Part shown: positions 1 through 64,000 of the stretch, piece by piece | How positions within the stretch are numbered: position 1 is the stretch's first letter | Layout of the letters: every line of letters starts with the position of its first letter | Origin: Minutocellus sp. GHC0000111 | Lineage: Eukaryota | Reading direction: 5' to 3' | Assembly: GCA_977018835.1 (NCBI GenBank) | Contig: OZ361258.1 | Span: 1,674,001-1,738,000 of the forward strand | DNA length: 64,000 bases | Position numbers and translations under genes: made by a program | Notes under the pieces: generated by a model | Database searches by the model: none | What the model was told of the DNA's origin: nothing | Seen by the model: the letters and a program-made list of their open reading frames with translations, nothing else

Positions 1-737
1 ATATATCCTCGAGGTGCTAGTCTAGAATAGTAGGTGTGAAGTGTAGAGGGCACAAGAGATTTATTGCCGAGGGCGGGCTAGCTGGGAAACCCAATTCCTC
101 CGAGAGTGTGATGAAAGAGCCACTTGAAAAGAGCCTGGGTTTCGCTTTAGACAGTGATCATAAAGGCGCGCTGGCCGGAGAGAGAGAGGTCCAGTCAGTG
201 CTGGCTCTTCAAGTTGTATTCTGCTTTCCCGGAGCTTTGGTGACGCTTCTCGCACACAAAAAAAAGTCGTGTCCTGCAAAAAGCGGCACAAGGGCGTGTG
301 ATTTCAGCACCTTGCAACTCAGACCGGTAGAGGAGAGACGGAATGAGATTTCAAGCCTTTGTTCGATGTTTCGTGGGAGAGTTCAGCTGGATTGTCGGCC
401 ACAGAGTCTGAAATGTGCGTGGGAAATGTATGAATCTCTACGAATCAGCTTGTTATCCGGCATCGGCTCCGGCACAGCTTGCTGTGTGCTTTGTTGTCCG
501 CGCAAGCAGTGTTTGCTGAGTGCTGTCGATGACGCAGTCCCCACTGTCCAGAAAGTCGCGCAGAAAGTCAACTGGTGTGTAGGGCCCCAAAGAGAGACTC
601 ACTCGACCCTTTTCTCCCAATGCCTGCAAACTCCAGGGTCGTACCGCAAAGGAAAAGTCTCGGCACTTTCACTTTTTGCCCGCGATCAAAGTGAAAGTCA
701 TCACGCCGCGAGTCAGCTACGTACGTCTTTCCGTTGA

Positions 738-765
738 CTAGCTACGTACTATAGTACGTAGCTAG
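738..765. repeat. Perfect 28-bp palindrome built from TA-flanked units
   Basis: CTAGCTACGTACTA|TAGTACGTAGCTAG is its own reverse complement. Confidence 0.95.
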
Positions 766-1319
766 ATGACAGGCCGGCAGACTTGCAAAGCAGGGGCGCT
801 CAATGAAGCCCAACCTGAAGACACACGACGCCGGCGAGGAGAGTCGAGTCGAGTCGTCTACATGTACGAGCCTAGCTAGCTAGAGATCTAAACTTGATTG
901 CTCTACTATTGCTTGTCTATTGGCACATTGTGTATAATGGCACTCGAAAGTGTTTTGCTATCAGATCTTCACAATGCATGTGCTTCCCTCTCTCAGCTCG
1001 AAGAGAGCAAAGAGAGAGGGAGAATGGTTCACACATGCAAATGAATGTTTTCGTCGATTCTACTTTCACTTTTGGCGACAAATCATAGTCGTTGAAAGGG
1101 AAATGTCACGAACCACGAAAAGAGACACCAGTCCACTTCAGTTCGCAGTTGGCGATGGCGATGGCCCTCCGACACATCTACCAGATCCAGCTCGTGTGAG
1201 CACACAAATTTATTTCATCGTACCCAAGCTTCACAAATCAAATCTCAAGCCAGAACCAACAACTACCGAAAACCTCTTACATCCACTACCCTAGCTCCAG
1301 CTCAAGCCATACATCCACC

Positions 1320-2909
1320 ATGATCGACCTCAATCGCGCCGTGGAATATCTATCGACGCTTGTCTTGCTGGGCACCACCGGCATTGCATCCGCTCAGGTG
1401 GAAATTCCGCCGACAGGAGCACCCGAGGCTCCAACGTGTATGAATTTCAGCTATTTGGACTTTACTCTCAACGGGGATGCCACATGGAGCACTGACTGCC
1501 GCCTCGAGTTGACGAGCGAAGATCCCATGAAGTCTGGCTCGGCCTTTGCAGCCATTACCTTCGACGACACCACCAACTACCCCTTCGAGGCCTACTACGA
1601 ATACGACATCTCGGACACTGTCATCAACGGCACCAGCGTCGGTGGAAGTGCCGATGGCATTGCCTTCCTCGTTCACATTGACCCCCAAGGTGTCAACGCT
1701 TTGAATGACGCAGGAGGAGCACTCGGTGTGTACGGCGCCGGTGGTATCCACTGCGCCATTGTCATCGAGCTGGATACCTACTTTGGCCCAACTAATGTCG
1801 GCCCGCATGCCCCCTTTTCTACCGAAAACTATGCCCGTGCCCTTGATATCATTGCCACCGACGAGGCCGGAAATGCCACGCGCTACGCCGAGGTGGACAT
1901 TACCGACATCTTTACCATGCAGGGCAAGGTATGGATCTCTCATAACAACGGGGTCCTGGATGTGTACCTTGCCCCGCAGACGGCCACTTCGCGACCTCCT
2001 CGCCCGATCGTTACAGTCAATATGCCGATTCCAGCGCTCTTGTTGAGCCGAGATGAGATCTATGTTGGCTTTTCTTCTTCTACGGGCGGTGAATATGACA
2101 GACACGAGGTCGTCTTCTGTTCGTTCGAGGAAGCTGATACCCCCGAGCCAACTACCTCGCCGACGAACAAGCCCGTACCGCGTCTAACTGCAAGCCCGAC
2201 CCCTCCTATTAATATCACCGCCAAACCCTCGTCCTCGCCATCGACCTCGCCAGCGAGCGACCCAACTTTGTCACCAACGGCAGTACCGCCGAAGATTACA
2301 AAGCCACCCGCGCCAATCCCCGCCAAGACAATCAACCCTACCTTCAAGCCCAGCACAGTTCCAGTTGTTCCACACCCTCCAACATCCAATATTGTTCCAC
2401 CTAAAATTGTAGAGCGGTGTGACAACGATGGCGGCGAGAGCAAGGCCGGAAAGGGAAAAGGAAGCTCCAAGGGAGGAAAGGGCGGCACCAGTTTTTCGAG
2501 CAGTTCCAGTGGAAAGGGCGAATCGTTTTCTGGCAGTGGGAAAGGTGGATCGAAGGGATCGGATTGCAACTCCGATAGCAAGAGCATTGTTGACAGCAAG
2601 GGCAAAGCCGGTGGTAAGTCTGGCAAAGGCAGTAGAGGCAAGGCCTCCAAGGCACAGGCGCGCACGAAAGGAACGAGGTCCACCGCCAAGGGTGGAAAGA
2701 GGCAGCTAGATGACAACCAATCTCCACCAAAGAAGAAGAAGAAGGCCCCGCACAAGAAGAAGAAAGCTACCCACAAGAAGAAGAAAAAAACCAATCACCA
2801 CAAGAAGAATACGAAGAAGAAAAAGGCGACGACGATGACTTCCACCGGCAAAAGCGGAAAGCGCCAGTTCAGGGCCGATGACCTCGACGACCTCATCTAC
2901 TACAAGTAG
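1320..2909 (+). CDS. Secreted legume (L-type) lectin-domain protein with a Pro/Thr-rich linker and a Lys/Gly/Ser-rich silaffin-like tail
   Basis: 529-aa ORF with a signal peptide. Lectin motifs FTLNGDA, ADGIAF, IVIELDTY and YVGFSSSTG. Then PTxSP repeats, KxxK clusters (KAGKGKGSSKGGKGG, KSGKGS) and poly-Lys. Confidence 0.85.
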   Translation: MIDLNRAVEYLSTLVLLGTTGIASAQVEIPPTGAPEAPTCMNFSYLDFTLNGDATWSTDCRLELTSEDPMKSGSAFAAITFDDTTNYPFEAYYEYDISDTVINGTSVGGSADGIAFLVHIDPQGVNALNDAGGALGVYGAGGIHCAIVIELDTYFGPTNVGPHAPFSTENYARALDIIATDEAGNATRYAEVDITDIFTMQGKVWISHNNGVLDVYLAPQTATSRPPRPIVTVNMPIPALLLSRDEIYVGFSSSTGGEYDRHEVVFCSFEEADTPEPTTSPTNKPVPRLTASPTPPINITAKPSSSPSTSPASDPTLSPTAVPPKITKPPAPIPAKTINPTFKPSTVPVVPHPPTSNIVPPKIVERCDNDGGESKAGKGKGSSKGGKGGTSFSSSSSGKGESFSGSGKGGSKGSDCNSDSKSIVDSKGKAGGKSGKGSRGKASKAQARTKGTRSTAKGGKRQLDDNQSPPKKKKKAPHKKKKATHKKKKKTNHHKKNTKKKKATTMTSTGKSGKRQFRADDLDDLIYYK

Positions 2910-3118
2910 AAGGTCACTAAGACTATATATGTATGGTGTATGTTGAATTTTAGAGTGAGCGATACGAGTGTAAAACAGGGAATGATTAGTTAGAGTGGCG
3001 CCACGACAAGAAAAGATAGATGTAGACAATTGATGAAAGTAAAAAAATGCAGTCACGACGAATACTATGCCCACCTTGTAACCGCATGTAGACACAAGCA
3101 AGGGCAAGTTGCAAAGTT

Positions 3119-5083
3119 CTATTGATCTCTCGCCCCAAAGATTTTCTGCCGAAGGCGGCTCAATTTGTACGGAAAGGCTACCAGACTTCGCATCGGTTGT
3201 TTCATGTTGGACGTAGCCTTCCATGTATCCCACCACGGGCCACCTCCGACCTCAACACCTCCCTGTTTGCTGGTGGCACAATCAATGATCGGTGGGCCAT
3301 CAACCCTCACGTAGTCCTTCGCGTCGTCATCCCACCGCAACGCCCAAAGACTGAGGGTCGTATCGGCCAAGAACGAATCGCGGCAGAAATAGGCCAGACC
3401 ATCCTTCTGCGTCGGCGCACGGAGGGTAACACCGGGCTGATCGCACGTTGCCCTAACCTCGGCCTCGAACAGCCGCTCCCCGCTCGTACACCGTCCCTTG
3501 AGTACCCATTTGCCCCAGGTATCTACGTCCCATTCCATCGATCCTGTCCATGGCACACCCTCGTAGAACACCCCGTCGTAATGGACGCTGACCATACCAA
3601 GCGATTCGGTCTGTCCCAGTGGGATCTTGCGAGTACCGCCTCCCGCCGTCACGCTGAGACGATCGTACCCCTCAAAGGCGTTGCATTGCACCCAGTACCA
3701 CTTGCTGGGAAATGCGCCACCCCAATTCTTCTCGGCGTAGAACGGGGCATCCGTAAAGTTGTACAGAGTGTCATTCCAATTGACGCTCCCCGTAGCCCGG
3801 GCATCGGCCAACGTGACCTGCCAATGCGGCTCGAAGACGGCAAATCCCGCCAACCATCCCGCCGTGCTGCGTTGCCGGGCCCCGTCCTGGTCGTCTCCCC
3901 ACCCGGCCAGTGGTTCGATGGACATGTCAAAGTCGCACACCGACACTGCCGGTGTGACAGTTGTTGTTGGGCGACTGTGTGTACCGATATTGTCATCGTT
4001 GTCACCCACGCTATCATGATCATTCACCACTCCCACGCCCAGCTGGACCGCATCCCGCTCGGTGCCGTCCCTCCCCACGAGCCGCCCCTGCAAACTGGTG
4101 GGGAGCATCTGAAAGCCGTTCCGAACTCGCCGCCTCCATTCCTCCGGATGCATCGCCGTCGTCATCCGATTCCTCTCCTCAGCACTGCTCTTGTTGTCGT
4201 CAGTATTATCACCATCATTGTCATCCTTTTCCCATTCGAACGTGCACCCCAACCCCTGCGAGGCCTCCCAGGCCCAGAACTTGGTATCGTCCCGATCGAT
4301 CTGCACAATGTACCCGTCGTCGGGTCCCATCACCTGCGCGGCCGACAAAGACAGGTCGGTGCCGTCCCGCCTCCCGCCCCGCCCCACCGGATCGTCGATG
4401 CTAAATATGAAGGCAAAGCTGGCATTCCCCTGCGACGGGGGCAGGGTGAGGCGGTAGTACCACCCCTCCATGAAGCGGCGGGTTTTGGTCCGGTACGCGT
4501 CCGGCCGGAGGGCGTTGGGGATGAGTTTGCGGAGGATGAAGGAGCGGACGGCGTCGCGTTTTCGTCTATGCCGTCTGCGTCTGTGTTTGGGGCTGCTGCC
4601 GCTGCCGATGGTGCTGCTGGGGCTTTGCCTACGCCCGCTGCTGTCAATGGTGCTGCGGCGGCGGTGGTGGTACGAGGGATGGGAGGGGAGAAAGTGCCGG
4701 CCGGAGTGCTGCGTCTGCTGCCGGTAGGCCCGGCCCGGCCCGTCCTGGGGTGGCGGTGGCAAATGCAAAGCATCTTCGCCGTCGTCCTCGTCGTCTTGAG
4801 CGGCAGCACGAAGTGCACGAAGAGGATGATCAGCACGCTCTTGGTGGGGAGCGCATGTCGTGCCAGTGCCAATGCCGACGCCGATGCCGGCCGATGCGAA
4901 GGGCGACGCCGATGGAGCGACGAAGGATGCACATGCACATCCTCGGCAGCAGTGGCCGAGCAGTGTGCATATTACGAGCAGTAGCTGCAGCGACGAGAGG
5001 AGAAGGACGGCGTCGACGGAAGGTCGGTGGAAGCGGCGGCGACGCCGCACGTGCATGTGGCAGCGGCCCGTCCCCATCGTCAT
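3119..5083 (-). CDS. VTE1: Tocopherol cyclase, plastid-targeted
   Basis: Motifs RFMEGWYYRLTLP, EPHWQV, APFYAEKNWGGAFPSKWYWVQCN and LRAPT. Bipartite leader with CASFVAP. Confidence 0.92.
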   Translation of the reverse strand: MTMGTGRCHMHVRRRRRFHRPSVDAVLLLSSLQLLLVICTLLGHCCRGCACASFVAPSASPFASAGIGVGIGTGTTCAPHQERADHPLRALRAAAQDDEDDGEDALHLPPPPQDGPGRAYRQQTQHSGRHFLPSHPSYHHRRRSTIDSSGRRQSPSSTIGSGSSPKHRRRRHRRKRDAVRSFILRKLIPNALRPDAYRTKTRRFMEGWYYRLTLPPSQGNASFAFIFSIDDPVGRGGRRDGTDLSLSAAQVMGPDDGYIVQIDRDDTKFWAWEASQGLGCTFEWEKDDNDGDNTDDNKSSAEERNRMTTAMHPEEWRRRVRNGFQMLPTSLQGRLVGRDGTERDAVQLGVGVVNDHDSVGDNDDNIGTHSRPTTTVTPAVSVCDFDMSIEPLAGWGDDQDGARQRSTAGWLAGFAVFEPHWQVTLADARATGSVNWNDTLYNFTDAPFYAEKNWGGAFPSKWYWVQCNAFEGYDRLSVTAGGGTRKIPLGQTESLGMVSVHYDGVFYEGVPWTGSMEWDVDTWGKWVLKGRCTSGERLFEAEVRATCDQPGVTLRAPTQKDGLAYFCRDSFLADTTLSLWALRWDDDAKDYVRVDGPPIIDCATSKQGGVEVGGGPWWDTWKATSNMKQPMRSLVAFPYKLSRLRQKIFGARDQ

Positions 5084-5538
5084 CTATCTTAGCCGTACAG
5101 TCCGGCTACTGTATGTACTACGTAGCTAGAGTAGGCTTAGCGCTTTGCCGGATGCCGACCGACCGACCGGCATGGGCGGGCATGGACCACCCACATGGAT
5201 GGAGGACCACGGGACGGACCACACAGCGGCCGAAGCGGCGAAGCACCGAAGCACCCATCGGCGAAGTTTGTGTTCTCGCTGGCTGACTGGACACTGGACA
5301 TCCACAGGATTTATTGAGTGTGTCAGACGTTTTCCTTAATTTGGTAACAAACACTGCACAGGATTTATCGAAAGTACTTACAACGTTACCGATCTGACAT
5401 TCGCACATGGAGGAAATCGATTTTTTGGCGTCGAAAATCTGACATTCGCACCTCGATGTCTGGCGAAGAACGGGCATCCGAAAAGGAACTGCTTAATAAA
5501 CAGAACCGCCGCACAGAATCAACCACTCATTCAACGAA

Positions 5539-5612
5539 CAAAGCAAAGCAAAGCAAAGCAAAGCAAAGCAAACCAAACCAAACCAAACCAACCAAACCAA
5601 CCAAACCAACCA
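5539..5612 (+). repeat. (CAAAG)n(CAAAC)n microsatellite
   Basis: Read directly. An analogous (CAACC)n(CAACA)n tract precedes the paralogous ORF at about 10710-10746. Confidence 0.9.
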
Positions 5613-5623
5613 AAGAACCACTC

Positions 5624-6158
5624 ATGACCGCATCATCATCGTTCGGAGACAGTGCCATCCTCGCCGATGGAAGCTCGTTGTCGGTGGTCGTCCTCGAAGG
5701 CGTCCTCAATGACGTAAATGATGATTTAGGCCTGCCTCGTAGACGACGAAGAACAAGAACAAGACGAAGAACACCCAGAGGTCATCCGCAGACGGAGGAA
5801 GGAACGTCGAGAGAGGCAGCGTCTCCTCCGCCGAAGCCGGGGGCAGAGGGCCTCTTCTTCCAACTCTGCACACGTCGACGCCGATGCTCATCAGCACCAA
5901 GCCGAACGGCAGGACCTCCTTGCCGTCTCGGCCACCGCCGCGGCCATTGCGCCGGACCTGCTCTTCAACCCTCGTGCTTGCGAGCTCCATCCGCTCGCGC
6001 TCGCTCCCACCATTCTCGCCGCCGTGGAGAACATGGCCATCAGCACCAACAACTTTGACAGAGAAAACATTGATAACAACATGCTTTCTGACGACGATGC
6101 CGTGGCCGCCACCGAGTCTGCTTCCGACGACGACGGTGACGAGTCCTTCTCAGCTTAG
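5624..6158 (+). pseudogene. Frameshifted paralog of the acidic ORF at 10757-11260
   Basis: Shares MTASS..., SVVVLEG(V/T)LND, GGAAGGAACGTCGAGAGAGGCAGCGTCTCCTCCGCCGAAGCCGGGG and the 3' end, but the reading frame is broken. Confidence 0.8.
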
Positions 6159-6507
6159 GCTGGCCGCTTTCCAGCTTTCCACGGTCGTCTCTACCTGCTA
6201 TTCACATCATCACATGCTATTATGCACACAAATGCGACGCGCGAAGGCCATCTTGCGCTCATAGGAATTCCTATGTGTGTGCATGTAAAGTCGACCGACG
6301 ACGAGTGCTGTTATGTAAAAATATCTCGCTCCTCTTTTTCTAAATACCAGCAATGTAAAGAGACGACACAAGAAATGCTACATCTACCTCTACTAGCTAG
6401 AGCTAGCTCCTACGTAGCTAGGTACAGCTCAAGAGATTCATCTCGTCTGCGTCGTAGATGACAAAGTCACATGCACCTATTCGCCATCCTCTTTTGTTTG
6501 GCCCACA

Positions 6508-6856
6508 ATGCGAGATGCCGAAACATCCTCAAGGTGTGACGCAGACGCTCTGGACGAGACCGTCATGAAGGTTTGGGGCGATGTTGCATCGGAAGATGCA
6601 TTTAAAAATGTTTTTGGTAAGTTGCCAATAACACATGCAAACATTAAGAATTGCAGTGGAGGCAACGACACTGTGGAATCCAACAGGGGGAAAAAGTTGG
6701 AGCTGCAAAAGTTGCTGCCGAAGAGGCCGACAGGAATGCTGAAGGGAACGAGGGGGGGAACCGTTGTGGACTTTGGACGCTTTTGAGGATGAAGACATGG
6801 AGGGGGAGGACATAGATGATGTAGAAGATGATGAGGGGGTCATAAATCTACTTTAA
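6508..6856 (+). pseudogene. Degenerate C-terminal fragment of a related mariner transposase
   Basis: DADALDETVMKVWGDVASEDAFKNVFGKLPITHANIK...GGNDTVE aligns with DANALDKTVMKVWANVASKEAFLNVFGKLPVIYNNIK...GGNNLVE. It ends GVINLL* versus GVIDLL*. Confidence 0.85.
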
Positions 6857-7148
6857 TCATGATTTTTGTGTAGCTACATGTAAGTTCCAACTCAAAAATC
6901 TCGAGTCGAATGAGTCGAACGGAAGGTGCCGCTGACGCGGCAATTTTTCCCATGAATCCCGAAAACCGCCTTACTAGCTAGTATGTCAAAACATGCTCGT
7001 TTCATCCATCAGCCCTCGCCGATCTGACATTCCCACATCTCGGAAATTGCAAACATTGCAGTCCGTTCGTCACTTTTTTGTCACTTTTCCACGGTCAGGA
7101 TAAATGTTCTTTGCAATGCTCTTTGCAACACGATGAATAAATTAAATA

Positions 7149-10100
7149 CCTTTCGAGTTCAGAGGATTTGAAAGTGACGTGATGATGACGTATTAGAAAC
7201 ACGACCACACCAGACCAAAAATCCAAGCTCACTTTTTCTAACTCCGAGGAATAAATGACGGCCAAGATGGAAGTCGGGGCAAGAACCAAGTTATGGTCAC
7301 CAACTTCTACATATAGTCGAGAGATATTGTGCACCAGAACCAATAAATGTACATTATGTGATGATTTTTTTCGACATTTGCATTCCTCACCCCGGGAAAA
7401 AATGCATTTTTGGAAGCACCAAATCAAAATGTAATGAATAGAAATGGACATGCTATGATAAGTTATAGCAAATCAATGACTCCATCGTCTTCATCATTTT
7501 CATCTATGTCGTCCTCAATGTCATCATCTTCGCCGGGAGCATCAATTGGCCAGAGTGGTTCACCATCCTCTTCAGCTTCTTCCTCGGCAATTTTTGCGAG
7601 AGACCAGCCTTTCCCCGTCTGGTCTCCACAAGATTGTTACCGCCACGACTTCTCTTGATGTTGTTATATATCACTGGAAGTTTTCCAAATACATTGAGAA
7701 AGGCCTCTTTTGATGCGACATTGGCCCATACTTTCATCACAGTCTTGTCAAGAGCATTCGCATCATTCTTCTGACCGCGATGCTCCTTTTCGACGGCCGA
7801 CTGCAAAGACATCCAGATGCCGAGATCAAGAACATTTGTCTCGGGCGACCGAGGAACCTGCTGGATTATCTCAATCTTATATTTGTTTTTGAGGTCCTCG
7901 GTGTACTTCTCAACTGCTTCATTGGACCCATGACCGCCGGCATTGTCCATCACAAGACATGCAACATCAGACTCCTGAACATTTTGTGGATCCCACTTCA
8001 CCCAATGATGTGCGTCTCGAATCGCCTTCCCGACCTCATTCACAGTCTCCAACATCCATTTGGAGTCGCAGCTACAGTCCTTGGTAACCTTATCGCCCCG
8101 TTGATACCGCACCCCGAGCTCAAGGTCGTCGATCTCAACCTTCACCTTCTCTCCATTGCTATCAGGAGTGTGTCGCTTGAGACTCGAGATCTTTTGATTG
8201 TAGCCAACAGCGGCATGCTTGCGACTTTTTGCCTGACCGTCGGATTTATAGTCCTCGCATTGAATTTCCAATCGCTCTGTAACAAACTCAGAAAGGCCGT
8301 AGATTTCGGCAATGTGGTCGCAAAGATGGCCGGCGGTCATGTCAGCATTCTCGTCGTAAATGTCGCGCCAATCTTTGTCATTTTTTAGCGCATCGTTGAC
8401 CTTAGCATCTGGAGAGAAATTCTGATTACGCGTAAGCTTTTCCACCTTCTGCTCCCTGGCGACTCTCTTGATCATGATGCGCCCATTGAAATCAACGTCT
8501 TTGGTTTCATCCTTCATTGGTCGGCCAACAACTCCAAGACACATAACTTTGACAGGGTGTCTTCTGGATCGAATTTTCGGGCTTGCCTCGGAAGCATGGA
8601 TAGACGCGAGGTTCGGACTACTTAGTTCTTCGTCAGAAAGTGGCAACATCTTGATCTTTCGTCGCCGAGTAGTAGTGTAAAACCACTTTTCATCAAGATA
8701 CGCTACAGGAATGTTGGGATCGGTCGTAATGTCCTCCCACTTTTCGATCCAATCAAGTCGCTTCCTACAATGTTCGGGGGTGAGCCTCGGCTTCTCGATC
8801 GACGACTTCTCCTTGCCGCCTTGCTTTTTCCACCAGCGAAAAAGCTGAAGACGATGGAGACTAATTGTCAGCCTATCTTCATCTGGAGTAGCTGATTTTG
8901 CGCTCATGCAGTCAGCTAGCTCCTTAAAGGTTGCCATCGCACCCTTCATCCGAGTAGCATGCCGATGCAGCTCGCGGAGATGTCCTGGCTTCTTCTCCTC
9001 GATCATGTCCGTGCATGCCTTCCTTCCACGAACCTCCTTTCTGCCGATGGGATTGCTGATGCCATCAGTAAGGCTTTTGTAGAGCTGGTCTCTCCACTTG
9101 TAAAGCTGAGAACCACCGGTTGACTTGGCATAACAGTGATCGTACGCAACTTGCCGACACGCGGCAGTTGCAATTTGTTGCCGGTCTTCATACGTGCGAG
9201 TTGGGTCGCCGTATCCCCACCAATCCGCGAGAGCCACGGCGCTGAACCGCATTCTTTCATTCGCCTGCTTTTCTTTTCTGATTGGCATTGGTTCGGTGAC
9301 GGTTGCATTGGGACGAGGAGGACGGAGCATGTCATCGTTGGCCATCCGAACAACAAAGTCGAGGCCGAGAGCGACCTTTACCTGTTCATCAATGTCACTG
9401 GAGGTGGCACAGACAACGGAAGTATCGGCTCCTCCTAAACCTTCATCATTGGGGGAGGCTGCAGCTGCTTCAGTGGCGGAAGTATCACCAGTTCCCTTCA
9501 GTATGCTGAGGAGACTTGCTGGCATCCAACCCAGTTTCTTGGCCTCGTCGACTAGTGATTTTACTCTTGCTTCGCAATGCGCTGACTGCACCTCCTTTCT
9601 GTGAGCTGACAACCTCTCACCTAGCTTAGTAGCTAAGACAGTCGAGCGCCCAGAGAACAGAACTTCATCGGGATTTCTTTTCTCGTGCACCTTCTGTCCC
9701 TCCGGTCCAGAGAATTTCGGGCGGTTGTCCTCCTTCTTTTTACGCAACCTGTGAGCACAAACACAAAGCGCCCTGCGTCTTGTCTTCCCTCTCGGCCGAC
9801 ACGTCGACAAGTGCAACTTCAAACTACAATGCTCCTTGAGATGTTGCTGCATATCCTTCCATTTTTCCTCGTTGTACTGTAGCTCATACTTTCCTCCACC
9901 GACGGACTTGGAACGCAACAAGTCGGCCTCGATGAAAGCAGGGAGGACGTCTTCCCATTTCTGCCGAGAACCAACACAAATGTCATCTTTGCCGCAGGAA
10001 TCGGGGGTTACTCTCCACCACAGATCCTTACCAGCCCTTCGAATGACATCTGCTGCAAGGAGAAAGGCCATGGGGATAGGAGGAGGGGCCGTCCTCTTCT

Positions 10101-10591
10101 TCGCCGACGACGGTGACGGTTTGGCGGGCGAATTTGACCGTGGCCGCTTCTTCGACGTGTTTGCGCTCGGCGATGGTGTTTTCGGCTCAGCTGCCGCCTT
10201 TGCCGCCTTCCTGGATGCCTTGGTGTTGCCTCTCTTGCTCCCTGAGAACGAAGTTCTGCTGCGTTTGTATTTTTTGGGCGTGGTCTGGTTGGTCGTCGTC
10301 ATCGTCACAAAATTTGCGGGTTGCGGTGTGAGGGGGTGTGCGGGGGACCAAAAATATATGTGTTCCTGCCAGAATCTACTGGACCTGCGAATTCAGTGGA
10401 TACTACTGGTCGGTGGCAACCTACTGAATGAGCAGGTCCAGTAGATATCCACGAGTTGAGGAGTATTTGCGTTCCTCCCGAAGAGAATGTCGACTAACAA
10501 AACACGTGGTGGGAAATGAGAAATGGGTGCAAGAATGACCTTTTTTAGGGGTTATTGGTATACCCTCTACAAATCCTCTGAAACCGAAAGG
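7149..10591 (-). mobile_element. Tc1/mariner DNA transposon (DD39D type), copy A
   Basis: 22-bp TIRs: CCTTTCGAGTTCAGAGGATTTG at 7149 and the reverse complement of CCTTTCGGTTTCAGAGGATTTG ending at 10591. TA target duplication at 7147-7148 and 10592-10593. Confidence 0.95.
7504..10308 (-). CDS. DD39D mariner transposase (934-aa ORF with a 2-bp frameshift near the C-terminus)
   Basis: Catalytic YLDEKWFY ... MDNAGGHG ... PRSPETNVLDLGIW, with 39 residues between the 2nd and 3rd Asp. An extra dinucleotide at about 7608-7612 replaces the acidic tail seen in copy B (native stop would be at 7463). Confidence 0.93.
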   Translation of the reverse strand: MTMTTTNQTTPKKYKRSRTSFSGSKRGNTKASRKAAKAAAEPKTPSPSANTSKKRPRSNSPAKPSPSSAKKRTAPPPIPMAFLLAADVIRRAGKDLWWRVTPDSCGKDDICVGSRQKWEDVLPAFIEADLLRSKSVGGGKYELQYNEEKWKDMQQHLKEHCSLKLHLSTCRPRGKTRRRALCVCAHRLRKKKEDNRPKFSGPEGQKVHEKRNPDEVLFSGRSTVLATKLGERLSAHRKEVQSAHCEARVKSLVDEAKKLGWMPASLLSILKGTGDTSATEAAAASPNDEGLGGADTSVVCATSSDIDEQVKVALGLDFVVRMANDDMLRPPRPNATVTEPMPIRKEKQANERMRFSAVALADWWGYGDPTRTYEDRQQIATAACRQVAYDHCYAKSTGGSQLYKWRDQLYKSLTDGISNPIGRKEVRGRKACTDMIEEKKPGHLRELHRHATRMKGAMATFKELADCMSAKSATPDEDRLTISLHRLQLFRWWKKQGGKEKSSIEKPRLTPEHCRKRLDWIEKWEDITTDPNIPVAYLDEKWFYTTTRRRKIKMLPLSDEELSSPNLASIHASEASPKIRSRRHPVKVMCLGVVGRPMKDETKDVDFNGRIMIKRVAREQKVEKLTRNQNFSPDAKVNDALKNDKDWRDIYDENADMTAGHLCDHIAEIYGLSEFVTERLEIQCEDYKSDGQAKSRKHAAVGYNQKISSLKRHTPDSNGEKVKVEIDDLELGVRYQRGDKVTKDCSCDSKWMLETVNEVGKAIRDAHHWVKWDPQNVQESDVACLVMDNAGGHGSNEAVEKYTEDLKNKYKIEIIQQVPRSPETNVLDLGIWMSLQSAVEKEHRGQKNDANALDKTVMKVWANVASKEAFLNVFGKLPVIYNNIKRSRGGNNLVETRRGKAGLSQKLPRKKLKRMVNHSGQLMLPAKMMTLRTT

Positions 10592-10756
10592 TAGGCCTAC
10601 ATTTTGCTGTTCGGCCGCCACGCCCTCGAACTTCACTCCCGACCTTGTACCGTAATTATCCAGCATCACAGTCTGTCATAAAAAATAAACAATCCTCCTT
10701 TGCGACGAATCAACCCAACCCAACCCAACACAACACAACCCAACCAAGAACGAATC

Positions 10757-11260
10757 ATGACCGCATCGTCAACAACATCCTTCGAAGACACCTGTGCCGC
10801 CTCGTCCTCTCCTTCGGAATCATCGTCGTCCGTGGTCGTCCTCGAAGGCACCCTCAATGATATACATGGAGGCCTCTACGACGAAGAACAAGAACAAGAC
10901 GACCAAAGCCCGGAAGTCATCCGCAGGCGTAGGAAGGAACGTCGAGAGAGGCAGCGTCTCCTCCGCCGAAGCCGGGGACAGAGGACCTCTTCTTCTCAGC
11001 ACCAAGCCGAACGGCAGGACCTCGTCGCCACCACTGAAGGCACCGCCGCCCTGGATCTGCTCTTCAACCCTCGCGCTCGCGACCTCCATCCTCTCAAGCT
11101 TGCTCCTGCTATCCTCGCCGCCGTGGAGAACACGACCATCAGCACCAACACCGTTGTCAGTGACAGCAACGTGCTCTCTGACGACGATGCCATGGCCGCC
11201 GCCGAGTCTGCTTCCGACGACGGCGACGACGAAGGTGACGAGTCCTCCTTCTCGACTTAG
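10757..11260 (+). CDS. Small acidic low-complexity protein of unknown function, duplicated at 5624-6158
   Basis: Open frame MTASSTTSFEDT...GDESSFST* with a basic RRRRKERRERQR patch. A degenerate paralog lies 5 kb upstream. Confidence 0.5.
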   Translation: MTASSTTSFEDTCAASSSPSESSSSVVVLEGTLNDIHGGLYDEEQEQDDQSPEVIRRRRKERRERQRLLRRSRGQRTSSSQHQAERQDLVATTEGTAALDLLFNPRARDLHPLKLAPAILAAVENTTISTNTVVSDSNVLSDDDAMAAAESASDDGDDEGDESSFST

Positions 11261-12397
11261 GCCGTCCGCTCTCCACGGTCTCTGTCTGCTCTTCGCACCG
11301 CAGACTATACAATGCAACGCACGAGACCCAGCCAGCTAGCACACATGCACATAGACAGTCGAATGATGCCGGCAAGAGAGTATCTTGCCATGCCATTCTT
11401 TTGAATGAAGAGAGAAGCAACATGTATTGCACATCAGTTACTTTACAAATAAGTAAAAAGAAATTAAATTAGTAAAGCCAATTTTGATTACGATTACGAT
11501 TGCATGACCCACCTCCTCTTGCATCTGCGCAGGATAGTAGAACAACTTCCAACACAAGACGCAGCTTGTGGATCCCTGCAAATAAATACCGTCATTTATT
11601 TACTCGTCCTCTTCCTCCGGGTCATCCACAATGTAAAGTGGACCACCGCTGAAAGTCCAAACATGATGCATTCTTCGGGACGAGGCATCGTCGTCTCCCT
11701 GAAACGGCATCGTATTGCCAACCGAAACATATCTGGGCCAAAAGGATTGTCCCCACTCCATGTTCTCGGTAGAGATGACCTGACGAAAGTCGCATGCCTT
11801 TATGTTGAAGCCCAAATCAACGAGACGTTGGTCCCGAAGACGATTTGTTCCTCCTCGATCTTGTGTCTCTTCGACAAATTGAGGACCTGTCTCCGTATTC
11901 GACGACATCCTGGCTATCTACCTTACTCACCGCCATCCGAGCACGTCACAAAGACAAGACCCATCATCTCCTTTCCCGTGATCCAAACCACACTACATGT
12001 ATTGAACAATACTTCCGCCCCCTCAGTTCACCTCCTCCCCGAGATGGAATCGGATAGGTGACCCCAACCGGACTCAGTGGCCGGTTTTTGCAAACTATTA
12101 TTTCACAACTCACACAATTATTATTTATATATATCAGGCCCGCCAATGGATCGTCGGCAGCTGCTCTTCACAACGTTTCTACACCATTCTGATGTCAAAC
12201 CAAGTTTTCCTGATGCCATTTTGTATGGTGCATTTTTGGCATGACTTCTCTCTAGTGCCCCTCAAAGTGTCCCTGCTTACCCCAATTGTGGGGTCTGTTC
12301 GGTAGGAGATCTATTCTCTGACTCGAGCCTAGCTCGTATGTCGGCTCGCCGATATCCCTCTAACCGAGGCATCGATACATAGACTCCTAAACTGCTA

Positions 12398-15300
12398 CCT
12401 TTCGGTTTCAGAGGATTTGTAGAGGGTATACCAATAACCCCTAAAAAAGGTCATTCTTGCACCCATTTCTCATTTCCCACCACGTGTTTTGTTAGTCGAT
12501 ATTCTCTTCGGGAGGAACGCAAATACTCCTCAACTCGTGGATATCTACTGGACCTGCTCATTCAGTAGGTTGCCACCGACCAGTAGTATCCACTGAATTC
12601 GCAGGTCCAGTAGATTCTGGCAGGAACACATATATTTTTGGTCCCCCGCACACCCTCACACCGCAACCCGCAAATTTTGTGACGATGACGACGACCAACC
12701 AGACCACGCCCAAAAAATACAAACGCAGCAGAACTTCGTTCTCAGGGAGCAAGAGAGGCAACACCAAGGCATCCAGGAAGGCGGCAAAGGCGGCAGCTGA
12801 GCCGAAAACACCATCGCCGAGCGCAAACACGTCGAAGAAGCGGCCACGGTCGGTCAAATTCGCCCGCCAAACCGTCACCGTCGTCGGCGAAGAAGAGGAC
12901 GGCCCCTCCTCCTATCCCCATGGCCTTTCTCCTTGCAGCAGATGTCATTCGAAGGGCTGGTAAGGATCTGTGGTGGAGAGTAACCCCCGATTCCTGCGGC
13001 AAAGATGACATTTGTGTTGGTTCTCGGCAGAAATGGGAAGACGTCCTCCCTGCTTTCATCGAGGCCGACTTGTTGCGTTCCAAGTCCGTCGGTGGAGGAA
13101 AGTATGAGCTACAGTACAACGAGGAAAAATGGAAGGATATGCAGCAACATCTCAAGGAGCATTGTAGTTTGAAGTTGCACTTGTCGACGTGTCGGCCGAG
13201 AGGGAAGACAAGACGCAGGGCGCTTTGTGTTTGTGCTCACAGGTTGCGTAAAAAGAAGGAGGACAACCAAACGAAATTCTCTGGACCGGAGGGACAGAAG
13301 GTGCACGAGAAAAGAAATCCCGATGAAGTTCTGTTCTCTGGGCGCTCGACTGTCTTAGCTACTAAGCTAGGTGAGAGGTTGTCAGCTCACAGAAAGGAGG
13401 TGCAGTCAGCGCATTGCGAAGCAAGAGTAAAATCACTAGTCGACGAGGCCAAGAAACTGGGTTGGATGCCAGCAAGTCTCCTCAGCATACTGAAGGGAAC
13501 TGGTGATACTTCCGCCACTGAAGCAGCTGCAGCCTCCCCCAATGATGAAGGTTTAGGAGGAGCCGATACTTCCGTTGTCTGTGCCACCTCCAGTGACATT
13601 GATGAACAGGAAAAGGTCGCTCTCGGCCTCGACTTTGTTGTTCGGATGGCCAACGATGACATGCTCCGTCCTCCTCGTCCCAATGCAACCGTCACCGAAC
13701 CAATGCCAATCAGAAAAGAAAAGCAGGCGAATGAAAGAATGCGGTTCAGCGCCGTGGCTCTCGCGGATTGGTGGGGACACGGCGACCCAACTCGCACGCA
13801 TGAAGACCGGCAACAAATTGCAACTGCCGCGTGTCGGCAAGTTGCGTACGATCACGGTCATGCCAAGTCAACCGGTGGTTCTCAGCTTTACAAGTGGAGA
13901 GACCAGCTCTACAAAAGCCTTACTGATGGCATCAGCAATCCCATCGGCAGAAAGGAGGTTCGTGGAAGGAAGGCATGCACGGACATGATCGAGGAGAAGG
14001 AGCCAGGATGTCTCCGCGAGCTGTGTCGGCATGCTGCTCGGATGAAGGGTGCGATGGCAACCTTTAAGGAGCTAGCTGACTGTATGAGCGCAAAATCAGC
14101 TACTCCAGATGAAGATAGGCTGACAATTAGTCTCCATCGTCTTCAGCTTTTTCGCTGGTGGAAAAAGCAAGGCGGCAAGGAGAAGTCGTCGATCGAGAAG
14201 CCGAGGCTCACCCCCGAACATTGTAGGAAGCGACTTGATTGGATCGAAAAGTGGGAGGACATTACGACCGATCCCAACATTCCTGTAGCGTATCTTGATG
14301 AAAAGTGGTTTTACACTACTACTCGGCGACGAAAGATCAAGATGTTGCCACTTTCTGACGAAGAACTAAGTAGTCCGAACCTCGCGTTTCCATGCTTCCG
14401 AGGCAAGCCCGAAAATTCGATCCAGAAGACACCCTGTCAAAGTTATGTGTCTTGGAGTTGTTGGCCGACCAATGAAGGATGAAACCAAAGACGTTGATTT
14501 CAATGGGCGCATCATGATCAAGAGAGTCGCCAGGGAGCAGAAGGTGGAAAAGCTTACGCGTAATCAGAATTTCTCTCCAGATGCTAAGGTCAACGATGCG
14601 CTAAAAAATGACAAAGATTGGCGCGACATTTACGACGAGAATGCTGACATGACCGCCGGCCATCTTTGCGACCACATTGCCGAAATCTACGGCCTTTCTG
14701 AGTTTGTTACAGAGCGATTGGAACTTCAATACGAGGACTATAAATCCGACGGTCAGGCAAAAAGTCGCAAGCATGCCGCTGTTGGCTACAATCAAAAGAT
14801 CTCGAGTCTCAAGCGACACACTCCTGATAGCAATGTGGAGAGAAGGTGAAGGTTGAGATCGACGACCTTGAGCTCGGGGTGCGGCATCAACGGGGCGATA
14901 AGGTTACCAAGGACTGTAGCTGCGACTCCAAATGGATGTTGGAGACTATGAATGAGGTCGGGAAGGCGATTCGAGACGCACATCATTGGGTGAAGTGGGA
15001 TCCACAAAATATTCAGGAGTCTGATGTTATGTGTCTTATGATGGACAATGCCGGCGGTCATGGGTCCAATGAAGCAGTTGAGAAGTACACCGAGGACCTC
15101 AAAAACAAATATAAGATTGAGACAATCCAGCAGGTTCCTCGGTCGCCCGAGACAAATGTTCTTGATCTCGGCATCTGGATGTCTTTGCAGTCGGCCGTCG
15201 AAAAGGAGCATCGCGGTCAGAAGAATGATGCGAATGCTCTTGACAAGACTGTGATGAAAGTATGGGCCAATGTCGCATCAAAAGAGGCCTTTCTCAATGT

Positions 15301-15839
15301 ATTTGGAAAACTTCCAGTGATATATAACAACATCAAGAGAAGTCGTGGCGGTAACAATCTTGTGGAGACCAGACGGGGAAAGGCTGGTCTCGCAAAAATT
15401 GCCGAGGAAGAAGCTGAAGAGGATGGTGAACCACTCTGGCCAATTGATGCTCCCGGCGAAGATGATGACATTGAGGACGACATAGATGAAAATGATGAAG
15501 ACGATGGAGTCATTGATTTGCTATAACTTATCATAGCATGTCCATTTCTATTCATTACATTTTGATTTGGTGCTTCCAAAAATGTATTTTTCCCGGGGTG
15601 AGGAATGCAAATGTCGAAAAAAATCATCACATAATGTACATTTATTGGTTCTGGTGCACAATATCTCTCGACTATATGTAGAAGTTGGTGACCATAACTT
15701 GGTTCTTGCCCCGACTTCCATCTTGGCCGTCATTTATTCCTCGGAGTTAGAAAAAGTGAGCTTGGATTTTTGGTCTGGTGTGGTCGTGTTTCTAATACGT
15801 CATCATCACGTCACTTTCAAATCCTCTGAACTCGAAAGG
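12398..15839 (+). mobile_element. Tc1/mariner DNA transposon (DD39D type), copy B, inverted relative to copy A
   Basis: Same TIRs. TA at 12396-12397 and 15840-15841. Nearly identical to the reverse complement of 7149-10591. Confidence 0.95.
12679..15526 (+). pseudogene. Frameshifted DD39D transposase of copy B
   Basis: ORF pieces 12679-12963, 12920-14482, 14445-14849 and 14846-15526 tile the copy A protein. Frameshifts at about 12850, 14386 and 14835. Confidence 0.92.
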
Positions 15840-16114
15840 TACATGTAAAACGTTTTGCAGTGCTTTTTCAAAGCCCGAAAATATTTACAGGAGTCCTTAC
15901 TCTACGCCTTGACATCGACAACCCACGTGAACGAACCACAACGCCTCCAAGCCATTGGCCTGCTGCCGCCGGCCCGCCACATTAGTAAGCAATACGAGGC
16001 CGGCCAATATCACAGCAAGCAAGGGAGCTGTGTGCAGTGGCCCAGTGGAGCTACGTAGCTGTCCGATCGGTCGTACTGCTGCTTCTGCAATCGAACGATT
16101 AATTACCAACGACG

Positions 16115-17830
16115 ATGGATCGCTACACCATCCTGTCCAACCTGGGAAGCGGGACGTTCGGCGAGGTGTACAAGGCACGGCACCGCCGGACCGGCACCGT
16201 CGTGGCCATCAAGCGCCTTCGGCTGCGCTGCCCGTCCTTTGCCGATGCCCTCCAGCTGGCCGAGGTTTCGAGCCTCCGACGGTTGTCTTCGGCAGGCCAA
16301 TCACATCGAAATATCGTCCAAATTTTTGAGATCATCCGAGAATCGTCCGGTGCTCTCCAGCTGGTATTTGAGTACATGGCCGACGGCAATCTGTATGATT
16401 TGATCCGTTGGGCGTCGGCCGAGAGGGAAGCGATGCAGCAGAATGGTGCTGTTGGTAACGGCCCAGATCAGCAGAAGATCCTCACCCACCCGCGCATCCA
16501 GTCCATCATCTCTCAAGTTCTGAGTGGTCTGGCCTTTATGAACTCCCGATCCTACTTTCATCGTGACCTGAAACCGGAGAACATTCTCCTATCAGGTCCC
16601 ACCGCCAAAATTGCCGACCTGGGCCTGGCCAAGACGCACACCGCCAGCAAGTTCACGTCGTACGTTTCGACCAGGTGGTACCGCGGACCCGAGCTGCTGC
16701 TGCGCTCTCCCCAGTACACCAAGACCATCGACAGCTTCGCAGTTGGGTGCATCATCGCCGAGCTGTACAATCTCGCCCCGCTGTTTCCAGGGTCGAACGA
16801 ATTGGACCAGCTGTGGAAGGAGATGAGCGTGATGGGCGCACCGACCGACGACACGTGGCCGGAGGGGGTGCGGTTGGCCGAGCGGTTGGGCGTGTTGATG
16901 CCCACCATCGTCCCGTACGAACGGCGCAGGGAGTTCAAGTTGGAGCAGAGGAGAGTTCAGCAGCAGCTGGCGGTGGAGCAGCGTCAGCGGCAGCTTCAAC
17001 AACAACAGCAGCAGCAGCAAGGGGGAGGAGATGAGGCGGCGGCGAAAGCAGCAGCATCAGCAGCACTGCATTCGAGAATCATGATGGCGAACAATGCCAT
17101 CTTGCAAGTTCCTCTGAACAAAATCATGACAACGGCACCTGTATCGGCTCAGAGGCTGACCGCGGCATTGCTGGTGATGAACCCGGCCAAGAGACTCGAT
17201 GCGGCCGAGGCGCTGCGGCATGAGTACTTTGCTCCTCCCAGAACCACCGCCGCCTCTTACAATCCCTATGGCCGTGGTCATGGTCATCGATCTGCTGCTC
17301 CACCACCTCGTCGGGCAAAGGACGATAGGATTGTTGACAAGACTGGTGGGTTGGCCGTGGGTATGAGCATGATAAAGAAACGAGGACGGACGGTCGGTGG
17401 CAATCAGCCTCTTTCATCATCAGCAGCAGCAGAAGCGGGATCAGAAGGTCATGCCGAAGTTGGAGAAGGTGGCGGTGTTGCCATGCTTTCTAGGGGTCGA
17501 TCGCAGCAGTCGCAGCAAGAGAACTATTATGGGCAATCTCCTACAACTACTGTGGTCACCAGCATGCGGGGCAAGGGGCTTTCTGATCACAACGATGTAG
17601 CCCTGCAGGATTGCCAGGGCGAGCACAGCGGCGATGATATTCTGCAAAACAATCCCCAGAAGAAGCGGCGCCAGCAGCAGCTTAAGGACGTGTCAACGAG
17701 TACCAACAATATTACGCCGATGGAGGCGTCGAACAACTCGATCCATTCGTCCAAGGGTGGTGGATTTCACGAGTGGCTTCTAGCGGGAACGCAAAAGAGG
17801 AAAGAGGAACAGGTTCAAGAAAGAAAATGA
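16115..17830 (+). CDS. MAK/ICK (RCK family) Ser/Thr protein kinase
   Basis: LGSGTFGEV, VAIK, HRDLKPEN, DLG, and activation loop FTSYVSTRWYR (TxY). Poly-Gln insert and disordered tail. Confidence 0.92.
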   Translation: MDRYTILSNLGSGTFGEVYKARHRRTGTVVAIKRLRLRCPSFADALQLAEVSSLRRLSSAGQSHRNIVQIFEIIRESSGALQLVFEYMADGNLYDLIRWASAEREAMQQNGAVGNGPDQQKILTHPRIQSIISQVLSGLAFMNSRSYFHRDLKPENILLSGPTAKIADLGLAKTHTASKFTSYVSTRWYRGPELLLRSPQYTKTIDSFAVGCIIAELYNLAPLFPGSNELDQLWKEMSVMGAPTDDTWPEGVRLAERLGVLMPTIVPYERRREFKLEQRRVQQQLAVEQRQRQLQQQQQQQQGGGDEAAAKAAASAALHSRIMMANNAILQVPLNKIMTTAPVSAQRLTAALLVMNPAKRLDAAEALRHEYFAPPRTTAASYNPYGRGHGHRSAAPPPRRAKDDRIVDKTGGLAVGMSMIKKRGRTVGGNQPLSSSAAAEAGSEGHAEVGEGGGVAMLSRGRSQQSQQENYYGQSPTTTVVTSMRGKGLSDHNDVALQDCQGEHSGDDILQNNPQKKRRQQQLKDVSTSTNNITPMEASNNSIHSSKGGGFHEWLLAGTQKRKEEQVQERK

Positions 17831-17997
17831 TGACTTGCAGGGCATGCGTACTGAGCTCGTTCATGTTGGAAGCAGAGCACAATCAGGGGATAGTGCACAG
17901 CAACAGACTGTCGATAGCATCTTGTTCAGGTACCGGTAAATGTAGATCTAGAGTAGATAAAGTCTATCCTCAAAGCTGATGGTTTGATATGTTAGAT

Positions 17998-20900
17998 CTA
18001 CAAGCTATACTTGTCGTCTGAGCTGTCAATATCAGATCGACATACCTTCTCTCTTGGGATTTTGACTTGAGCCTTCTCTGTCGCTGAATTGGCGTCGCTT
18101 TTATCCTCTCGATTTTCTGCATTTTCTACGGCACTTGATTCTTGATGAGGAGCACCAATCTCTTGCTCCTCATTACTATTGCCAGCTCTAGCATCATCGC
18201 CATCTTCATCCTCCTCCTCCTCCTCCTCCTCCTCCCATGCAAATTTTGTATCGGTGTATCCAGGATATTCTTTGCTTTGGAAAAGCTGCTGTAATGGGCG
18301 AAGGAGGAAGACCACCTGAGGCACACTGAACCCGTTCCCGATCAAGTGCCATCCGTAGTGGTAATCTTTCAGGCACACTTTTGTTCTCTGATTGATCTCT
18401 TGCAAAGCAAATGCAATCCTCCTTGGGTCATTGACTTCAAAGGAATCATCAATGGTGTGCGTAAACCCGCCTGGACCAAGACCGACAAAGCTCCAATACA
18501 TGGGTGGAAGTACATCGCGCCATTCTCTCGCTTCGAACGCTTCAAGCCCAACTGTGGATGCTACCCGCAAGTTGGCAAATAAATCCTCAATGGGCTGCTC
18601 GACATACCCTACCGGCAAGCCCATCAATCTCTCCCGGTCATTGGTGTCAAAGAGTTGCCTATCGCCAACGTGAGAGGCAGGTCGATCCTCACCGGGATCG
18701 ATCGCTGGGGCATCGTCTTTTATTCTATACTTGAATAGTGTCTTGTCCATGGTTCTGCCTTTACTAGCCAATAAAGTCATCACCTTTGCATCTATGCCCT
18801 TCTGAAGCATTGTCGGCATCATCCACCCATCATTGAAGCGGGTGGATCCTCCGGCTGGGTGCTCGTCGGCTGGAAACGAATCCGGCTGCCAATTGAAATA
18901 AAACACTCGATCCCTGTGACAAGGACCGAAGTTTGCAGCATCGCACCGATATTCGCTCACCTTGTAGTCCGCTGTGGCGTCTTGCGAACCCGGGACGTTT
19001 TCAACGAGAAAGAACAATTCATCGAAGGAATGAAATGCTTTATTGTATTTTTGTACCAAAGATATCAGCGTAGGAAAATCGCGCATGTATCTGCCGTGCA
19101 TACCTTCTGCGCCCATGCGACGCGCATTCACTTTAGAATGGTCTTGACAGGGCGGCCCTCCGATAACTATGTCGATAGGTCCTTGTTCTCGTACAATGCT
19201 TTGGATGTTGGCCTCTAGCTCTTCGTACGTTTCATACAAGGAATAGACGTATTCAACACCGTCATCCTGCGCAATTCCCAAGCCATAGGCTGGATCATGA
19301 TTGTACCGATGCACAGCCAAGGCAGCTCGATCATGCTCCACAACAATGTTTCTTTTGACAGCGATTCCTAGCTTTTTGAGCGCCACTGCTGCACCTCCGA
19401 TGCCTGCAAAAACTTCCAGAACAATCGCCTCGCGCTTGAGATTAGGATTTTCTCTTCTCGCTCTGCACAGCTGCTGGAATCTCTTATGCACAGCGACAGC
19501 TGTCTCGTCCGTCCATCTTCGGCTCTCTGGCGCTGCCAGAGCCAAATCGTTGTCACTTCGTGACTCTCGTGCTATCGCCGACCTTTTCCTGCTATCGAGA
19601 ACATTGGTCAAATGTCGTTGCATCTTTTTGTCCTCCTCAAGCCTCTTGCTGACAGCTTCAGGCTTCAAAGTTGCCGAAGTAGAAGCACAGCGTTCGAGAA
19701 TAGCTTTATCCGTGCAGTCGTCGTCGGAGGCACCGCCACCAGCGGGCGTTGTTTGTTTTATGAATCGTTCTTGTACACGCCCAAGAGACGAAAGAAAGCT
19801 TTCCAGCTTGTCGTTATTGTCAAGACCATGGCAGCAACCGCGGTGGTATTTCGAGACATTTTGACACTTGGCTAGCTTGGATGAATGTCCCCCGCACCGG
19901 CACAGGTAACAGCAGACGTCAATCTCTCCACACGACGAGGGCTCATCACTCGAAGTCTCAAAGATATTGTCCCTCTCCAGAGCATTTCTAAATGCAGTTA
20001 CATCCTTCACCAGACCTTCCTTCTCCCAGGCCGGCAGAGAAGTATTATTGTTCAAATATGCGAGAGCGGCCGATGGCGCAATGAATTCGTCTAGTCGAAT
20101 CCACGATGAACTCAAGGGAGATGTGCTTGGTACAATCGCTGCACTTTCGATTTCCATTGCAGCTGCCGCTGAGGACGAAGAGGTGGAATCGGAATCGCTA
20201 TCTGCAATAGGACCAGCACCAGCTGCTGCAGCGGCGACGGCTGCCACGTCGACCTTTCTTCTCCACTCAACCAGAAATTTAAGAATGGGCCTGCTCTCTT
20301 CACCGCCTGACTGCACTATTCGGTGATCGACTACACGGGCCTCGAAGGTCCGTCCTCCCTCAACGTATTCACAATTCTCTCCAGCTTCGGCGGCGGCTAA
20401 TTCGGCAGCATACTTCGCATCAGTTGATGTACAATTCGCGTTCGAGGCAGCTGCGCTGCTGACTTTCTCTTCGCCGGATATCCTATTTCGCTTTCGAGCA
20501 GGCGGCTTTGTATCATCTTCTGAATCATAAACGTAATCTTCATCATTGTCTTGATCACTCTTATCACTCTCATAATCAGCATCTTCATCACCATCGTCTG
20601 CCTCGTATCCAGGCGCGAAATCTCCTTGTATAACAATGTTACTAATTGCGGCCTCGGCCAAGTGCTCCTTGTCACCATCATCATACTTGACGTGGTAATA
20701 GTTGACGCCGGAAATGCCGGTATGCAGTTCGCTGGCGTGCACCAACTCGTCGATGGTGCCGTTGAAGTATTCCCCCTCGCTGACAAAGTACTTGCTGACT
20801 CTTTGTCCGAGCCGATATCTGTGCCTGGGTTTCCTTGCAGCTTTCTTCTTTTCTGCCTTCTTGTTGTCGGTGCTAGGTTTCGCATCCCCCTGGGGAACAA

Positions 20901-21465
20901 CTGTCGCGGCCGATGGCTTTTCATTGTTATTGGCGGGAGTGTTGGTGTCACCCTTTTGCTGCACATTGACATTGGCATGTCCGTCCCCACCACCGATGAC
21001 ATCGTCAACATGCCGCGAATAGAACGCCCGGAGCAACGACCCAAGCAGGTCCGATTCGTCCACCTCGCCCTTACCGAGATCATCTTTGCCATTATCGCCC
21101 AGCGTCCAGTCGTCCCACCTTCGTACCTGCGCCTCTGTCATGGTCTCTTCGTCTGTGTCCTCCGGATAGTAAATCGTGTACAACAATTCGTCCTCTTGGT
21201 TGCGACCAGTGTCCTCCTCCCCAGCAGGTTCGGACGTTCCAACTACATATCCGATAAAGTAACGCTTGTAGTTCGGAAAGTACTTCTTTATGCGCCTTCC
21301 GATGTCATAATTGGGTGATGCCGACATGTTTGGTGGTGGTTCGGTTGGGTTGGATGGCAGCAAATAATAAATCATCACATGATCATGGTGGTGCCGGTGT
21401 CGGGTGGCGGGCCCGCCACCTGACCTGCGGACTGGCGACTTGATGATGCAAAACAGAAAGCGCAA
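17998..21465 (-). CDS. DNMT3: C5-cytosine DNA methyltransferase, DNMT3-like, with two Tudor-like and one chromo-like N-terminal domains (likely start 21327)
   Basis: Motif I EVFAGIGG, IV GGPPCQDHSKVN, VI FLVENV, VIII HRDRVFYFNW, IX RERLMGLP and X LIGNGFSV. Tudor-like IGRRIKKYF and LGQRVSKYF...YHVKYDDGDKE. Chromo-like RVVDHR...KFLVEW...SSW. Confidence 0.85.
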   Translation of the reverse strand: MRFLFCIIKSPVRRSGGGPATRHRHHHDHVMIYYLLPSNPTEPPPNMSASPNYDIGRRIKKYFPNYKRYFIGYVVGTSEPAGEEDTGRNQEDELLYTIYYPEDTDEETMTEAQVRRWDDWTLGDNGKDDLGKGEVDESDLLGSLLRAFYSRHVDDVIGGGDGHANVNVQQKGDTNTPANNNEKPSAATVVPQGDAKPSTDNKKAEKKKAARKPRHRYRLGQRVSKYFVSEGEYFNGTIDELVHASELHTGISGVNYYHVKYDDGDKEHLAEAAISNIVIQGDFAPGYEADDGDEDADYESDKSDQDNDEDYVYDSEDDTKPPARKRNRISGEEKVSSAAASNANCTSTDAKYAAELAAAEAGENCEYVEGGRTFEARVVDHRIVQSGGEESRPILKFLVEWRRKVDVAAVAAAAAGAGPIADSDSDSTSSSSAAAAMEIESAAIVPSTSPLSSSWIRLDEFIAPSAALAYLNNNTSLPAWEKEGLVKDVTAFRNALERDNIFETSSDEPSSCGEIDVCCYLCRCGGHSSKLAKCQNVSKYHRGCCHGLDNNDKLESFLSSLGRVQERFIKQTTPAGGGASDDDCTDKAILERCASTSATLKPEAVSKRLEEDKKMQRHLTNVLDSRKRSAIARESRSDNDLALAAPESRRWTDETAVAVHKRFQQLCRARRENPNLKREAIVLEVFAGIGGAAVALKKLGIAVKRNIVVEHDRAALAVHRYNHDPAYGLGIAQDDGVEYVYSLYETYEELEANIQSIVREQGPIDIVIGGPPCQDHSKVNARRMGAEGMHGRYMRDFPTLISLVQKYNKAFHSFDELFFLVENVPGSQDATADYKVSEYRCDAANFGPCHRDRVFYFNWQPDSFPADEHPAGGSTRFNDGWMMPTMLQKGIDAKVMTLLASKGRTMDKTLFKYRIKDDAPAIDPGEDRPASHVGDRQLFDTNDRERLMGLPVGYVEQPIEDLFANLRVASTVGLEAFEAREWRDVLPPMYWSFVGLGPGGFTHTIDDSFEVNDPRRIAFALQEINQRTKVCLKDYHYGWHLIGNGFSVPQVVFLLRPLQQLFQSKEYPGYTDTKFAWEEEEEEEEDEDGDDARAGNSNEEQEIGAPHQESSAVENAENREDKSDANSATEKAQVKIPREKVCRSDIDSSDDKYSL

Positions 21466-21575
21466 CTGGCCGAACTCCGATCAGAAGAGCTTGAACAGCC
21501 GAACATGGCATGACATGACACAAATCGAAGCGTACTGTGTAGCGTTGTTCCTCCTTACGGTGCAGTGTATGAAAC

Positions 21576-22895
21576 ATGAAATTCTTTGGCGCCGCTGCCG
21601 CCTCACTCGGCCTTCAAATTCTCGCCGCCGTAACACCCCAAACTTCCGCCGCGACCCCACCCCGTTCGCACGAGCTGGATGCCACGTACGCGTTCGATCA
21701 GTTCGTGCTGGACTTTGACAAGCACTATGACACACTCGAAGAACGTGCCAAGAGGGAAAGCATCTTCAATGCCAACCTGAAAATGATTTTGAATCACAAC
21801 GAGCGCTACTATTCGCACAAGGACCAGAATTATTTGAAGAAGGGCGAAGGTGCCATCGGTAGCGGCAAGCAGAATAACAAGCCAACGCATACGTTGGGCA
21901 TCAATCACTTTGCCGATCTGGAGCAGCACGAGATTCACAAGGGCTACCACAAGCATTCTCACGGAGCTTACCGTTCGCCAGTTGAGTCTGCGACGAACTC
22001 CGCCGTGGCTCGGACCCTCACGGCAACGAGTAAGAACCACCAGATGGACCTGCCCTTCCAGTTGGATGACGTCGATTCGTTGCCCTATCAGGTCGATTGG
22101 AGGAAGGAGGGCGTCGTGACCCCCGTGAAAGATCAGGGCATGTGCGGCTCGTGCTGGGCCTTTGCCTCGGCCGCCATACTGGAATCGCACATTGCCATGC
22201 GCACGGGCACTCTGTTCGATCTCAGTCCCCAGGAACTGGTCGGCTGCGTCCCCAACCCCCATGCCTGTGGCGGTACCGGCGGATGCGCCGGAGCGACGGC
22301 GGAATTGGCCTTCCACTACGTAGCTGGATCGAAGCATGGCATTGTTCAAGAATATCAGAATGGCTACTCTTCCTACTACGGCGAAGATGGTGATTGTAAA
22401 GATCCCAAGAGTCCTGTGGCCACCATCGATGGATATGCCGTTTGCCCTACCAACGACTACAAATGCTTGATGAATGCTGTTGCAAAGGTGGGGCCAGTCG
22501 GTGTGGCCGTTGCGGCATCGACATGGGGTTTCTACGAAGGAGGGGTCTTCTCGACCGACCTGTCCAAGGGTGGGACAGAGACCGACCTCAACCACGCAGT
22601 CGTTTTGGTCGGATATGGCGTCGATGAGCACACGTAGGAGCCCTACTGGTTGGTAAGGAATTCCTGGAGGCCAACGTGGGGCGAAAATGGATACATTCGT
22701 TTGAAGCGGGTCGATCCCAGCACTCTCGATGATCCAAATGAAGACTGTGGCGTCGACGAGACGCCCATGGACGGGATGGCATGCGACACCGACGAGGATG
22801 GCAACAAGGTTGAGCCCAAGCCAGTCAAGATTTGCGGCACGAGTGGTGTATTGTTTGATGCCGTCATGCCTGTTGGCGGACAGCGCACGAGCTAG
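21576..22895 (+). pseudogene. Papain-family (C1A) cathepsin L-like protease with an in-frame TAG at 22635-22637
   Basis: Signal peptide, I29 ERFNIN-like prodomain, QGMCGSCWAF and LNHAV. The frame continues past TAG as [21 protein letters not shown]. Confidence 0.88.
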
Positions 22896-23712
22896 CTAGG
22901 CAAGCCTGTGAGAGATACTAGACTAGTACTTTTATTGAGATAATTTAATAATGCAATTTAAAATTGGACTCTAGTATATTTTTAACAGCACCCATTCTTT
23001 GGCGCCCAAGCCGATCGCAAATCGGATGACATCGAGCACGATTCATATCACTTCCATTCGTTTCCTCACATTACACCATCAAAATTCCTTTACGAAAGTG
23101 ATGTGGTCCCGAGCTTTACCGAGGCAGACTACGATGCCGTCGATGTAGCTTCGGAGAGATTCATTTGGGATACATTCCCTCAGAAAATTTCAGCAGTGAC
23201 CGGGCGGAGAGTAGTAACAACTTATTGAATTAATTTATAATCGATAAACTCGGTTCCGTACGTTTGACAAGGTCCTAAAAGGCAGCGACGCCCGAGGAGT
23301 GGACACTCGCTTCACATACAAAGACGTATCAAATATTGTTGGTGTTTTAAGTTTTCGGAAACAAATAATAAAATTTGCTGGCAACTCTTATGGCAGAGTG
23401 CAAGAGGTACATTCCAAGAGTACCTGAAAATCCTTTCACAAACGCCATATGGGACGAGAAAACAAAGGGGATCCCCTCGTTTTGGTTCTTGGTAGATAGT
23501 ATAAAGTTATGGTGACGTTGACATAGTATCCATCGTAGTTATCTTCTCGCTTGTCGGGAAGCCGAGAAGTGCCGCCTGCCGTTCTCTCGACGTCCGGGCG
23601 AGGGGGTAGAAAGTTTGGAAGAATTTGAAGAGTCGTTTTGAATTGTGCTCGGAGTAAGATTTTGAGGTAAGCCTGATCGCGCACCAATGTTTTGGCTTGC
23701 ATGTTGATCGAT

Positions 23713-25419
23713 CTAATCTGTGAATGGTTTCGAAGCAATATTACGATGTTCTTGTGTGGCCGACCATTCCAACTCGCACGGCCAAGGACTTGTCGGTGCG
23801 TCGATGAGAGGCGGCGTTGCGTCAGGGTAGCCCTCCAACTTGAAGCTACTGTCGATCGATGACATAACGGCCTTGTTGAAGGGATTAGGGTCGGGCACGT
23901 AGGATTTCCACCAGTACTCCTCAATTGTCATATCGGAAAGGCGGGTGCCGTCGAGAGCCGTGAGGCTCGACAACAGTTCCACCTTCCCTGTACGCATATT
24001 GCGACGGAGACCCACGAGCCTTGCGACGCCGTTTCCAGAAAGATCAGGCATGAATGTCATCCTCTGATAGGGCCCGACGATGCCAAACTCCATCCCGGCC
24101 AAGTCTCCGTTGTCGTAGCCATCGAACACCCAAGGGGACCCGCCCTTACCGCACTGGAGACCTGATGGACTGGCATTCATGGCGTCTACGAGCGTCTCCC
24201 AAGGTATAATCTTGCTGTTGCGGTAGAGGCCAACAAGGAATACCTTTTCGGAGACGGTGCTGTCTCCAAAACTTATGGAGCTGTAGCGGAACATTCCCAG
24301 AGGAGTCCCACCGTCACCAATCTCGGCAATTGCCCAAGATTGCACGACTGTCTGATCAGCGGCCGATGCAATCGAATCGAGGGGCAGGTACGCCATGGGA
24401 GTGCATAGAAGGGCGGCAACGATGACGTCGGTGGGTTGTTTACCGAGCCTCTCCCCGCTCTCTCCCCACCGCTACAACTCGATTGTCTCAATGAAGAACT
24501 GCAAGATTGGAGCCCGCTTCTCCCACTGCTTGTGCGAAACATTGTACGTTTCGATGGAGACAGTCTTGTACTCGCCAGTAAAGGGGAAGTCGTACACGCG
24601 CACGACGCTCGCGGTGTCGTGGGATGAAAGGCCGGTGGCGTAGAGCCTGCCCTTGAAGAATTGTATGTCGGTGACAGAGTGAGATTCTACTGGATTGTCG
24701 GCCTTGTTGAACCAGAGATCGTCCTTTGACGGGCAATCGTTGATGGCTGCTGTAGTGTACGACATGTCGGAGAGGGAAAGGATTTCATACGATCCGCCTC
24801 CAAGTTCCAGATTGGATTCGTCAACCCTGAACATTGCGATGATGGGCTCCTGCGATTCCTCCTCCGATGAGCCAAACGACAGCGCCACAAAAGCCTCATA
24901 CGTTCCAGGACGAACTCTCAAGTCTTCGATGTTCACATTATCCTGAAGACCCAGTTTCGCCTGCAGGTCAAGGATGTTGAGCCCGTAGGGCGACTCGTCC
25001 AAAGACGGGTCATAAGGAGCAGGGGGCTGAGTGATTGTAGGATTGTGGATGGTGGATGGTGAGAAGATAAAATCGTGATGAGACATTTTCAGATCTCGAC
25101 CATTCTCCTTTTCTGATCAATCATCCTCAATGAATTCATAGGCATGTTTACTTACAAGTTCGAAAGCAAAGATCTTCTCCTGCTTCCAGTCTGCAACGAA
25201 TAGAGTGCCGGAAGTATCGTCGAACTGGATCCGGCTTACTGACTTCAACAAGGCACCAGACCTAGTAGTACTCGAGCTGGACGGCTCGGGCTGAGCAGCA
25301 GCGGCATTATTGTTGCCATTGCTATTCTTACTCTTCTCGGCACCATACAGAGCAGCAAACACAATCGTCGTGATTGTAAAGAAGACGGCAAGCAAGGCGA
25401 GGACTTTGGACGATAACAT
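23713..25419 (-). pseudogene. Membrane-anchored beta-propeller-like protein resembling an uncharacterised bacterial family; intron 25027-25155; in-frame TAG at 24472-24474
   Basis: N-terminal TM segment, then LKSVSRIQF..GTLFVAD, VTDIQFFKGRLYATGLS, SIETYNVSHKQWEKRAPI, AALLCTPM and AIAEIGDGGTPLGM. ORFs 24472-25086 and 23713-24396 share one frame across the TAG. Confidence 0.7.
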
Positions 25420-26341
25420 GGTTGGTGTGGGAGCAGGGGATTTTATGATTTGAACTGATTCACTTCTCTGTGCGATGATAAAGGTATGCTCTCACGTCTG
25501 CGTTGTGCGATCGCATTTAACGCAGACGGCGTTAATTGAAGTCGTATTTGGTTCTTTAGCGTGGCACAGATGTTGCGAGAGGAAATATCTCGGGGGCGAA
25601 AATTACTAGTACATGTATTATTGAAAGTGTCTCGACATTTTTATGATTTTGTGTGTGCCCGCCAAACATACTACGTAGTATCTTATCTCTGCTGCATTGC
25701 GCGATGGCGGCGATGCTGCCGTTTTGCATCAGCAACAGCGCAACAGCATGTTCCCACTCTTTGACTCTGCGGGCCGGTGTTGTGCGAAGAAGAAGACAGG
25801 CCCTTTCAGGCATCCCCCTTAAGTAACGTTCCCGGGTTGAAGGGTCGACGAGGGACAGAAAGTCACTCTCATGTATTTCTTCACTTTGACATGAAATCAT
25901 CCGGCCGACACGCGCCATTCTATCGGCCCAGGACGACGTTCGTCGCCGGCCCTCGAGCATTTATTTTCCCAGCCCCCGCTCAGACAACGCTCAGAGGCCG
26001 GCACCTCGGTTGCGATCATCCGACCTGGTGCTAACGACTTTGCCTACATGTACTCTTTGCATCCATCTGTCCTACCTAGCTACCGCGCGGAAGCAATACC
26101 AACACCAAGTCAGGAAAGAGGCTGATTCGTACCAGACATCCCACACACCGTAGCACAAATTGTGCAAGGAAGCGGGTCACCTTTCTCGCATACGCATAGC
26201 CCGGCCGGATATACATACTGCGCTGGCCAAGTAGCCCGGTTTGTTCAAGCTCTTCGTCCGGGCCCTCTTCCTTTACGGCGGGCCGACACATTGAAATACA
26301 ACTGAAATAGAGAGAGAAAGACAGAGAGAAAGAAGGAGAAG

Positions 26342-29300
26342 ATGCAGGACCCTCTGACCCCTGGGACTACCACCCGCCCGTCGTTCGACGACAGCGACGG
26401 AGGATTGATGAGCCACGACACGTCGGCGACCGACCGCGTCCTTCGCGGGGGCAGGCCGTCCGGCTGTGTTAACAACAGCGGCGGCGGTGGCGAAAGTAAG
26501 CGACGGCCTCTGCAGCAGCCTCCGCCGGGCAAAGGTGGTGCTAACAGCAACGCTGGTACGGGCAATACCAACCCCCCCAACAAGCGGTCGTCGTCGGACG
26601 CCAGCCACCTCACGTCCAGCACCAAGAGCAACACTTTCAGCCAGTCGTCGGGCGGGAGCAGCGGGAACAATGACAATGTCGGGCGGGCCCAGCAGTCGCA
26701 GCAGTCGCAGCAGCAGCAGCAGCAGCCTCATCAGTCCATGCGGATGCAGAGGTCGCGCTCTCGGCAACAGCAGAAGCCTCACGCACAGGCACAGGCAACC
26801 TCGGTGACGTCCAAGGGTCTCGGCAGCGCGGCTACCAGCAGCACCACGGGCCGCGGTGGTGGACCGCGGAAGAAGACCAACATGGCCACGTACCATCGGA
26901 GGGCGTCCAACGAACGTATTGGAGGAGGAGGTCCAGGGAGGGGACCGCCAGCGAACCGAGGTGGCGGTCGTGGTGGGAGGGGCCAGGGTGCCGGCGGCAG
27001 AGGTGCGTCGCAACAGCAACAGAGGAGGAGGCCGTCCTCCGGTCCGCCCTCCCGTCAGCCGTCCACGGCCGGTTCCAGGCGGGGCAGCAGCGGTGGCAAC
27101 ATCGACAACCATCCTCCCCCAACCCCGAACGAGGAGGCAGCCGCCGGCGGGGCCGCCATGGCCCACCTAACGGAGCTCGAGGACGACCTCCTCGCCAAGG
27201 AGAAGGAGCGGGAGCACCGGCAGAACGCCGCCGCCGCCGCGGTGGGCGCCGTCGGCGTCGTCGGGGCGTACCGCGTCCCCCCCAGCAGCGGACTGACGGC
27301 TCCGCCGGATGCCACCGCCGCCGGGGCGTCGTCGTCCATGTCCATGTCGTACTCCCGGCGGGCGTCGTCGAGCTTTTCTGCGTCCGACCAGCAGAACCGC
27401 CGCTCGTCGTCGGGACGGCGCCTATCCTCCCACCTGCAGGAGCAGGCTCCCCGGTCGGCTCATGCTCAGCAGAACCGCCGTGCGTCCAACGACACTACCG
27501 GTCAGCACAGTCATCAGAGCCACCAAAGTCACGATCCAGAGATGGCCACCATCTACACCGGCAGCAGCGGTGGACATCACAGCGGTGGTGACGGCGGTGG
27601 AGATCATGGATACAGCGACCACGCTGCCGGTACTGTTACAGCCGTGGCGGTGCCCGTCCATGATGATCACAACGACACCGCCAAACGAAAGGGTGCCGGA
27701 TCAGGAGATGACGGGGTGTGGTTGAGCGGCAAGAAGCTTCGGCTGCTCATCGTTGGCCTTGCCCTGCTCGTGATTGGACTTGGGGCCGGCGTGGGCATTG
27801 CCCTTGGCAAGAGTGGCGGTGGTGGTGACGACTCTTCCTCCATGTCGTCGTCCTCATCGAATGGCATGGGCATGGAAATGGATGGTGGGGGAGACGACCA
27901 TGGAGATCATGGAGATGACCACGGCCATGATGATGGTCATGGTCACGAAGATAGCGGTGGACACACCGGAGCGGGGGATCACATGGACCATTCCATGGGC
28001 CAGGTTGACACTACGTCCAAGCTTGTGGAGCTTGCCTCCATCGATGGCATGAAGCGGGAGGGAGAATTCGGCACAAGCATATCTCTAAGCGAGAGTGGTC
28101 AGAGGATAGCTGTGTCTTCTGGTGGTTACTGGCAGGGCCGCGAGGCTGGCGAGTTGTTCCCCCGCCGAGGCATCCTGCAGGTCTATTCCGACTCGGATGG
28201 TGATGGCAAGTGGGACCTGTTGGGTGACGAGATCAAAACCAGTGCACAAGACGACCGCAATGATGTTGCCGACGAGCGAAACATCCCTCTTCCCGTGCAG
28301 AGAAATATCTACGTGGTGGAGATGTCCCGCGATGGCCAGAGAGTCGCGGTTGGCAGCGCATTTCATGACGTGAACTACAACTCCAAGAACGTTGGCATGG
28401 TTGAGATCTATGCTCTCAATGAGAGGGCTGGACTCTGGGAACGGCTCGGACAACCCATCCTTGGGTCATCAGCGGGAGATTATTCCGGTGCTGCGGTATC
28501 GCTAAGCTACGATGGAAACATCGTAGCGATCGGAAGTCCTGGGCACGATGGCTCGGGTGGTCCCGACTGCGGTCAATTGCGCATGTACAGATACAATGAT
28601 TCGACAGACCGATGGTCGAAAATTGGATCCAACATCGACGGAGAAGGTTCCTACGACATGATCGGCGGATCCGTTTCTTTGTCGGCTGATGGTAGCATCG
28701 TAGCAGTTGCTGGCACATCCAAGGTAAGTCAGAGAAAATGAGTCATCTCAATCAAATCTACCGTGGCCAACATACACACTTCTCGCCCCAACTCACCATA
28801 TTTCTCTCTATCAAAATCTCTTTGGTTTAAATTTACACAGCACGGATCAAGAGACTCTGTCATTCTTCGAGTTTATGAGAACAAGAATGGCCAGTGGTCC
28901 CAACAGGGCACTGGTATTAAAGACCCACTCGCAAGCGGCCTTTTCGATATGGGTTGGTCAATTTCTTTGTCCGCTGGAGGCACCGTTTTGGTCTGTAGTA
29001 ACTATTACATTGGATCGGAAGGTCACATCGATAGTGCCAATGCCAACGATGGTCACACCCACGATGGTGATGCCGGCGATGAAGGACTGTACGTCCAAAG
29101 CTTCCACCTAATGAACGGAGAGTGGACAGCAATGGGTGGAAACATGCACTCGCATACCATGGGCCCGAGATCGGGATACGTGGTCTCGATATCCGACGAT
29201 GGCCGAACTATTGGTATGGGAGACCCTGGTCGTGCTGGTAACGGCAAGGCTTCGGGACATGCCCACGTTTACCGCTACCACGGCAGTATGTGGCACCACA

Positions 29301-29482
29301 GCCACGAAGATCACTGGATGATTGTGGAGGGTGACGTCTTGGGTATGGCTGCTGGTGATGCCTTTGGGCATACTGTCGCTCTATCTCGTAACTCGCGACG
29401 ATTTGCGGTTGGTGCGCCCTACAATCGCAACCAAGGCTTTGAGCATGGTCGAGTTCGGATATTTGATATTGTGGACATTTGA
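26342..29482 (+). CDS. Type II membrane protein with a disordered N-terminus, a His/Asp/Gly-rich stalk and FG-GAP-like beta-propeller repeats; intron 28724-28840
   Basis: TM segment LLIVGLALLVIGLGAGVGIAL. Repeats FGTSISLSESGQRIAV, SGAAVSLSYDGNIVAIGSP and FGHTVALSRNSRRFAVGAP. A GT-AG intron joins the two ORFs in frame. Confidence 0.8.
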
Positions 29483-29535
29483 GATTATAATTGTACACAA
29501 AAAAGATAAGATTATATAGATGAATGTGAATTTGT

Positions 29536-30477
29536 TTATCGCTTGCGTTGAAAGCCATTGAATTGAGCGCATCATATACCTTGGCAAGTAGGTTGAGTGA
29601 CGTCGGGCTGGAATTGGACTGCCCAGGCACCAATATCTTGTCCAAGCACGTTGACTACGTTGCCTTTTGAATCATAGACTTTATACACTTGTTTCAACCA
29701 ATAATCGGTTTGAACATTCACAGGAGCTAGCAGTCTCCCATTTTCTGGCTCCAGCAGCTCCCTAGCGAATGAAATTGCTTTGCGTTCATTGATTCCAAAA
29801 TTGAAGGTTATTGCGTCGAATCGGTGCGATCCTTGTGATCTCCATTCATCAATGTATCGTTCATCGTCCAATTCGTAAAATTGTACGCTCTCGGGACAGG
29901 AGGCAGAGGGATCGTCAATAACAAACCTTTCCCAAGCCTTACCCGACCAATCAACGGCATCAATCTCACGATATCCCATATCCCAAAGAACTTACGTCGA
30001 TACCCCAGCGCCAGCTCCCACATCCAACGCCCGTGGTTGTCGTTGCTGCGTTGCGCCTTCACCGGCTTTTTGTAGCTGCTGCTCCCGTAATTTTTCGAGA
30101 GGGTACTTGATATACTGCGAATCGATTGAATCATAAACCTCCTTTGGACTAATGTTGGTGTCGCGAGAAGCGATGATACTGTTTGTATATTCTTCTCTAC
30201 CAAATGCTCCGGTGCGAAATGCTTTGTCAGTTTCAGAATCAGCATGTGATATGGATGGCTGGAGCAAGAGAGATGCAGCCGTCACAAACGAGCCCATAAC
30301 GAGCCTTCGCCTTGGCAATTCCGCATTATGTGCCGATCTCTTCTCCGTACCCCAACCCCCGCGAGATTCGCCGCCGTCGGTGGAAAATGCGTCAACCAAC
30401 AGTGATGACGAATTGGGGCCCAGAGCAAAAATCAGTATCGGAAGAACCGACACACTTGACACCAGAGGCTGCCGCAT
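29536..30477 (-). pseudogene. Plastid-targeted class I SAM-dependent methyltransferase-like gene with two in-frame stops (TAA 29992-29994, TGA 29572-29574)
   Basis: Leader ending VDAF. Motif I ALDVGAGAGVST*VLWDMGYREIDAVD reads through in frame. C-terminus reads CQGI*CAQFNGFQRKR*. Confidence 0.75.
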
Positions 30478-30839
30478 GGTGATACTGATGGCTGAAATGT
30501 TTAAATATACCGTGTTAGTTGCATCGCTATCTCGGCGCATACCCTCTCGGCCTCGTGCGCACTGGTATCTGCCCCGCTTCTTCAACCAGTCAACCAGCCA
30601 CTGCCCTGCCTCACCGTACGTACGCAAGCCGTACCGGTACGAAAAGGCGCGATTCTTCGATTCAGTGAATGCTGTGCCTCTATCATGCTTGTTGCTTTTA
30701 TACCACTACAGGAAAGCTTACAATCTGATAATTACGGTATTAGCACCTTCATAATATGCTGCCAGCTATGATGGCACTGACTGATACTGGTAGAGTCTAG
30801 ATCTAAGTGTAGGAATCATGCATTCATTCCACCAAAGAA

Positions 30840-31709
30840 TCACAACACTCCCAAAGTCTTCAAGGCCTCGTTATGGAATGGCATGGGATCTTCCTCTCCA
30901 GCCTCCATCGCCTCCTTCGATATGTCGTAGAACCAGCCATTCCGCCACTCGAATTCCTTTACTCCGGTTGGAAAATCTGCGACACTTGCCGCATATGCGG
31001 CCAGACGATCCGCAGTACCAGGCTGCAGTGTGACACCAACTTTCTTAGACCCAGCCGCTACCATCTCATCAATGAGCCCGTTGCGCTGCTCGGCATATTT
31101 CTCGCTGTAAACCTCGCCAAAGTTCACGCCTCCGTTGAGCTGGCCGATGACATTGGTCGCGCAGATGAATATGTGCTTCTCCAACGCAACTGCCCTGAAT
31201 TCATCGCCGTGCTTCAAGTTGCATTTGAGGTTGCCGCGATTCAGTCTGGCGGCCAACTCCTCGGCCCACTTGCCATCGGTGGCGGTCAGGCCCTCGGGAT
31301 TGAGCGAGGTGATGCCATCGATCGGCGGTGCGCCCAGAGACGGCACGGCCAAATACAGCAGACACTGGGTGGTATCGGCCGGAAGGCCCTGCGCAGCGAT
31401 AAAGTCACCCAGCATTCCATTCTGGAGAAAGCAAAGATCACCTCGGCGATTTTCGGGTGTGGCTGCCACGACATCGGCAAGGACGTCGTTACGTGTGCAG
31501 ATATAAATGGGCCCCGAGGAGGGTTCTAACGGGATGGGCTCGCCTCGCTTCACAATCACGTCGGCATCGGTGCCGAGATCCTTCAGAAGAGATCCGATGC
31601 GACCGCCGCCGACGATTATCGACGGGGTGGTTCCAGGTGCTGCTGCTGCTGAGAATGCCTCTGCCACAGTGGCGGCGGCGACAAGAAGTAAAGCCAATGA
31701 AGTCAGCAT
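30840..31709 (-). CDS. Plastid-targeted Rossmann-fold (ketopantoate reductase-like) conserved algal/plant protein
   Basis: Leader ending AEAF. Motifs IIVGGGRIG, GPIYICTRND, DLCFLQNGML and KEFEWRNGWF. Confidence 0.8.
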   Translation of the reverse strand: MLTSLALLLVAAATVAEAFSAAAAPGTTPSIIVGGGRIGSLLKDLGTDADVIVKRGEPIPLEPSSGPIYICTRNDVLADVVAATPENRRGDLCFLQNGMLGDFIAAQGLPADTTQCLLYLAVPSLGAPPIDGITSLNPEGLTATDGKWAEELAARLNRGNLKCNLKHGDEFRAVALEKHIFICATNVIGQLNGGVNFGEVYSEKYAEQRNGLIDEMVAAGSKKVGVTLQPGTADRLAAYAASVADFPTGVKEFEWRNGWFYDISKEAMEAGEEDPMPFHNEALKTLGVL

Positions 31710-32013
31710 AATCACAAGTCCGTTGTAAAAATAAATGTGTACTAGCTAGTATTGAAACAAGGAGATACACTCTGCTGGCATCCACCTCCAGAAAATGAGG
31801 GAGAGCGGCGTGGTCGACTTGCGTACGAAGTGCCTCGCAAGCTTTCATTTAGCATGATGTTTTTTCGTTTCGGCGTTTTGACGTACGTATCTACTAACGC
31901 GTAGCAGACATTCAAAAAGTCATCCGATGACACTGGTGCAATGACTGGTACTAGTATGTAGGAATTATCAAGACTTTTAATGGTATGCCACCGGCCGGAG
32001 GTCTCATTACCCC

Positions 32014-34073
32014 ATGACGATGAATTCCGACCAGAGACGGCGGCAGCGCGCCAACAGGGCTCGCATGACGGCCATCAGCCTCGCTGGTCTGGGCATTGCG
32101 GCCAATCTGCTTCTTTCGGCTGAAGATGGTGGTTCCATTCTCAAGAACATTGCAAGTCGAAAGCTGGCACTCTCCGATAGCATTTCCGATGACTTCCTAG
32201 AGGATTTGGAAACGTCAATCAATGCGGCTGCTGGCGGCGAGGAGGACGAGGCCTTGATGACTAGCAAGTTCCACAAGGACCTTACGCGTCGACTGGAGGA
32301 GGATATGATGAATCAACAGACACTCTTTCGGCCACCCACGGAAGAAGAACATCGTGTGCTCTATGGCGACGATAAATCTGCTGCACCTGCATCGAACGAG
32401 GGTGGAACTAGTAGCAATAAGATGAACGAAATGCTCGATGGCTTATTCAAGACGGTTCGGGGCGGCGGCAATCATGACCAGAGTGGTAGCAAACACACGC
32501 ATCGAACTCTCGGTACCAGTGAACTCGAGTCTCTCCATCGAGCTCGTGAGCTGCGCGAGCATAGCATCGATCTGGGCGGTGGCGAATGTCAATGGACTCA
32601 GCCTACTCTCATTACGGAGACGGACGCCAATGATGTAGAGGCGACGTGGTTGGCAGCATACCCTGGCTCGGGAAAGAGGTTGACAGTAAAGCTTGTTGAG
32701 GCGCTGTCGGGAAATCAGGTGAGTTTTGGTCACATGTATTTACATATTACAAATCAGCAAAGAACAAGTATTTCATTCATCGCTGGAAAATTGAGACCTA
32801 CAAATTCCTAACGCAGATGCATCCTTCTCCTCTTATTCACTTATTTTTCCCCTTTGATTGGATCAGGCATGAAGCGGGTATGGTATACTGGCGAGCCGTT
32901 GCTAGGTGGCCCGGATGGGAACCAGCAGATTTACAATCCTCGATGCAAAAATGTCAAATATCCAAACTCAAGGCTTGAGTGTCATCCGGTGGCATTGGTT
33001 ACCTACGAGAAGCTGATTGATCCCGGCACCGGCCCAACGGAAATGGCGAAGATTGCTACAGCAATGCAAAACAAAAATGGCTTCAGTGTCATTGGTAGTG
33101 AGACTTGGCCCTGCATTTGGTCGGCCGTCATGGACGAGCACCCAAACGCCAAACGCAATGGAAAGGGTCCTAGCAATGGCGCCTACGCCATGAATTCCAC
33201 TCATCTTCAAATCATTATGAACGAAACCGAGTACATCATCGACAAGTACAGCGGTGCAGAATGGGCCGATGATGCCATTGCAACCGAGCTCGTTTCTGTT
33301 GTAACTGAATATCACAATACCAATGCCGCCGAGCTTGCTACCGTCATGGCACAAGAGCAGAACTGCGCCCCCAATCCATGTCTGAATGGTGGAACCTGTG
33401 AAGAGGGACAGTCGGTGTACTTCCCATACTACTCTCAAAAATGCATTTGTCCTGAAGGTGAGGAGTGTTTGCGACAATGCAACAATAAATGCTTTGAATC
33501 ATTTATTCGATGGTGCCTCAGCAACTTTCAAGGATCTATCTAACTTGGCCAACTATCTTCTTGTCTTTTCCTTCCTTCTCAACTTCAGGCTACTCTGGAC
33601 AATTCTGCGATGTTACCGTCGACAACTGCGTCGAAAATGCATGCCTCAATGGGGCAACTTGTATCAATGGATTTGACTCGTACACATGCAGCTGTACATC
33701 GGGTTGGACAGGGGCTCTCTGTCAGACCAGCGTCGATGACTGCAGCAATGATCCGTGTTTGAACGGGGCCACGTGTGTGGATGGGTAAGTTGCTTGCTAG
33801 CGGCTTTTGTTGACATTCACTTGGAAGTACTGTTTTGTCTCCACCTAACTGTTTGATGTTTCTTTTTCATCCTCCTTACAACATTACAGTCACAAATCCT
33901 ACACATGCAATTGCGCTCCTGGTTACAATGGAGCCAACTGTCAGATCAACATCAACGAATGTGAGAACAATCCATGCCTCAATGGCGGAACATGCACTGA
34001 CGGTGTCAATGGCTTCACGTGTGTTTGCGCAAGTGGATGGATTGGGCCAACATGTGAAACGGAGGACGTATAG
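32014..34073 (+). CDS. Sulfotransferase-like (WSCD-type) protein fused to four EGF repeats, possibly internally deleted
   Basis: PAPS-binding [12 protein letters not shown] and later VTYEKL. EGF repeats CxxNPCLNGxTC are joined by in-frame introns 33458-33588 and 33785-33889. The first intron (32719-32866) is out of phase. Confidence 0.7.
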
Positions 34074-34627
34074 TTTGATCTCGTCTAATCCAATGAATCT
34101 ACGAGAGTTTACCGTGATCTAGACCCGGCATGGGAGCTAGAAAGCTGTGCCAATTAGATGGTTTATACATAATAAACGTGTATTTTAGAGGGAAGATATC
34201 GTCATTTGCATTTTGGCAAGTTCCCTTCCTGCATTCCCATCCATGTCCCTAAAGGGGCATATGTCCAGAGACTTGCAAACTCTTTGGACATATGCCCTTT
34301 CGAGCCCCTCTCTTTCTTTATATCGTATGAAAGAATGTTGTTTGGAGGAGCAAAACGACGCCCTCCGGGAAGCATGAAGATGTCGAATCCGGAACCCCTC
34401 CTGTAGCAACGCTATAGAGGAATTGAGCCAAACCAACCATCATGCACGCTACTGGTATATCATAGGCAAGAGTAGATTGGGTAATTACTTGTTTATTAGG
34501 CGAACATAGGTCATTTTACATGTTTCTCCTCGGCACCCCCATGCTCAGTTTTACTCTCAATTTCGTCAAAGGATCGATTCCAGTGATCTGCTATCTCCCT
34601 TTCCTCAGCCAATCACAGTCGATCCTT

Positions 34628-35032
34628 GGCCGGCCAGAAGCCATAAACTGACGGTTCAGCAGAGGCCGGAAAAATGGACTTCGAGGACATTCTCTCCATT
34701 GGGAAAATCACTGCACCGATGGAACCGACTCAAATGCGCTCAAAATATATACCGGAAGCAGGCCGGCCGGAAGCCATAAACTGACGGTTCAGCAGAGGCC
34801 GGAAAAATGGACTTCGAGGACATTCTCTCCATTGGGAAATCACTGCACCGATGGAACCGACTCAAATGCGCTCAAAATATATACCGGAAGCAGGCCGGCC
34901 GGAAGCCATAAACTGACGGTTCAGCAGAGGCCGGAAAAATGGACTTCGAGGACATTCTCTCCATTGGGAAAATCACTGTACCGATGGAACCGACTCAAAT
35001 GCGCTCAAAATATATACCTAGGTACCGGAAGC
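34628..35032. repeat. Tandem repeat, three copies of about 133 bp
   Basis: Near-identical units start at 34628, 34761 and 34893 (GGCCGGCC.GAAGCCATAAACTGACGG...TATATACCGGAAGCA). Confidence 0.95.
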
Positions 35033-35645
35033 AAGCATTATGGGCCCGGTATTCGAACGATGGCGGTGAGACTCGGGATCGTCCTCAATGCAATGTTTTT
35101 GGGGTGTTGACGGCACTACGGATTACCGTCCGGCCATATGGATCGGCGTCATGAACGCACTAATGCCCCCACCGCTGCGTCGCCGACGCCTTTCAATATA
35201 TCGAGGGGGATGATTCGGCGGTCCGAGCGCGTGTCGAAGGGACATGGGCGTCGAACAAGGGCCGAACATGATCACGAGGGCACGAGGCGAAACAGCATGG
35301 CCGAAAGGGGCCTTGTCGTGAAAATTATTTCAGACCCATTCTGCATCAATGCATGCTTTATTCTGCATCAATGCATGCTTTCCCTTTGATATTTATGCGC
35401 TCAGGGGTAGTATGAGCGTATAAAAGCAGTTGGTGGTCGGTATCTATCATGGGAGGCTCACCGGCAGCACATCTTGTGAGGTCGTATCTTCATCTTGAAT
35501 CAATCTTTCGTCCTCTTTCCCTTCCTCTTTTTCTCTCCTTCTTTCTCTTTTCTTTTTATTCAAAATCTCAGCCCCCAGAGCAATACAACTGCCAAATCGG
35601 CCGCCAGCCTGGCTGCATTATTGTGGTCGGACCAGAGCAGCACCG

Positions 35646-36404
35646 ATGCTTCCAACAACGACGGCGGAACGTTGCCGAAAGAAATCGTCTTTCTATCATC
35701 GTCGGTTCAGCGACGTTGCGCCAATGTCAAGCGAAGAGTTACTCGAGCTCCGCGGCAAGTGCAAGCGCGCCAATGAAAACGATGATGGAGAAGCACCGCC
35801 GCCATTGGTCTTGGTCGATGCCCGTTCTGCGCCCGAAAGGGATGTTTCGATGATTCCAGGGGCAGTATCTCTCGGTGAATTTGAACAAGATATCGTCAAG
35901 AAGTTGCCGCCGGATGCCACTGTCGTTGTATACTGCACTATAGGATACCGAAGTGGTGTGTCAGCCAGACGTCTTGGTGAAAAGCATGGCCTCGAGGGAA
36001 GGATAAGGAATTTGGATGGAATCGTCTCGTATACACATGCGGTGGGTGACAACCCAGATGAATCAATACAGCTAGTCAATTCTGAAACTGGTGAAAGAAC
36101 TGACGTAGTCCATATATTTGGGCGAACGTGGGATTGCGTTCATCCGAATTACAAGACTTCGCATTTTGATGTGCCAGAGTTGGCTTTAAGATCATGCCAG
36201 GTTGGCTTGATCTCGGCCCTGAGATTTTCTCAGCATTTCTACTATAAGACAAGAAAGTGCTGTAACTGTGCAGGGAAAGGAGAGCAAATCAATCAAGGGG
36301 TCGAGACTGACTGCGCTGGAAGAATAAGTATGAAACCAATGGAAGTGAAGTGCAACAATGCCCAATTATGTGAGTTGAGTACAATGTACAATTTTTTTTT
36401 TTAA
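35646..36404 (+). CDS. Rhodanese-like domain protein
   Basis: LVLVDARSAPERDVSMIPGAV, active loop VYCTIGYRS, and NLDGI. Confidence 0.85.
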   Translation: MLPTTTAERCRKKSSFYHRRFSDVAPMSSEELLELRGKCKRANENDDGEAPPPLVLVDARSAPERDVSMIPGAVSLGEFEQDIVKKLPPDATVVVYCTIGYRSGVSARRLGEKHGLEGRIRNLDGIVSYTHAVGDNPDESIQLVNSETGERTDVVHIFGRTWDCVHPNYKTSHFDVPELALRSCQVGLISALRFSQHFYYKTRKCCNCAGKGEQINQGVETDCAGRISMKPMEVKCNNAQLCELSTMYNFFF

Positions 36405-36484
36405 ACTAACTTGTAGACGAACTACGTGGCCACTTGTACAATAAATTTAATTGGTCCGCTACAAGGATTATCTATGAAATACAC

Positions 36485-37525
36485 CTAGAACCACCCAAGA
36501 GTCTTGCCTACTGTAACCATCAAGCGTATGCTCTCCTCTTGCAATTTTGGGAATGCATTTGTTGTGTCTGTCTTTGCCTCAGTGAGATCCGATTGCCGTA
36601 GGGCATTTCTCTCCCCTAGTGTGGTCAGGATATTTGTGAACGTAATATTGAGGCCGTCCTTGCTGGAGTATTCAGGGTGGGCTTGGAATGAAAATGCATG
36701 TGGCCTCGGTAGTTCCACCGTGTTGTCCCTGCATCCGGCATCTACATTTTGACGGAATTTCGATGCCTCCTCCGCATTAGAGAAATAGGCTGCAGCCTGG
36801 ATTGGTACGGCATTGTTGCCAAATAGGGGGACTGCACACGGAGGTAAACTCGCAACCATATCACCGTGCGTGTACATGAGCTGGATCTCTTTCATGTTCG
36901 TCTCCGACACGTCTCTCGATTTATGTACGATACTGGGTTTGGCCAGCAGTGTCAAACCCTCCTTTGTCAGAGAAGATGATCGCCTTCCAGCCTGATGTCC
37001 GCGGGGACAAGGTTTGCAGAAACCGCCCTGGCCGCCATGATTAAACGAGTGGGCGTACAGCTGATGGCCGAAGCATACGGCCATCGTTTTTCTCTGCTTT
37101 GCATATATTTCCTCTTGAATTACGCGTTTCAATTGCTCAATCCATGCTGCTGTTTCATAGGCCGAAGAAAATGATCCGGGGATAAGCACGCCATCAAACT
37201 GGTCCCATTCTTTGTCAGCTGGATAGTCCATGACTTGTACCCTGAAAATTGATATGACGATCTCGAAGTCGACAGTTTCGGCAGTTCCAGTTGTACTACA
37301 AGTAAGGGGGTGTGCAGATTGGATGGCGCTGGCAATCAAGGTAAGAAACAGCGCGCCTGTTGCCTCAGTTGGTCCATACGGTGGATGGTCTTCGCAGCCG
37401 AGCATGCAGAGATGAAGAGAATGGTCGCCTTCTCCATCATTTGCAAGGTGTGAATTCGCTGGAATTTGGACAGTGCGACGAAGAATTGTTCTTTGTGATG
37501 GTAACGATGGTGATGAGTCTTTCAT
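36485..37525 (-). CDS. Class I glutamine amidotransferase-like protein
   Basis: FDGVLIPGS, nucleophile elbow VCFGHQ, HGDMV and FQAHPE. Confidence 0.88.
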   Translation of the reverse strand: MKDSSPSLPSQRTILRRTVQIPANSHLANDGEGDHSLHLCMLGCEDHPPYGPTEATGALFLTLIASAIQSAHPLTCSTTGTAETVDFEIVISIFRVQVMDYPADKEWDQFDGVLIPGSFSSAYETAAWIEQLKRVIQEEIYAKQRKTMAVCFGHQLYAHSFNHGGQGGFCKPCPRGHQAGRRSSSLTKEGLTLLAKPSIVHKSRDVSETNMKEIQLMYTHGDMVASLPPCAVPLFGNNAVPIQAAAYFSNAEEASKFRQNVDAGCRDNTVELPRPHAFSFQAHPEYSSKDGLNITFTNILTTLGERNALRQSDLTEAKTDTTNAFPKLQEESIRLMVTVGKTLGWF

Positions 37526-37862
37526 TTTTGGAGCAATCCAAAACAAATATGATTGAATAATTTAAGGGCTTCGTTTTGATAACCCACGCGAACTTTCAGT
37601 GCACCCTTTCGCATTATTCGACGTTGCATCTGGGGATCTGAGGAGAACCTTGAAGAATCCAAGAAATTCGCGAGAATGCGGAACACTTGCGGAGGCGCGA
37701 GCGCGGGGGGCCTCTCATCATAGCAAAGGGTTCGCATGCATGCTGCTGCGAACCCTTTTTGACGCCACGAAAGAGCCGAAGCGAAGAGCAGGAAACAGAA
37801 CTCTTCATACCGGTAATGCGCCTATTGAAAGTAAACCAAGCAACATTATTATAAAAGCCACC

Positions 37863-38528
37863 ATGAACGAGTCATCGATGCAGGTGGTGGCGAGGCTCGG
37901 AAGGACTGCTTCCGTCCTCGCTGGTTTGTTCACTTGCACTTTTGCCCTTGCGCTGGCGCTTGATTTCAATTCACAGACTGGGATTGGTTATGTGGTATGC
38001 TTCTTCCTCCCTCTGGCGTACCTAATCATGACGCTCGCGAATAGTTATCTCGTCAAGGCCCGAAGCGGAGACACCGTCTCAAGCTTTTATGCTGATGCTG
38101 CTCATTCTATTGCCATCGTTTACGCCGTCTACATTTTTGCCTGTTATTACATTCAGCTGACCTTTGTGCGACAGGCCCGAGCCGATCCAATTGCTCTGAC
38201 CGTCGTGGAATATAAACCTGGTTCCGCACTCTTTGCCATTGACATTCTTGGTTACATCCTCTTATCGCTCTCAACGTTGTTTCTGGCATCATCTCTGAAA
38301 GGCACAGGCGAACACGGCTTGATTGGTGCCTTGCGTCTTCATGGTCTGTTCGGAGTAACGTCTATCATTGTTCCATTTCTGCCGATGATTTATTAAGAGA
38401 AATCTAATGGGGAGGCTGGAGATGAAGACTTAATTTGGCAGTTGCCTCTCATCACTTGGTGTGGAATATTCATGCCGTCATGCATTCTAATGGCAAGATA
38501 CTTTGCATCGAGTGCTCAGAAGAAATAA
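37863..38528 (+). pseudogene. Multi-pass membrane protein with an in-frame TAA at 38394-38396
   Basis: Several TM helices (YYIQLTFVR, FAIDILGYILLSLSTLF). The frame continues for 43 codons after TAA and includes one more TM helix, IWQLPLITWCGIFMPSCILMARYF. Confidence 0.65.
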
Positions 38529-38702
38529 ATACCAATTGGTAAGCTGAAAGTGGCGGCCTTAGTCGAAACCAAAGAAGCAAGAGAAACGGGCCAATCTGCA
38601 AATCGACAAAGCGAAATGCCGCCGATAATGTGCACATAAATCTGTTTTATTAGATGCGCCTTTTCTACAACAAGTTAAGTTACATAAATGGGGACATAGA
38701 GA

Positions 38703-39884
38703 TTAAGCTGAATTTGCACCACGGCCATGTGCTTCACGCCAATCCGACTCTGTGACCATTGTCCGCCTGCAAATTGGACATATGTCGTGGTGCTCCAACC
38801 ACAATATTAAGCAATCTTGGTGGAACCGATGAGGGCACTTTGTTTGAGAATTCAGCATGTCTCCCGATTCGAAATCATCCAGACAAATGGCACATGTCGT
38901 CTCGGCTGTATCAGGGGCCTCGTGGGCCGGGAATGCAAAGGACTTTCGCTCGACCGATACATCACCTTCTGCATCCTCTTCGGCTGCATTTTCAGGGAAT
39001 GCAAAGGACTTTCGCTCGACCGGCACATCATCTTCTGCATCCTCTTCACACTTGGCGATCCCTCCCCTTTCCACCCCGTCCGCTTGTACGCAACCCCCAT
39101 TGACTTCATTATCCATGCAAGCCTCATTTTTTGGACCACCACATTCTTCATCTTGCGGCTTTGGCGGTCCCTGATACGGTGCAAACTCTAGCATCTCTCC
39201 AAGCGCAGCTCTCCTCTCTTCTGTGCTGAGCGTTTCTCGGAATGGGACCTCCTCTTCCTGCCCACTCACCACATCTTGTGGAACTATAATCAATCCCATT
39301 GAGTTCATCTGATGAAATGCCGCCCACATGGAAGCTCTGTCTGAGAATTGAGGTGGTTGCTGCTGTTGCCGTTGTTGCAAGCCCCCTCCAGCAGCCGCAC
39401 CTTGCCCACCGTGAGCATGTATATATGCCAACTGTCGCAATTCGAGTTCAGCAGGTGCCCATGGACTTGTCACCAACCCCGCCGCCCTTGCCCTCTGGCC
39501 AGCACTAATCATGGCAATATTATTAGGCGTCGCGTTGAAGACTTCCACCCCCACTCCCTGCGGTTGAGATGCAGCCACCCGAAGCGCATCCATATATTGT
39601 TGTCGCTGTATTCGCCTAATGTCACGCAGTCGTTGTAACGTTTCTCGCTCTTCTCGATAAGCCGCCCTGTCAAACCGAACCCGTACACACGGCACGCCCC
39701 AACAACGAGTGGACGTGCAGCGACAATACCGTGCAAAGAAGGCGGGAATTCCACAACAAAGACCATATCCTACGATCCCAAGAAGGAAAAGGAATATCAG
39801 GAGGTACAATATCACGAGGTACGAATCCGCGTACAGCTCGCTGGGATCAACATCTTGCTCGTGGTCGTCCTGATCCTGGTCCAT
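38703..39884 (-). CDS. Transmembrane RING-H2 E3 ubiquitin ligase (ATL-like)
   Basis: N-terminal TM segment and C-terminal CAICLDDF...CPHRFHQDCLILWLEHHDICPICR. Confidence 0.88.
   Translation of the reverse strand: MDQDQDDHEQDVDPSELYADSYLVILYLLIFLFLLGIVGYGLCCGIPAFFARYCRCTSTRCWGVPCVRVRFDRAAYREERETLQRLRDIRRIQRQQYMDALRVAASQPQGVGVEVFNATPNNIAMISAGQRARAAGLVTSPWAPAELELRQLAYIHAHGGQGAAAGGGLQQRQQQQPPQFSDRASMWAAFHQMNSMGLIIVPQDVVSGQEEEVPFRETLSTEERRAALGEMLEFAPYQGPPKPQDEECGGPKNEACMDNEVNGGCVQADGVERGGIAKCEEDAEDDVPVERKSFAFPENAAEEDAEGDVSVERKSFAFPAHEAPDTAETTCAICLDDFESGDMLNSQTKCPHRFHQDCLILWLEHHDICPICRRTMVTESDWREAHGRGANSA
38929..39046. repeat. 66-bp-period tandem duplication inside the RING gene
   Basis: Encodes EEDAEDDVPVERKSFAFP and EEDAEGDVSVERKSFAFP. 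Confidence 0.85.
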
Positions 39885-40226
39885 GATGGGCGGCCGCTCG
39901 TTATCGGTCAACCTAATATATGATTAGTATGGATGGGTAAAGCACAACCTCGGGCTGGGGGAGGGATACTGCGCAGCAGCGTGTGGCTGAACGAACGGCT
40001 GGCTTTATGGCCGGCCAAAGGCGCTGGCCTCTTGTGCGCCTACATGTAGCCGCCCGCGTACCGTGCGTACGCTACGTACGCTACGCATACGGTGAGCGAA
40101 AGCAGCAGACAGCAAATTTCTGAATGAATCATTTTACAAAATCTTGCTTTTGGATTTCATTCCTCCTTCTCCTATGTTTCAGGGTTTGAAGGCGCCGGCT
40201 ACACGTTGTAGATGATCTTCTAATTA

Positions 40227-41392
40227 TTACAGATCATCTTGAAGATGAAATGAACTTTTGCATGGGTGGGACTTACCCGTCATCCAATGCCGCAATTTCG
40301 TAGCGCCATTGCCGTCTTTGGACAATTCACTCACCATCGATGCCGTCGGCTCGAAACCGCCATGCATACAGATCCCTCCCGTATGGTCTCGGAGAATGTC
40401 CATCATGACTTCGTGATTCAAATCGCCATCATTATATTTTCCCATTAGAGCAACCCCACACATGAGACGGGAGGAATCGTCCTCATCATCCAGCACGCTG
40501 TCACTGCTGTAAATTCGAGCAAAGTCAAAGTCTCCCTTGCCGCTCCAGAACTTATTTTCGATGGCCGATGATTTGAGATCATCTGAGGACAAATCAAAAG
40601 ATGTTCTGATTGTCAACCCGTTGGATATATTGTGCCTCCCACTAGCAACACGCTTGGCAGCCCACTGCTTCCCAGCTGTTTCGAGAATCCAACTTTGAGA
40701 TACAAAAAATAAAAGGTATGGAGATGGTGTTACCAAAAGGTCCAAATTAATAGCCCAATGCACGAACCACAACCACTGACAACAGCCAACGCACGCACTC
40801 ACCCTTCATCGATATCACAGATAAGAAACGAGTTGTGATACGTAAACGATGGATCATTTTCAGCACAGGGCCCGCCTTGACCATGTATCTCGAGCAGATG
40901 CGTGATGACATCGAGCGCCTCTCTCGATGTTTTACCTCGTTCGAGACCCAGACGAACAAGATCCATCCCCAGCAACGCCCTGTCTTCCGAGTCAATCTCA
41001 ACCTTTGTCCATACAGCCTCGTTGCCGATTACAACTCCATGTTCGTTGGCTCCCATCTCCGCACCATACATCCAGTCGATCTGACTTAGCAGAACGGCGT
41101 ACGTTCGTTTCACTTGAGGTATGTCAATGTAGGTGCAGGACAGCATTGGGTTCTGATTTAGATCGTGCTCAGCTGCTGGGTATCGGCGGATTGATTGGCC
41201 TTCCCCCCGCGGCCTGTCGCTGTTCTTTCCAAAGATGACAGTCCCGACCGATGCGGCCGGTGGATAGGCCACAAAGGTGTCGCAACCCACAGGGCCGAGG
41301 CGAGTCGACTTCGACGTGCTCGCTGATTGACAGCGGCCAGAGGTGACAGCGAGGGAAGCGGCCATTGTGGTAAATGGTACTCTAAAGAGCAT
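40227..41392 (-). CDS. Secernin / peptidase C69 family; intron 40693-40802
   Basis: [47 protein letters not shown] and YHNSFLI|WILETAG. Confidence 0.92.
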
Positions 41393-41745
41393 CAAGGTGA
41401 TATGCCTGGTCAAGGGATGGGCTGGATATGAGGTCCAGGTTAGAAGGTGTATCCTTCGGAGCGGGGTCGGGTTGCCACATCTTTGCAGCACATCGCACGC
41501 ACGACATAGAAGATTTCTCTGAGAACCCGGAGGCCCAGAAGTGAGTCGTCTGCGCGCGCGAGGCTGCAGCTGCTGCAGCCGCCCCGCCGCACACAAACCA
41601 AAGCAACTCAACGGATCGCGACTTTCTTCGTTGCAAATGGTTGATGAAGGTGCTCGATGCTCGATGCTCGATCTCATCCAACGCAAATCCGGAAAACCAT
41701 TCTGAACGAAAAATCACAAAAAAAAGATATTCAACGCCAACAAAG

Positions 41746-42570
41746 ATGGTTGTTCCGATGGAAATCAAGACCGTCGCCGTTGCGGATAGTCTTCTCGACG
41801 GTGTGGAAGAAGAGGTCAACTCTCCTGTTGATCGCACCGAAAAGATCCAACTTTCTACTTTTCTGGATCCAGCGATATCCCCCGAAAATCTTCTCAAGGA
41901 AATCGATGCAACCCGTGATGATGACAACAACGAGAGCATCGTCAATGCCAACTGTCACGACGGTGATCGTCTGTCCACCTGCTGCTTCGATATTTACACC
42001 TCTGTCTGCGACCGAGGCATTGACAAAATTCTGTGCAAAACGGACGATTTTCTCAATGTCGAAAAGTTGGCCGAGTACCTCTGCGGGACCGAGGGGGATC
42101 CGTGCTTCGACGTAGACTGCAACACTAATTGCGGCGATTTGATCATGAAGGATGCCGACCACGGTGGCGATGATGATACCTCCTTCCACTTCAATGTCCA
42201 ATGTGGAAAGCTCGGCGATGCCGGTATAGAGATCAAACAACAGGAAATCGAAAACAAAGAGGAGGAGGATGTCATTGCTGAAAATCCAATTGGCGGGAAA
42301 GTAGTCGACGGCACTGCCAACATCTCAACGGACGAGGTTACCGGCAATGAGAGAGCACCCCCGAAGGAAGGCGAAGACGACATTGTCAGGCTGCAGAGAG
42401 AGATTGAGGCACTTGAGATCGAAAAGGAAAGGGCCGACGAAGCAGCCGCTGTTGCCAAATCGTCCAACCTGAAGAAAGAACAACCAACGAATCAAGATGA
42501 GCGCATTGCCTGGCTAAAGACCGAGTTCGAGCGCCTGGAACAGGAGTATGCCGCTGAGAAAATGAATTAG
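41746..42570 (+). CDS. Hypothetical acidic protein with a C-terminal coiled coil
   Basis: Long ORF with protein-like composition; no family recognised. Confidence 0.55.
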   Translation: MVVPMEIKTVAVADSLLDGVEEEVNSPVDRTEKIQLSTFLDPAISPENLLKEIDATRDDDNNESIVNANCHDGDRLSTCCFDIYTSVCDRGIDKILCKTDDFLNVEKLAEYLCGTEGDPCFDVDCNTNCGDLIMKDADHGGDDDTSFHFNVQCGKLGDAGIEIKQQEIENKEEEDVIAENPIGGKVVDGTANISTDEVTGNERAPPKEGEDDIVRLQREIEALEIEKERADEAAAVAKSSNLKKEQPTNQDERIAWLKTEFERLEQEYAAEKMN

Positions 42571-42942
42571 GTGAAGCAGACATCTACAGCTGCCAAACAT
42601 TTCCTCTTGATACTGCACGAGCCGAAAATTACATTTCAAATACATTTTGTTTTGATTATGATATTTTCCCCTTGCAAATCGTTATCCTATTTGCAATGGT
42701 GCGTTATGAAGTTCGTAGTGGAGCTGTTCGAATCGAGCCGTCCTCGTGTACGGAATCGAATCGAATCGTATTTTTTCGTTTATGAATGTGTGCCAGCCCT
42801 CGTTCTTCGAGCATGTTTTGATATATGAAATATATTTGTGTACCATGGGAACCTCTGCAATGAAATAAACATGCATTTTTGCCGCATGCTTGTGTTATGC
42901 ACAGCCTCCCCTTTTCCCCGTGCCCTTCGCTTCAAGCCCCCA

Positions 42943-43674
42943 TCACTCATTCCGTTTGCGTCGAAACATGCTTTTCAACCTCTTCCAGAAAGTCCGGAAG
43001 ACAGTCCTTCTGTCCTTTTTTTTGCCCTCCAATTCAATCCTTCTTGAGCGTTCTGCTTCTAACTCTCTTTGCATGGCTTCGGACTGTCTCAGTGCAGCAT
43101 CACGTTCCTGTATAATATTTGCCTTGAGACTAATATACTCTCGTTGCACATCAGAGCGCATCAATTTGGCTTCGTGTTGGATCGATTGTTTGAGATTTGC
43201 AATGGACTTCGCAAGCGCGTCCTTTTCATCCAGCAGTGCCTGTTTCTCTTTTTCCCAATCTATGCGCATCTTCATTAAGCCTTCTTCGACGCTGACACCA
43301 ACTCTAATGGTAGCATCGTGTACCATCGCTTCTGAATCGGATGTACGTGACGAGGATGACAACTCGTCATCTTGAAGTTGTGTCTGTAATTCTGTTATCT
43401 GAGACTGCAAAGCCGCTATTCGTTCCTTGTATAGGCGCTTGTTACTCTCGTTCTTTCTCTGGACGTACTCGAAGGACTCGGTCAGCTCGGCAATTTCGGC
43501 AAGGAGTCTATCAGACTCGTGACTGTCGACTATTATTCCTTCTGTATCTTTCCCTTTATCGGCCAGCCACAAGCTAGTGCTAGACCTCGTCGATAATGTC
43601 GCCAAAGGAAATGACAACACACCGCCAGCCACCGAGCAAATCAAAACAATTATAGAGACGCAATCGTACTTCAT
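42943..43674 (-). CDS. Hypothetical coiled-coil protein with a signal/plastid-type leader
   Basis: Hydrophobic leader ending VLSF, a Ser/Thr-rich transit-like region and a heptad-rich body. Confidence 0.65.
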   Translation of the reverse strand: MKYDCVSIIVLICSVAGGVLSFPLATLSTRSSTSLWLADKGKDTEGIIVDSHESDRLLAEIAELTESFEYVQRKNESNKRLYKERIAALQSQITELQTQLQDDELSSSSRTSDSEAMVHDATIRVGVSVEEGLMKMRIDWEKEKQALLDEKDALAKSIANLKQSIQHEAKLMRSDVQREYISLKANIIQERDAALRQSEAMQRELEAERSRRIELEGKKKDRRTVFRTFWKRLKSMFRRKRNE

Positions 43675-44177
43675 ATTAGATTCTGATGATACCTTCCACA
43701 GCTATTCTATTGAAGAGGAGATGAGTGCTGCAAGATGAAAGATATAATCGTTTCGAAATGCCTTGGTCGCCGGTCGCTTTGCGCTCCCAGCGCTCACCGC
43801 CCGCCGATTCCTGCGACGAAGAGATTGCTCTGCGCAATAGCAGCCTGAGTCCCGTTCAAGTCCAAAACCGAGGTAGTTCGCTTTTGCTTTTTTGCATCGA
43901 AGCACTTCTCCACCCTGAGACTGACCTCTTCCTTCTTCGGTGCGCCAAGGCAGCTCTGTTCAAATTGCGATGGTGGGAATTCCTCCGGGTTTCTTCCCTC
44001 CGCATCCGTATCCGATGCAGCAGCGCAACCCGGAGGGTATCGAGAGATCCATGGTCATTACCGGTAACCGCGGGGTAGAGTTTATTCCTACCGGTAGATC
44101 TACCTGACCTAGACGATGATCTGTTACAGGTAAGGTAAACAGTTAATGTTATGATATTACTCTGAAGCAAACAAACA

Positions 44178-47100
44178 TCACCAGAAAGCCATCCGCTCTT
44201 TTTGCCGAGACGAAACAAAGGTGCTCATACCCTGAGAACGAAGAAATACTTCCAACACCAAATCAAAATCATTGGGATTGAGAGCAAATATTGTGTCCTG
44301 GCAGATGGGACCATCGAGAGAACATTTGGTTCTACCAGCAGAGCCCGACTCTTGGAATAGAGTCTGGCCCATCAACAAGGGCATGTACCTTTCTTCTGCT
44401 CGTAGGCGCTTTATGGAGAAGAACCGATCTTCATCAAAAAGGACGCTACATTCGTGAGAAGGAGTGATGGATTGATCGGGATGCTTTTCCTCAATCCAGT
44501 AGCAGCATGATCTCGTTCCAGAAAGCAGCTCAATGATGAAATCTTTGCAGAGCTCCTTTACTGCTGCAAATTGTGCTTCACCATTCGATGAGCCCGCCAC
44601 CATCATTCCATTGGAAAGTTCCGCGGCACCGCCTCCACTCGTCTGCGAAAATGGCCTCAATGGACTGTCACAGCGCCAAGTTGGGCCCTGCATTTTACAT
44701 CCAAAAACATTTCCCAAAGTCTCGGCGAGGAAAAGAACCTGGGAGCGAAGCATACCTGGATCCATGCCCTCTTCGTTCGAGAGTCGGCTGGCAAGGATGA
44801 CTCGTCCGACATCGAGGTCAACCAGTGTCACATCGTCTGGCAAAGAGTTTAGAAGGACCATGCTATCCTCACCCTCAGATGGAACACCGAGAATGAATGG
44901 AGCCGGGTAGTGAATTAAATCTCTCGCCATAGACGCCGGCACAAGCGGCACGAATAGATGCGACCAAGTCAACGGATTCAAGAGAGATCGCAATGCTGTC
45001 GTCGCTGAAACTAAAACGCTTCGTCTCCTCGAAGATACAATAATCTTTTGCTCCAATAGAAGAGTAACGAACAACAGGGCAAGAGGGATAGGTGGCAATG
45101 ACTCCAAAAGCTCTGCGCCGGAAGTGGCGGCAAACTCCCGGCTCTGTTCCGATGGCAGCTGTGGGATCCAGCGGGAGCTCCCGTAGCCCAAATACGGTTC
45201 GAGAATGCAATTCAGAGCTACCTTCTCAACGTCAAGCTGCGACAGTGTGCCGAGTATGTCAACGAGAAGGTCGCATACTCTCCCGGGCTTTCCATCCGCG
45301 AGATGACTGCCACCAACCTCTCCTTCAATGCTGGTCGCAACGTTGGTGTAGTCGTCAAAAAATTGCGACAGTGTATCCCTCATGGCAGGGATGGAATTGC
45401 GGCCACTGAGAAGGGCAATACCGACCGTTGCGCCGATTCCACCAGATGCTTTGCGCTTTTTAACCCTCTCGGACCATCTCATCTCACTGAGGCGCCTATT
45501 GAATTCAGGAGTCTGGGCCGAGACGCGAATTTTGCGAAGAATCTCATTCGTTTCCTTCCCGTCTTCTCTCTTTGGGCGCGACACGGTGATTGGCGACAAA
45601 AAGGACACTTGATGATTTGGTTTCGAAGGGGTTACGAATTGGCTATCATCTTCACCGGATGCAGTATTGGTTTTGCCAGGAGTGCTTCCTTCAGAAGCAT
45701 CGACGTATTCCAATTCAGTGGTGTACTTTGGTAGATCTTCATTCAAGGAGCTTCCATCGCCCGCCCCCTCATTGACAATTTGGTTGAAGACAAGAGAAAC
45801 CCCATATATGAAGGGTCCGTCGTCAACATCATCTTCCGATACAGCACCCGGGTTCGAATTCGGTACCATGAAATTGACAAGCGATATCTCCCAGCCGTCA
45901 GCACTTAAACGTCCCTCGTCGATAATGTCGGCAAAAGGCAACTCGCGTATTGGGGGAACGACAGCATAATTTTCGAGCGTTGGTGGGATGTCATTTTTAT
46001 CGAGGGCGGACTCATCGGACTGGCCTGGAAGCTTGACGCATGTGAAACGTCGCACAGCACCAAAATCAATGTTGGCGGAAGAGTCAAGCCCCAACACCCG
46101 GCCGGTGCTGTCCATACCATCATCGTTGCCAAAGACGATGGCATACTCGGCATTCACATTTTGGATGGAAGGCACACTTGACTTCTCGGCGCTTTCTGCG
46201 CCTGTGGTAGGCGATGAGTCGGTTGGCTTCGAAGGACGTGGGCTTGCATCTAATCTCTGTGGTCGGTGCTGAGAAACGCCCTTGGGCAATTCCACTCGTC
46301 GCATGAGACGGGTGATTGATCCTTTCAGCATGGGGTAGATGCCTTCCGATGGAGCTTCCTCTTGGCTGGAAAGATCGGCCGGAGGAGATAGGGCGCGCCT
46401 CTTCGCCCAACGGTGAACTTCACCACACAACCACTCATGGAACATGTGAGCATGGTATTCTGGTCGGGTTGAGATAGCATATTCTTGCTTCAGCTCTTCG
46501 GCCAGCTTTTCGAGTGACACCTTCAACTCAGTGGAAGATACAATTGCATAGACTATCTTGCGCCCCGTTTCATCACTGATTACTCCTGCAGACCGAGTTT
46601 GGTCTTCGACAGACACCGCGCCTACCAGAGCTCTGCGCACATCATTCAGTAAACAAAATAGTCTCTCTGACTCTTCGGAGACAGTCTCCGCCAGAATTCC
46701 TCCAGCAGGCGCGACATAAACTTCCCAGAGCTGCTCGCATGTAGCAATTACTGATCGGTAGCAGGCACGCTCATTGTCATTGTTGGCATTGTCCTTCTTC
46801 CGCTGTTGGATCATATTTTGCACTTCGTCAATTGTGGGAAGTAAAGTACCCTGAATAAACACTGCAGACGCCAAGCCACCAGCCGATCCCAAAATTCTTG
46901 TCTTGTCCTTGTCTGGAACCGGCATCCCCTGCCTCTCCTCTTCACTTTCCCCGTCCATTTCATATCGACAGATGAGATGCAACAGTGCAAAGAGAAAGTG
47001 ATTGTGGGCATGCGCACCAGAGCCTGACGCCGACTGCCGACGGCGAACGTTGATTGTCCCGTTGATCACGGGACATAGCGGAACATTGACATAGGGAGCA

Positions 47101-49901
47101 GTCTTGTGGAGGTACCCTCTCATCCGAGCACACTGATCTCCGAGGAGGAATGTCACAAACTGAGGAGATATAGCAATTGACTGGCCCACCAAGATGCGCA
47201 CTTGATCCATGAAGCCTCGGTCGATCTGCGTGGCACTGCCCTTCACCAGCATGTCATCCAGCGCCGTTTTGATAGAAGCCAGGGATTCTCGATCTGCCAA
47301 TAGATTCGATGTGGTCAGATCTCGAAAGGCATCGGCAAGGCGCATCTGCTGCTCTGTCCTTTTGATGATAGGGAGCGTTTCCATCGCAACCAGGTAGGAC
47401 ATCAAGTCGAGATAATATTTCAGCAGAATGGCCGCAGAGTTGCGACGATCCAGCTCTTCGTCCACATCCGAAGGAGGTACACCCATTTCCTTCACGGCCT
47501 TCTTCCTCGCCTCGACGGCCTTCTTGTCTTCGTATTCCAAATGTTTGGCAAGAAAGTGGCTCCGTCTCGGGTCGAGGCAGATGGTCACCAGCGCCTTGTG
47601 GAATGCGTCCGTCATTCGCTTCGCAATTTTCACATCACCAGTGAGCTGTGAATCATCGGCGATATCCCCGCTGTCTCTCTGCTCCTCTTCCATCATCTGC
47701 AAGTCTTCCAACAGTGAGTTGATGGTACCGGCCGATATCGAACCTGCCGGGTTGGCCCGCATCGATGCCAGCCGCACGAGTTCCCTGCAGACGGACGAGG
47801 GCGGATACATCGGCGTCGTAACGCCAACCGATGGCACCCGATTGTACGGACTCTCAACCAAGGGACTTGTCTCAACTTCAGCATCATTTGCCTTCTCCTC
47901 CTTTGGATTGGATCCGGTATCTTCGTCTTGACTGCCGGCGTGCCCTTCTTCGTTGTCCTCATCCTCGTCCTCGTCGTCAGCATCCAGCAAGCTGACCGTC
48001 CTCTCCAGCGATGCAGGGCTGGTCATTCCGGTCGACATCTCTGCTCCGTCCTTGCCCTCTTCGTCTCCAAGCTTCGGTAGGACCAGATCAATACCACCAC
48101 TACCGACGGCATCACCATCACCGGCCAGCAGATTGATCAACCCGATGCTGGCATCGACCCAGTCCATATCTCCGGCACCACTACCACCACCACCTGCACC
48201 GCCATCGCCATCCGCTTCCACGTTCGCCATCTCCTTGCCGGACGCCAGCACCAACACCCCGGGCCGCCTCAACGCCGCAATGCGCTGCGGCACGTCCCCA
48301 ATCGTTCCCCGCACCACGCTGCCGGTCCCCACCCCGACGAGCCGATCGCCGACGTGGACCACCCCCGACCGATCGGCGTTGCCTCTGGGCACGACGGAGT
48401 CGACGTACACCCCGTGGCTGCCGGTGCCGGCCCCACCGACGTTGTGCTGTTGGGCCGTGGCGGCGGCCGCGCCAAAGTTCTGGTCGGCCCCGTACGTTTG
48501 GCGGAGGTTGACGCCCAGCATGCCTCTTCCGAGGAGGAGGGGATACTGACCGGGTCGGAGGGCGGCGAGGAGGTCGTCCAGCTCCGGCTGGTGCAGGCCT
48601 TGGATGCGCTCGACCTGGTCGGCGTACGGGTCGGCGGTTGTTGTTGTTGGGATCTGAGCACTGCCGGTACCATTAGCGTCGCCACCGGGTGGTGATGTAG
48701 CTGCAGTTGTGCTTGCATTTGCATTGGCCGTCTGAGGAGACGGGTGGGGGAGGATGCCCAGGGGCAGCATGGGAGTGGTCTTGGACGACGCCCCGGCGGC
48801 AGCGGCAGGCGACAGCGGCAATGACGCCGATCCGCCCGCGCCTCCATTGCCGATTCCATTATTTCCACCACCCACTCCATTGTTTCCACCCGATGCCACT
48901 TTCGCAGCATCCGTCGTTGTAGTTGCCGCCGTAGTCGCAGTTGCCGCGGCGGCAGCGTACCGTCCCCGAAAACCGGTGGCGACCACCGACGACACGGAAT
49001 CGAGCGCCGTTCGGCGGGCCGAGAACCACCGCGCTCCGGCCGCCGGGGCGGTGGTGGCGTGGGCCGTCGGAAGTTCTTCCTCGATGACCATCTCGGTCAT
49101 GCCCGTGGTGCCATTGGCGCTACTATTGTCTTGCTGTTGCTGTTGCTGCTGTTGCGATAATTGTGGTTGCTCCATCTCGCGGTATTTCTGCACCCCCTCG
49201 GGACCCGACGTGCACTCGTCCTCCTCGTCTCCCATATCGCTGTCACCATCACCATCACCACTGCCGCTGCTGGAGGTGTAGTCGCTCTCGTCGTCGCTGC
49301 CACTATCACCCTCACTCTCATCGCTATCATCGTCGTCGTTACGATGTCCCATGCCAACGCCTGACACGGTCCTGACCAGCTCCACCGCCATAGCGGCGGT
49401 GGTGGCGCCCCGGGAGGCGGCCAATAGGCCGGCCCCGACGTCCCTCCACCCCCGTCGGGCGGTGTTGGTGTTGGCACTGGTGTCGGTAGCGGTCGGGGCA
49501 GCACATGTAGCAGTGTTGGCAGCATCAGCAGCATCGGCAGTTTGAGTTGCGGCTGCGGTTGCGGTCGCGCCGCGGCGCAGGCCGGGGAAGCGGCGGGGGG
49601 ATCGCGCGGATCCCCCCTCCTCCTCGCCATGCTGTCCATGCTCACGCTCGGCCGTGGCAGCGTCGTCGTCAATACCGTTGCCGCCGTTGCCAGCTTCATC
49701 ATCATCCATGGAGGCATCGGCATCAGCAGCAGACGAGGAAACGGACGAGGACGAGGCAGACGAGTCGTCGTCCCCCCCCGTCACGGCGGCGATGGCGGCC
49801 AGCTCGGCCCGCCGGGCGGCGTCTGCGTCTGCGGCATCTGCTGCTTCGTCGGTGGCGGCGGCGTCGGCCCTGCCCTGCTCCGTGCCGCCGCTGCTGCTCA
49901 T
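44178..49901 (-). CDS. Large PDZ + DENN domain protein (putative Rab GEF)
   Basis: PDZ: LGVNL...GVYVDSVVPRGNADRSGVVHVGDRLVGV. cDENN: LLLEQKIIVSS...LLNPLTWSHLFVPLVP...PAPFILGV...VTLVDLD. Confidence 0.88.
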   Translation of the reverse strand: MSSSGGTEQGRADAAATDEAADAADADAARRAELAAIAAVTGGDDDSSASSSSVSSSAADADASMDDDEAGNGGNGIDDDAATAEREHGQHGEEEGGSARSPRRFPGLRRGATATAAATQTADAADAANTATCAAPTATDTSANTNTARRGWRDVGAGLLAASRGATTAAMAVELVRTVSGVGMGHRNDDDDSDESEGDSGSDDESDYTSSSGSGDGDGDSDMGDEEDECTSGPEGVQKYREMEQPQLSQQQQQQQQDNSSANGTTGMTEMVIEEELPTAHATTAPAAGARWFSARRTALDSVSSVVATGFRGRYAAAAATATTAATTTTDAAKVASGGNNGVGGGNNGIGNGGAGGSASLPLSPAAAAGASSKTTPMLPLGILPHPSPQTANANASTTAATSPPGGDANGTGSAQIPTTTTADPYADQVERIQGLHQPELDDLLAALRPGQYPLLLGRGMLGVNLRQTYGADQNFGAAAATAQQHNVGGAGTGSHGVYVDSVVPRGNADRSGVVHVGDRLVGVGTGSVVRGTIGDVPQRIAALRRPGVLVLASGKEMANVEADGDGGAGGGGSGAGDMDWVDASIGLINLLAGDGDAVGSGGIDLVLPKLGDEEGKDGAEMSTGMTSPASLERTVSLLDADDEDEDEDNEEGHAGSQDEDTGSNPKEEKANDAEVETSPLVESPYNRVPSVGVTTPMYPPSSVCRELVRLASMRANPAGSISAGTINSLLEDLQMMEEEQRDSGDIADDSQLTGDVKIAKRMTDAFHKALVTICLDPRRSHFLAKHLEYEDKKAVEARKKAVKEMGVPPSDVDEELDRRNSAAILLKYYLDLMSYLVAMETLPIIKRTEQQMRLADAFRDLTTSNLLADRESLASIKTALDDMLVKGSATQIDRGFMDQVRILVGQSIAISPQFVTFLLGDQCARMRGYLHKTAPYVNVPLCPVINGTINVRRRQSASGSGAHAHNHFLFALLHLICRYEMDGESEEERQGMPVPDKDKTRILGSAGGLASAVFIQGTLLPTIDEVQNMIQQRKKDNANNDNERACYRSVIATCEQLWEVYVAPAGGILAETVSEESERLFCLLNDVRRALVGAVSVEDQTRSAGVISDETGRKIVYAIVSSTELKVSLEKLAEELKQEYAISTRPEYHAHMFHEWLCGEVHRWAKRRALSPPADLSSQEEAPSEGIYPMLKGSITRLMRRVELPKGVSQHRPQRLDASPRPSKPTDSSPTTGAESAEKSSVPSIQNVNAEYAIVFGNDDGMDSTGRVLGLDSSANIDFGAVRRFTCVKLPGQSDESALDKNDIPPTLENYAVVPPIRELPFADIIDEGRLSADGWEISLVNFMVPNSNPGAVSEDDVDDGPFIYGVSLVFNQIVNEGAGDGSSLNEDLPKYTTELEYVDASEGSTPGKTNTASGEDDSQFVTPSKPNHQVSFLSPITVSRPKREDGKETNEILRKIRVSAQTPEFNRRLSEMRWSERVKKRKASGGIGATVGIALLSGRNSIPAMRDTLSQFFDDYTNVATSIEGEVGGSHLADGKPGRVCDLLVDILGTLSQLDVEKVALNCILEPYLGYGSSRWIPQLPSEQSREFAATSGAELLESLPPIPLALLFVTLLLEQKIIVSSRRRSVLVSATTALRSLLNPLTWSHLFVPLVPASMARDLIHYPAPFILGVPSEGEDSMVLLNSLPDDVTLVDLDVGRVILASRLSNEEGMDPGMLRSQVLFLAETLGNVFGCKMQGPTWRCDSPLRPFSQTSGGGAAELSNGMMVAGSSNGEAQFAAVKELCKDFIIELLSGTRSCCYWIEEKHPDQSITPSHECSVLFDEDRFFSIKRLRAEERYMPLLMGQTLFQESGSAGRTKCSLDGPICQDTIFALNPNDFDLVLEVFLRSQGMSTFVSSRQKERMAFW

Positions 49902-51014
49902 GGTTGGTTGGCAACAGACAACCTGAAAAATAAGGCGGCGCTGCTGCAGCTCATGATGATGCATGGCCTGCATGAGCGAAAATTCCAAACAGCCAAAAAT
50001 TGCGCCTTGCCGGCATTTATTGTTAGTGGTTTTGTGTCAATAGCAGCCTGGTTTTAGTGCCTTTCACATCCCCAAAACCACTCGCTCAAAAACGGCCTTT
50101 CACCAAATCAGAAACCTTCCCTCTGACACAAGTTGGTCCATTTCCGTTCTGTTCTCCCTCGATTGTCGCGTCGTCTGCGCGTCATGAAAACGGCCGGCCG
50201 GGGCGGGGCGGGGCGGCTTCAGCATGCAACCATTCCAGAAATCTCGAAAGAACGGCCGGGCCGGAACGAGAGAGAATGGGGACAAAATTGCAAAATCAAC
50301 CCGCCCCCCAACGTTTTGTCATGGATAGAAACCATCCCATTTGGATGGCATCGTTTCTGATTGAAAGAGGCTGACCGGCACAGGCCTCTGCTCACATTTT
50401 TGCTCACATCGCCTTTGTCCCGGCTGGCTGACGACGGCAACGACGAAACTTGGGAGAGGGCACAGGGCACAAAGATGCAGCATTGACTTGTTGACTTGAT
50501 GCTCCACGGTGCATCACAAAGCCTCCCCCCTGTCCTTTCGCCAGCCACGCACTAGCAGCTACACACAGCCCTTCCATTCGAGAGCATCCAACCACACATC
50601 CACTCTCTTGCTCCCACACTCGCAAGCAGCAGCACCAATGAATCGGCCACTTTTGGATCGCTCGGCGGCCGTCGCAATGACGGGCGGCGGAAGCGCCAAC
50701 AGCAAATCGTCGTCGTCGTCTATGGTTCCAACTGCTGCTGCTCCCGGCGAGACGTTCCATGCAGCACCAGCCAAGCACAGCGGCGGCCTCGACAGCTTTG
50801 AGCTTGCCCTAACCTAGGTATTAGATGGATAGAAAAACGATTTGTATCTAGCTTTTTAGCGGGCTAGTCCTGTGAAAAGAATCCTCTTGACACCTGAGAA
50901 GGCACAGAACAATGACTCTTCGAAGGACGCAATGATTTGAAAGGGGAGCGAACCTTGAGAGCGAACCTGTCATCTGTCCCAAATAATAAAGTACATGTGG
51001 CCTGAGCCTGCGTT

Positions 51015-51974
51015 ATGGCAGAGCTGCTGAAATCGTCATTGCCTGTTCTGAAGCACGAACCTACCAGCAAGGAAGACAGCAAGAACGACCACAACACTTA
51101 TGCCAACAACTCCAATAACAACACCAAGTCCCCGCCCTTCTCCTTCCGCTTGGCGGACGAAACATCCCGTCGGATCGACCAAATACTATTCCGTCGATCG
51201 TCGTCTACGCCTGCCACCACATCTCAAAGTACAACAACTGCCGGTGCCATCGCCAGCGCCACTCACACTGCTACAGCAGAGCGTCCCTCGGTACATGTTC
51301 AGAAACACGTGTACAGGAGGGCCGCCGAGAGATTAGGCCTTCGCATTCGCAGGACGAAGAAGAACAACAATACTGCAATTCCCAACGAGACCGCCACGGT
51401 GAAAAAGCGCCAAGCCTGTACCGACACCAACTACGACAGCTACAACAAAGACCCAATACAGAATCCATTGAAAAAGAAGAGAATGACGGTCACCTTCCGC
51501 CCCACCGCCACGCTGTCCACCATCGAGAGGATCACCCCATCGGAATCCGAGGCGATGCATCGCACGTCCGAGAAATCCAGACGGAACCGGGACCGGACCA
51601 TCCAGAACGCCCGCGACCTCCGCCATCTGTGCCAGCTGTACAGCCACGAGGACGTCGGCACCATCCGTTCGCTCGCCCAGTGCCTCCAGATCGACACCTG
51701 CGTCCGAGGCGTCGAGCACTACCTGTCCCAGGAGGTGTACGAGGGCCGCCGTCGGGCCGCGCTGCGGGTCATCGACACCGTCCTGCAAACGCAGGCGCAG
51801 TATCAGCAGAGACTGAATGATCACGTCTCCCAGCAGAATGGGGGACAGCCCAGCCCAACATTTGTCGATGCCATGACCAACGACATTGCCCTGGCATCCG
51901 CGGGCCTGTCGCGTGGCGCCGCCATCGATGCCATGAACCGAGGAGCGGAAGACGAGGCGGCAACGAGGACATAG
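51015..51974 (+). CDS. Diatom-type hypothetical protein (V(T/S)F...C(V/I)RG(V/I)EH family), paralog of 52166-53173
   Basis: Motifs YRRAA..LGL, VTF, IER, DTCVRGVEHYLS and IDTVLQTQ are shared with the neighbouring gene. Confidence 0.75.
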   Translation: MAELLKSSLPVLKHEPTSKEDSKNDHNTYANNSNNNTKSPPFSFRLADETSRRIDQILFRRSSSTPATTSQSTTTAGAIASATHTATAERPSVHVQKHVYRRAAERLGLRIRRTKKNNNTAIPNETATVKKRQACTDTNYDSYNKDPIQNPLKKKRMTVTFRPTATLSTIERITPSESEAMHRTSEKSRRNRDRTIQNARDLRHLCQLYSHEDVGTIRSLAQCLQIDTCVRGVEHYLSQEVYEGRRRAALRVIDTVLQTQAQYQQRLNDHVSQQNGGQPSPTFVDAMTNDIALASAGLSRGAAIDAMNRGAEDEAATRT

Positions 51975-52165
51975 AATAGAATTACAATACTTGGAGACAT
52001 CGTAATGCTAAACTAGAGCATACTGCACATACCAATTGGTAGACGGTGCATTATATACATTTGTAATCAAAATTTCAATATTTATGAGCATCCTTGCAAG
52101 TGTTAAAATCTTTGCGCAGTTTTATTGTACGTAGCTAGCTTGCTACTATCAAAACCAGATCAACA

Positions 52166-53173
52166 TTATAGACTCCTGGCGGCTTCCTCGTCTTCCACCG
52201 CTCGACTGATGGCATCAAGGACGGTGGGACGAGACAGGCTCTTCGATATTTTGGCGATGTCGCCGGCCATGGTCTCGGCGAAGATATTGTGCTGGGTAGG
52301 CGGCGACGATGCATGTGCATGTGCTCGTTGGAAGGCATTGATGTACTGGCGATAGCGATGCTGAGTGTCAAGTACGGCATCGACGTGGCGCATTTGGGCG
52401 AGATTTCTCTCTCGAAACAGTTGCTTGGAGAGGAAGTGCTCGATTCCTCTGATGCAAGTGTCGACCTGATGGTGGAGAGCCTGGGCTCGGAGAGAAGCAA
52501 CGTCGTACCCGTAGTGCTTGGCCAGGTGACGGAGTGTCTTGGCGGTATGAATGGCATCCTTTTGAAGTTCTAGGGCCTCTTCGTTGGTAGTGTGCATTGC
52601 CTTGGACTCGGCTGAGGAGAGCCGTTCGATGACAACCACTCTCACTTTTCCTGAGAACGATACTTCATTCCGTCGCCGTTTGGGCGTGGATTGCTTCTTC
52701 TTATCCTTTGTCACCAAAACGCTTTTGGGCACCTCGCTTTCGGTGGTGGTGACGTTTCGGGCGTCATTGCGTTTGTCGCGATAAAGTAGGCCTAAGCTTT
52801 GAGCAGCTCTCCTGTATTTCTCACTTGGTGGTTGCGATGATGATGAATATGAAGAGACCTTGCGCGTGTGCATTTGCTGACCCAAAGACGAACGACGGAG
52901 CTTCGTGTCAGATGGGACTTTCTTTGCACTGGCTGTTGTGTTCGGAGAAGAAAGTAGCAATTTTGATATTTTATCGGATGTATTAATATCGCTCGACGAG
53001 AAAAGGGAGTCGTTGCTCGTTGAGTGTGGGTCGTTAGTTGGGTCGGCACCACGAAGGTCAATCTTGCCCATGGTCGGTGGTATGCTCGCCGTGGCGTTAC
53101 TTGTAGTGGGCCTGTTAGTTGGTGAAGCCTGCGTGGCGACGAACGTCGAACGATTGAGGAGCTGTCGGTTCAT
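52166..53173 (-). CDS. Diatom-type hypothetical protein, convergent paralog of 51015-51974
   Basis: YRRAAQSLGL, VSF, IERLS, DTCIRGIEHFLS, VDAVLDTQ and RAVEDEEAA. Confidence 0.75.
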   Translation of the reverse strand: MNRQLLNRSTFVATQASPTNRPTTSNATASIPPTMGKIDLRGADPTNDPHSTSNDSLFSSSDINTSDKISKLLLSSPNTTASAKKVPSDTKLRRSSLGQQMHTRKVSSYSSSSQPPSEKYRRAAQSLGLLYRDKRNDARNVTTTESEVPKSVLVTKDKKKQSTPKRRRNEVSFSGKVRVVVIERLSSAESKAMHTTNEEALELQKDAIHTAKTLRHLAKHYGYDVASLRAQALHHQVDTCIRGIEHFLSKQLFRERNLAQMRHVDAVLDTQHRYRQYINAFQRAHAHASSPPTQHNIFAETMAGDIAKISKSLSRPTVLDAISRAVEDEEAARSL

Positions 53174-54026
53174 CTATCTTTTAGCTGGAGGGGGGAGATT
53201 GCAGGATGAGAATGAATGAATGAATCGATGAAGCAAGGAAGAGCGGGGGTAGAATCCCTATGGCAATTCGATTGCTGGCCGGGCCTTGGATGGAAAGATT
53301 GATTCAATCAATTGTTGGCCGACCCTGTGTTGGCCTGGCTCTGAATGGTAATAATGTGAATGAGCATGCAGGAGATGCAAAATTCGCGAAGAGGGGCCTA
53401 CTGGATTTTTATGAACAGGTGATCACATGGATTGTACATGTACACAAATAAGTGCCAGCTCATCTTTTACTGCAAGCACAGAGAGAACAGAGAGTCGGCG
53501 CCCATATTTCCGGCACATGGTTCAGTGACAAAAATGGCGTCGGCGAAGAATCGTCGTGCGGCTCTTCGGTTCATTGTAGGAGGAATTCCTACGACATGTA
53601 TGTGCGTGCCTGGCGGGGTCGCTCGGCAAAAAAGCGTGCACGGGGATCAGCCATTTGTTTGCCCTTGCAACGCCAGCAGTTTCTCTGAGAGCAGTGATGT
53701 GATGACGCGCCTGCGACAAAAGTTGGCGGCTTGTGTCAGAGCTGCCTGATTTCCCGGTTTTGAAAAGACACGTTGCTCTGCTCCTCTCGTCCATACTACG
53801 TAGTAGTACGAATTCATTGTAGGATCGACTATCGACCGACTGAATCTCGTGGGAGGACAAGTTTACCTCCTAATTGTTGCGAAGTGCTGTGCAGGGACGG
53901 CCCGGTTTGATTTTGGTCTGTTTCTCGCTCCATCCATCCACAATGTGCAACATCTCGATTTTTTAGAGCCGAGAGTCGTCGATTTCGATTCATTCATTCC
54001 ATTCGATATCTATCCCGCGCAAACAT

Positions 54027-55368
54027 AGGGAAAAATAAATTTTTATTTATTGGAAAATTGTTATTAGGGCAATGCCAATTGCAGCAACAGGGCCATGCTG
54101 GAGAGAGCAACATGCATTGCAACGTCCTGGAAGCTTGCAATATTTATTGCAATATACGGAATGGCTGCAAATTTTATTGCAATATTTTGGGTGTAGTGCC
54201 GTCCATAAAATAATTGCTTGTCTCGCCTACATGTAGTGGGTCCATGCATCTGCGCTACATGTTGCAAGTGAGTTGGTCCCATTTTAGGTGAGCCACTCAG
54301 TAACATTCGGATTTTCACTAACTTCGCTCGCGTTGTCGGACGACGGAAAGACTGCCACTCATCCATTTTTTCTCCCGAACGAAGCTCATCATGGTGACCC
54401 CCGCTCCTGGCTGCTACACATTTGCAAGGTAAGATATGGGCATTCCCGAGGCTGGCCGATAACATTGCGCTACGTATGCGAAAGTTTCAGCTTGATTGGC
54501 ATGCTATTGTATGAGAAAATATAATTCAAAACAATCAACCTGTGTTCGAGTACGCGAAAAAGGGCCGCGGATGAGACATGATACCAAGAGAGCCACAGTC
54601 GCCCAATCCACCCAGAATTGCAGAGATACGCGCCCAAGATATGTATGAAAATGATTATGTGGTTGATTGTTGTGTATTTTGTTTGTATCCGCCCCCGAAT
54701 CGGCCGCCAATGAGAGAAAAAATTTCGTCCGGCGTCGTCGTTTTTCTCGCGAAACTTTGCCCCCACCAAACACATGTTGTGCTTGGAATTTTTGAGCTGC
54801 GCCTTCGATGCCACATTTCTACAGGGTGTCTAGATGTGTGGCATTTGCTCAGAATTCTCGATTCTCCCATTCATTCCAGAGATTCTTGGGGGCAAAGGTC
54901 GGCCGGACGGCGAATTTCGCGGTCGACGGAAAGGCGAATTGTTACTTTTCGCGGGTCGAGTGGCTCACCTAAAGCTGGACCAACTCAAGTCGCCAGCGCA
55001 CAGTGTGTGTAGGAGAGGAAAATCCTTGTGTCGATGTACTTACTGGCGGCCTCCTTTTCAACCTCCTCATCCTTTTTGAGTGCAGCAAAGACATTGTACT
55101 CGCCATCGTCGGCCATCTCCTCGTCATCGTCACCGTCAACAACATCCAACGGCAAATGCTAAAAAGACCTACACGTGCTCGACTGTCTCATGATGACATC
55201 AGAGAAATGCCTAGAATTTTGGCAATAGATGCTGCAATGTTGCCCGTCCAACCAATTGACATTGCAATACCTGGAGCCAGAGCAATAGGTATTGCAATAT
55301 CCCAAGTGCTTCCAATAATTGTTATTGCAATATATTGCAATATATTGCAATACAATATATTGTTCCCT
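54027..55368. mobile_element. Putative non-autonomous TIR element with subterminal ATTGCAAT repeats
   Basis: Imperfect termini AGGGAAAAATAAATT and AATATATTGTTCCCT, with ATTGCAAT-type clusters at both ends. No TSD found. Confidence 0.5.
54270..54986. mobile_element. 717-bp MITE with GAG...CTC termini and a 4-bp TSD (Sola-like)
   Basis: TIR GAGTTGGTCCcatTTTAGGTGAGCCACTC versus the reverse complement of 54958-54986. AAGT duplicated at 54266-54269 and 54987-54990. Confidence 0.8.
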
Positions 55369-55496
55369 TCCTTTGATCCCGCGGCTTCGAAGAAAGTAGG
55401 TAGGCGTCAAACTCCCGCTGGCTTGACTGTGCCGTCATGTTTTCCTCGTGTCCGCCTTCGTCGCCGGCGTCGTCTCCAAAGCATCAACACGAGGGC

Positions 55497-56111
55497 ATGC
55501 AAAGAGCATCCGCAGTAGCCTCGAATACAAGCAGTAGCAATCCCGCAGCGTCGCCCATGGTTATTGATGAGCCGCCAAAGTCAACACGTGCTGCACCAGC
55601 ACCTGCACCAGAACCAGCACCGGCAGTGACCGATCGGCAATACTTTGCCTACTGCCTCGAATCGGCCGCCCTCCTGCACAATCTGGGGACGCTCCATCAC
55701 GACCGTGGCACCGAGGGTTCCGACGATGCCATGAAGGCGTATTCGCAGAGCATCCAGATGCGCATCAAGGCCCAGAACGTGTCCGAGGCTTCGGCCAAGC
55801 GATCTCAGCTATTGTCTCTGCAACAGCAGCAGCAACTTACTAGTTTATTACCAGCCACAACCAACGACGACAACGACCGACCGACACTTGATGAGATGGC
55901 CGATCACCTCGCCGACCTTCGAAAGCGTTCGTCCGACCTGCGCCGCGCGGGGGCCCAGCGCCGCGCCGATGCCGGGAGCGCCTACATCTATCCGCACGAT
56001 GCACCCGCCACTCTTCGACGGCGGGACACGGCCATGGTGGGGTTGAACGCCTTCACTCGTCCCCTCCTCCTGCCCGTCTCGGAGGGATACGATCCGCGTT
56101 TGCCGGGATAG
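55497..56111 (+). pseudogene. Truncated TPR-repeat protein fragment
   Basis: AALLHNLGTLHHDRG...DAMKAYSQSIQMR is a TPR signature. The ORF ends abruptly between transposable elements. Confidence 0.5.
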
Positions 56112-56518
56112 GAATTCTTCTCGTCGATGTCGTACCCGTTCGGTGTTGGTTGTTCTGCTGGCAGTGCTGGTAACACTACTACCCAACAACAACCTCCAAG
56201 GCGAAGAGGGGGTCTCAAGCGTTCGACGCCGTCGTCCCATCTCATCAATCCAGCGGGCATGCCCGGTTACAACAGCAGAGCGGCCACCGCTCTTCCCACC
56301 CATACTCAGTAGCAGCCATGCAGCAGATTCTAACTCTCAGTCAGTCCGATGCTCTGGTGGCCATCGAGGAGGTGCTCCGAAAGGTCGGCGATGGCCATGC
56401 CGCCGCGGCTGCCTAGAGCTAGCTTGAAGTAGGGACGCAAGGAGGCATCTACCATTATGGTGGCCAAAATCAGAGCCAAACGGATGAATCCACACTGCTA
56501 CTTTCATGTATATGGGCC

Positions 56519-58661
56519 CGGGTGCCCTCTGCAATGCTCCTGATATATTCCAAGAGAAAATTAATGATTTATTCTATGGTTTCGAGCATATCCAAGCATA
56601 TCTGGATGATGTGCTTCTTACTACAAAAGATACATGGGATAATCACCTCGAGGAACTCGAGCGTGTGCTTCTCAGAATTGCCGAGGCTGGCCTGAAAGTA
56701 AATGCAGACAAATCATTCTTTGGCCGCTTCGAATGCGAATACCTTGGATACTGGGTGACGCGCGATGGCATCCGTCCCCTCGCAAAGAAAGTTGAAGCAG
56801 TTGCTAATCTTGCTCCGCCAAAATCCGTCAAGCAAGTCCGTCGATTCGTCGGCCTTGTCAATTACTACCGCGACATGTGGCCTCGACGAGCACATATTCT
56901 CGCGCCTCTCACAAAACTGACGTCCAAGAAAAATACATTCGTATGGACGACCGTCGAACAAGAAGCGTTCGACGAGATGAAGCGTATCATCGGACGTGAC
57001 GCGCTCCTCGCTTATCCTGACTTCGATGACGAGTTCATCATTCACACCGACGCAAGCAAAACCCAACTCGGGGCCGTTATTTCTCAGAAGGGAAGGCCTA
57101 TCGCATTCTATTCCCGCAAATTGTCTGACGCGCAGACGCGCTACCTAGGTACACGACAACGGAACGAGAACTTTTGAGTATCGTAGAAACTCTCAAGGAA
57201 TTCAGAAACATCCTTCTTGGCCAGAAAGTCAAGATTTATACGGACCACAAAAATCTGACATACAAACAGTTCAATACAGACCGCGTGATGCGCTGGCGTC
57301 TGCTCATTGAAGAATATGGTCCCGAAATTATTTATGTCAAAGGCCTTGATAACGTAGCAGCTGACGCTCTTTCCCGGCTCAGCCTATCTGGCCTTCCGAC
57401 CGAAAATGACCCTGAAACCTTCGACGAATCGTTTGTTTCGAACGTCGAATTGGCGGAAAGATACGACGTCGCGTTGGATCGCGCTGACGTTGGCTCAATG
57501 CCTTTATCGTACAAAATGTTGCGTAAATACCAAAATCGGGACGCAAGCGTATCTGACCAAATTAGCGCTAAGAAACTACATACGCAGTCCTTTCGTGGGG
57601 CCGGAGGCAAGCAAATTGACCTCGCCTGCACATCCCAGGGGAAGATCTATGTACCGAAACCCCTGCGTAAGCACGTGATTGAATGGTACCACACGTATCT
57701 TATGCATCCTGGAGCGACCAGGACGGAGGAAACAATAAAGCAACACCTCTATTGGCCAGGCCTACAAGATGAAGTGAAGGCCGCAGTAACAAAATGCGCG
57801 ACTTGTCAGAAAAGCAAGAAGCAAATTCGCAAGTTTGGCCATCTGCCAGAGAAAGTAGCAGAAGCAGAACCATGGGAAAAATTATGTGTCGATCTTATCG
57901 GACAATATACTATCCGCCGCAAGGGAAAACATAAGCCTGACTTACAGCTGAAAGCCGTAACAATGATCGATCCAGCAACCGGATGGTTTGAGATCGCTAC
58001 TTACGATGATAAAAGGTCGATGACCGTAGCCAATATTGTCGAGTATACATGGCTATCAAGATATCCACGTCCATCGGAAGTTACCGTCGATCGTGGCAAA
58101 GAATTTATTGGCAGTGCGTTCAAGGATGAACTCTGCGAAAAAGAACATGATATTGAGGTGAAATTTGCTACTACGGCAAATCCACAAGCAAACTCAATTG
58201 TAGAGCGAATACATCAGACCTTGGCGTCGATGGTTCGTTCCAAGGACCTCGAAACATCAGAAGATGTCGAATTCGATTGGCAAGGCGTTCTTGCCGCCGC
58301 TGCGTATGGAATTCGCAGTACATATCATACAACGCTGAAAGCAAGTCCGGGACAGCTAGTATTTGGACGTGATATGAAATTTAATGTTCGTCACGTAGCT
58401 GACTGGCGACTTATACGAGAGCAGAAGCAAAAGATAATAAAAAAGAATAATGAACGTGAGAACGATAGGAGAATTCCTCATCGCTATCGCCGAGGCGACA
58501 AGATATTGTTGCTCAACAAGCAAGCCAACAAGTACGAGCGTCCTTACCTCGGACCGTACAAAGTCCTCGAGTTTCTCCCTGAAAGCGGGAATGTCAGGAT
58601 TCAGAAAGGGCCAATTTCCGAACGCGTCAACATCAGACGAGTGACGCCGTTCCGGGAATAG
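56519..58661 (+). mobile_element. pol: Ty3/Gypsy pol, 5'-truncated (RT - RNase H - integrase), frameshifted by an 8-bp insertion at about 57144
   Basis: RT YLDD. RNase H IHTDAS and YTDHKNL. Integrase HHCC, CVDL, TVDRGKEF and VERIH. Domain order RT-RH-IN. Confidence 0.95.
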
Positions 58662-58708
58662 TAAGGAGGCCTACAGGAAAACAAGGCAACATCGAGCGTG
58701 GGGCCGAA

Positions 58709-58906
58709 TGCAACATGTGATCGTCTGAATGACGATAATATTACGTCATATGGATACGCTCGCTGTTCCCGTCGAGCACACATCATGTGTCGTGCCAAGA
58801 TCTGGCAACGTGTCTCCCAACGTAGATGCCGATCGCATCAAGTTGGAGATCAATCTTATCAAATCTAGTTTAGTCTCTCTGCTCTAGTCACAATCTATTT
58901 CCAACA
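58709..58906 (+). mobile_element. Probable 3' LTR of the Gypsy element
   Basis: Purine-rich GTGGGGCCGAA immediately before TG at 58709, and a candidate ...AACA end at 58906. No 5' LTR is available for comparison. Confidence 0.45.
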
Positions 58907-60454
58907 ATTTTGTGCAACTGCTTTGTTCTACCTTTTCGTGTCTCTGTACCTCGTGCATGGTGCACAGTTGTAAACATGTGCGTTTGTTCTTGCTTAAGAT
59001 TTAAATAAGGTGTAGCTTAATTTTGTAGCACACACTGGCAAAATGTATTGGATGTTCACCCTGGCAGGCTTTCTCCCTTATTTCCCCCCTTTTTAGTTTC
59101 TGAATGACGTCATTATCTGACATGTAAAAATGCTGGATTCCCCTCAATTTTAAATCCTGTTTGGTTTTCGTGCCTTTGTGGATCTCCATTCTTTCATGCT
59201 TAGCATGACTTCTAAGTCACTAGTGCTCATTCGAAAGGTCTTCGCCCATCTGATCAGATCCTCTTTTTGCTTTTTTCCCCAGCTTGGTTTGATTGTATTT
59301 TTGTCTAGTCTTTCAATCCATTTTTCTCTCAGTTGCACTTTCTTGCACAGTGTTGCTCCGTCTCGTTGGCATTTGAGGCCTAGGACTCTGTGGTGATGAA
59401 GCCAAGTGAGAGGTCGCGCACCGGCGACAATGAGACGCCAACCAGAGGCGACGGAAGAACTCCTTGCCGAGAGGAGAGCCAATGAACGCATCCATGGAAA
59501 TTCGCGGTGATTCTTGGAGACGAGAGTGAGACAAGGGAGAGTGCGAAAGGCCATGGAAGAGAAAAAGGTTGTCAAAAGAGTGCTGCTGGGGGGGGGGGAG
59601 ATGACTCCAGAAAGCAGACTGCCTTGGCGCACCGAGACAGGACGAAGGCGCACCTGCAGATAGTTCCGATTACAGCTACAACACAACTGCTAGAAACTTG
59701 AGAACAGTTGACATCAAACAGAAACGGGATGGGTGCACACGAGAAGAGGGGGGAGAAGTGAACAACAATGAATGGTGCGATGACACTGCACGCAGACACG
59801 CCGCATGAAAAAAGGAAGGAATGGTTGTAGCACGAAGTGCCAATTTACAAATAATAGAAAAAGACGCACCCACTAGGGCACCCGGGCCATCTGCTGCGGC
59901 CTCCCTCCTCTCCCACCCCGACACGAACACCGCCTCGAATGAGAAGCCACGCTGCTGTTGATGCCGTGGGATGCGTACGTACGTATACATACGTACGGTA
60001 CGTACGGTGATCAGACCACTGACTCAGTGCCCTCTCCTGACCCTTGATCCATTTGCCAACGACATCTCCGATGGCCCATTTTTCATCTACGTAGGTCCTG
60101 TTCACCTCTACTAGCTATATCTATCTAGCTTAGCTTTAGGACCTCTTAGCAGACCTACGTGACACATCTTTTCCACCCGTGCTCGCCCCCCATTTCGGTT
60201 CGCACCTCACCGGCTTGTGTGTCTTGGGCTCTCTCACTCGTCACGCAAGAAAAACCGACACATCTTCAATCGGCCAAAACGACCGTTTCTTTCGACAATG
60301 TTGGAACGACGATCCAATCCCTTCCCCGAAAGTCCTGACCAGATCGACCCATGTCCAATCGACCACACTTCTCTGGATCGAACCTTCTGTCGATCATCAC
60401 ACGTCTCGCAGCAACGCCGCCGTGCTGCCTGTCTTCGCTGACTGAAACACCAGC

Positions 60455-61640
60455 ATGAATCCCGACGCAGTTTTTGGCCAACCTCTCGGCGCAGCGCCGA
60501 TTCTCCCCACCAAGTTAATCACACGCATGAATGACCCAGGACAACCTCCCCAACGCGAGCGTGTTGCCAAAGAGCGCTCAAGGAACTTCAACAAGCGGCG
60601 GCCAGCACTCCAGCAGGGGGTGCAATGACCACAGCCTCGGCCATTTGGGCCTCGTCGTCAGCGATGCCGAACACACCACCAAAAGCAACGGCCGACCACA
60701 TGTGCCTCCGGCAAATCCTGGCCCCAGCCCCACCATTCCCGCCGTGGCCAATCTAGACCAACGCGATCGTGCAAAATCCGGGGACATTGCATCGAAAAGG
60801 GCCACTGCAACTTGCACGAGCAAGTCAACGCGGCGCTCAAGAATCTCCTCCTCGACTCGATCGACGCCGTCTACATCAATCATCTCGAAGATGACATGCT
60901 CGGTTTCCAGCCAGTCACCATCCGCCAAATCATCGACAGCATTGCCGATCGCCACTTCTTGAAATTCAACGAGACTCAGAAGGAGGAGCTAGAGAAGCAG
61001 TGCGACGGGGGACCCATCGACACACCCACATCGCCACATTCAACAAAGTCTTCAAGGCGTTTGAAACGGCCGGCGAACCCTTCACCAACAAGCAAAAGGT
61101 CTCCAAGTTCTGCCGCTCCGTGCGCAGGTTCTCATTGGCAAAGAGGGCATGCGAGGACTGGGGGACGACAGACCGGAGGCCGAACGCACGTGGGCCAACA
61201 TGCAGTCGGACTTCCGCGATTGGCATGACAAGAAGATGGCCAACACCACCACCGAAGCGGCAGGACATCATGGCGCGAATTTGGCCTCATCGGCCTCGGA
61301 CGATCCATTTCTTTCTCGAGCCGATCTCCTTTTGGCTGACACCACCGAAGCCCTCAAGACCAACCAAGCCATGATGGCGAACCTCGCCAAAAAGAGCAAC
61401 GAGAAGGACGATGCCATTGCCAAACTTCGCCAAGAAACAGCTTCTGTCGGCGCCGCTCGAGGAGAGCAGTTGCGGCACCGACAGGGCAGCCGCCGCTGCT
61501 GCCACTGCTGCCCGTTTGGCCCGTGAAGGAATTCAAAGCCGAGACAGAGTTGAGGACTCCGGCAGTTTTACCCAACCCACCGGCGACGCCACCAGCGGCG
61601 GCTGCGCCACCCGACCTTCTCAGCAAAAGAGAAGAACATG
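60455..61640 (+). mobile_element. gag: Degenerate Ty1/copia (CoDi-like) gag
   Basis: GHLGLVVSDAEH...PANPG, ALKNLLLDSIDAVYINHLEDDMLGF, TWANMQSDF and AGHHGAN across several frameshifted ORFs. Confidence 0.75.
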
Positions 61641-61659
61641 CCGGGTGAGTGGCCAATCG

Positions 61660-64000
61660 ATTCATTGGAGTGTCCAAGGGAGAGGGCGGTGCAGCAGAGG
61701 AGGGGGCAGCGGCAGCAGATTGGGAGGGGCTAACGCTGCTCGCTGCACCCCCGCCGACAGAGGAAGGTCCGGGCCTGTCAGACGAGAAGGTTTCGCTCAG
61801 GGTGATGGCTCGATTGAGCATGTCCTTCAGCTTGGAGTTCTTGCTAACAAAAGCATCCATCCCTGCCTTTTTGCCGCGATTGATGTCTTCTTCACCAGCG
61901 TGGGCCGACAGGCCCACGATCTTCTGGTGAAAGTCCGGCCGATGTTTGGATTCCCATGTGCGACATTGCTCGACACAGTCCAAACCATCAAGGACGGGCA
62001 TCAAAAAGTCGCAAAAGACCACATCAAACTTTGACGATTGCAAGGCCTGGAGACCCTGCATGCCATCGGAGGCGCAGGCAGCTTGGAAACCAAGGTTGGC
62101 CAACGCCCTTCCGATGGACTTGCGAATGACCACAGAGTCGTCAACTGCCAAAGCTCGTTTGGTGTCGGAGCCGGAATCAGGACCCGACCCTTTGATCGGG
62201 ACGAGGCTCTCTTCTCCTGCAGCCACCGCAGCGTCGTTGCCATCCTCCATCGCCTTGGAGACTGCCTCGTAAACCTCCTTGGCATCGCACTTGTCTGAAT
62301 CTTGGACCGAGATCATCTTGCGCTTCTCGCTGCTTGACGAAGGCGAGTCCGATGCCTTGGGACTGGACGAGGCACTAGTCTCGGTGGTGCTTGGCGCCTC
62401 CTCGGGCGAGCAGCTGATCGACAGGGGAACGGCGAACCAAAACATGGACCCAGTCGGCTGGTCCTTGGCGGCAGAGTCCCAGCTCTCCTCCTTCCTCGGT
62501 CGGCAACCGCACCGGCCTCCGAGACTCGACACATTGATGGCGACGGAGCACAGGCCAAGACCGGGCTGGTCGTGGGTGGGCAGAGAGGCGCTGTTCAGGT
62601 CCGTGGAGAAGGGTGAGCACAGCTTCTGCCTCTGCTCGCTGTCGACGCCGGTGCCGGTGTCCCTGCACTCGAACATGAGCATGGACTTGCTTTGGCCCAA
62701 CTTCTTCACGTAGATGCGCATCCGAATGTAGGAATCGGATGATGACAACGATGATGATGAGGCGGCGGGAGTGTGCCTCGCGGCACTCATGAGAAGGTGC
62801 AGGGCCGACCGGAACAGCTTGAGCTCGTCGGAGAGGAGTTCGTCGGGGACCGTCGGGTCGGGTCGGCCACGATCTCGATGGGAGGGGAGGTGCCGTCCGA
62901 AGGGCAGGCTTGCGCCGCGGCCGTGCGGAGGGTGTCGACATAGTCCGACAAGACGACGGTGTGAAGTCTCGACGACGACGCACCTCCCGAGTTGAGTGTG
63001 GAGAGGGACGCCACGCTGGCGCTTCGCGACAGGCCGCCACGTCGAGCATCGCGACCGTCACCAGTGCCATCCTCCTCCTCCTCGTCGATGCTGGGCATGG
63101 GCAGCACCCCTCCCTTGGCTGCTGCCGATGACGACGAAGTGCCGCCGCCGCCACCGCCGGCGGAGGAGGACGACCGCCTGTTGTCGTTGGCAACGTCGGC
63201 CAAGTCGGTGCGGAAGTTGTCAATGGTTTCCGTGCAGATCTTGTCCATGATGGAGAGGGAGGACAGGGCCGATCGGATGTTGGCGTCGGCTTCGGTGCTG
63301 GCACTGGTGCTGGCATCGGACTCGACCATTTTGGACAGCATCTTGCGGGTCGACTCGAGGGGCGTGAGGAGATCGCGGGCCATGCACGCCATCTGTTGAG
63401 GTTGCGATTTGTGGGGTAGGTGAAGCAGGTAAGGAAGGGCATGTCGGAAACAACATGTGTGAGGCAACATGGGGCACATTAATGCATGCATGCATGTACA
63501 TATGTTGATAAGAGGTGCAATGAATGAAACGCACAACACACAACATGCAGTGCAACACACATGCGCATGCGATGGCATGTCACGACCACGACATCACTAT
63601 GACCGGACGTACCACCTTGGACCGGTCGGCCGCCAGGGCCATCCGCTCCTTCCGTCGGTTGACCATGGCCTCCATGACGAGGGCGGCCAGTTCCTTGAGA
63701 TTTTGCTTCTCCATCAGCGTCAGGCCGGCGGGTCGGGTCTTGGTGTCGATGATGCACAGCGTCCCGAGCTTGTACCCCTCGGGACAGATGAGGGGGGCAC
63801 CGGCGTAGAAGCGGATGTGGGGCGCGCCGGTGACGAGGCCGTTGTTGCGGAAGCGCGGATCCTCCAGGGTGTTGGGGACGATGAGGAGGTCCTCGGTGGA
63901 CTGGATGGCGTGGGCGCAGAAGGCCACCTTGCGGGGGGTTTCGCGGACGTCGCCCAGGCCGCGGTTGGACAGGAACCACTGCCGCCCAATGTCGATGAGC
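61660..64000 (-). pseudogene. GAF - histidine kinase - receiver hybrid kinase, degenerate; runs off the window end
   Basis: GAF: FCAHAI...DPRF..N.LVTG.PHIRFYAGAPL...LGTLCIID. Intron at about 63393-63612. H-box reads ARDLLTPL (His replaced by Arg). HATPase: FECRDTGTGV, GLGL, GSMFWF. Receiver: VDDS, CDFLMPVLDG. Frameshift near 62800-62880. Confidence 0.85.

Follow-up and report, generated by a model that had tools for sequence, protein, structure and literature searches.

Two nearly identical Tc1/mariner-type transposons in a stretch of 64,000 nucleotides from Minutocellus sp. GHC0000111 (the window) differ mostly at positions where one has TA and the other CA or TG. The locus raises the question of which process exchanges these dinucleotides, in which direction, on which DNA and with what specificity.

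Two copies of a young Tc1/mariner family

Copy A (7149..10591, minus strand, 3443 bp) has terminal inverted repeats (TIRs) of about 22 bp and is flanked by TA at 7147-48 and at 10592-93. Copy B (12398..15839, plus strand, 3442 bp) lies inverted with respect to copy A, also has TA on each side, and is 98.8% alike in a global alignment. The TA target-site duplication and the terminal inverted repeats are those of the IS630-Tc1-mariner superfamily. All four target-site copies were intact, and the erasure of mariner TA target sites that had been suggested in the first-pass annotation was not seen. The transposase frame of copy A (7504..10302, minus strand) contains three aspartates in typical motifs, Asp567, Asp816 and Asp856 (numbered in the stop-to-stop frame), with 39 residues separating the last two. 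No match to copy A was found in Pfam or PDB; one relative (P0018) matched HTH_Tnp_Tc3_2 at an E value of 7e-6, below the curated cut-off, and another (P0004) weakly matched DDE_3 (E 0.07). Both reading frames are damaged, that of copy A by a 2-nt duplication near 7602 that shifts the final ~30 codons, and that of copy B by indels at 12847-50, about 14387 and 14834-35.

The family is young, present in many copies and recently mobile. Its protein cluster has 275 members, an empty-site form (joint 7109->10595) was found in the sequencing runs X1, X2 and X5, and the element sequence is present in RNA libraries as well. Contig depth in run X5 suggests that for each single-haplotype depth there are roughly 120 copies of the element, though depth is not equivalent to copy number. 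At 6498..6860 (plus strand) lies a remnant that is older and has diverged further; judged by eye, it is the C-terminus of a related transposase, and the region around it (6440-6870) has 11 TA steps and no RTAY. A neighbouring gene codes for a DNA methyltransferase that was not tied to the hypermutation.

Substitutions between the copies and their direction

That most differences between A and B oppose TA to CA or TG had been noticed by eye, and the alignment confirmed it for 17 of 22 substitution events (CA against TG included), with every protein example present. They comprise 14 single TA<->CA/TG differences (in B coordinates 12500, 13778, 13799, 13859, 14036, 14083, 14731, 14885, 14948, 15011, 15029, 15038, 15123 and 15585) and three CA<->TG doubles (14009-10, 14024-25 and 15030-31). 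The remainder consists of four other single changes (13611, 13856, 14000 and 14724) and one 3-base change (13269-71), to which six small indels are added. TA-type differences make up 14/16 single transitions against a chance share of 0.20 (p = 1.5e-8), and per base they occur at about 41 times the rate of all other substitutions. They cluster most densely at 15026..15046 (plus strand), directly before the second catalytic Asp.

The proposed direction, from TA to TG or CA, was borne out by outgroups and by the polarity within the family. At the Ile-Tyr codons preceding the catalytic Asp, the outgroup L001 (compared as DNA; 62% protein identity) has ATA TAT, the very codons that had been inferred as ancestral. 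By outgroup or family majority, TA loss is the polarity of 15 of the 17 TA-type sites; 14083 and 15011, where L001 has CA or TG, are not polarised this way. The same ancestral state, TA and not CA or TG, emerged from 40 other database copies or fragments. Aligned with copy A, these showed His or Cys in 28 of 31 ancestral Tyr columns and Tyr in none of the 24 ancestral His/Cys columns, and recurrent alleles in the family were TA-type in 58 cases versus 8 others. Changed Tyr codons became Cys in 160 cells and His in 173, so that both strands are affected, as had been supposed.

Reads and sequence motif

Among the read-level variant places listed, 36/40 were TA-type, over four public runs from three studies. 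One of these runs (X7) is Illumina RNA-seq, that is cDNA, and carries the same alleles; since the variants recur in all four, a base-calling artefact can be set aside. A pyrimidine followed the mutated A in 36/36 read-level variants versus 118/208 in the background (Fisher p = 2e-8; the 36 rows are not independent, doubles being counted twice). At T|A codon junctions the altered cells were 85/286 for TAC, 9/51 for TAT, 7/149 for TAG and 1/151 for TAA. The target motif is thus mostly T[A]Y. A motif restricted to RTAY had been entertained and was dropped once the strands were oriented. Exceptions do exist: Tyr421 has become His in 13/31 rows, and the RTAY Tyr codons 838 and 830 are hardly altered. 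The simple TA observed/expected ratio marks the process poorly (0.48 in copies A and B, 0.57 as the window mean, 0.2 in some GC-rich host stretches), and RTAY counts separate domains better.

A domain that extends into a host gene

The longest RTAY-free stretch of the window covers 3,379 bp (60117..63496); the window mean is 11 RTAY per kb and the next longest gap is 1,146 bp. It is a near-saturated domain of the same TA-erasing process. The TA steps surviving in 60160-63490 are 7 YTAR and 8 one-strand targets, with 0 RTAY. The domain includes a second repeat family (60450..61440, plus strand), a broken ORF with no Pfam match that we take to be gag-like. Among relatives 84-94% identical to it, Tyr, His and Cys alternate at the same columns, and Tyr is the residue of a distant relative there. 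The mariner and the second repeat are unrelated families, both of them hypermutated.

This repeat cuts off a host gene for a hybrid histidine kinase, whose 3' part (61440..63490, minus strand, with HATPase_c and Response_reg domains) lies beside it. Nine Tyr conserved in its relatives are Cys here, all nine by changes on one strand, and 10/16 differences from a presumed allele (P0374) are TA-type. The RTAY-free domain reaches about 2 kb into the kinase gene, and the 5' GAF-like exon past 63490 retains its RTAY sites. The gene appears to be single-copy: no second copy of the segment was found within the window, and its one close match is on a contig that also bears another presumed allele.

In six host genes only 1/98 Tyr columns had changed, a protein-level control in which selection hides changes; at that level the suggested confinement to repeat-derived domains held, with no excess in the host genes. 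A Ty3/gypsy pol fragment (56488..58661, plus strand) is lightly affected. Because it retains 45 RTAY in 2,174 bp and only 4/8 and 1/5 of its differences from two other copies are TA-type, not every repeat is strongly affected. The largely spared Ty3/gypsy fragment serves as an internal contrast to the mariner and the second family. Clusters of more distant mariner relatives varied little in Tyr/His/Cys (3/6 variable pairs in the closest group, 5/48 and 4/120 in two others and 0-1 in six more), a weak test as these clusters are consensus assemblies. A gypsy cluster, which mixes organisms, gave 1/85 Tyr/His pairs, and none of 24 metagenome loci was TA-poor (observed/expected 0.52-0.88).

Probable targeted adenine deamination and its alternatives

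The explanation that we favor, with a probability of about 0.6, is that transposon-derived DNA undergoes A:T to G:C changes at TpA on both strands, likely by a TadA/ADAT-like DNA adenine deaminase guided to transposon domains. Such a host enzyme would convert A to inosine in DNA, fixed as G, and would probably be directed to transposon-containing chromatin domains. The His/Cys choices are unlinked among copies, suggesting that every copy is mutated afresh after insertion, and the run of ~2 kb into an apparently single-copy gene points to domain targeting and not to homology pairing. The deaminase, already proposed in the first-pass annotation, stays the leading candidate. Among the points against it, eukaryotic ADAT2/3 tRNA targets are mostly UAG/UAA and not UAY. 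Besides, a processive enzyme might give some strand coordination and none was found among family copies (64/137 same-strand within 10 codons; of five distance bins, a single one reached p = 0.011, or 0.065 with the second null, and it is not counted), although the nine Tyr changes of the kinase all lie on one strand. A deaminated A and a T lesion on the opposite strand have an identical outcome in sequence.

The strongest competitor, to which we would assign perhaps one chance in five, is the passive decay of a DNA mark at TpA in silenced repeats, such as oxidised thymine (5-hydroxymethyl- or 5-formyluracil) or methylated adenine, that mispairs or deaminates much as CpG decays. Maintained marks are palindromic and so is TpA, the two strands are affected to the same extent and without coordination, and a chromatin mark would produce just such a domain-like extension into a host gene. 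However, the preferred triplet T[A]Y is asymmetric and the symmetric YTAR sites are spared, and no such mark in diatoms was found in the literature searched. A comparable process in the alga Bigelowiella natans also switches on and off between lines with a 1000-fold rate, according to the accessible text of a preprint (Mettrop et al., bioRxiv 10.64898/2026.01.13.699255).

We consider it improbable that a T[A]Y mutation bias acts on the whole genome and shows in neutral DNA alone because selection purges it from genes. The host control is protein-level only, TA is under-represented across the window (0.57), and the flanks showed just two polymorphisms (6983 and 10648), each of them TA-type, all as such a bias would have it. 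Yet about 12 RTAY per kb remain in host stretches, intergenic DNA included, and 45 in the broken gypsy fragment, with none in one 3.4-kb domain. Tolerated conservative changes between host proteins and those of the presumed other haplotype are TA-type at the chance share only (8/45 differences, null 19%). Of the 57 places at which an old duplicate pair (5.6 kb vs 10.7 kb) differs, 16 are CpG-type, and just 4 are TA-type or CA/TG.

Even less probable is error-prone synthesis, in which a Pol eta- or Pol iota-like polymerase puts dG opposite T during the repair of transposon breaks or the replication of heterochromatin. No context is hotter for Pol eta than A>G at TA, and A and B do show same-strand local runs (three T>C at 13778-13859 and three A>G at 14010-14036). 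The WA>WG signature put forward earlier was nevertheless not recovered, since its other half, AA>AG, is found in 5/1824 cells versus 333/583 for Tyr changes; scarcely any other substitution rises alongside, and saturation extends to the kinase segment, which is not mobile.

We give practically no credence to the opposite direction, whether by RIP-like CpA>TpA or by CpG decay, or to a sequencing artefact over modified DNA. In their favor, diatoms carry the RID-related DNMT4 (accessible text of PMC9998398), 14083 and 15011 may run towards TA, and CA/TG doubles could derive from CG. These readings are refuted by the polarity (Tyr/Ile in the outgroups, no Tyr at ancestral His/Cys columns, one CG-vs-CA difference, at 13269, among 195 CG steps of copy A) and by the independent reads.

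Targeted deamination is likely a host DNA-editing defense, but with the family many-copy and recently mobile (275-member cluster, empty-site form) any benefit from it is hypothetical. A wider proposal, somewhat short of an even bet, is that a natural DNA adenine editor, guided by chromatin and with a T[A]Y motif, is common to diatoms and chlorarachniophytes. This editor would strike each new insertion within a short evolutionary time, spread ~2 kb into neighbouring genes and destroy Tyr codons, and its chemistry as a genome defense would be the reverse of that of RIP and APOBEC. If so, a comparison of diatoms that show the signature with those that lack it could reveal the enzyme.

Significance

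Within the literature searched, a single alga, described in a preprint with a candidate enzyme at most, is the sole published case of a targeted A>G DNA mutator, and the present locus adds a second eukaryotic supergroup. A young DNA transposon has been caught here in the middle of the process, with independent read support. The locus also supplies the T[A]Y motif and a measurable reach into a host gene, which makes it practicable to search for the enzyme in diatoms, some of them open to editing. A natural DNA adenine deaminase, if found, would matter for genome-defense biology and possibly for base editing. A TA-erasing process also skews the dating and annotation of diatom repeats.

Comparison with known systems

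The element itself resembles DD39D PlantMar, known from plants and a few oomycetes, in its TA target-site duplication, short TIRs, 3.4 kb length and 39-residue last Asp-Asp spacing (accessible text of PMC7325037); we treat the matching spacing as a lead.

The mutational process had been called a reverse RIP. In the repeats of ascomycete fungi, RIP leaves dense transitions of one class, confined to a single dinucleotide and present on both strands, and it leaks into neighbours; in this outcome the likeness holds. In contrast, RIP changes C>T at CpA, makes TpA and stops and needs RID and homology pairing, whereas A>G here removes TpA and cannot create stops. The RIP-type change was not seen at the 24 ancestral His/Cys columns. 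Homology pairing, the other part of the analogy, is not indicated because an apparently single-copy host gene is affected here and a single-copy region in B. natans (accessible text, bioRxiv 10.64898/2026.01.13.699255).

We know of no natural DNA-acting enzyme tied to a T[A]Y signature. The closest chemistry is that of the TadA-derived editors, which change A>G and favor a preceding T and a following C; these are engineered and far less strict than the process described here (as far as the accessible text of PMC8989541 goes).

The first-pass annotation was aware of no described pathway, a statement overtaken by the 2026 preprint on B. natans, which reports the same process (bioRxiv 10.64898/2026.01.13.699255; what follows refers to its accessible main text). 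There, TpA hypermutation of integrated viral DNA appeared as de novo mutations in mutation-accumulation lines, TpA-poor coding sequences were enriched for DDE and RT domains, and an ADAT2-like deaminase was proposed, unproven. Within the literature searched, most subscription papers being outside its coverage, no report of TA-erasing hypermutation in diatoms was found. Both systems have in common the change of TpA to TpG or CpA, on both strands, in foreign or mobile DNA only (with a protein-level host control in our case). They differ in that the evidence is de novo there and comparative here, where the host is likely a diatom and the target a young many-copy DNA transposon. The main text of the preprint mentions no trinucleotide, flank, diatom or mariner; in our case a finer motif, T[A]Y, can be given, and the hypermutation runs on into a host gene.

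Directional change between the two copies

Copies A (7149-10591, minus strand) and B (12398-15839, plus strand) are inverted 3.44-kb elements with 98.8% identity, both with terminal inverted repeats and a TA at either side, and their transposase contains three Asp, the last two 39 residues apart; TA flanks, inverted repeats and such Asp spacing are described as Tc1/mariner traits (PMC7325037). Copy A itself had no match in Pfam and PDB searches. The window is probably diatom DNA, as the named relatives of its proteins were from Nitzschia, Mayamaea and Amphora. In three runs the locus occurs without copy A (joint 7109->10595), indicating a young or polymorphic insertion. An imperfect 74-bp palindrome lies in the 5' untranslated region of the element (10374-10446 in A, 12543-12615 in B).

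Aligned, the two copies differ by 22 substitution events. Of these, 14 are single changes of TA versus CA or TG and three are doubles (CA versus TG); we call these 17 TA-type. Six small indels also separate the copies. The share among single transitions (14/16) is far above the 20% expected for random transitions (p = 1.5e-8). At TA adenines the per-base rate of change was ~41 times that at the remaining bases, and just one of the 195 CG steps was involved in a difference. The stretch or part of it was present in 20 runs. Four of them were compared with copy A (one Illumina RNA library, which may contain DNA and belongs to another study and year, and three of unrecorded library type, one of the four being possibly the source of the window); 36 of the 40 variant places listed, from 42, were TA-type. 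Most appeared in all four runs, contigs indicating presence only, and the doubles showed both products. Orthogonal reads, proposed by the first-pass annotation as a check, thus indicate that this is no base-calling artefact.

A protein search retrieved 94 relatives, and cluster look-ups added further copies on megabase contigs, probably from the same assembly as the window; 40 of the 43 copy proteins were used (two unaligned and one duplicate were dropped). Of 31 columns at which outgroup transposases carry Tyr, 28 show His or Cys in the copies, four of them with His in every copy, and Tyr was never seen in the copies at the 24 columns with outgroup His or Cys. Three columns were set aside: 173 and 431, with His in the closest outgroup and Tyr in the copies, and one with Arg in the copies. 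The products of the Tyr codon, CAY (His, count 173) and TGY (Cys, count 160), are exactly both outcomes of change at TA. At the three doubles the DNA outgroup L001 reads TAC, TAT and ATA TAT, the last being the ancestor already proposed, and 15 of the 17 TA-type sites are polarised as loss of TA (exceptions 14083 and 15011). The direction originally claimed, from TA to TG or CA, is therefore confirmed, and both RIP-like CA>TA change and CpG decay are rejected.

The base 3' of the mutated A, on its own strand, was C or T in 36/36 cases against 118/208 TA adenines in copy A (Fisher p = 2e-8, doubles counted twice), giving the motif T[A]Y. In the protein data, changed cells at codon junctions were 85/286 for TAC, 9/51 for TAT, 7/149 for TAG and 1/151 for TAA, and 0/158 for CTA>CCA and TTA>TCA; Tyr421 to His and site 13859 are exceptions. 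Neighbouring His/Cys choices were uncoordinated among the copies (64/137 same-strand within 10 codons) and fit a linkage-breaking shuffle, which suggests, from the sequences, that copies were struck independently and repeatedly after insertion.

Reach beyond the element

The region 60117-63496 has zero RTAY (a target on both strands) in 3,379 bp, versus 11 per kb window-wide. It includes a second repeat, unrelated to the mariner-type element, whose close relatives vary between Tyr, His and Cys where a distant relative has Tyr, and ~2 kb of the histidine kinase gene that this repeat cuts. The kinase segment has Cys at nine conserved Tyr. In the presumed allele P0374 four of the nine sites are likewise Cys and two more are His, with 10/16 differences between the two TA-type; P0381, from a separate record, has Tyr at every one of the sites that it covers. 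The TA steps surviving in 60160-63490 are 7 YTAR (a target on neither strand) and 8 one-strand targets. All nine kinase changes are on one strand and copy B has two short same-strand runs, a hint of occasional tracts. By eye, the kinase intron (63400-63600) has many CA/TG runs, resembling a once TA-rich intron after the process.

A Ty3/gypsy pol fragment (56488-58661, plus strand), 1.5 kb from this domain, was hit only lightly, keeping 45 RTAY and its TA steps, with CpG observed/expected up to 1.5; being a repeat is therefore not sufficient. Elsewhere, a duplicated unidentified ORF (5576-6173 and 10708-11275, 74% alike) has 57 differences, 16 CpG-type and just 4 TA-type or CA/TG, its first copy lying in a 947-bp RTAY-free gap. 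Three tandem copies of ~132 nt at 34628-35018 (98% alike) have two differences, one CpG-type and one TA-type.

In the most similar transposase group (P0001/P0008 clusters, 89% identity), Tyr, His and Cys also segregate, in 3/6 variable pairs. Several distant mariner loci (L010, L016, L019 and L024) are instead strongly CpG-poor (0.05-0.21), indicating that hosts differ in mutating these elements. A C5 cytosine DNA methyltransferase (PF00145; 17998-21480, minus strand) lies 2 kb from copy B. Its motifs look DNMT3-like, and the long N-terminal part gives a weak Tudor-like match. Diatom DNMT3 is described as lacking chromatin-associated domains (PMC9998398), so that this layout may be unusual.

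Possible mechanisms

The hypermutation is real, polarised and, on present evidence, targeted; the sequences show its pattern and direction, the T[A]Y motif and its confinement to certain regions. We favour, with a probability of about 0.6, adenine deamination by a candidate enzyme that would be directed at transposon chromatin; a putative guide and a presumed benefit belong to the same reading. Decay of a putative mark at TpA is a possible but rather doubtful source of the pattern.

A genome-wide bias is unlikely. The unique DNA flanking copy A shows two polymorphisms (6983 and 10648); each is a change at T[A]Y in which other haplotypes or samples carry TG or CA, and they may reflect spreading or a wider bias. 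However, in comparisons of host proteins with four presumed other-haplotype counterparts TA-type differences were at the chance share (8/45). Across six host genes (those of the ten submitted that the collection contained) 193 of 3032 columns were variable, and Tyr varied to His or Cys at 1/98 Tyr columns; this protein-level control weakens, without eliminating, a bias hidden by selection. The repeat targeting initially claimed stands for two repeat families, with six host genes free of protein-level excess, but hardly extends to the largely spared Ty3/gypsy fragment.

Error-prone synthesis of the Pol eta type, suggested in the first-pass annotation for its WA signature, is quite improbable because AA>AG is nearly absent (5/1824 cells). 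Reverse polarity or artefact can hardly be maintained given the outgroup Tyr, the His/Cys columns lacking Tyr and the recurrence in an Illumina RNA library.

Comparison with known systems

TadA-derived editors prefer T before and C after the adenine (PMC8989541), which by analogy may resemble the T[A]Y found here. Contrary to the initial claim that no pathway had been described, Mettrop et al. report that in mutation-accumulation lines of Bigelowiella natans two integrated viral regions mutate ~1000-fold faster, almost only by TpA>TpG/CpA and in some lines only, and propose an ADAT2 homologue as the enzyme (bioRxiv 10.64898/2026.01.13.699255). The main text of this preprint, as far as available, makes no mention of diatoms, mariners or flanking bases, and our literature search found no report of TpA hypermutation in a diatom. 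This kind of process is barely known. The locus adds a case and is useful because it cleanly captures the process midway, yields a motif and allows its reach into a host gene to be measured. The change is likewise TpA>TpG/CpA in both systems, but the targets are integrated viral regions in B. natans and transposon-derived domains here.

Follow-up and report, generated by a model that had tools for sequence, protein, structure and literature searches.

Excision footprints in the Tc1/mariner superfamily belong to textbook knowledge. In Sleeping Beauty (SB) and mariner elements nicking starts three bases within the element and its tip is cut second, leaving 3-nt 3′ overhangs on the flanks and, by end joining, footprints (PMC7827188). 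The footprints of SB, Mos1, ZB and Passer (IS630-Tc1-mariner and pogo) resemble the diatom scars described here in having a duplicated TA around terminal bases, with a 3-nt offset for SB and mariner (PMC7827188). However, the SB filler is one overhang, whereas the diatom filler is both overhangs whole and its 6 nt exceed the 0–3 nt found in ZB (PMC7913693) and the 0–4 nt found in Passer (PMC9976928). The C. elegans Tc1 footprint taCATGta, as cited in PMC3520976, shares with the diatom scars its symmetric, palindromic form and the retention of both ends, and the Tc1 overhangs are likewise non-complementary (PMC4490562), but this footprint is of 2+2 form and is called rare (PMC3520976), compared with 3+3 in the diatom. 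Among plant elements, Ppmar2 and Osmar5 leave 1–4 nt (PMC9632168) and Stowaway footprints consist of mixed pieces of both ends, of up to six bases and up to TACTCC...AGTA (PMC1925063). The diatom scars, which repeat a symmetric 3+3 form exactly, represent a variant of this both-ends kind of footprint. No description of mariner footprints in diatoms, or of TACCTAGGTA as a footprint, was found in the literature consulted, the figures and supplements of which may already show 3+3 forms; TACCTAGGTA occurs once in one preprint on Starships.

The sequence analysed, hereafter the window, is a 64,000-nucleotide stretch of contig OZ361258.1 of Minutocellus sp. GHC0000111. Its tocopherol cyclase has its named relatives in diatoms (Odontella, 55%; Attheya, 54%; Chaetoceros, Mayamaea and Seminavis), and the host is taken to be a diatom. 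Two copies of a TA-flanked DNA transposon of 3.45 kb reside in it:

7147–10593, minus strand: resident DNA transposon copy 1, both TA included, with 24-nt imperfect terminal inverted repeats (TIRs) starting CCTTTCG
7504–10392, minus strand: uninterrupted transposase frame (P0001), 962 amino acids from stop to stop, first Met at 31
12396–15841, plus strand: resident transposon copy 2, frame broken, longest open stretch 597 amino acids

The copies are 99% alike, with 28 mismatches and six small indels, copy 2 being frameshifted, and the ends of both read TA-CCTTTCG...CGAAAGG-TA. P0001 carries the motifs YLDEKW, MDNAGGHG and NVLDLGIW at a spacing of D-248-D-39-D. It gave no transposase match of its own in the Pfam or NCBIfam profiles, and a PDB sequence search matched no transposase among solved structures; the top Atlas matches of the transposase were DDE_3 at 0.90–0.93. 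P0001 and 62 relatives were compared as a set of 63 proteins, of which 54 could be scored for the spacing between the second and third aspartates: all three conserved aspartate motifs are present in these 54, with DD39D in 42 and DD38D in 12. HTH_Tnp_Tc3_2 was found in 11 of 27 aligned members and the IS630 transposase model in 15 of the 27. The resident transposon has the TIRs, the TA duplication and the DDD/E transposase of Tc1/IS630 kind that characterize an IS630-Tc1-mariner element. Transposases of its clade are long, up to ∼850–1000 amino acids, the first two aspartates lying 205–248 amino acids apart and the long N-terminal part belonging to no known family; those of Tc1/mariner elements have 282–345 amino acids (PMC2874221), so that the resident transposase is far longer. 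Sister families with 60–93% identical transposases exist, and no prokaryotic plasmid relative of the transposase was found.

Comparison of positions 11900–16400 with contigs of public runs (numbered here X1, X7, X9 and X11) showed an empty allele with a single TA at the copy 2 site in X1, confirming the TA duplication of the resident transposon. Inside the transposon, single contigs of X1 reach a depth of 17,953–21,148, compared with 181–210 on the flanks, while X11 holds one contig of 3,551 nt at a depth of 52.9, compared with 69.6 on the flanks. Depth is a rough guide only, but these values suggest that the transposon multiplied about 100-fold, recently and in one lineage. A protein cluster (P0006) at 97% identity has 275 member sequences, and contigs from an RNA library run along the transposon, possibly through DNA carry-over. 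In both copies a 24-nt hairpin immediately precedes the transposase frame on its upstream side (10374–10446 and 12543–12615), with a similar one at the same place in a 61% relative (L001:3091–3175). Two diverged copies (77–92%) of a short reading frame, at 5743–6142 and 10878–11232, lie ∼5.1 kb apart and flank copy 1, and a frame of 1,160 codons (17998–21480), in which a C-5 cytosine methylase domain is encoded, lies ∼2 kb from copy 2.

The best 80 of 114 metagenome loci with relatives were examined for transposon ends. In seven a TA-bounded inverted repeat encloses the transposase match, giving complete but distant relatives of 1.2–5.6 kb, whose best segments are 36–45% identical; two of the seven (L023 and L027) share one repeat. 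All seven start TACCTTT, which makes the end CCT a character of the clade, and no CCTA-ended relative is among them. No description of this CCTTTC-ended clade was found in the literature consulted, footprint tables in figures and supplements aside.

As a general rule, the ends of plant DD39D elements start with CTCC. The resident transposon shares with such elements (PlantMar/Guest: Osmar5 and Ppmar2) the DD39D spacing, short TIRs, the TA target and footprint pieces from both ends, and its 3.45 kb fits the 2–6 kb given for the likewise short-TIR PlantMar/Guest elements (PMC7325037). The hosts of the latter, however, are flowering plants and a few oomycetes (PMC7325037), whereas the resident host is taken to be a diatom, and the ends of elements with Stowaway footprints start CTCC (PMC1925063), whereas the resident ends start CCTTTC. 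The resident clade is also set apart from PlantMar by its transposase of ∼930 amino acids, the 205–248 amino acids between the first two aspartates and the DD38D spacing of 12 of 54 members. In addition, plant footprints are heterogeneous, compared with the identical 3+3 form found twice in the diatom window. By this comparison, the resident transposon appears to work like a plant DD39D mariner, but it differs in the host and end features of PlantMar and is not filed as such.

One of the two scars lies in a retrotransposon fragment:

56528–58661, plus strand: 5′-truncated Ty3/Gypsy pol fragment (RT end, RNase H and integrase) carrying scar 1, recognized by Pfam, by 1221 relatives (best 71%) and by loose ends of contigs
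57142–57151, no strand: scar 1, TA-CCT-AGG-TA, +8 nt, shifting the Gypsy pol frame, recognized by direct reading, run contigs and the spacing in pol relatives
58709–59030, plus strand: probable 3′ LTR belonging to the Gypsy fragment, with an approximate end and beginning with TG at 58709 after a purine-rich tract

Read directly in the window, positions 57139–57155 are CGC TACCTAGGTA CACG. The stop-to-stop frames 56488–57177 (RT end and first part of RNase H) and 57129–58661 (rest of RNase H, and integrase) overlap at scar 1, and the Pfam RT_RNaseH profile is divided between them (profile positions 1–48 and 45–105). Among the best 120 of the 1221 pol relatives, the spacer between the YSRKL and ERELL motifs is 30 nt (10 residues) in 118, the motif pattern being unmatched in the other two, and TRYTTT closes it in 88. 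The window has 38 nt, an excess of 8 nt; of the frame-restoring sizes tried (2, 5, 8 and 11 nt) only 8 nt reaches the relatives' spacing, which rules out the other three.

Positions 55200–59400 were compared with the contigs of four of the 24 public runs listed, X1, X7, X9 and X11. The site at 57142 is empty in all three runs that cover it, X7 giving no cover there: the 8 letters are missing from one contig of X1 (depth 1021.7 of 1021.7), three of X9 (245.1 of 283.2) and one of X11 (121.7 of 121.7). X1 is possibly the source of the window itself and then not independent; X9 and X11 come from other studies, of more diverged strains. The +8 allele at 57142 was absent from the contigs of X1, X9 and X11 among 12 of 45 indels, contigs being assemblies that drop minor alleles, and no transposon end was seen at 57142 among 24 of 145 loose ends in the contigs of the four runs. 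The junction that marks the window haplotype (56248–56542) is present in X1 with 0 differences at a depth of 93, compared with ∼1,020 for the Gypsy family, a ratio at which the +8 allele would account for about one copy in eleven, and its loss from contigs is expected. The 8 nt at 57142 are a derived insertion at a single TA. This agrees with the preliminary description, which had read TA-CCTAGG-TA at 57142–57151 as a break in the Gypsy pol frame mended by removing 8 bp, and which would have given way had other Gypsy copies shared them. Its placing of the Gypsy part from 56506 is corrected to 56528, where homology begins (loose ends in X1, X7 and X9).

Several other origins of the 8 nt were considered and rejected. 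An ancestral Gypsy feature is ruled out by the run contigs and by the spacing in 118 of 120 relatives, and a programmed frameshift or a real split gene by the continuity of the pol relatives across the motif. Slippage duplication is ruled out since the 8 nt repeat their neighbours no further than TAC; the direct repeat flanking both scars can be read as TAC or TA. A hAT-type hairpin scar is ruled out because both flanks are intact and the palindrome ends at TA, and hairpins are not used by Tc1/mariner elements (PMC7827188).

The Gypsy copy itself has the domain order RT, RNase H and integrase in Pfam matches. Paired LTRs, gag and protease are absent from it; it begins at 56528 inside RT, and the contig loose ends there show that the whole 5′ part is missing. 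In X7, other flanks precede 58708/58709, and depth in the run contigs is raised over 58725–59006. In X1 (depth 131) and in the RNA run X7, contigs connect 56277 with 59307 across 418 other letters, so that the window haplotype carries a 3,029-nt patch (56278–59306) replacing 418 nt of a stretch present in the RNA library; the patch is made up of other sequence (∼250 nt), the Gypsy fragment beginning at 56528, its LTR and a further ∼280 nt. Since scar 1 falls on an RT-truncated fragment in one haplotype only, its effect is nil. One X7 contig has TACA before the integrase-region TA at 58484, giving TA-CA-TA, possibly a one-sided scar in another Gypsy copy.

The second scar lies in a tandem array that provides its own control:

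34628–35018, plus strand: 132-bp tandem array of 2.9 units with 98% matches, units 1 and 2 serving as a built-in empty-site control
35015–35024, no strand: scar 2, the same TA-CCT-AGG-TA, +8 nt, in the array's last unit, recognized by alignment of three units

Units 1 and 2 are identical at 131 of 132 positions and have a plain TA at the scar 2 site; in the three-unit alignment, unit 3 is exactly 8 letters longer than either at 35015. As the extra letters are in unit 3 alone, scar 2 is younger than a very young duplication, and the 8 nt at 35015 are a derived insertion at a single TA.

TACCTAGGTA occurs twice in the window, compared with 0.004–0.010 expected per window under Markov orders 1–4 and with any match in 0 of 100 shuffles. 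The enrichment of the footprint word that had been predicted thus exists within the window (2 against ∼0.01 expected), with a derived second site at 35015. TA-bounded palindromes as a whole are in excess, so that the Markov null is overly generous to any single word; the empty-site controls at both scars are independent of that null. Among all shapes composed of TA, the first a and last b bases of the transposon (a and b from 0 to 5) and TA, only 3+3 and 2+2 are far above expectation in the window, and no 2+3, 3+2, 3+4, 4+3 or 4+4 end word is present there. The 2+2 word TACCGGTA, also spelled by the resident ends, occurs five times against 0.3–0.4 expected, so that the resident family may leave more than one type of scar or another CC-ended family may be present.

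In the 80 loci of the relatives, TACCTTTC or GAAAGGTA occurs in 32, compared with ∼4 expected for each, and 2+3 forms number 6 against 1.5 expected, three of the six being in L079. One further TACCTAGGTA lies 216 nt beyond the clade end in L079 (1 in 182,726 nt, 0.07 expected). The region L079:887–1119, from another host, is rich in scars, with GAAAGGTA at 887 followed by three TACCAGGTA-type words, TACCGGTA and TACCTAGGTA.

Both 8-nt insertions are probably the excision scar of a Tc1/mariner-type transposon with TA-CCTTTC ends, nicked at a 3-nt offset and leaving unpairable 3′ overhangs that were joined tip to tip. The filler, CCT and AGG, equals the terminal three bases at both ends of both window copies, exactly as the preliminary description had it for the resident mariner-type transposon. 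Its attribution to that very family stands at the level of the clade, for which TA-CCT in both copies and in the seven complete relatives speaks, and not of the family, since sister families with such closely related transposases exist; within the clade, the abundant resident family is most plausibly the source.

Filling in a 3′ overhang before blunt ligation is not possible, and family-X or theta polymerases act in such end joins. Overhangs of 2–6 nt from CCTTTC form no pairs in any overlap, whereas CAG forms two. In the proposed sequence of events, the transposon would insert at TA, duplicating it, and on excision each 5′ end would be nicked first, at 3 nt within the transposon, and the 3′ tip cut second, leaving TA-CCT-3′ on both flanks. 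Since CCT against CCT offers no base pair in any register, the SB-type overlap repair that yields a 3-nt filler would be closed. End joining would then hold the tips together, with each overhang serving a repair polymerase as the template for its partner, producing TA-CCT-AGG-TA, a perfect palindrome with a frameshift of +8. Because the CCT overhangs cannot pair and all bases are kept, the tips would have to be aligned end to end and each 3′ end lengthened along the opposite overhang. The nick offset of 3 nt and this route of repair are inferred from the two scars. The 'fill-in and blunt joining' suggested earlier does not hold, as Tc1/mariner cuts leave 3′ overhangs (PMC7827188) and the two overhangs have to serve as templates for one another across the break.

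It is rather unlikely that the same transposon made the scars by another route, either with a 4-nt stagger of plant type trimmed by one base per side or through interrupted copying of the tips from the sister chromatid during gap repair, 3+3 being one of several outcomes. Plant DD39D elements do leave 1–4 nt per end (PMC9632168, PMC1925063), the resident spacing is DD39D, and words of 2+2 form in the window and of 2+3 form at the relatives' loci are also in excess. Repair from a homologous template is a recognized route (PMC2874221), and germ-line repair of Tc1 is heterogeneous and dependent on polymerase theta (PMC4490562). Trimming or interrupted copying should, however, scatter the filler lengths, whereas both verified events are the same symmetric 3+3 and the window holds no 4+4, 4+3 or 3+2 word.

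We regard as improbable that the word has a source other than a CCTTTC-ended transposon: an unseen family starting CCTA, with 4-nt overhangs annealing by their terminal TA, two stacked one-sided CC/GG scars, or a general building of palindromes at TA. TACCTAGGTA can be parsed as TA-CC-TA-GG-TA, a TAC direct repeat also fits both scar sites, the enrichment extends to TA-bounded palindromes of every length, and a TA is shared in 11 of 101 neighbouring palindrome pairs. However, the complete relatives start CCTTT in seven of seven cases and CCTA in none, the sole long TA-bounded element detected there in the window begins with CCTTTC, and a two-step route would have to recur exactly at two unrelated sites. 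An assembly or sequencing artefact, to which the absence of the +8 allele from every contig compared at 57142 might point, is very improbable given that the haplotype junction recurs in X1 without differences, that a one-in-eleven variant would drop from contigs and that the same 8 letters appear twice in unrelated contexts and match the ends of the resident transposon.

Tip-to-tip joining of excision ends, the preferred reading of both scars, can be set beside the palindromes of the whole window. For words of the form TA-x-rc(x)-TA with x of 1, 2, 3 and 4 nt, 52, 31, 11 and 7 were observed in the window and 17.1, 4.0, 1.1 and 0.3 expected, whereas the other 15 outer dinucleotides are near expectation (up to ∼2-fold for x of 1–3, with small counts for x of 4). 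Outside long frames (31,591 nt) the counts are 44, 24, 10 and 7 against shuffle means of 11.8, 2.8, 0.8 and 0.2, with nested words falling in more than one class and six of 10 being one local cluster of TATTGCAATA; the enrichment outside genes is about fivefold. Odd fillers of overlap type are not enriched there (16 against 12.9 and 5 against 3.2). Counted by sequence, the window contains TACGTA 20 times, TAGCTA 16, TACATGTA nine, TACCGGTA five, TAGATCTA four and TACTACGTAGTA, TACTAGCTAGTA and TACCAATTGGTA two each. Such palindromes occur throughout the non-coding DNA, for example at 739–764, 5119–5128, 6411–6420, 25604–25617 and 44089–44102. As judged from word counts, the host-wide pattern fits tip-to-tip joining, even palindromes being enriched outside genes and odd overlap-type fillers not. 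A 30-nt inverted repeat enclosing 659 nt (54269–54987) is possibly a small non-autonomous transposon; TATTGCAATA clusters flank it on both sides (54107–55352).

Beside TACCTAGGTA, the empty-site comparison covers one of these words:

15840–15847, no strand: TA-CA-TG-TA (TACATGTA) adjoining copy 2, +6 nt relative to the empty allele

The joint from 12395 to 15846 in X1 skips 3450 nt, which equals the transposon with one TA (3444) and 6 nt, and loose ends of X9 and X11 behind 12393 continue into the sequence found after the second TA. The word at 15840–15847 is likely an older scar of another, CA-ended family, into which copy 2 inserted. Copy 1 adjoins the TA-bounded palindrome TAGGCCTA at 10592–10599, by sequence match only. 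That both copies adjoin TA-bounded palindromes (TACATGTA and TAGGCCTA) suggests that scars serve again as landing sites. In Phytophthora, TACATGTA is known as a promoter motif, for which a footprint origin was rejected by its authors (PMC3520976), so that protein binding is a live alternative for the words outside the empty-site comparison.

A wider reading is put forward tentatively and with some doubt. The diatom may keep both 3′ overhangs whole in general, each cut-and-paste family writing its nick offset as TA-x-rc(x)-TA, and the 8-nt word may mark an undescribed DD38/39D clade whose ends are all-pyrimidine and which only lately expanded ∼100-fold in one lineage. The scars, at up to about two per kb outside genes, would then be a leading mutational force, also building promoter-like palindromes such as TACATGTA.

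The phenomenon itself is a textbook one, and the Gypsy copy that was hit is a fragment, a single event without evident consequence. The scars nevertheless document, cleanly and with two controls, that cut-and-paste activity has occurred recently and naturally in a diatom. The transposase of copy 1, apparently intact from its reading frame, makes that copy a candidate native tagging tool for diatoms, an 8-nt scar always shifting the frame. TACCTAGGTA is a searchable word with which to count and date the excisions of one clade, and the scars open a direct way to study the joining of unpairable ends in diatoms.

Follow-up and report, generated by a model that had tools for sequence, protein, structure and literature searches.

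Heritable mutators directed at repeats, i.e. RIP, decay of methylated cytosine and APOBEC editing, all target cytosine and lower GC, to our knowledge. RIP, described from Neurospora and other ascomycetes, requires RID/DNMT4, acts before meiosis and can leak into genes beside repeats. Adenine is read as G in the TadA, ADAR and Tad2-Tad3 systems, with a preference for 5' T or U, and the site of bacterial TadA is U-A-C. Polymerase eta has a WA motif and yields short insertions and substantial shares of AA changes and transversions; in mammals, its TA specificity and transition purity are far less sharp than those of the locus described below.

In the accessible part of PMC7884421, the RIP index TpA/ApT is raised to 0.89 or more. 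Polymerase eta produces A-to-G changes via dGTP opposite T, with enrichment in late-replicating H3K9me3 heterochromatin of human cells (PMC13716900, accessible part). In Phaeodactylum tricornutum, DNMT5 CG methylation marks copia-like CoDi elements and may spread nearby, and diatoms have DNMT4, relatives of the fungal RIP enzymes (both from the accessible part of PMC9998398). Neither a TA-to-TG/CA process in transposons nor a genomic DNA adenine deaminase that naturally targets transposons turned up in the literature covered, i.e. main texts outside most subscription journals. The window, i.e. the whole stretch of 64,000 nucleotides of Minutocellus sp. analysed here, contains a locus that very probably records a real, locus-restricted process of TA loss.

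Extent of TA depletion and features of the locus

TA has an observed/expected ratio (o/e) of 0.59 in the window below 60157. The preliminary description had reported a TA desert from 60158 to 62700, and its counts are exact: 60160-61560 contains 4 TA (60516 TTAA, 60754 CTAG, 60872 CTAC, 60990 CTAG; o/e 0.06) and 61560-62700 contains 5 (o/e 0.11), at normal CpG o/e of 1.03 and 0.82, respectively. The median TA o/e of GC-matched 1400-bp windows (GC 0.55-0.62, n=70) is 0.53, and none of the 588 sliding 1400-bp windows below 60157 has an o/e <0.24 or <13 TA; the desert thus exceeds chance or GC content, although such controls from within the window separate mutation and selection less cleanly than strain SNP spectra. 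The desert shows no depletion of AA or TT (AA o/e 1.11-1.18).

The affected zone continues beyond the 62700 limit given earlier. RTAY (purine-TA-pyrimidine) is absent between 60118 and 63497, a gap of 3379 bp (P about 7e-18 at the density of 702 per 60117 bases found elsewhere), and the next longest RTAY gap in the window measures 1146. The 12 TA left in 60160-63400 are 6 YTAR and 6 one-strand sites. The left border, described as a sharp edge, is formed by the 3' terminus of a spared, TA-rich LTR (19 TA and 9 RTAY, of which 7 fall within one short tract, 59976-60003), and the left flank beyond this LTR has the same signature, with RTAY and YTAR in a ratio of 3 : 13 vs 208 : 76 in gene-dense DNA (13.9 kb). 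TA is kept in ordinary genes and in intergenic DNA of the same window. An ORF of the left flank yields no match in a Pfam search.

Table 1. Features of the locus and of the mariner-like pair (window coordinates).
Feature	Position	Strand	Evidence
Inverted pair, presumably mariner-like copies, 98.8% identical	7147-10594 and 12395-15841		20 of 28 mismatches TA-type
Left flank, relic DNA with same signature	58880-59955		RTAY 3, one-strand sites 16, YTAR 13
5' LTR of copia-type element, TG...CA, 196 bp	59956-60151	+	contig loose ends at 59956 and 60151; raised depth
Saturated zone without RTAY	60119-63496		counts; gap statistics
5' leader of element	60152-60454	+	one TA at 60156, 5 bp past LTR
Gag relic, frameshifted by 2-3 bp insertions, Tyr to His/Cys	60455-61444	+	tblastn (P0105, P0137), family table
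Gag(+)/kinase(-) junction, 2-bp overlap	61443-61444		contigs of four runs
GAF / HATPase_c / receiver hybrid histidine-kinase relic	61443-64000	-	Pfam, alignment, codon test
Kinase domains	GAF about 63993-63667, HATPase_c about 62829-62419, receiver about 62151-61810	-	Pfam
5-bp tandem duplication, frameshifts kinase	62856-62865	-	also in runs X1 and X2 (ungapped match)
Kinase intron, GT..AG	63393-63612	-	spliced in RNA run X6

The gag relic is truncated in its coiled-coil part, and the leader contains several small insertions relative to other copies. In each of the four short-read runs, contigs of gag part from the window at 61444, those of the kinase at 61443. At this junction the element lacks its remainder and the kinase about 140 C-terminal residues (homologue P0002 runs on to residue 782, its match stops at 643), and both parts were probably joined by a deletion there. 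In the kinase relic GAF, HATPase_c and receiver all score above the Pfam cut-off, and no Pfam match was obtained for HisKA with its phospho-accepting His. The corresponding box is MARDLLTPL, and MARDL(L/M)TPL occurs in seven of eight close homologues, the eighth beginning later; the missing His is therefore a family trait and not damage.

Direction, sequence context and variation among copies

Judged from kinase and gag homologues, which fix TA as the ancestral state independently of the mariner-like pair, the direction is loss of TA, i.e. A:T to G:C, as first proposed. All five protein motifs cited for this direction are present, and Tyr is the residue of the homologues at each. In the kinase, 9 of the 11 tyrosines that are unanimous in six homologues are Cys, vs 0/9 in a GC-matched control, tocopherol cyclase with three homologues (Fisher p 3e-4). 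Between 61447 and 62859, 23 differences fall at unanimous columns, and 15 of them are single TA losses (the 9 Tyr to Cys and 6 further TA-derived changes), vs 0/3 in the control. Silent sites are depleted as well: T precedes A at codon ends in 4/98 cases vs 142/685 in seven host ORFs (p 1e-5), and NTA codons number 0/138 vs 81/1101 (p 8e-5). The intron is rich in TG/CA products (33 RTGY+RCAY in 220 bp).

Expressed sequence with the same Cys does exist: an RNA contig of run X6, from the same or a near-identical organism, carries at least four of the five covered Cys codons. Kinase homologues of related diatoms retain Tyr at the Cys columns, except for Cys at the TYA column in a 54%-identical cluster, so that the X6 contig shows transcribed damaged alleles and not normal residues. 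The kinase looks still transcribed, though frameshifted.

The changes are directed at T-A-pyrimidine: TAY makes up 40 of 44 events (both members of double sites counted), vs 119/210 in the background (p 7e-7). At double sites (TG vs CA), homologues have Tyr or Ile (TA). Secondary changes occur at AAY (61549, 62081, 62145, 62838, 62787), two TA transversions at 9380 and 62147, and tandem duplications of 2-5 bp accompany the TA loss. Both DNA strands are changed, and the intron-bearing kinase, its intron and a DNA transposon are affected. Among the 40 best-supported of 89 differences in the short-read runs, 24 are TA-derived. At five sites one haplotype has TG and another CA, which at two of them means Cys vs His at one Tyr codon. 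In four runs, from the same organism or one near-identical to it, His is found in place of the window's Cys, which indicates independent hits on one TA.

The 15 Tyr columns of 35 sibling gag copies comprise 147 Tyr, 115 Cys and 79 His, cell counts that are not independent events as the copies share ancestry. All 35 patterns are distinct (at varying coverage among copies), and in 38 of 72 column pairs every one of the four combinations occurs. The His share is 62/122 after purine vs 11/52 after pyrimidine (p 4e-4), as the TAY motif predicts. Column 138 (CTAC) is Tyr in 25/25 copies, a point against the main reading proposed below. The copies are >90% alike outside TA, yet heavily altered at TA, and their non-TA changes are mostly singletons. 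Eight of ten multi-base insertions among the 12 best-supported of 31 indels are exact tandem repeats. The gag has no match among viral contigs and matches two metagenomic loci, neither in the window's own family. Nine gag proteins of a sister cluster are all-Tyr; as copies may be collapsed in short contigs, we do not conclude that this lineage lacks the process.

The pair that we take to be mariner-like from an earlier note and from its motifs, in which Pfam detects no transposase, has TA vs TG or CA, or TG vs CA, at 20 of 28 mismatches. Counting transitions, 20 of 23 are TA-type, or 20 of 21 minus two beside an indel or complex block. A nearby frameshifted gypsy pol retains 45 RTAY in 2.2 kb. 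With LTR, gypsy pol and mariner-like pair spared or lightly hit, the process does not target every transposon sequence.

The host-gene claim of the preliminary description stands insofar as the process entered a host kinase gene adjoining the transposon; the copy was also called probably duplicated or TE-adjacent, and a duplicate is not supported, with no second copy seen in four runs at 85% likeness. Cover is nearly flat and of a single contig across most of 61955-62776, two alleles of half depth appear at bubbles over the kinase in run X1 (read depth is not taken as copy number), and the kinase is apparently single-copy. A 23-base kinase pattern gave one chance match among genome contigs, bacterial and without extension. 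Haplotypes that do not have the gag/kinase junction still carry kinase TA losses (contigs of X1-X3 end about 600 bases further), so that TA losses alone do not establish spread from this element.

Possible causes of the TA loss

With a probability of roughly 0.6, we suggest that the locus was rewritten from T-A-pyrimidine to T-G-pyrimidine by a transposon-guided adenine-damaging enzyme, spreading about 2 kb from the transposon into the adjacent kinase gene. The putative sequence-specific enzyme would act on TAY on both strands (TA to TG or CA), guided by transposon chromatin and not by repeat pairing. Its lesion, adenine deamination or excision, would be copied as G; repair nicks would give the 2-5 bp duplications, and these would supply the frameshifts finishing off genes. 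Spread out of the transposon nest into the kinase is probable, and for a candidate adenine-lesion enzyme instead of an error-prone polymerase we see slightly under an even chance. DNMT5 CG methylation of CoDi is a candidate guide for the targeting.

The same locus-restricted process may possibly have been made by a Y-family polymerase of the eta type copying transposon heterochromatin, with G placed opposite T and slippage leading to short duplications, a reading we hold to be clearly less likely. A single cause would then cover substitutions and duplications, and the duplications, the AAY changes and the two TA transversions fit a polymerase at least equally well. RTAY, however, is wholly gone over 3.4 kb while AA remains undepleted, and singletons prevail among the non-TA gag changes. 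A homology-triggered, RIP-like process, in which pairing of repeats leads to mutation at TA and the kinase is or was duplicated, is improbable. It would suit the heavily hit high-copy gag family, a diverged duplicate at 5576-6173 that is also free of RTAY, and the presence in diatoms of DNMT4, kin to fungal RIP enzymes (PMC9998398, accessible part), but the chemistry is at A:T and not at cytosine, the second kinase copy is missing at the likeness searched, the LTR as the most repeated part retains TA, and only 20 events separate the two most similar repeats of the window (3.4 kb, 98.8%).

We consider a genome-wide TA to TG/CA bias, visible only where selection has lapsed as in a dead gag and a dead kinase, very unlikely. 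Host ORFs keep TA at silent sites, gene-dense DNA keeps its 208 RTAY, the gypsy pol keeps RTAY in spite of its frameshifts, and gag copies diverge at TA far beyond the rest of their sequence; these facts outweigh the scarcity of TA throughout the window, the frameshifts in both gag and kinase, and smaller RTAY gaps at 49673-50819 and 5375-6322, where no transposon was identified. Least credible of all is an artefact of sequencing or assembly (a modified base misread in long reads), or editing of the RNA or during reverse transcription. The window and the sibling gag copies lie on Mb-scale contigs whose sequencing technology is not given, and small gag-copy insertions are missing from the X6 RNA contig. 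Nonetheless, the Illumina RNA of X6 carries TG/CA changes, some identical and some of the alternative kind, which excludes a long-read artefact; the 5-bp duplication recurs in X1 and X2, host ORFs are open up to 1952 codons, and changes on both strands and in an intron argue against editing. The artefact reading is largely refuted for substitutions.

Other candidates were rejected. CpG methylation decay disagrees with the CpG ratios and with Tyr or Ile at double sites in homologues, TA gain by RIP with the ancestral TA of homologues, and GC content or codon usage alone with the GC-matched median and the depletion of silent sites relative to host ORFs. ADAR or A-to-I RNA editing fixed by retrotransposition would alter a single strand of a transcript, spare introns and be confined to retro-copied DNA; it is at odds with changes on both strands, in an intron-bearing kinase and in a DNA transposon.

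Comparison with known systems

The element resembles CoDi (Ty1/copia) in its LTR with TG...CA ends and in a gag with a C-terminal Cys/His knuckle; of the Ty1/copia order protease - integrase - reverse transcriptase, the sister element L001 has protease-like and then integrase-like motifs, read by eye, directly after gag. No reverse transcriptase is linked to the element in these data: the L001 contig is without RT, its pol has sub-threshold Pfam matches only and a PDB search with it gave no match. DNMT5 methylation is a silencing mark whose decay would deplete CpG, whereas CpG o/e is about 1 here, and Arg-to-Cys/His/Gln/Trp changes are absent from the gag family table.

Polymerase eta, in somatic hypermutation and tumours, likewise makes A-to-G changes in DNA, with a heterochromatin bias in human cells (PMC13716900, accessible part). 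The changes described here are heritable, near-saturating, nearly all at TAY and nearly all transitions; in spectrum TA dominates, with about five AAY changes. Natural substrates of TadA, ADAR and Tad2-Tad3 are RNA, whereas the changes seen here affect an intron and both strands of DNA.

The process is likened to RIP in its working but is distinct from it. Common to both are dinucleotide-specific transitions on both DNA strands (TG and CA at the same TA) in transposon copies, in copy-specific patterns. RIP converts CpA to TpA (C:G to T:A), so that GC falls and stops arise; the process at this locus consumes TpA, goes from A:T to G:C per homologues, raises GC and cannot create a stop codon. Against the RIP index in repeats, TA/AT is 0 to 0.16 in 60501-62500. 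RIP is triggered by duplication; here the high-copy gag and a gene without detected duplicate are hit, and the LTR and the mariner-like pair little.

If true, an A:T-to-G:C process that is tied to transposons and has a sharp TAY motif would represent a novel type of mutator, one that escapes RIP indices, acts as a local force pushing GC up and biases LTR dating and dN/dS. The locus offers three handles on it, i.e. the motif, the duplications and a host gene with independently hit alleles. We propose, as a tentative and rather doubtful extension, that Cymatosiraceae-type diatoms may own a natural genomic DNA adenine editor with TadA-like TAY preference, a mirror-image RIP at transposon chromatin; elements would be lost via Tyr loss and repair-born duplications, mariner TA target sites erased, and single-copy neighbours killed collaterally, still segregating among strains. 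Were the agent a DNA adenine deaminase, it would be the natural counterpart to laboratory-evolved adenine base editors.

Extent of the TA-poor tract and structure of the locus

The tract contains 4 TA dinucleotides in 60160-61560 (o/e 0.06) and 5 in 61560-62700 (o/e 0.11) by direct count, with CpG retained (o/e 1.03 and 0.82, respectively), in agreement with the preliminary description. Below 60157 the TA o/e of the window is 0.59. None of 588 sliding 1400-bp windows there comes near the desert (lowest o/e 0.24, lowest count 13 TA), and 70 GC-matched windows have a median TA o/e of 0.53. No purine-TA-pyrimidine (RTAY) site occurs over 60119-63496 (P about 7e-18 given the density elsewhere). 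The left edge, previously described as sharp, is instead that of a spared LTR inside a larger affected domain, because the flank 58880-59955 holds 3 RTAY vs 13 pyrimidine-TA-purine (YTAR) sites. Most RTAY of this LTR lie within a short repetitive tract, which slippage might renew. Possible further hit zones are the RTAY-free stretches 49673-50819 (1,146 bp, at the DENN gene's 5' end and extending upstream of it) and 5375-6322 (947 bp, on a diverged duplicate).

Features of the gag/kinase locus
Feature	Position	Strand	Remarks
LTR	59956-60151		TG...CA, 196 bp; based on loose contig ends
Leader between LTR and gag relic	starts after 60151, before 60455		
gag relic	from 60455		
gag/kinase junction	61443/61444		2-bp overlap
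GAF / HATPase_c / receiver kinase	joins gag at 61443/61444	minus	
Kinase 5-bp duplication	near 62860		frameshift; also in X1 and X2
Kinase intron	63393-63612		removed by splicing in the RNA run X6

Four public runs of the same or a near-identical organism (X1, X2, X3 and the Illumina RNA run X6; three studies) were aligned at 85% likeness. In all four, the match to the window ends at 61444 for gag contigs and at 61443 for kinase contigs; the junction occurs in none of them, hence none represents the window haplotype. The kinase homologue P0002 extends 139 residues beyond the end of the window match, and the junction is read as a deletion with a short overlap rather than an insertion site. The sister element L001 carries gag, then protease-like, then integrase-like motifs in copia order; because no reverse transcriptase was seen for it, assignment of the gag element to copia from these motifs is likely, not complete. 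In the sister pol (L001, 1575-3878) the integrase is followed by a Tudor domain of PTM/DIR17-like type (E 9e-12).

The kinase is transcribed, as splicing of its intron demonstrates. One homologue cluster at 72-77% identity includes an Arcocellulus cornucervis protein, which suggests a diatom close to the Cymatosiraceae. It had been supposed to be duplicated or TE-adjacent: it is joined to the copia gag relic, but the four runs at 85% likeness showed no second copy. An alternative allele (X1, X2, X6) skips 89 bases at 62830-62920 and has 3 others instead; relative to the frame without the 5-bp duplication this amounts to -81, a multiple of three, so the change keeps the frame and could be a repair of it.

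Direction and recurrence of the changes

Over 61447-62859, 301 kinase columns are unanimous among six homologues (P0002-P0007; P0001 was excluded for an internal repeat, P0008 as distant). Of the 23 at which the window deviates, 15 are explained by single TA losses in codon comparison, which upholds the earlier claim that TA was lost, not gained. These 15 include nine of the 11 unanimous Tyr columns, all changed to Cys; the GC-matched control tocopherol cyclase keeps 9/9 Tyr (p 3e-4), with 0/3 TA-loss differences against three homologues. Tyr had been expected at GLGLCSV, GGRCGCRP and CVEQCR, and among 41 related proteins all motif holders possess it (GLGLYS 37/37, GRYGYRP 37/37, EQYR 38/38). 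In the kinase cluster at 54% identity, the TYA column holds Cys and two other Tyr columns hold Phe. At silent sites, T precedes A at codon ends in 4/98 cases, compared with 142/685 across seven host ORFs; for NTA codons the corresponding counts are 0/138 and 81/1101. TA-derived amino-acid changes are lacking in 62856-63392 (0/3) and the GAF exon (0/1), where Tyr is kept (2/2).

Thirty-five near-identical gag copies, among the matches listed of a 71-member cluster, lie nearly all on 0.2-5 Mb contigs and probably belong to the same species. Relative to the sister-lineage gag P0137, 15 Tyr columns still read Tyr 147 times, but Cys 115 times and His 79 times; Phe fills two further columns almost entirely. 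All 35 patterns are distinct, partly from uneven coverage. All four Tyr/non-Tyr combinations occur in 38 of 72 column pairs, and one copy retains 8/8 Tyr; most hits therefore postdate insertion. Other common changes (Thr/Ala, Ile/Met/Thr, Asn/Asp) are of kinds expected from TA spanning codon positions; the remainder are mostly singletons. Column 138 (window 60872, a CTAC Tyr codon) is kept in 25/25 copies, whereas other CTAC columns change in about 1/3-1/2. By eye, the tail of one copy (P0127) matches the mariner end of the window translated in antisense, placing a mariner inside that copy.

Among the 40 differences listed of 89 between runs and window, 24 are TA-derived, and five sites have TG in one haplotype and CA in another. 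The window has Cys vs His in X2 and X6 at 61964/5; at 62504/5, Cys in window and X6 stands against His in X1, X2 and X3. X1 differs from the window twice in 61910-62830, X2 19 times in 61813-62830. Long-read miscalls are ruled out, because X6 carries such changes. Its contig over 62349-62753 differs only once, so at least four of five Cys codons are present in a contig of the RNA run; the same Cys, considered beforehand as a counter-indication, thus does occur in a transcribed but damaged allele, while related kinases keep Tyr at these columns, apart from the 54% cluster at TYA.

Sequence preference and accompanying duplications

T-A-pyrimidine (TAY) on the A->G strand accounts for 19/20 events in the inverted repeat pair, which we take to be mariner-like from its motifs, and for 21/24 run events, vs 119/210 background sites. 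This preference predicts both the surviving TA classes and the products: the 12 TA left in 60160-63400 include 0 RTAY (34% expected) and 6 YTAR (13% expected), and the His share at changed gag Tyr codons, excluding two columns without DNA in the window, is 62/122 after purine vs 11/52 after pyrimidine.

In all 12 indels listed of 31, it is the copy in the window that carries the additional bases; among these, 8/10 multi-base indels are exact tandem repeats, four in homopolymer runs (chance 14% for 2-mers, 7% for 3-mers). Sibling gag copies have 8 single-residue insertions and 4 deletions, and the mariner pair 2- and 4-bp indels. Because TA->TG/CA creates no stop codon, duplication-born frameshifts may outweigh substitutions in gene inactivation.

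Possible origin and comparison with known processes

The process is heritable, TAY-specific and locus-restricted, and acts on both strands at the DNA level. Transposon chromatin would guide the mutator, with spread into the adjoining kinase, because the kinase seems to exist in one copy and the closest repeat pair has taken few hits. Against simple spread are the other haplotypes, without the junction within reach of their contigs, and the spared LTR and gypsy pol. According to PMC9998398, diatom copia elements undergo CG methylation by DNMT5, and DNMT4 relatives of RIP enzymes occur in diatoms; either could be a candidate guide. An adenine lesion copied as G would best explain the chemistry, because TA is saturated while AA is untouched (o/e 1.11-1.18 in the desert). 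Polymerase eta is a serious rival as the source of the TA losses: it gives A-to-G and prefers heterochromatin in human cells (PMC13716900). The short duplications also suit it, as do two TA transversions and a few AAY changes; intact AA despite TA saturation favours the adenine lesion.

The gypsy element (56450-58870), 1.1 kb from the LTR, keeps TA (o/e 0.74, 45 RTAY) and is either young or escaped. Its pol frameshift at 57140-57150 is an insertion reading TA-CCT-AGG-TA, with the first and last three mariner bases, and is likely a mariner excision footprint. A minus-strand ORF of 1,160 codons (18001-21480), 2.2 kb from a mariner copy, encodes a C-5 cytosine methylase domain, with a weak match to Tudor as well.

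The TA loss is real, directional and locus-restricted. Searches of the open literature gave no description of TA->TG/CA change in transposons. CpG decay is rejected with CpG o/e of 1.03 and 0.82, and RNA editing with changes on both strands at the DNA level. In outcome the diatom process resembles RIP, but it departs from RIP in defining chemistry and index.
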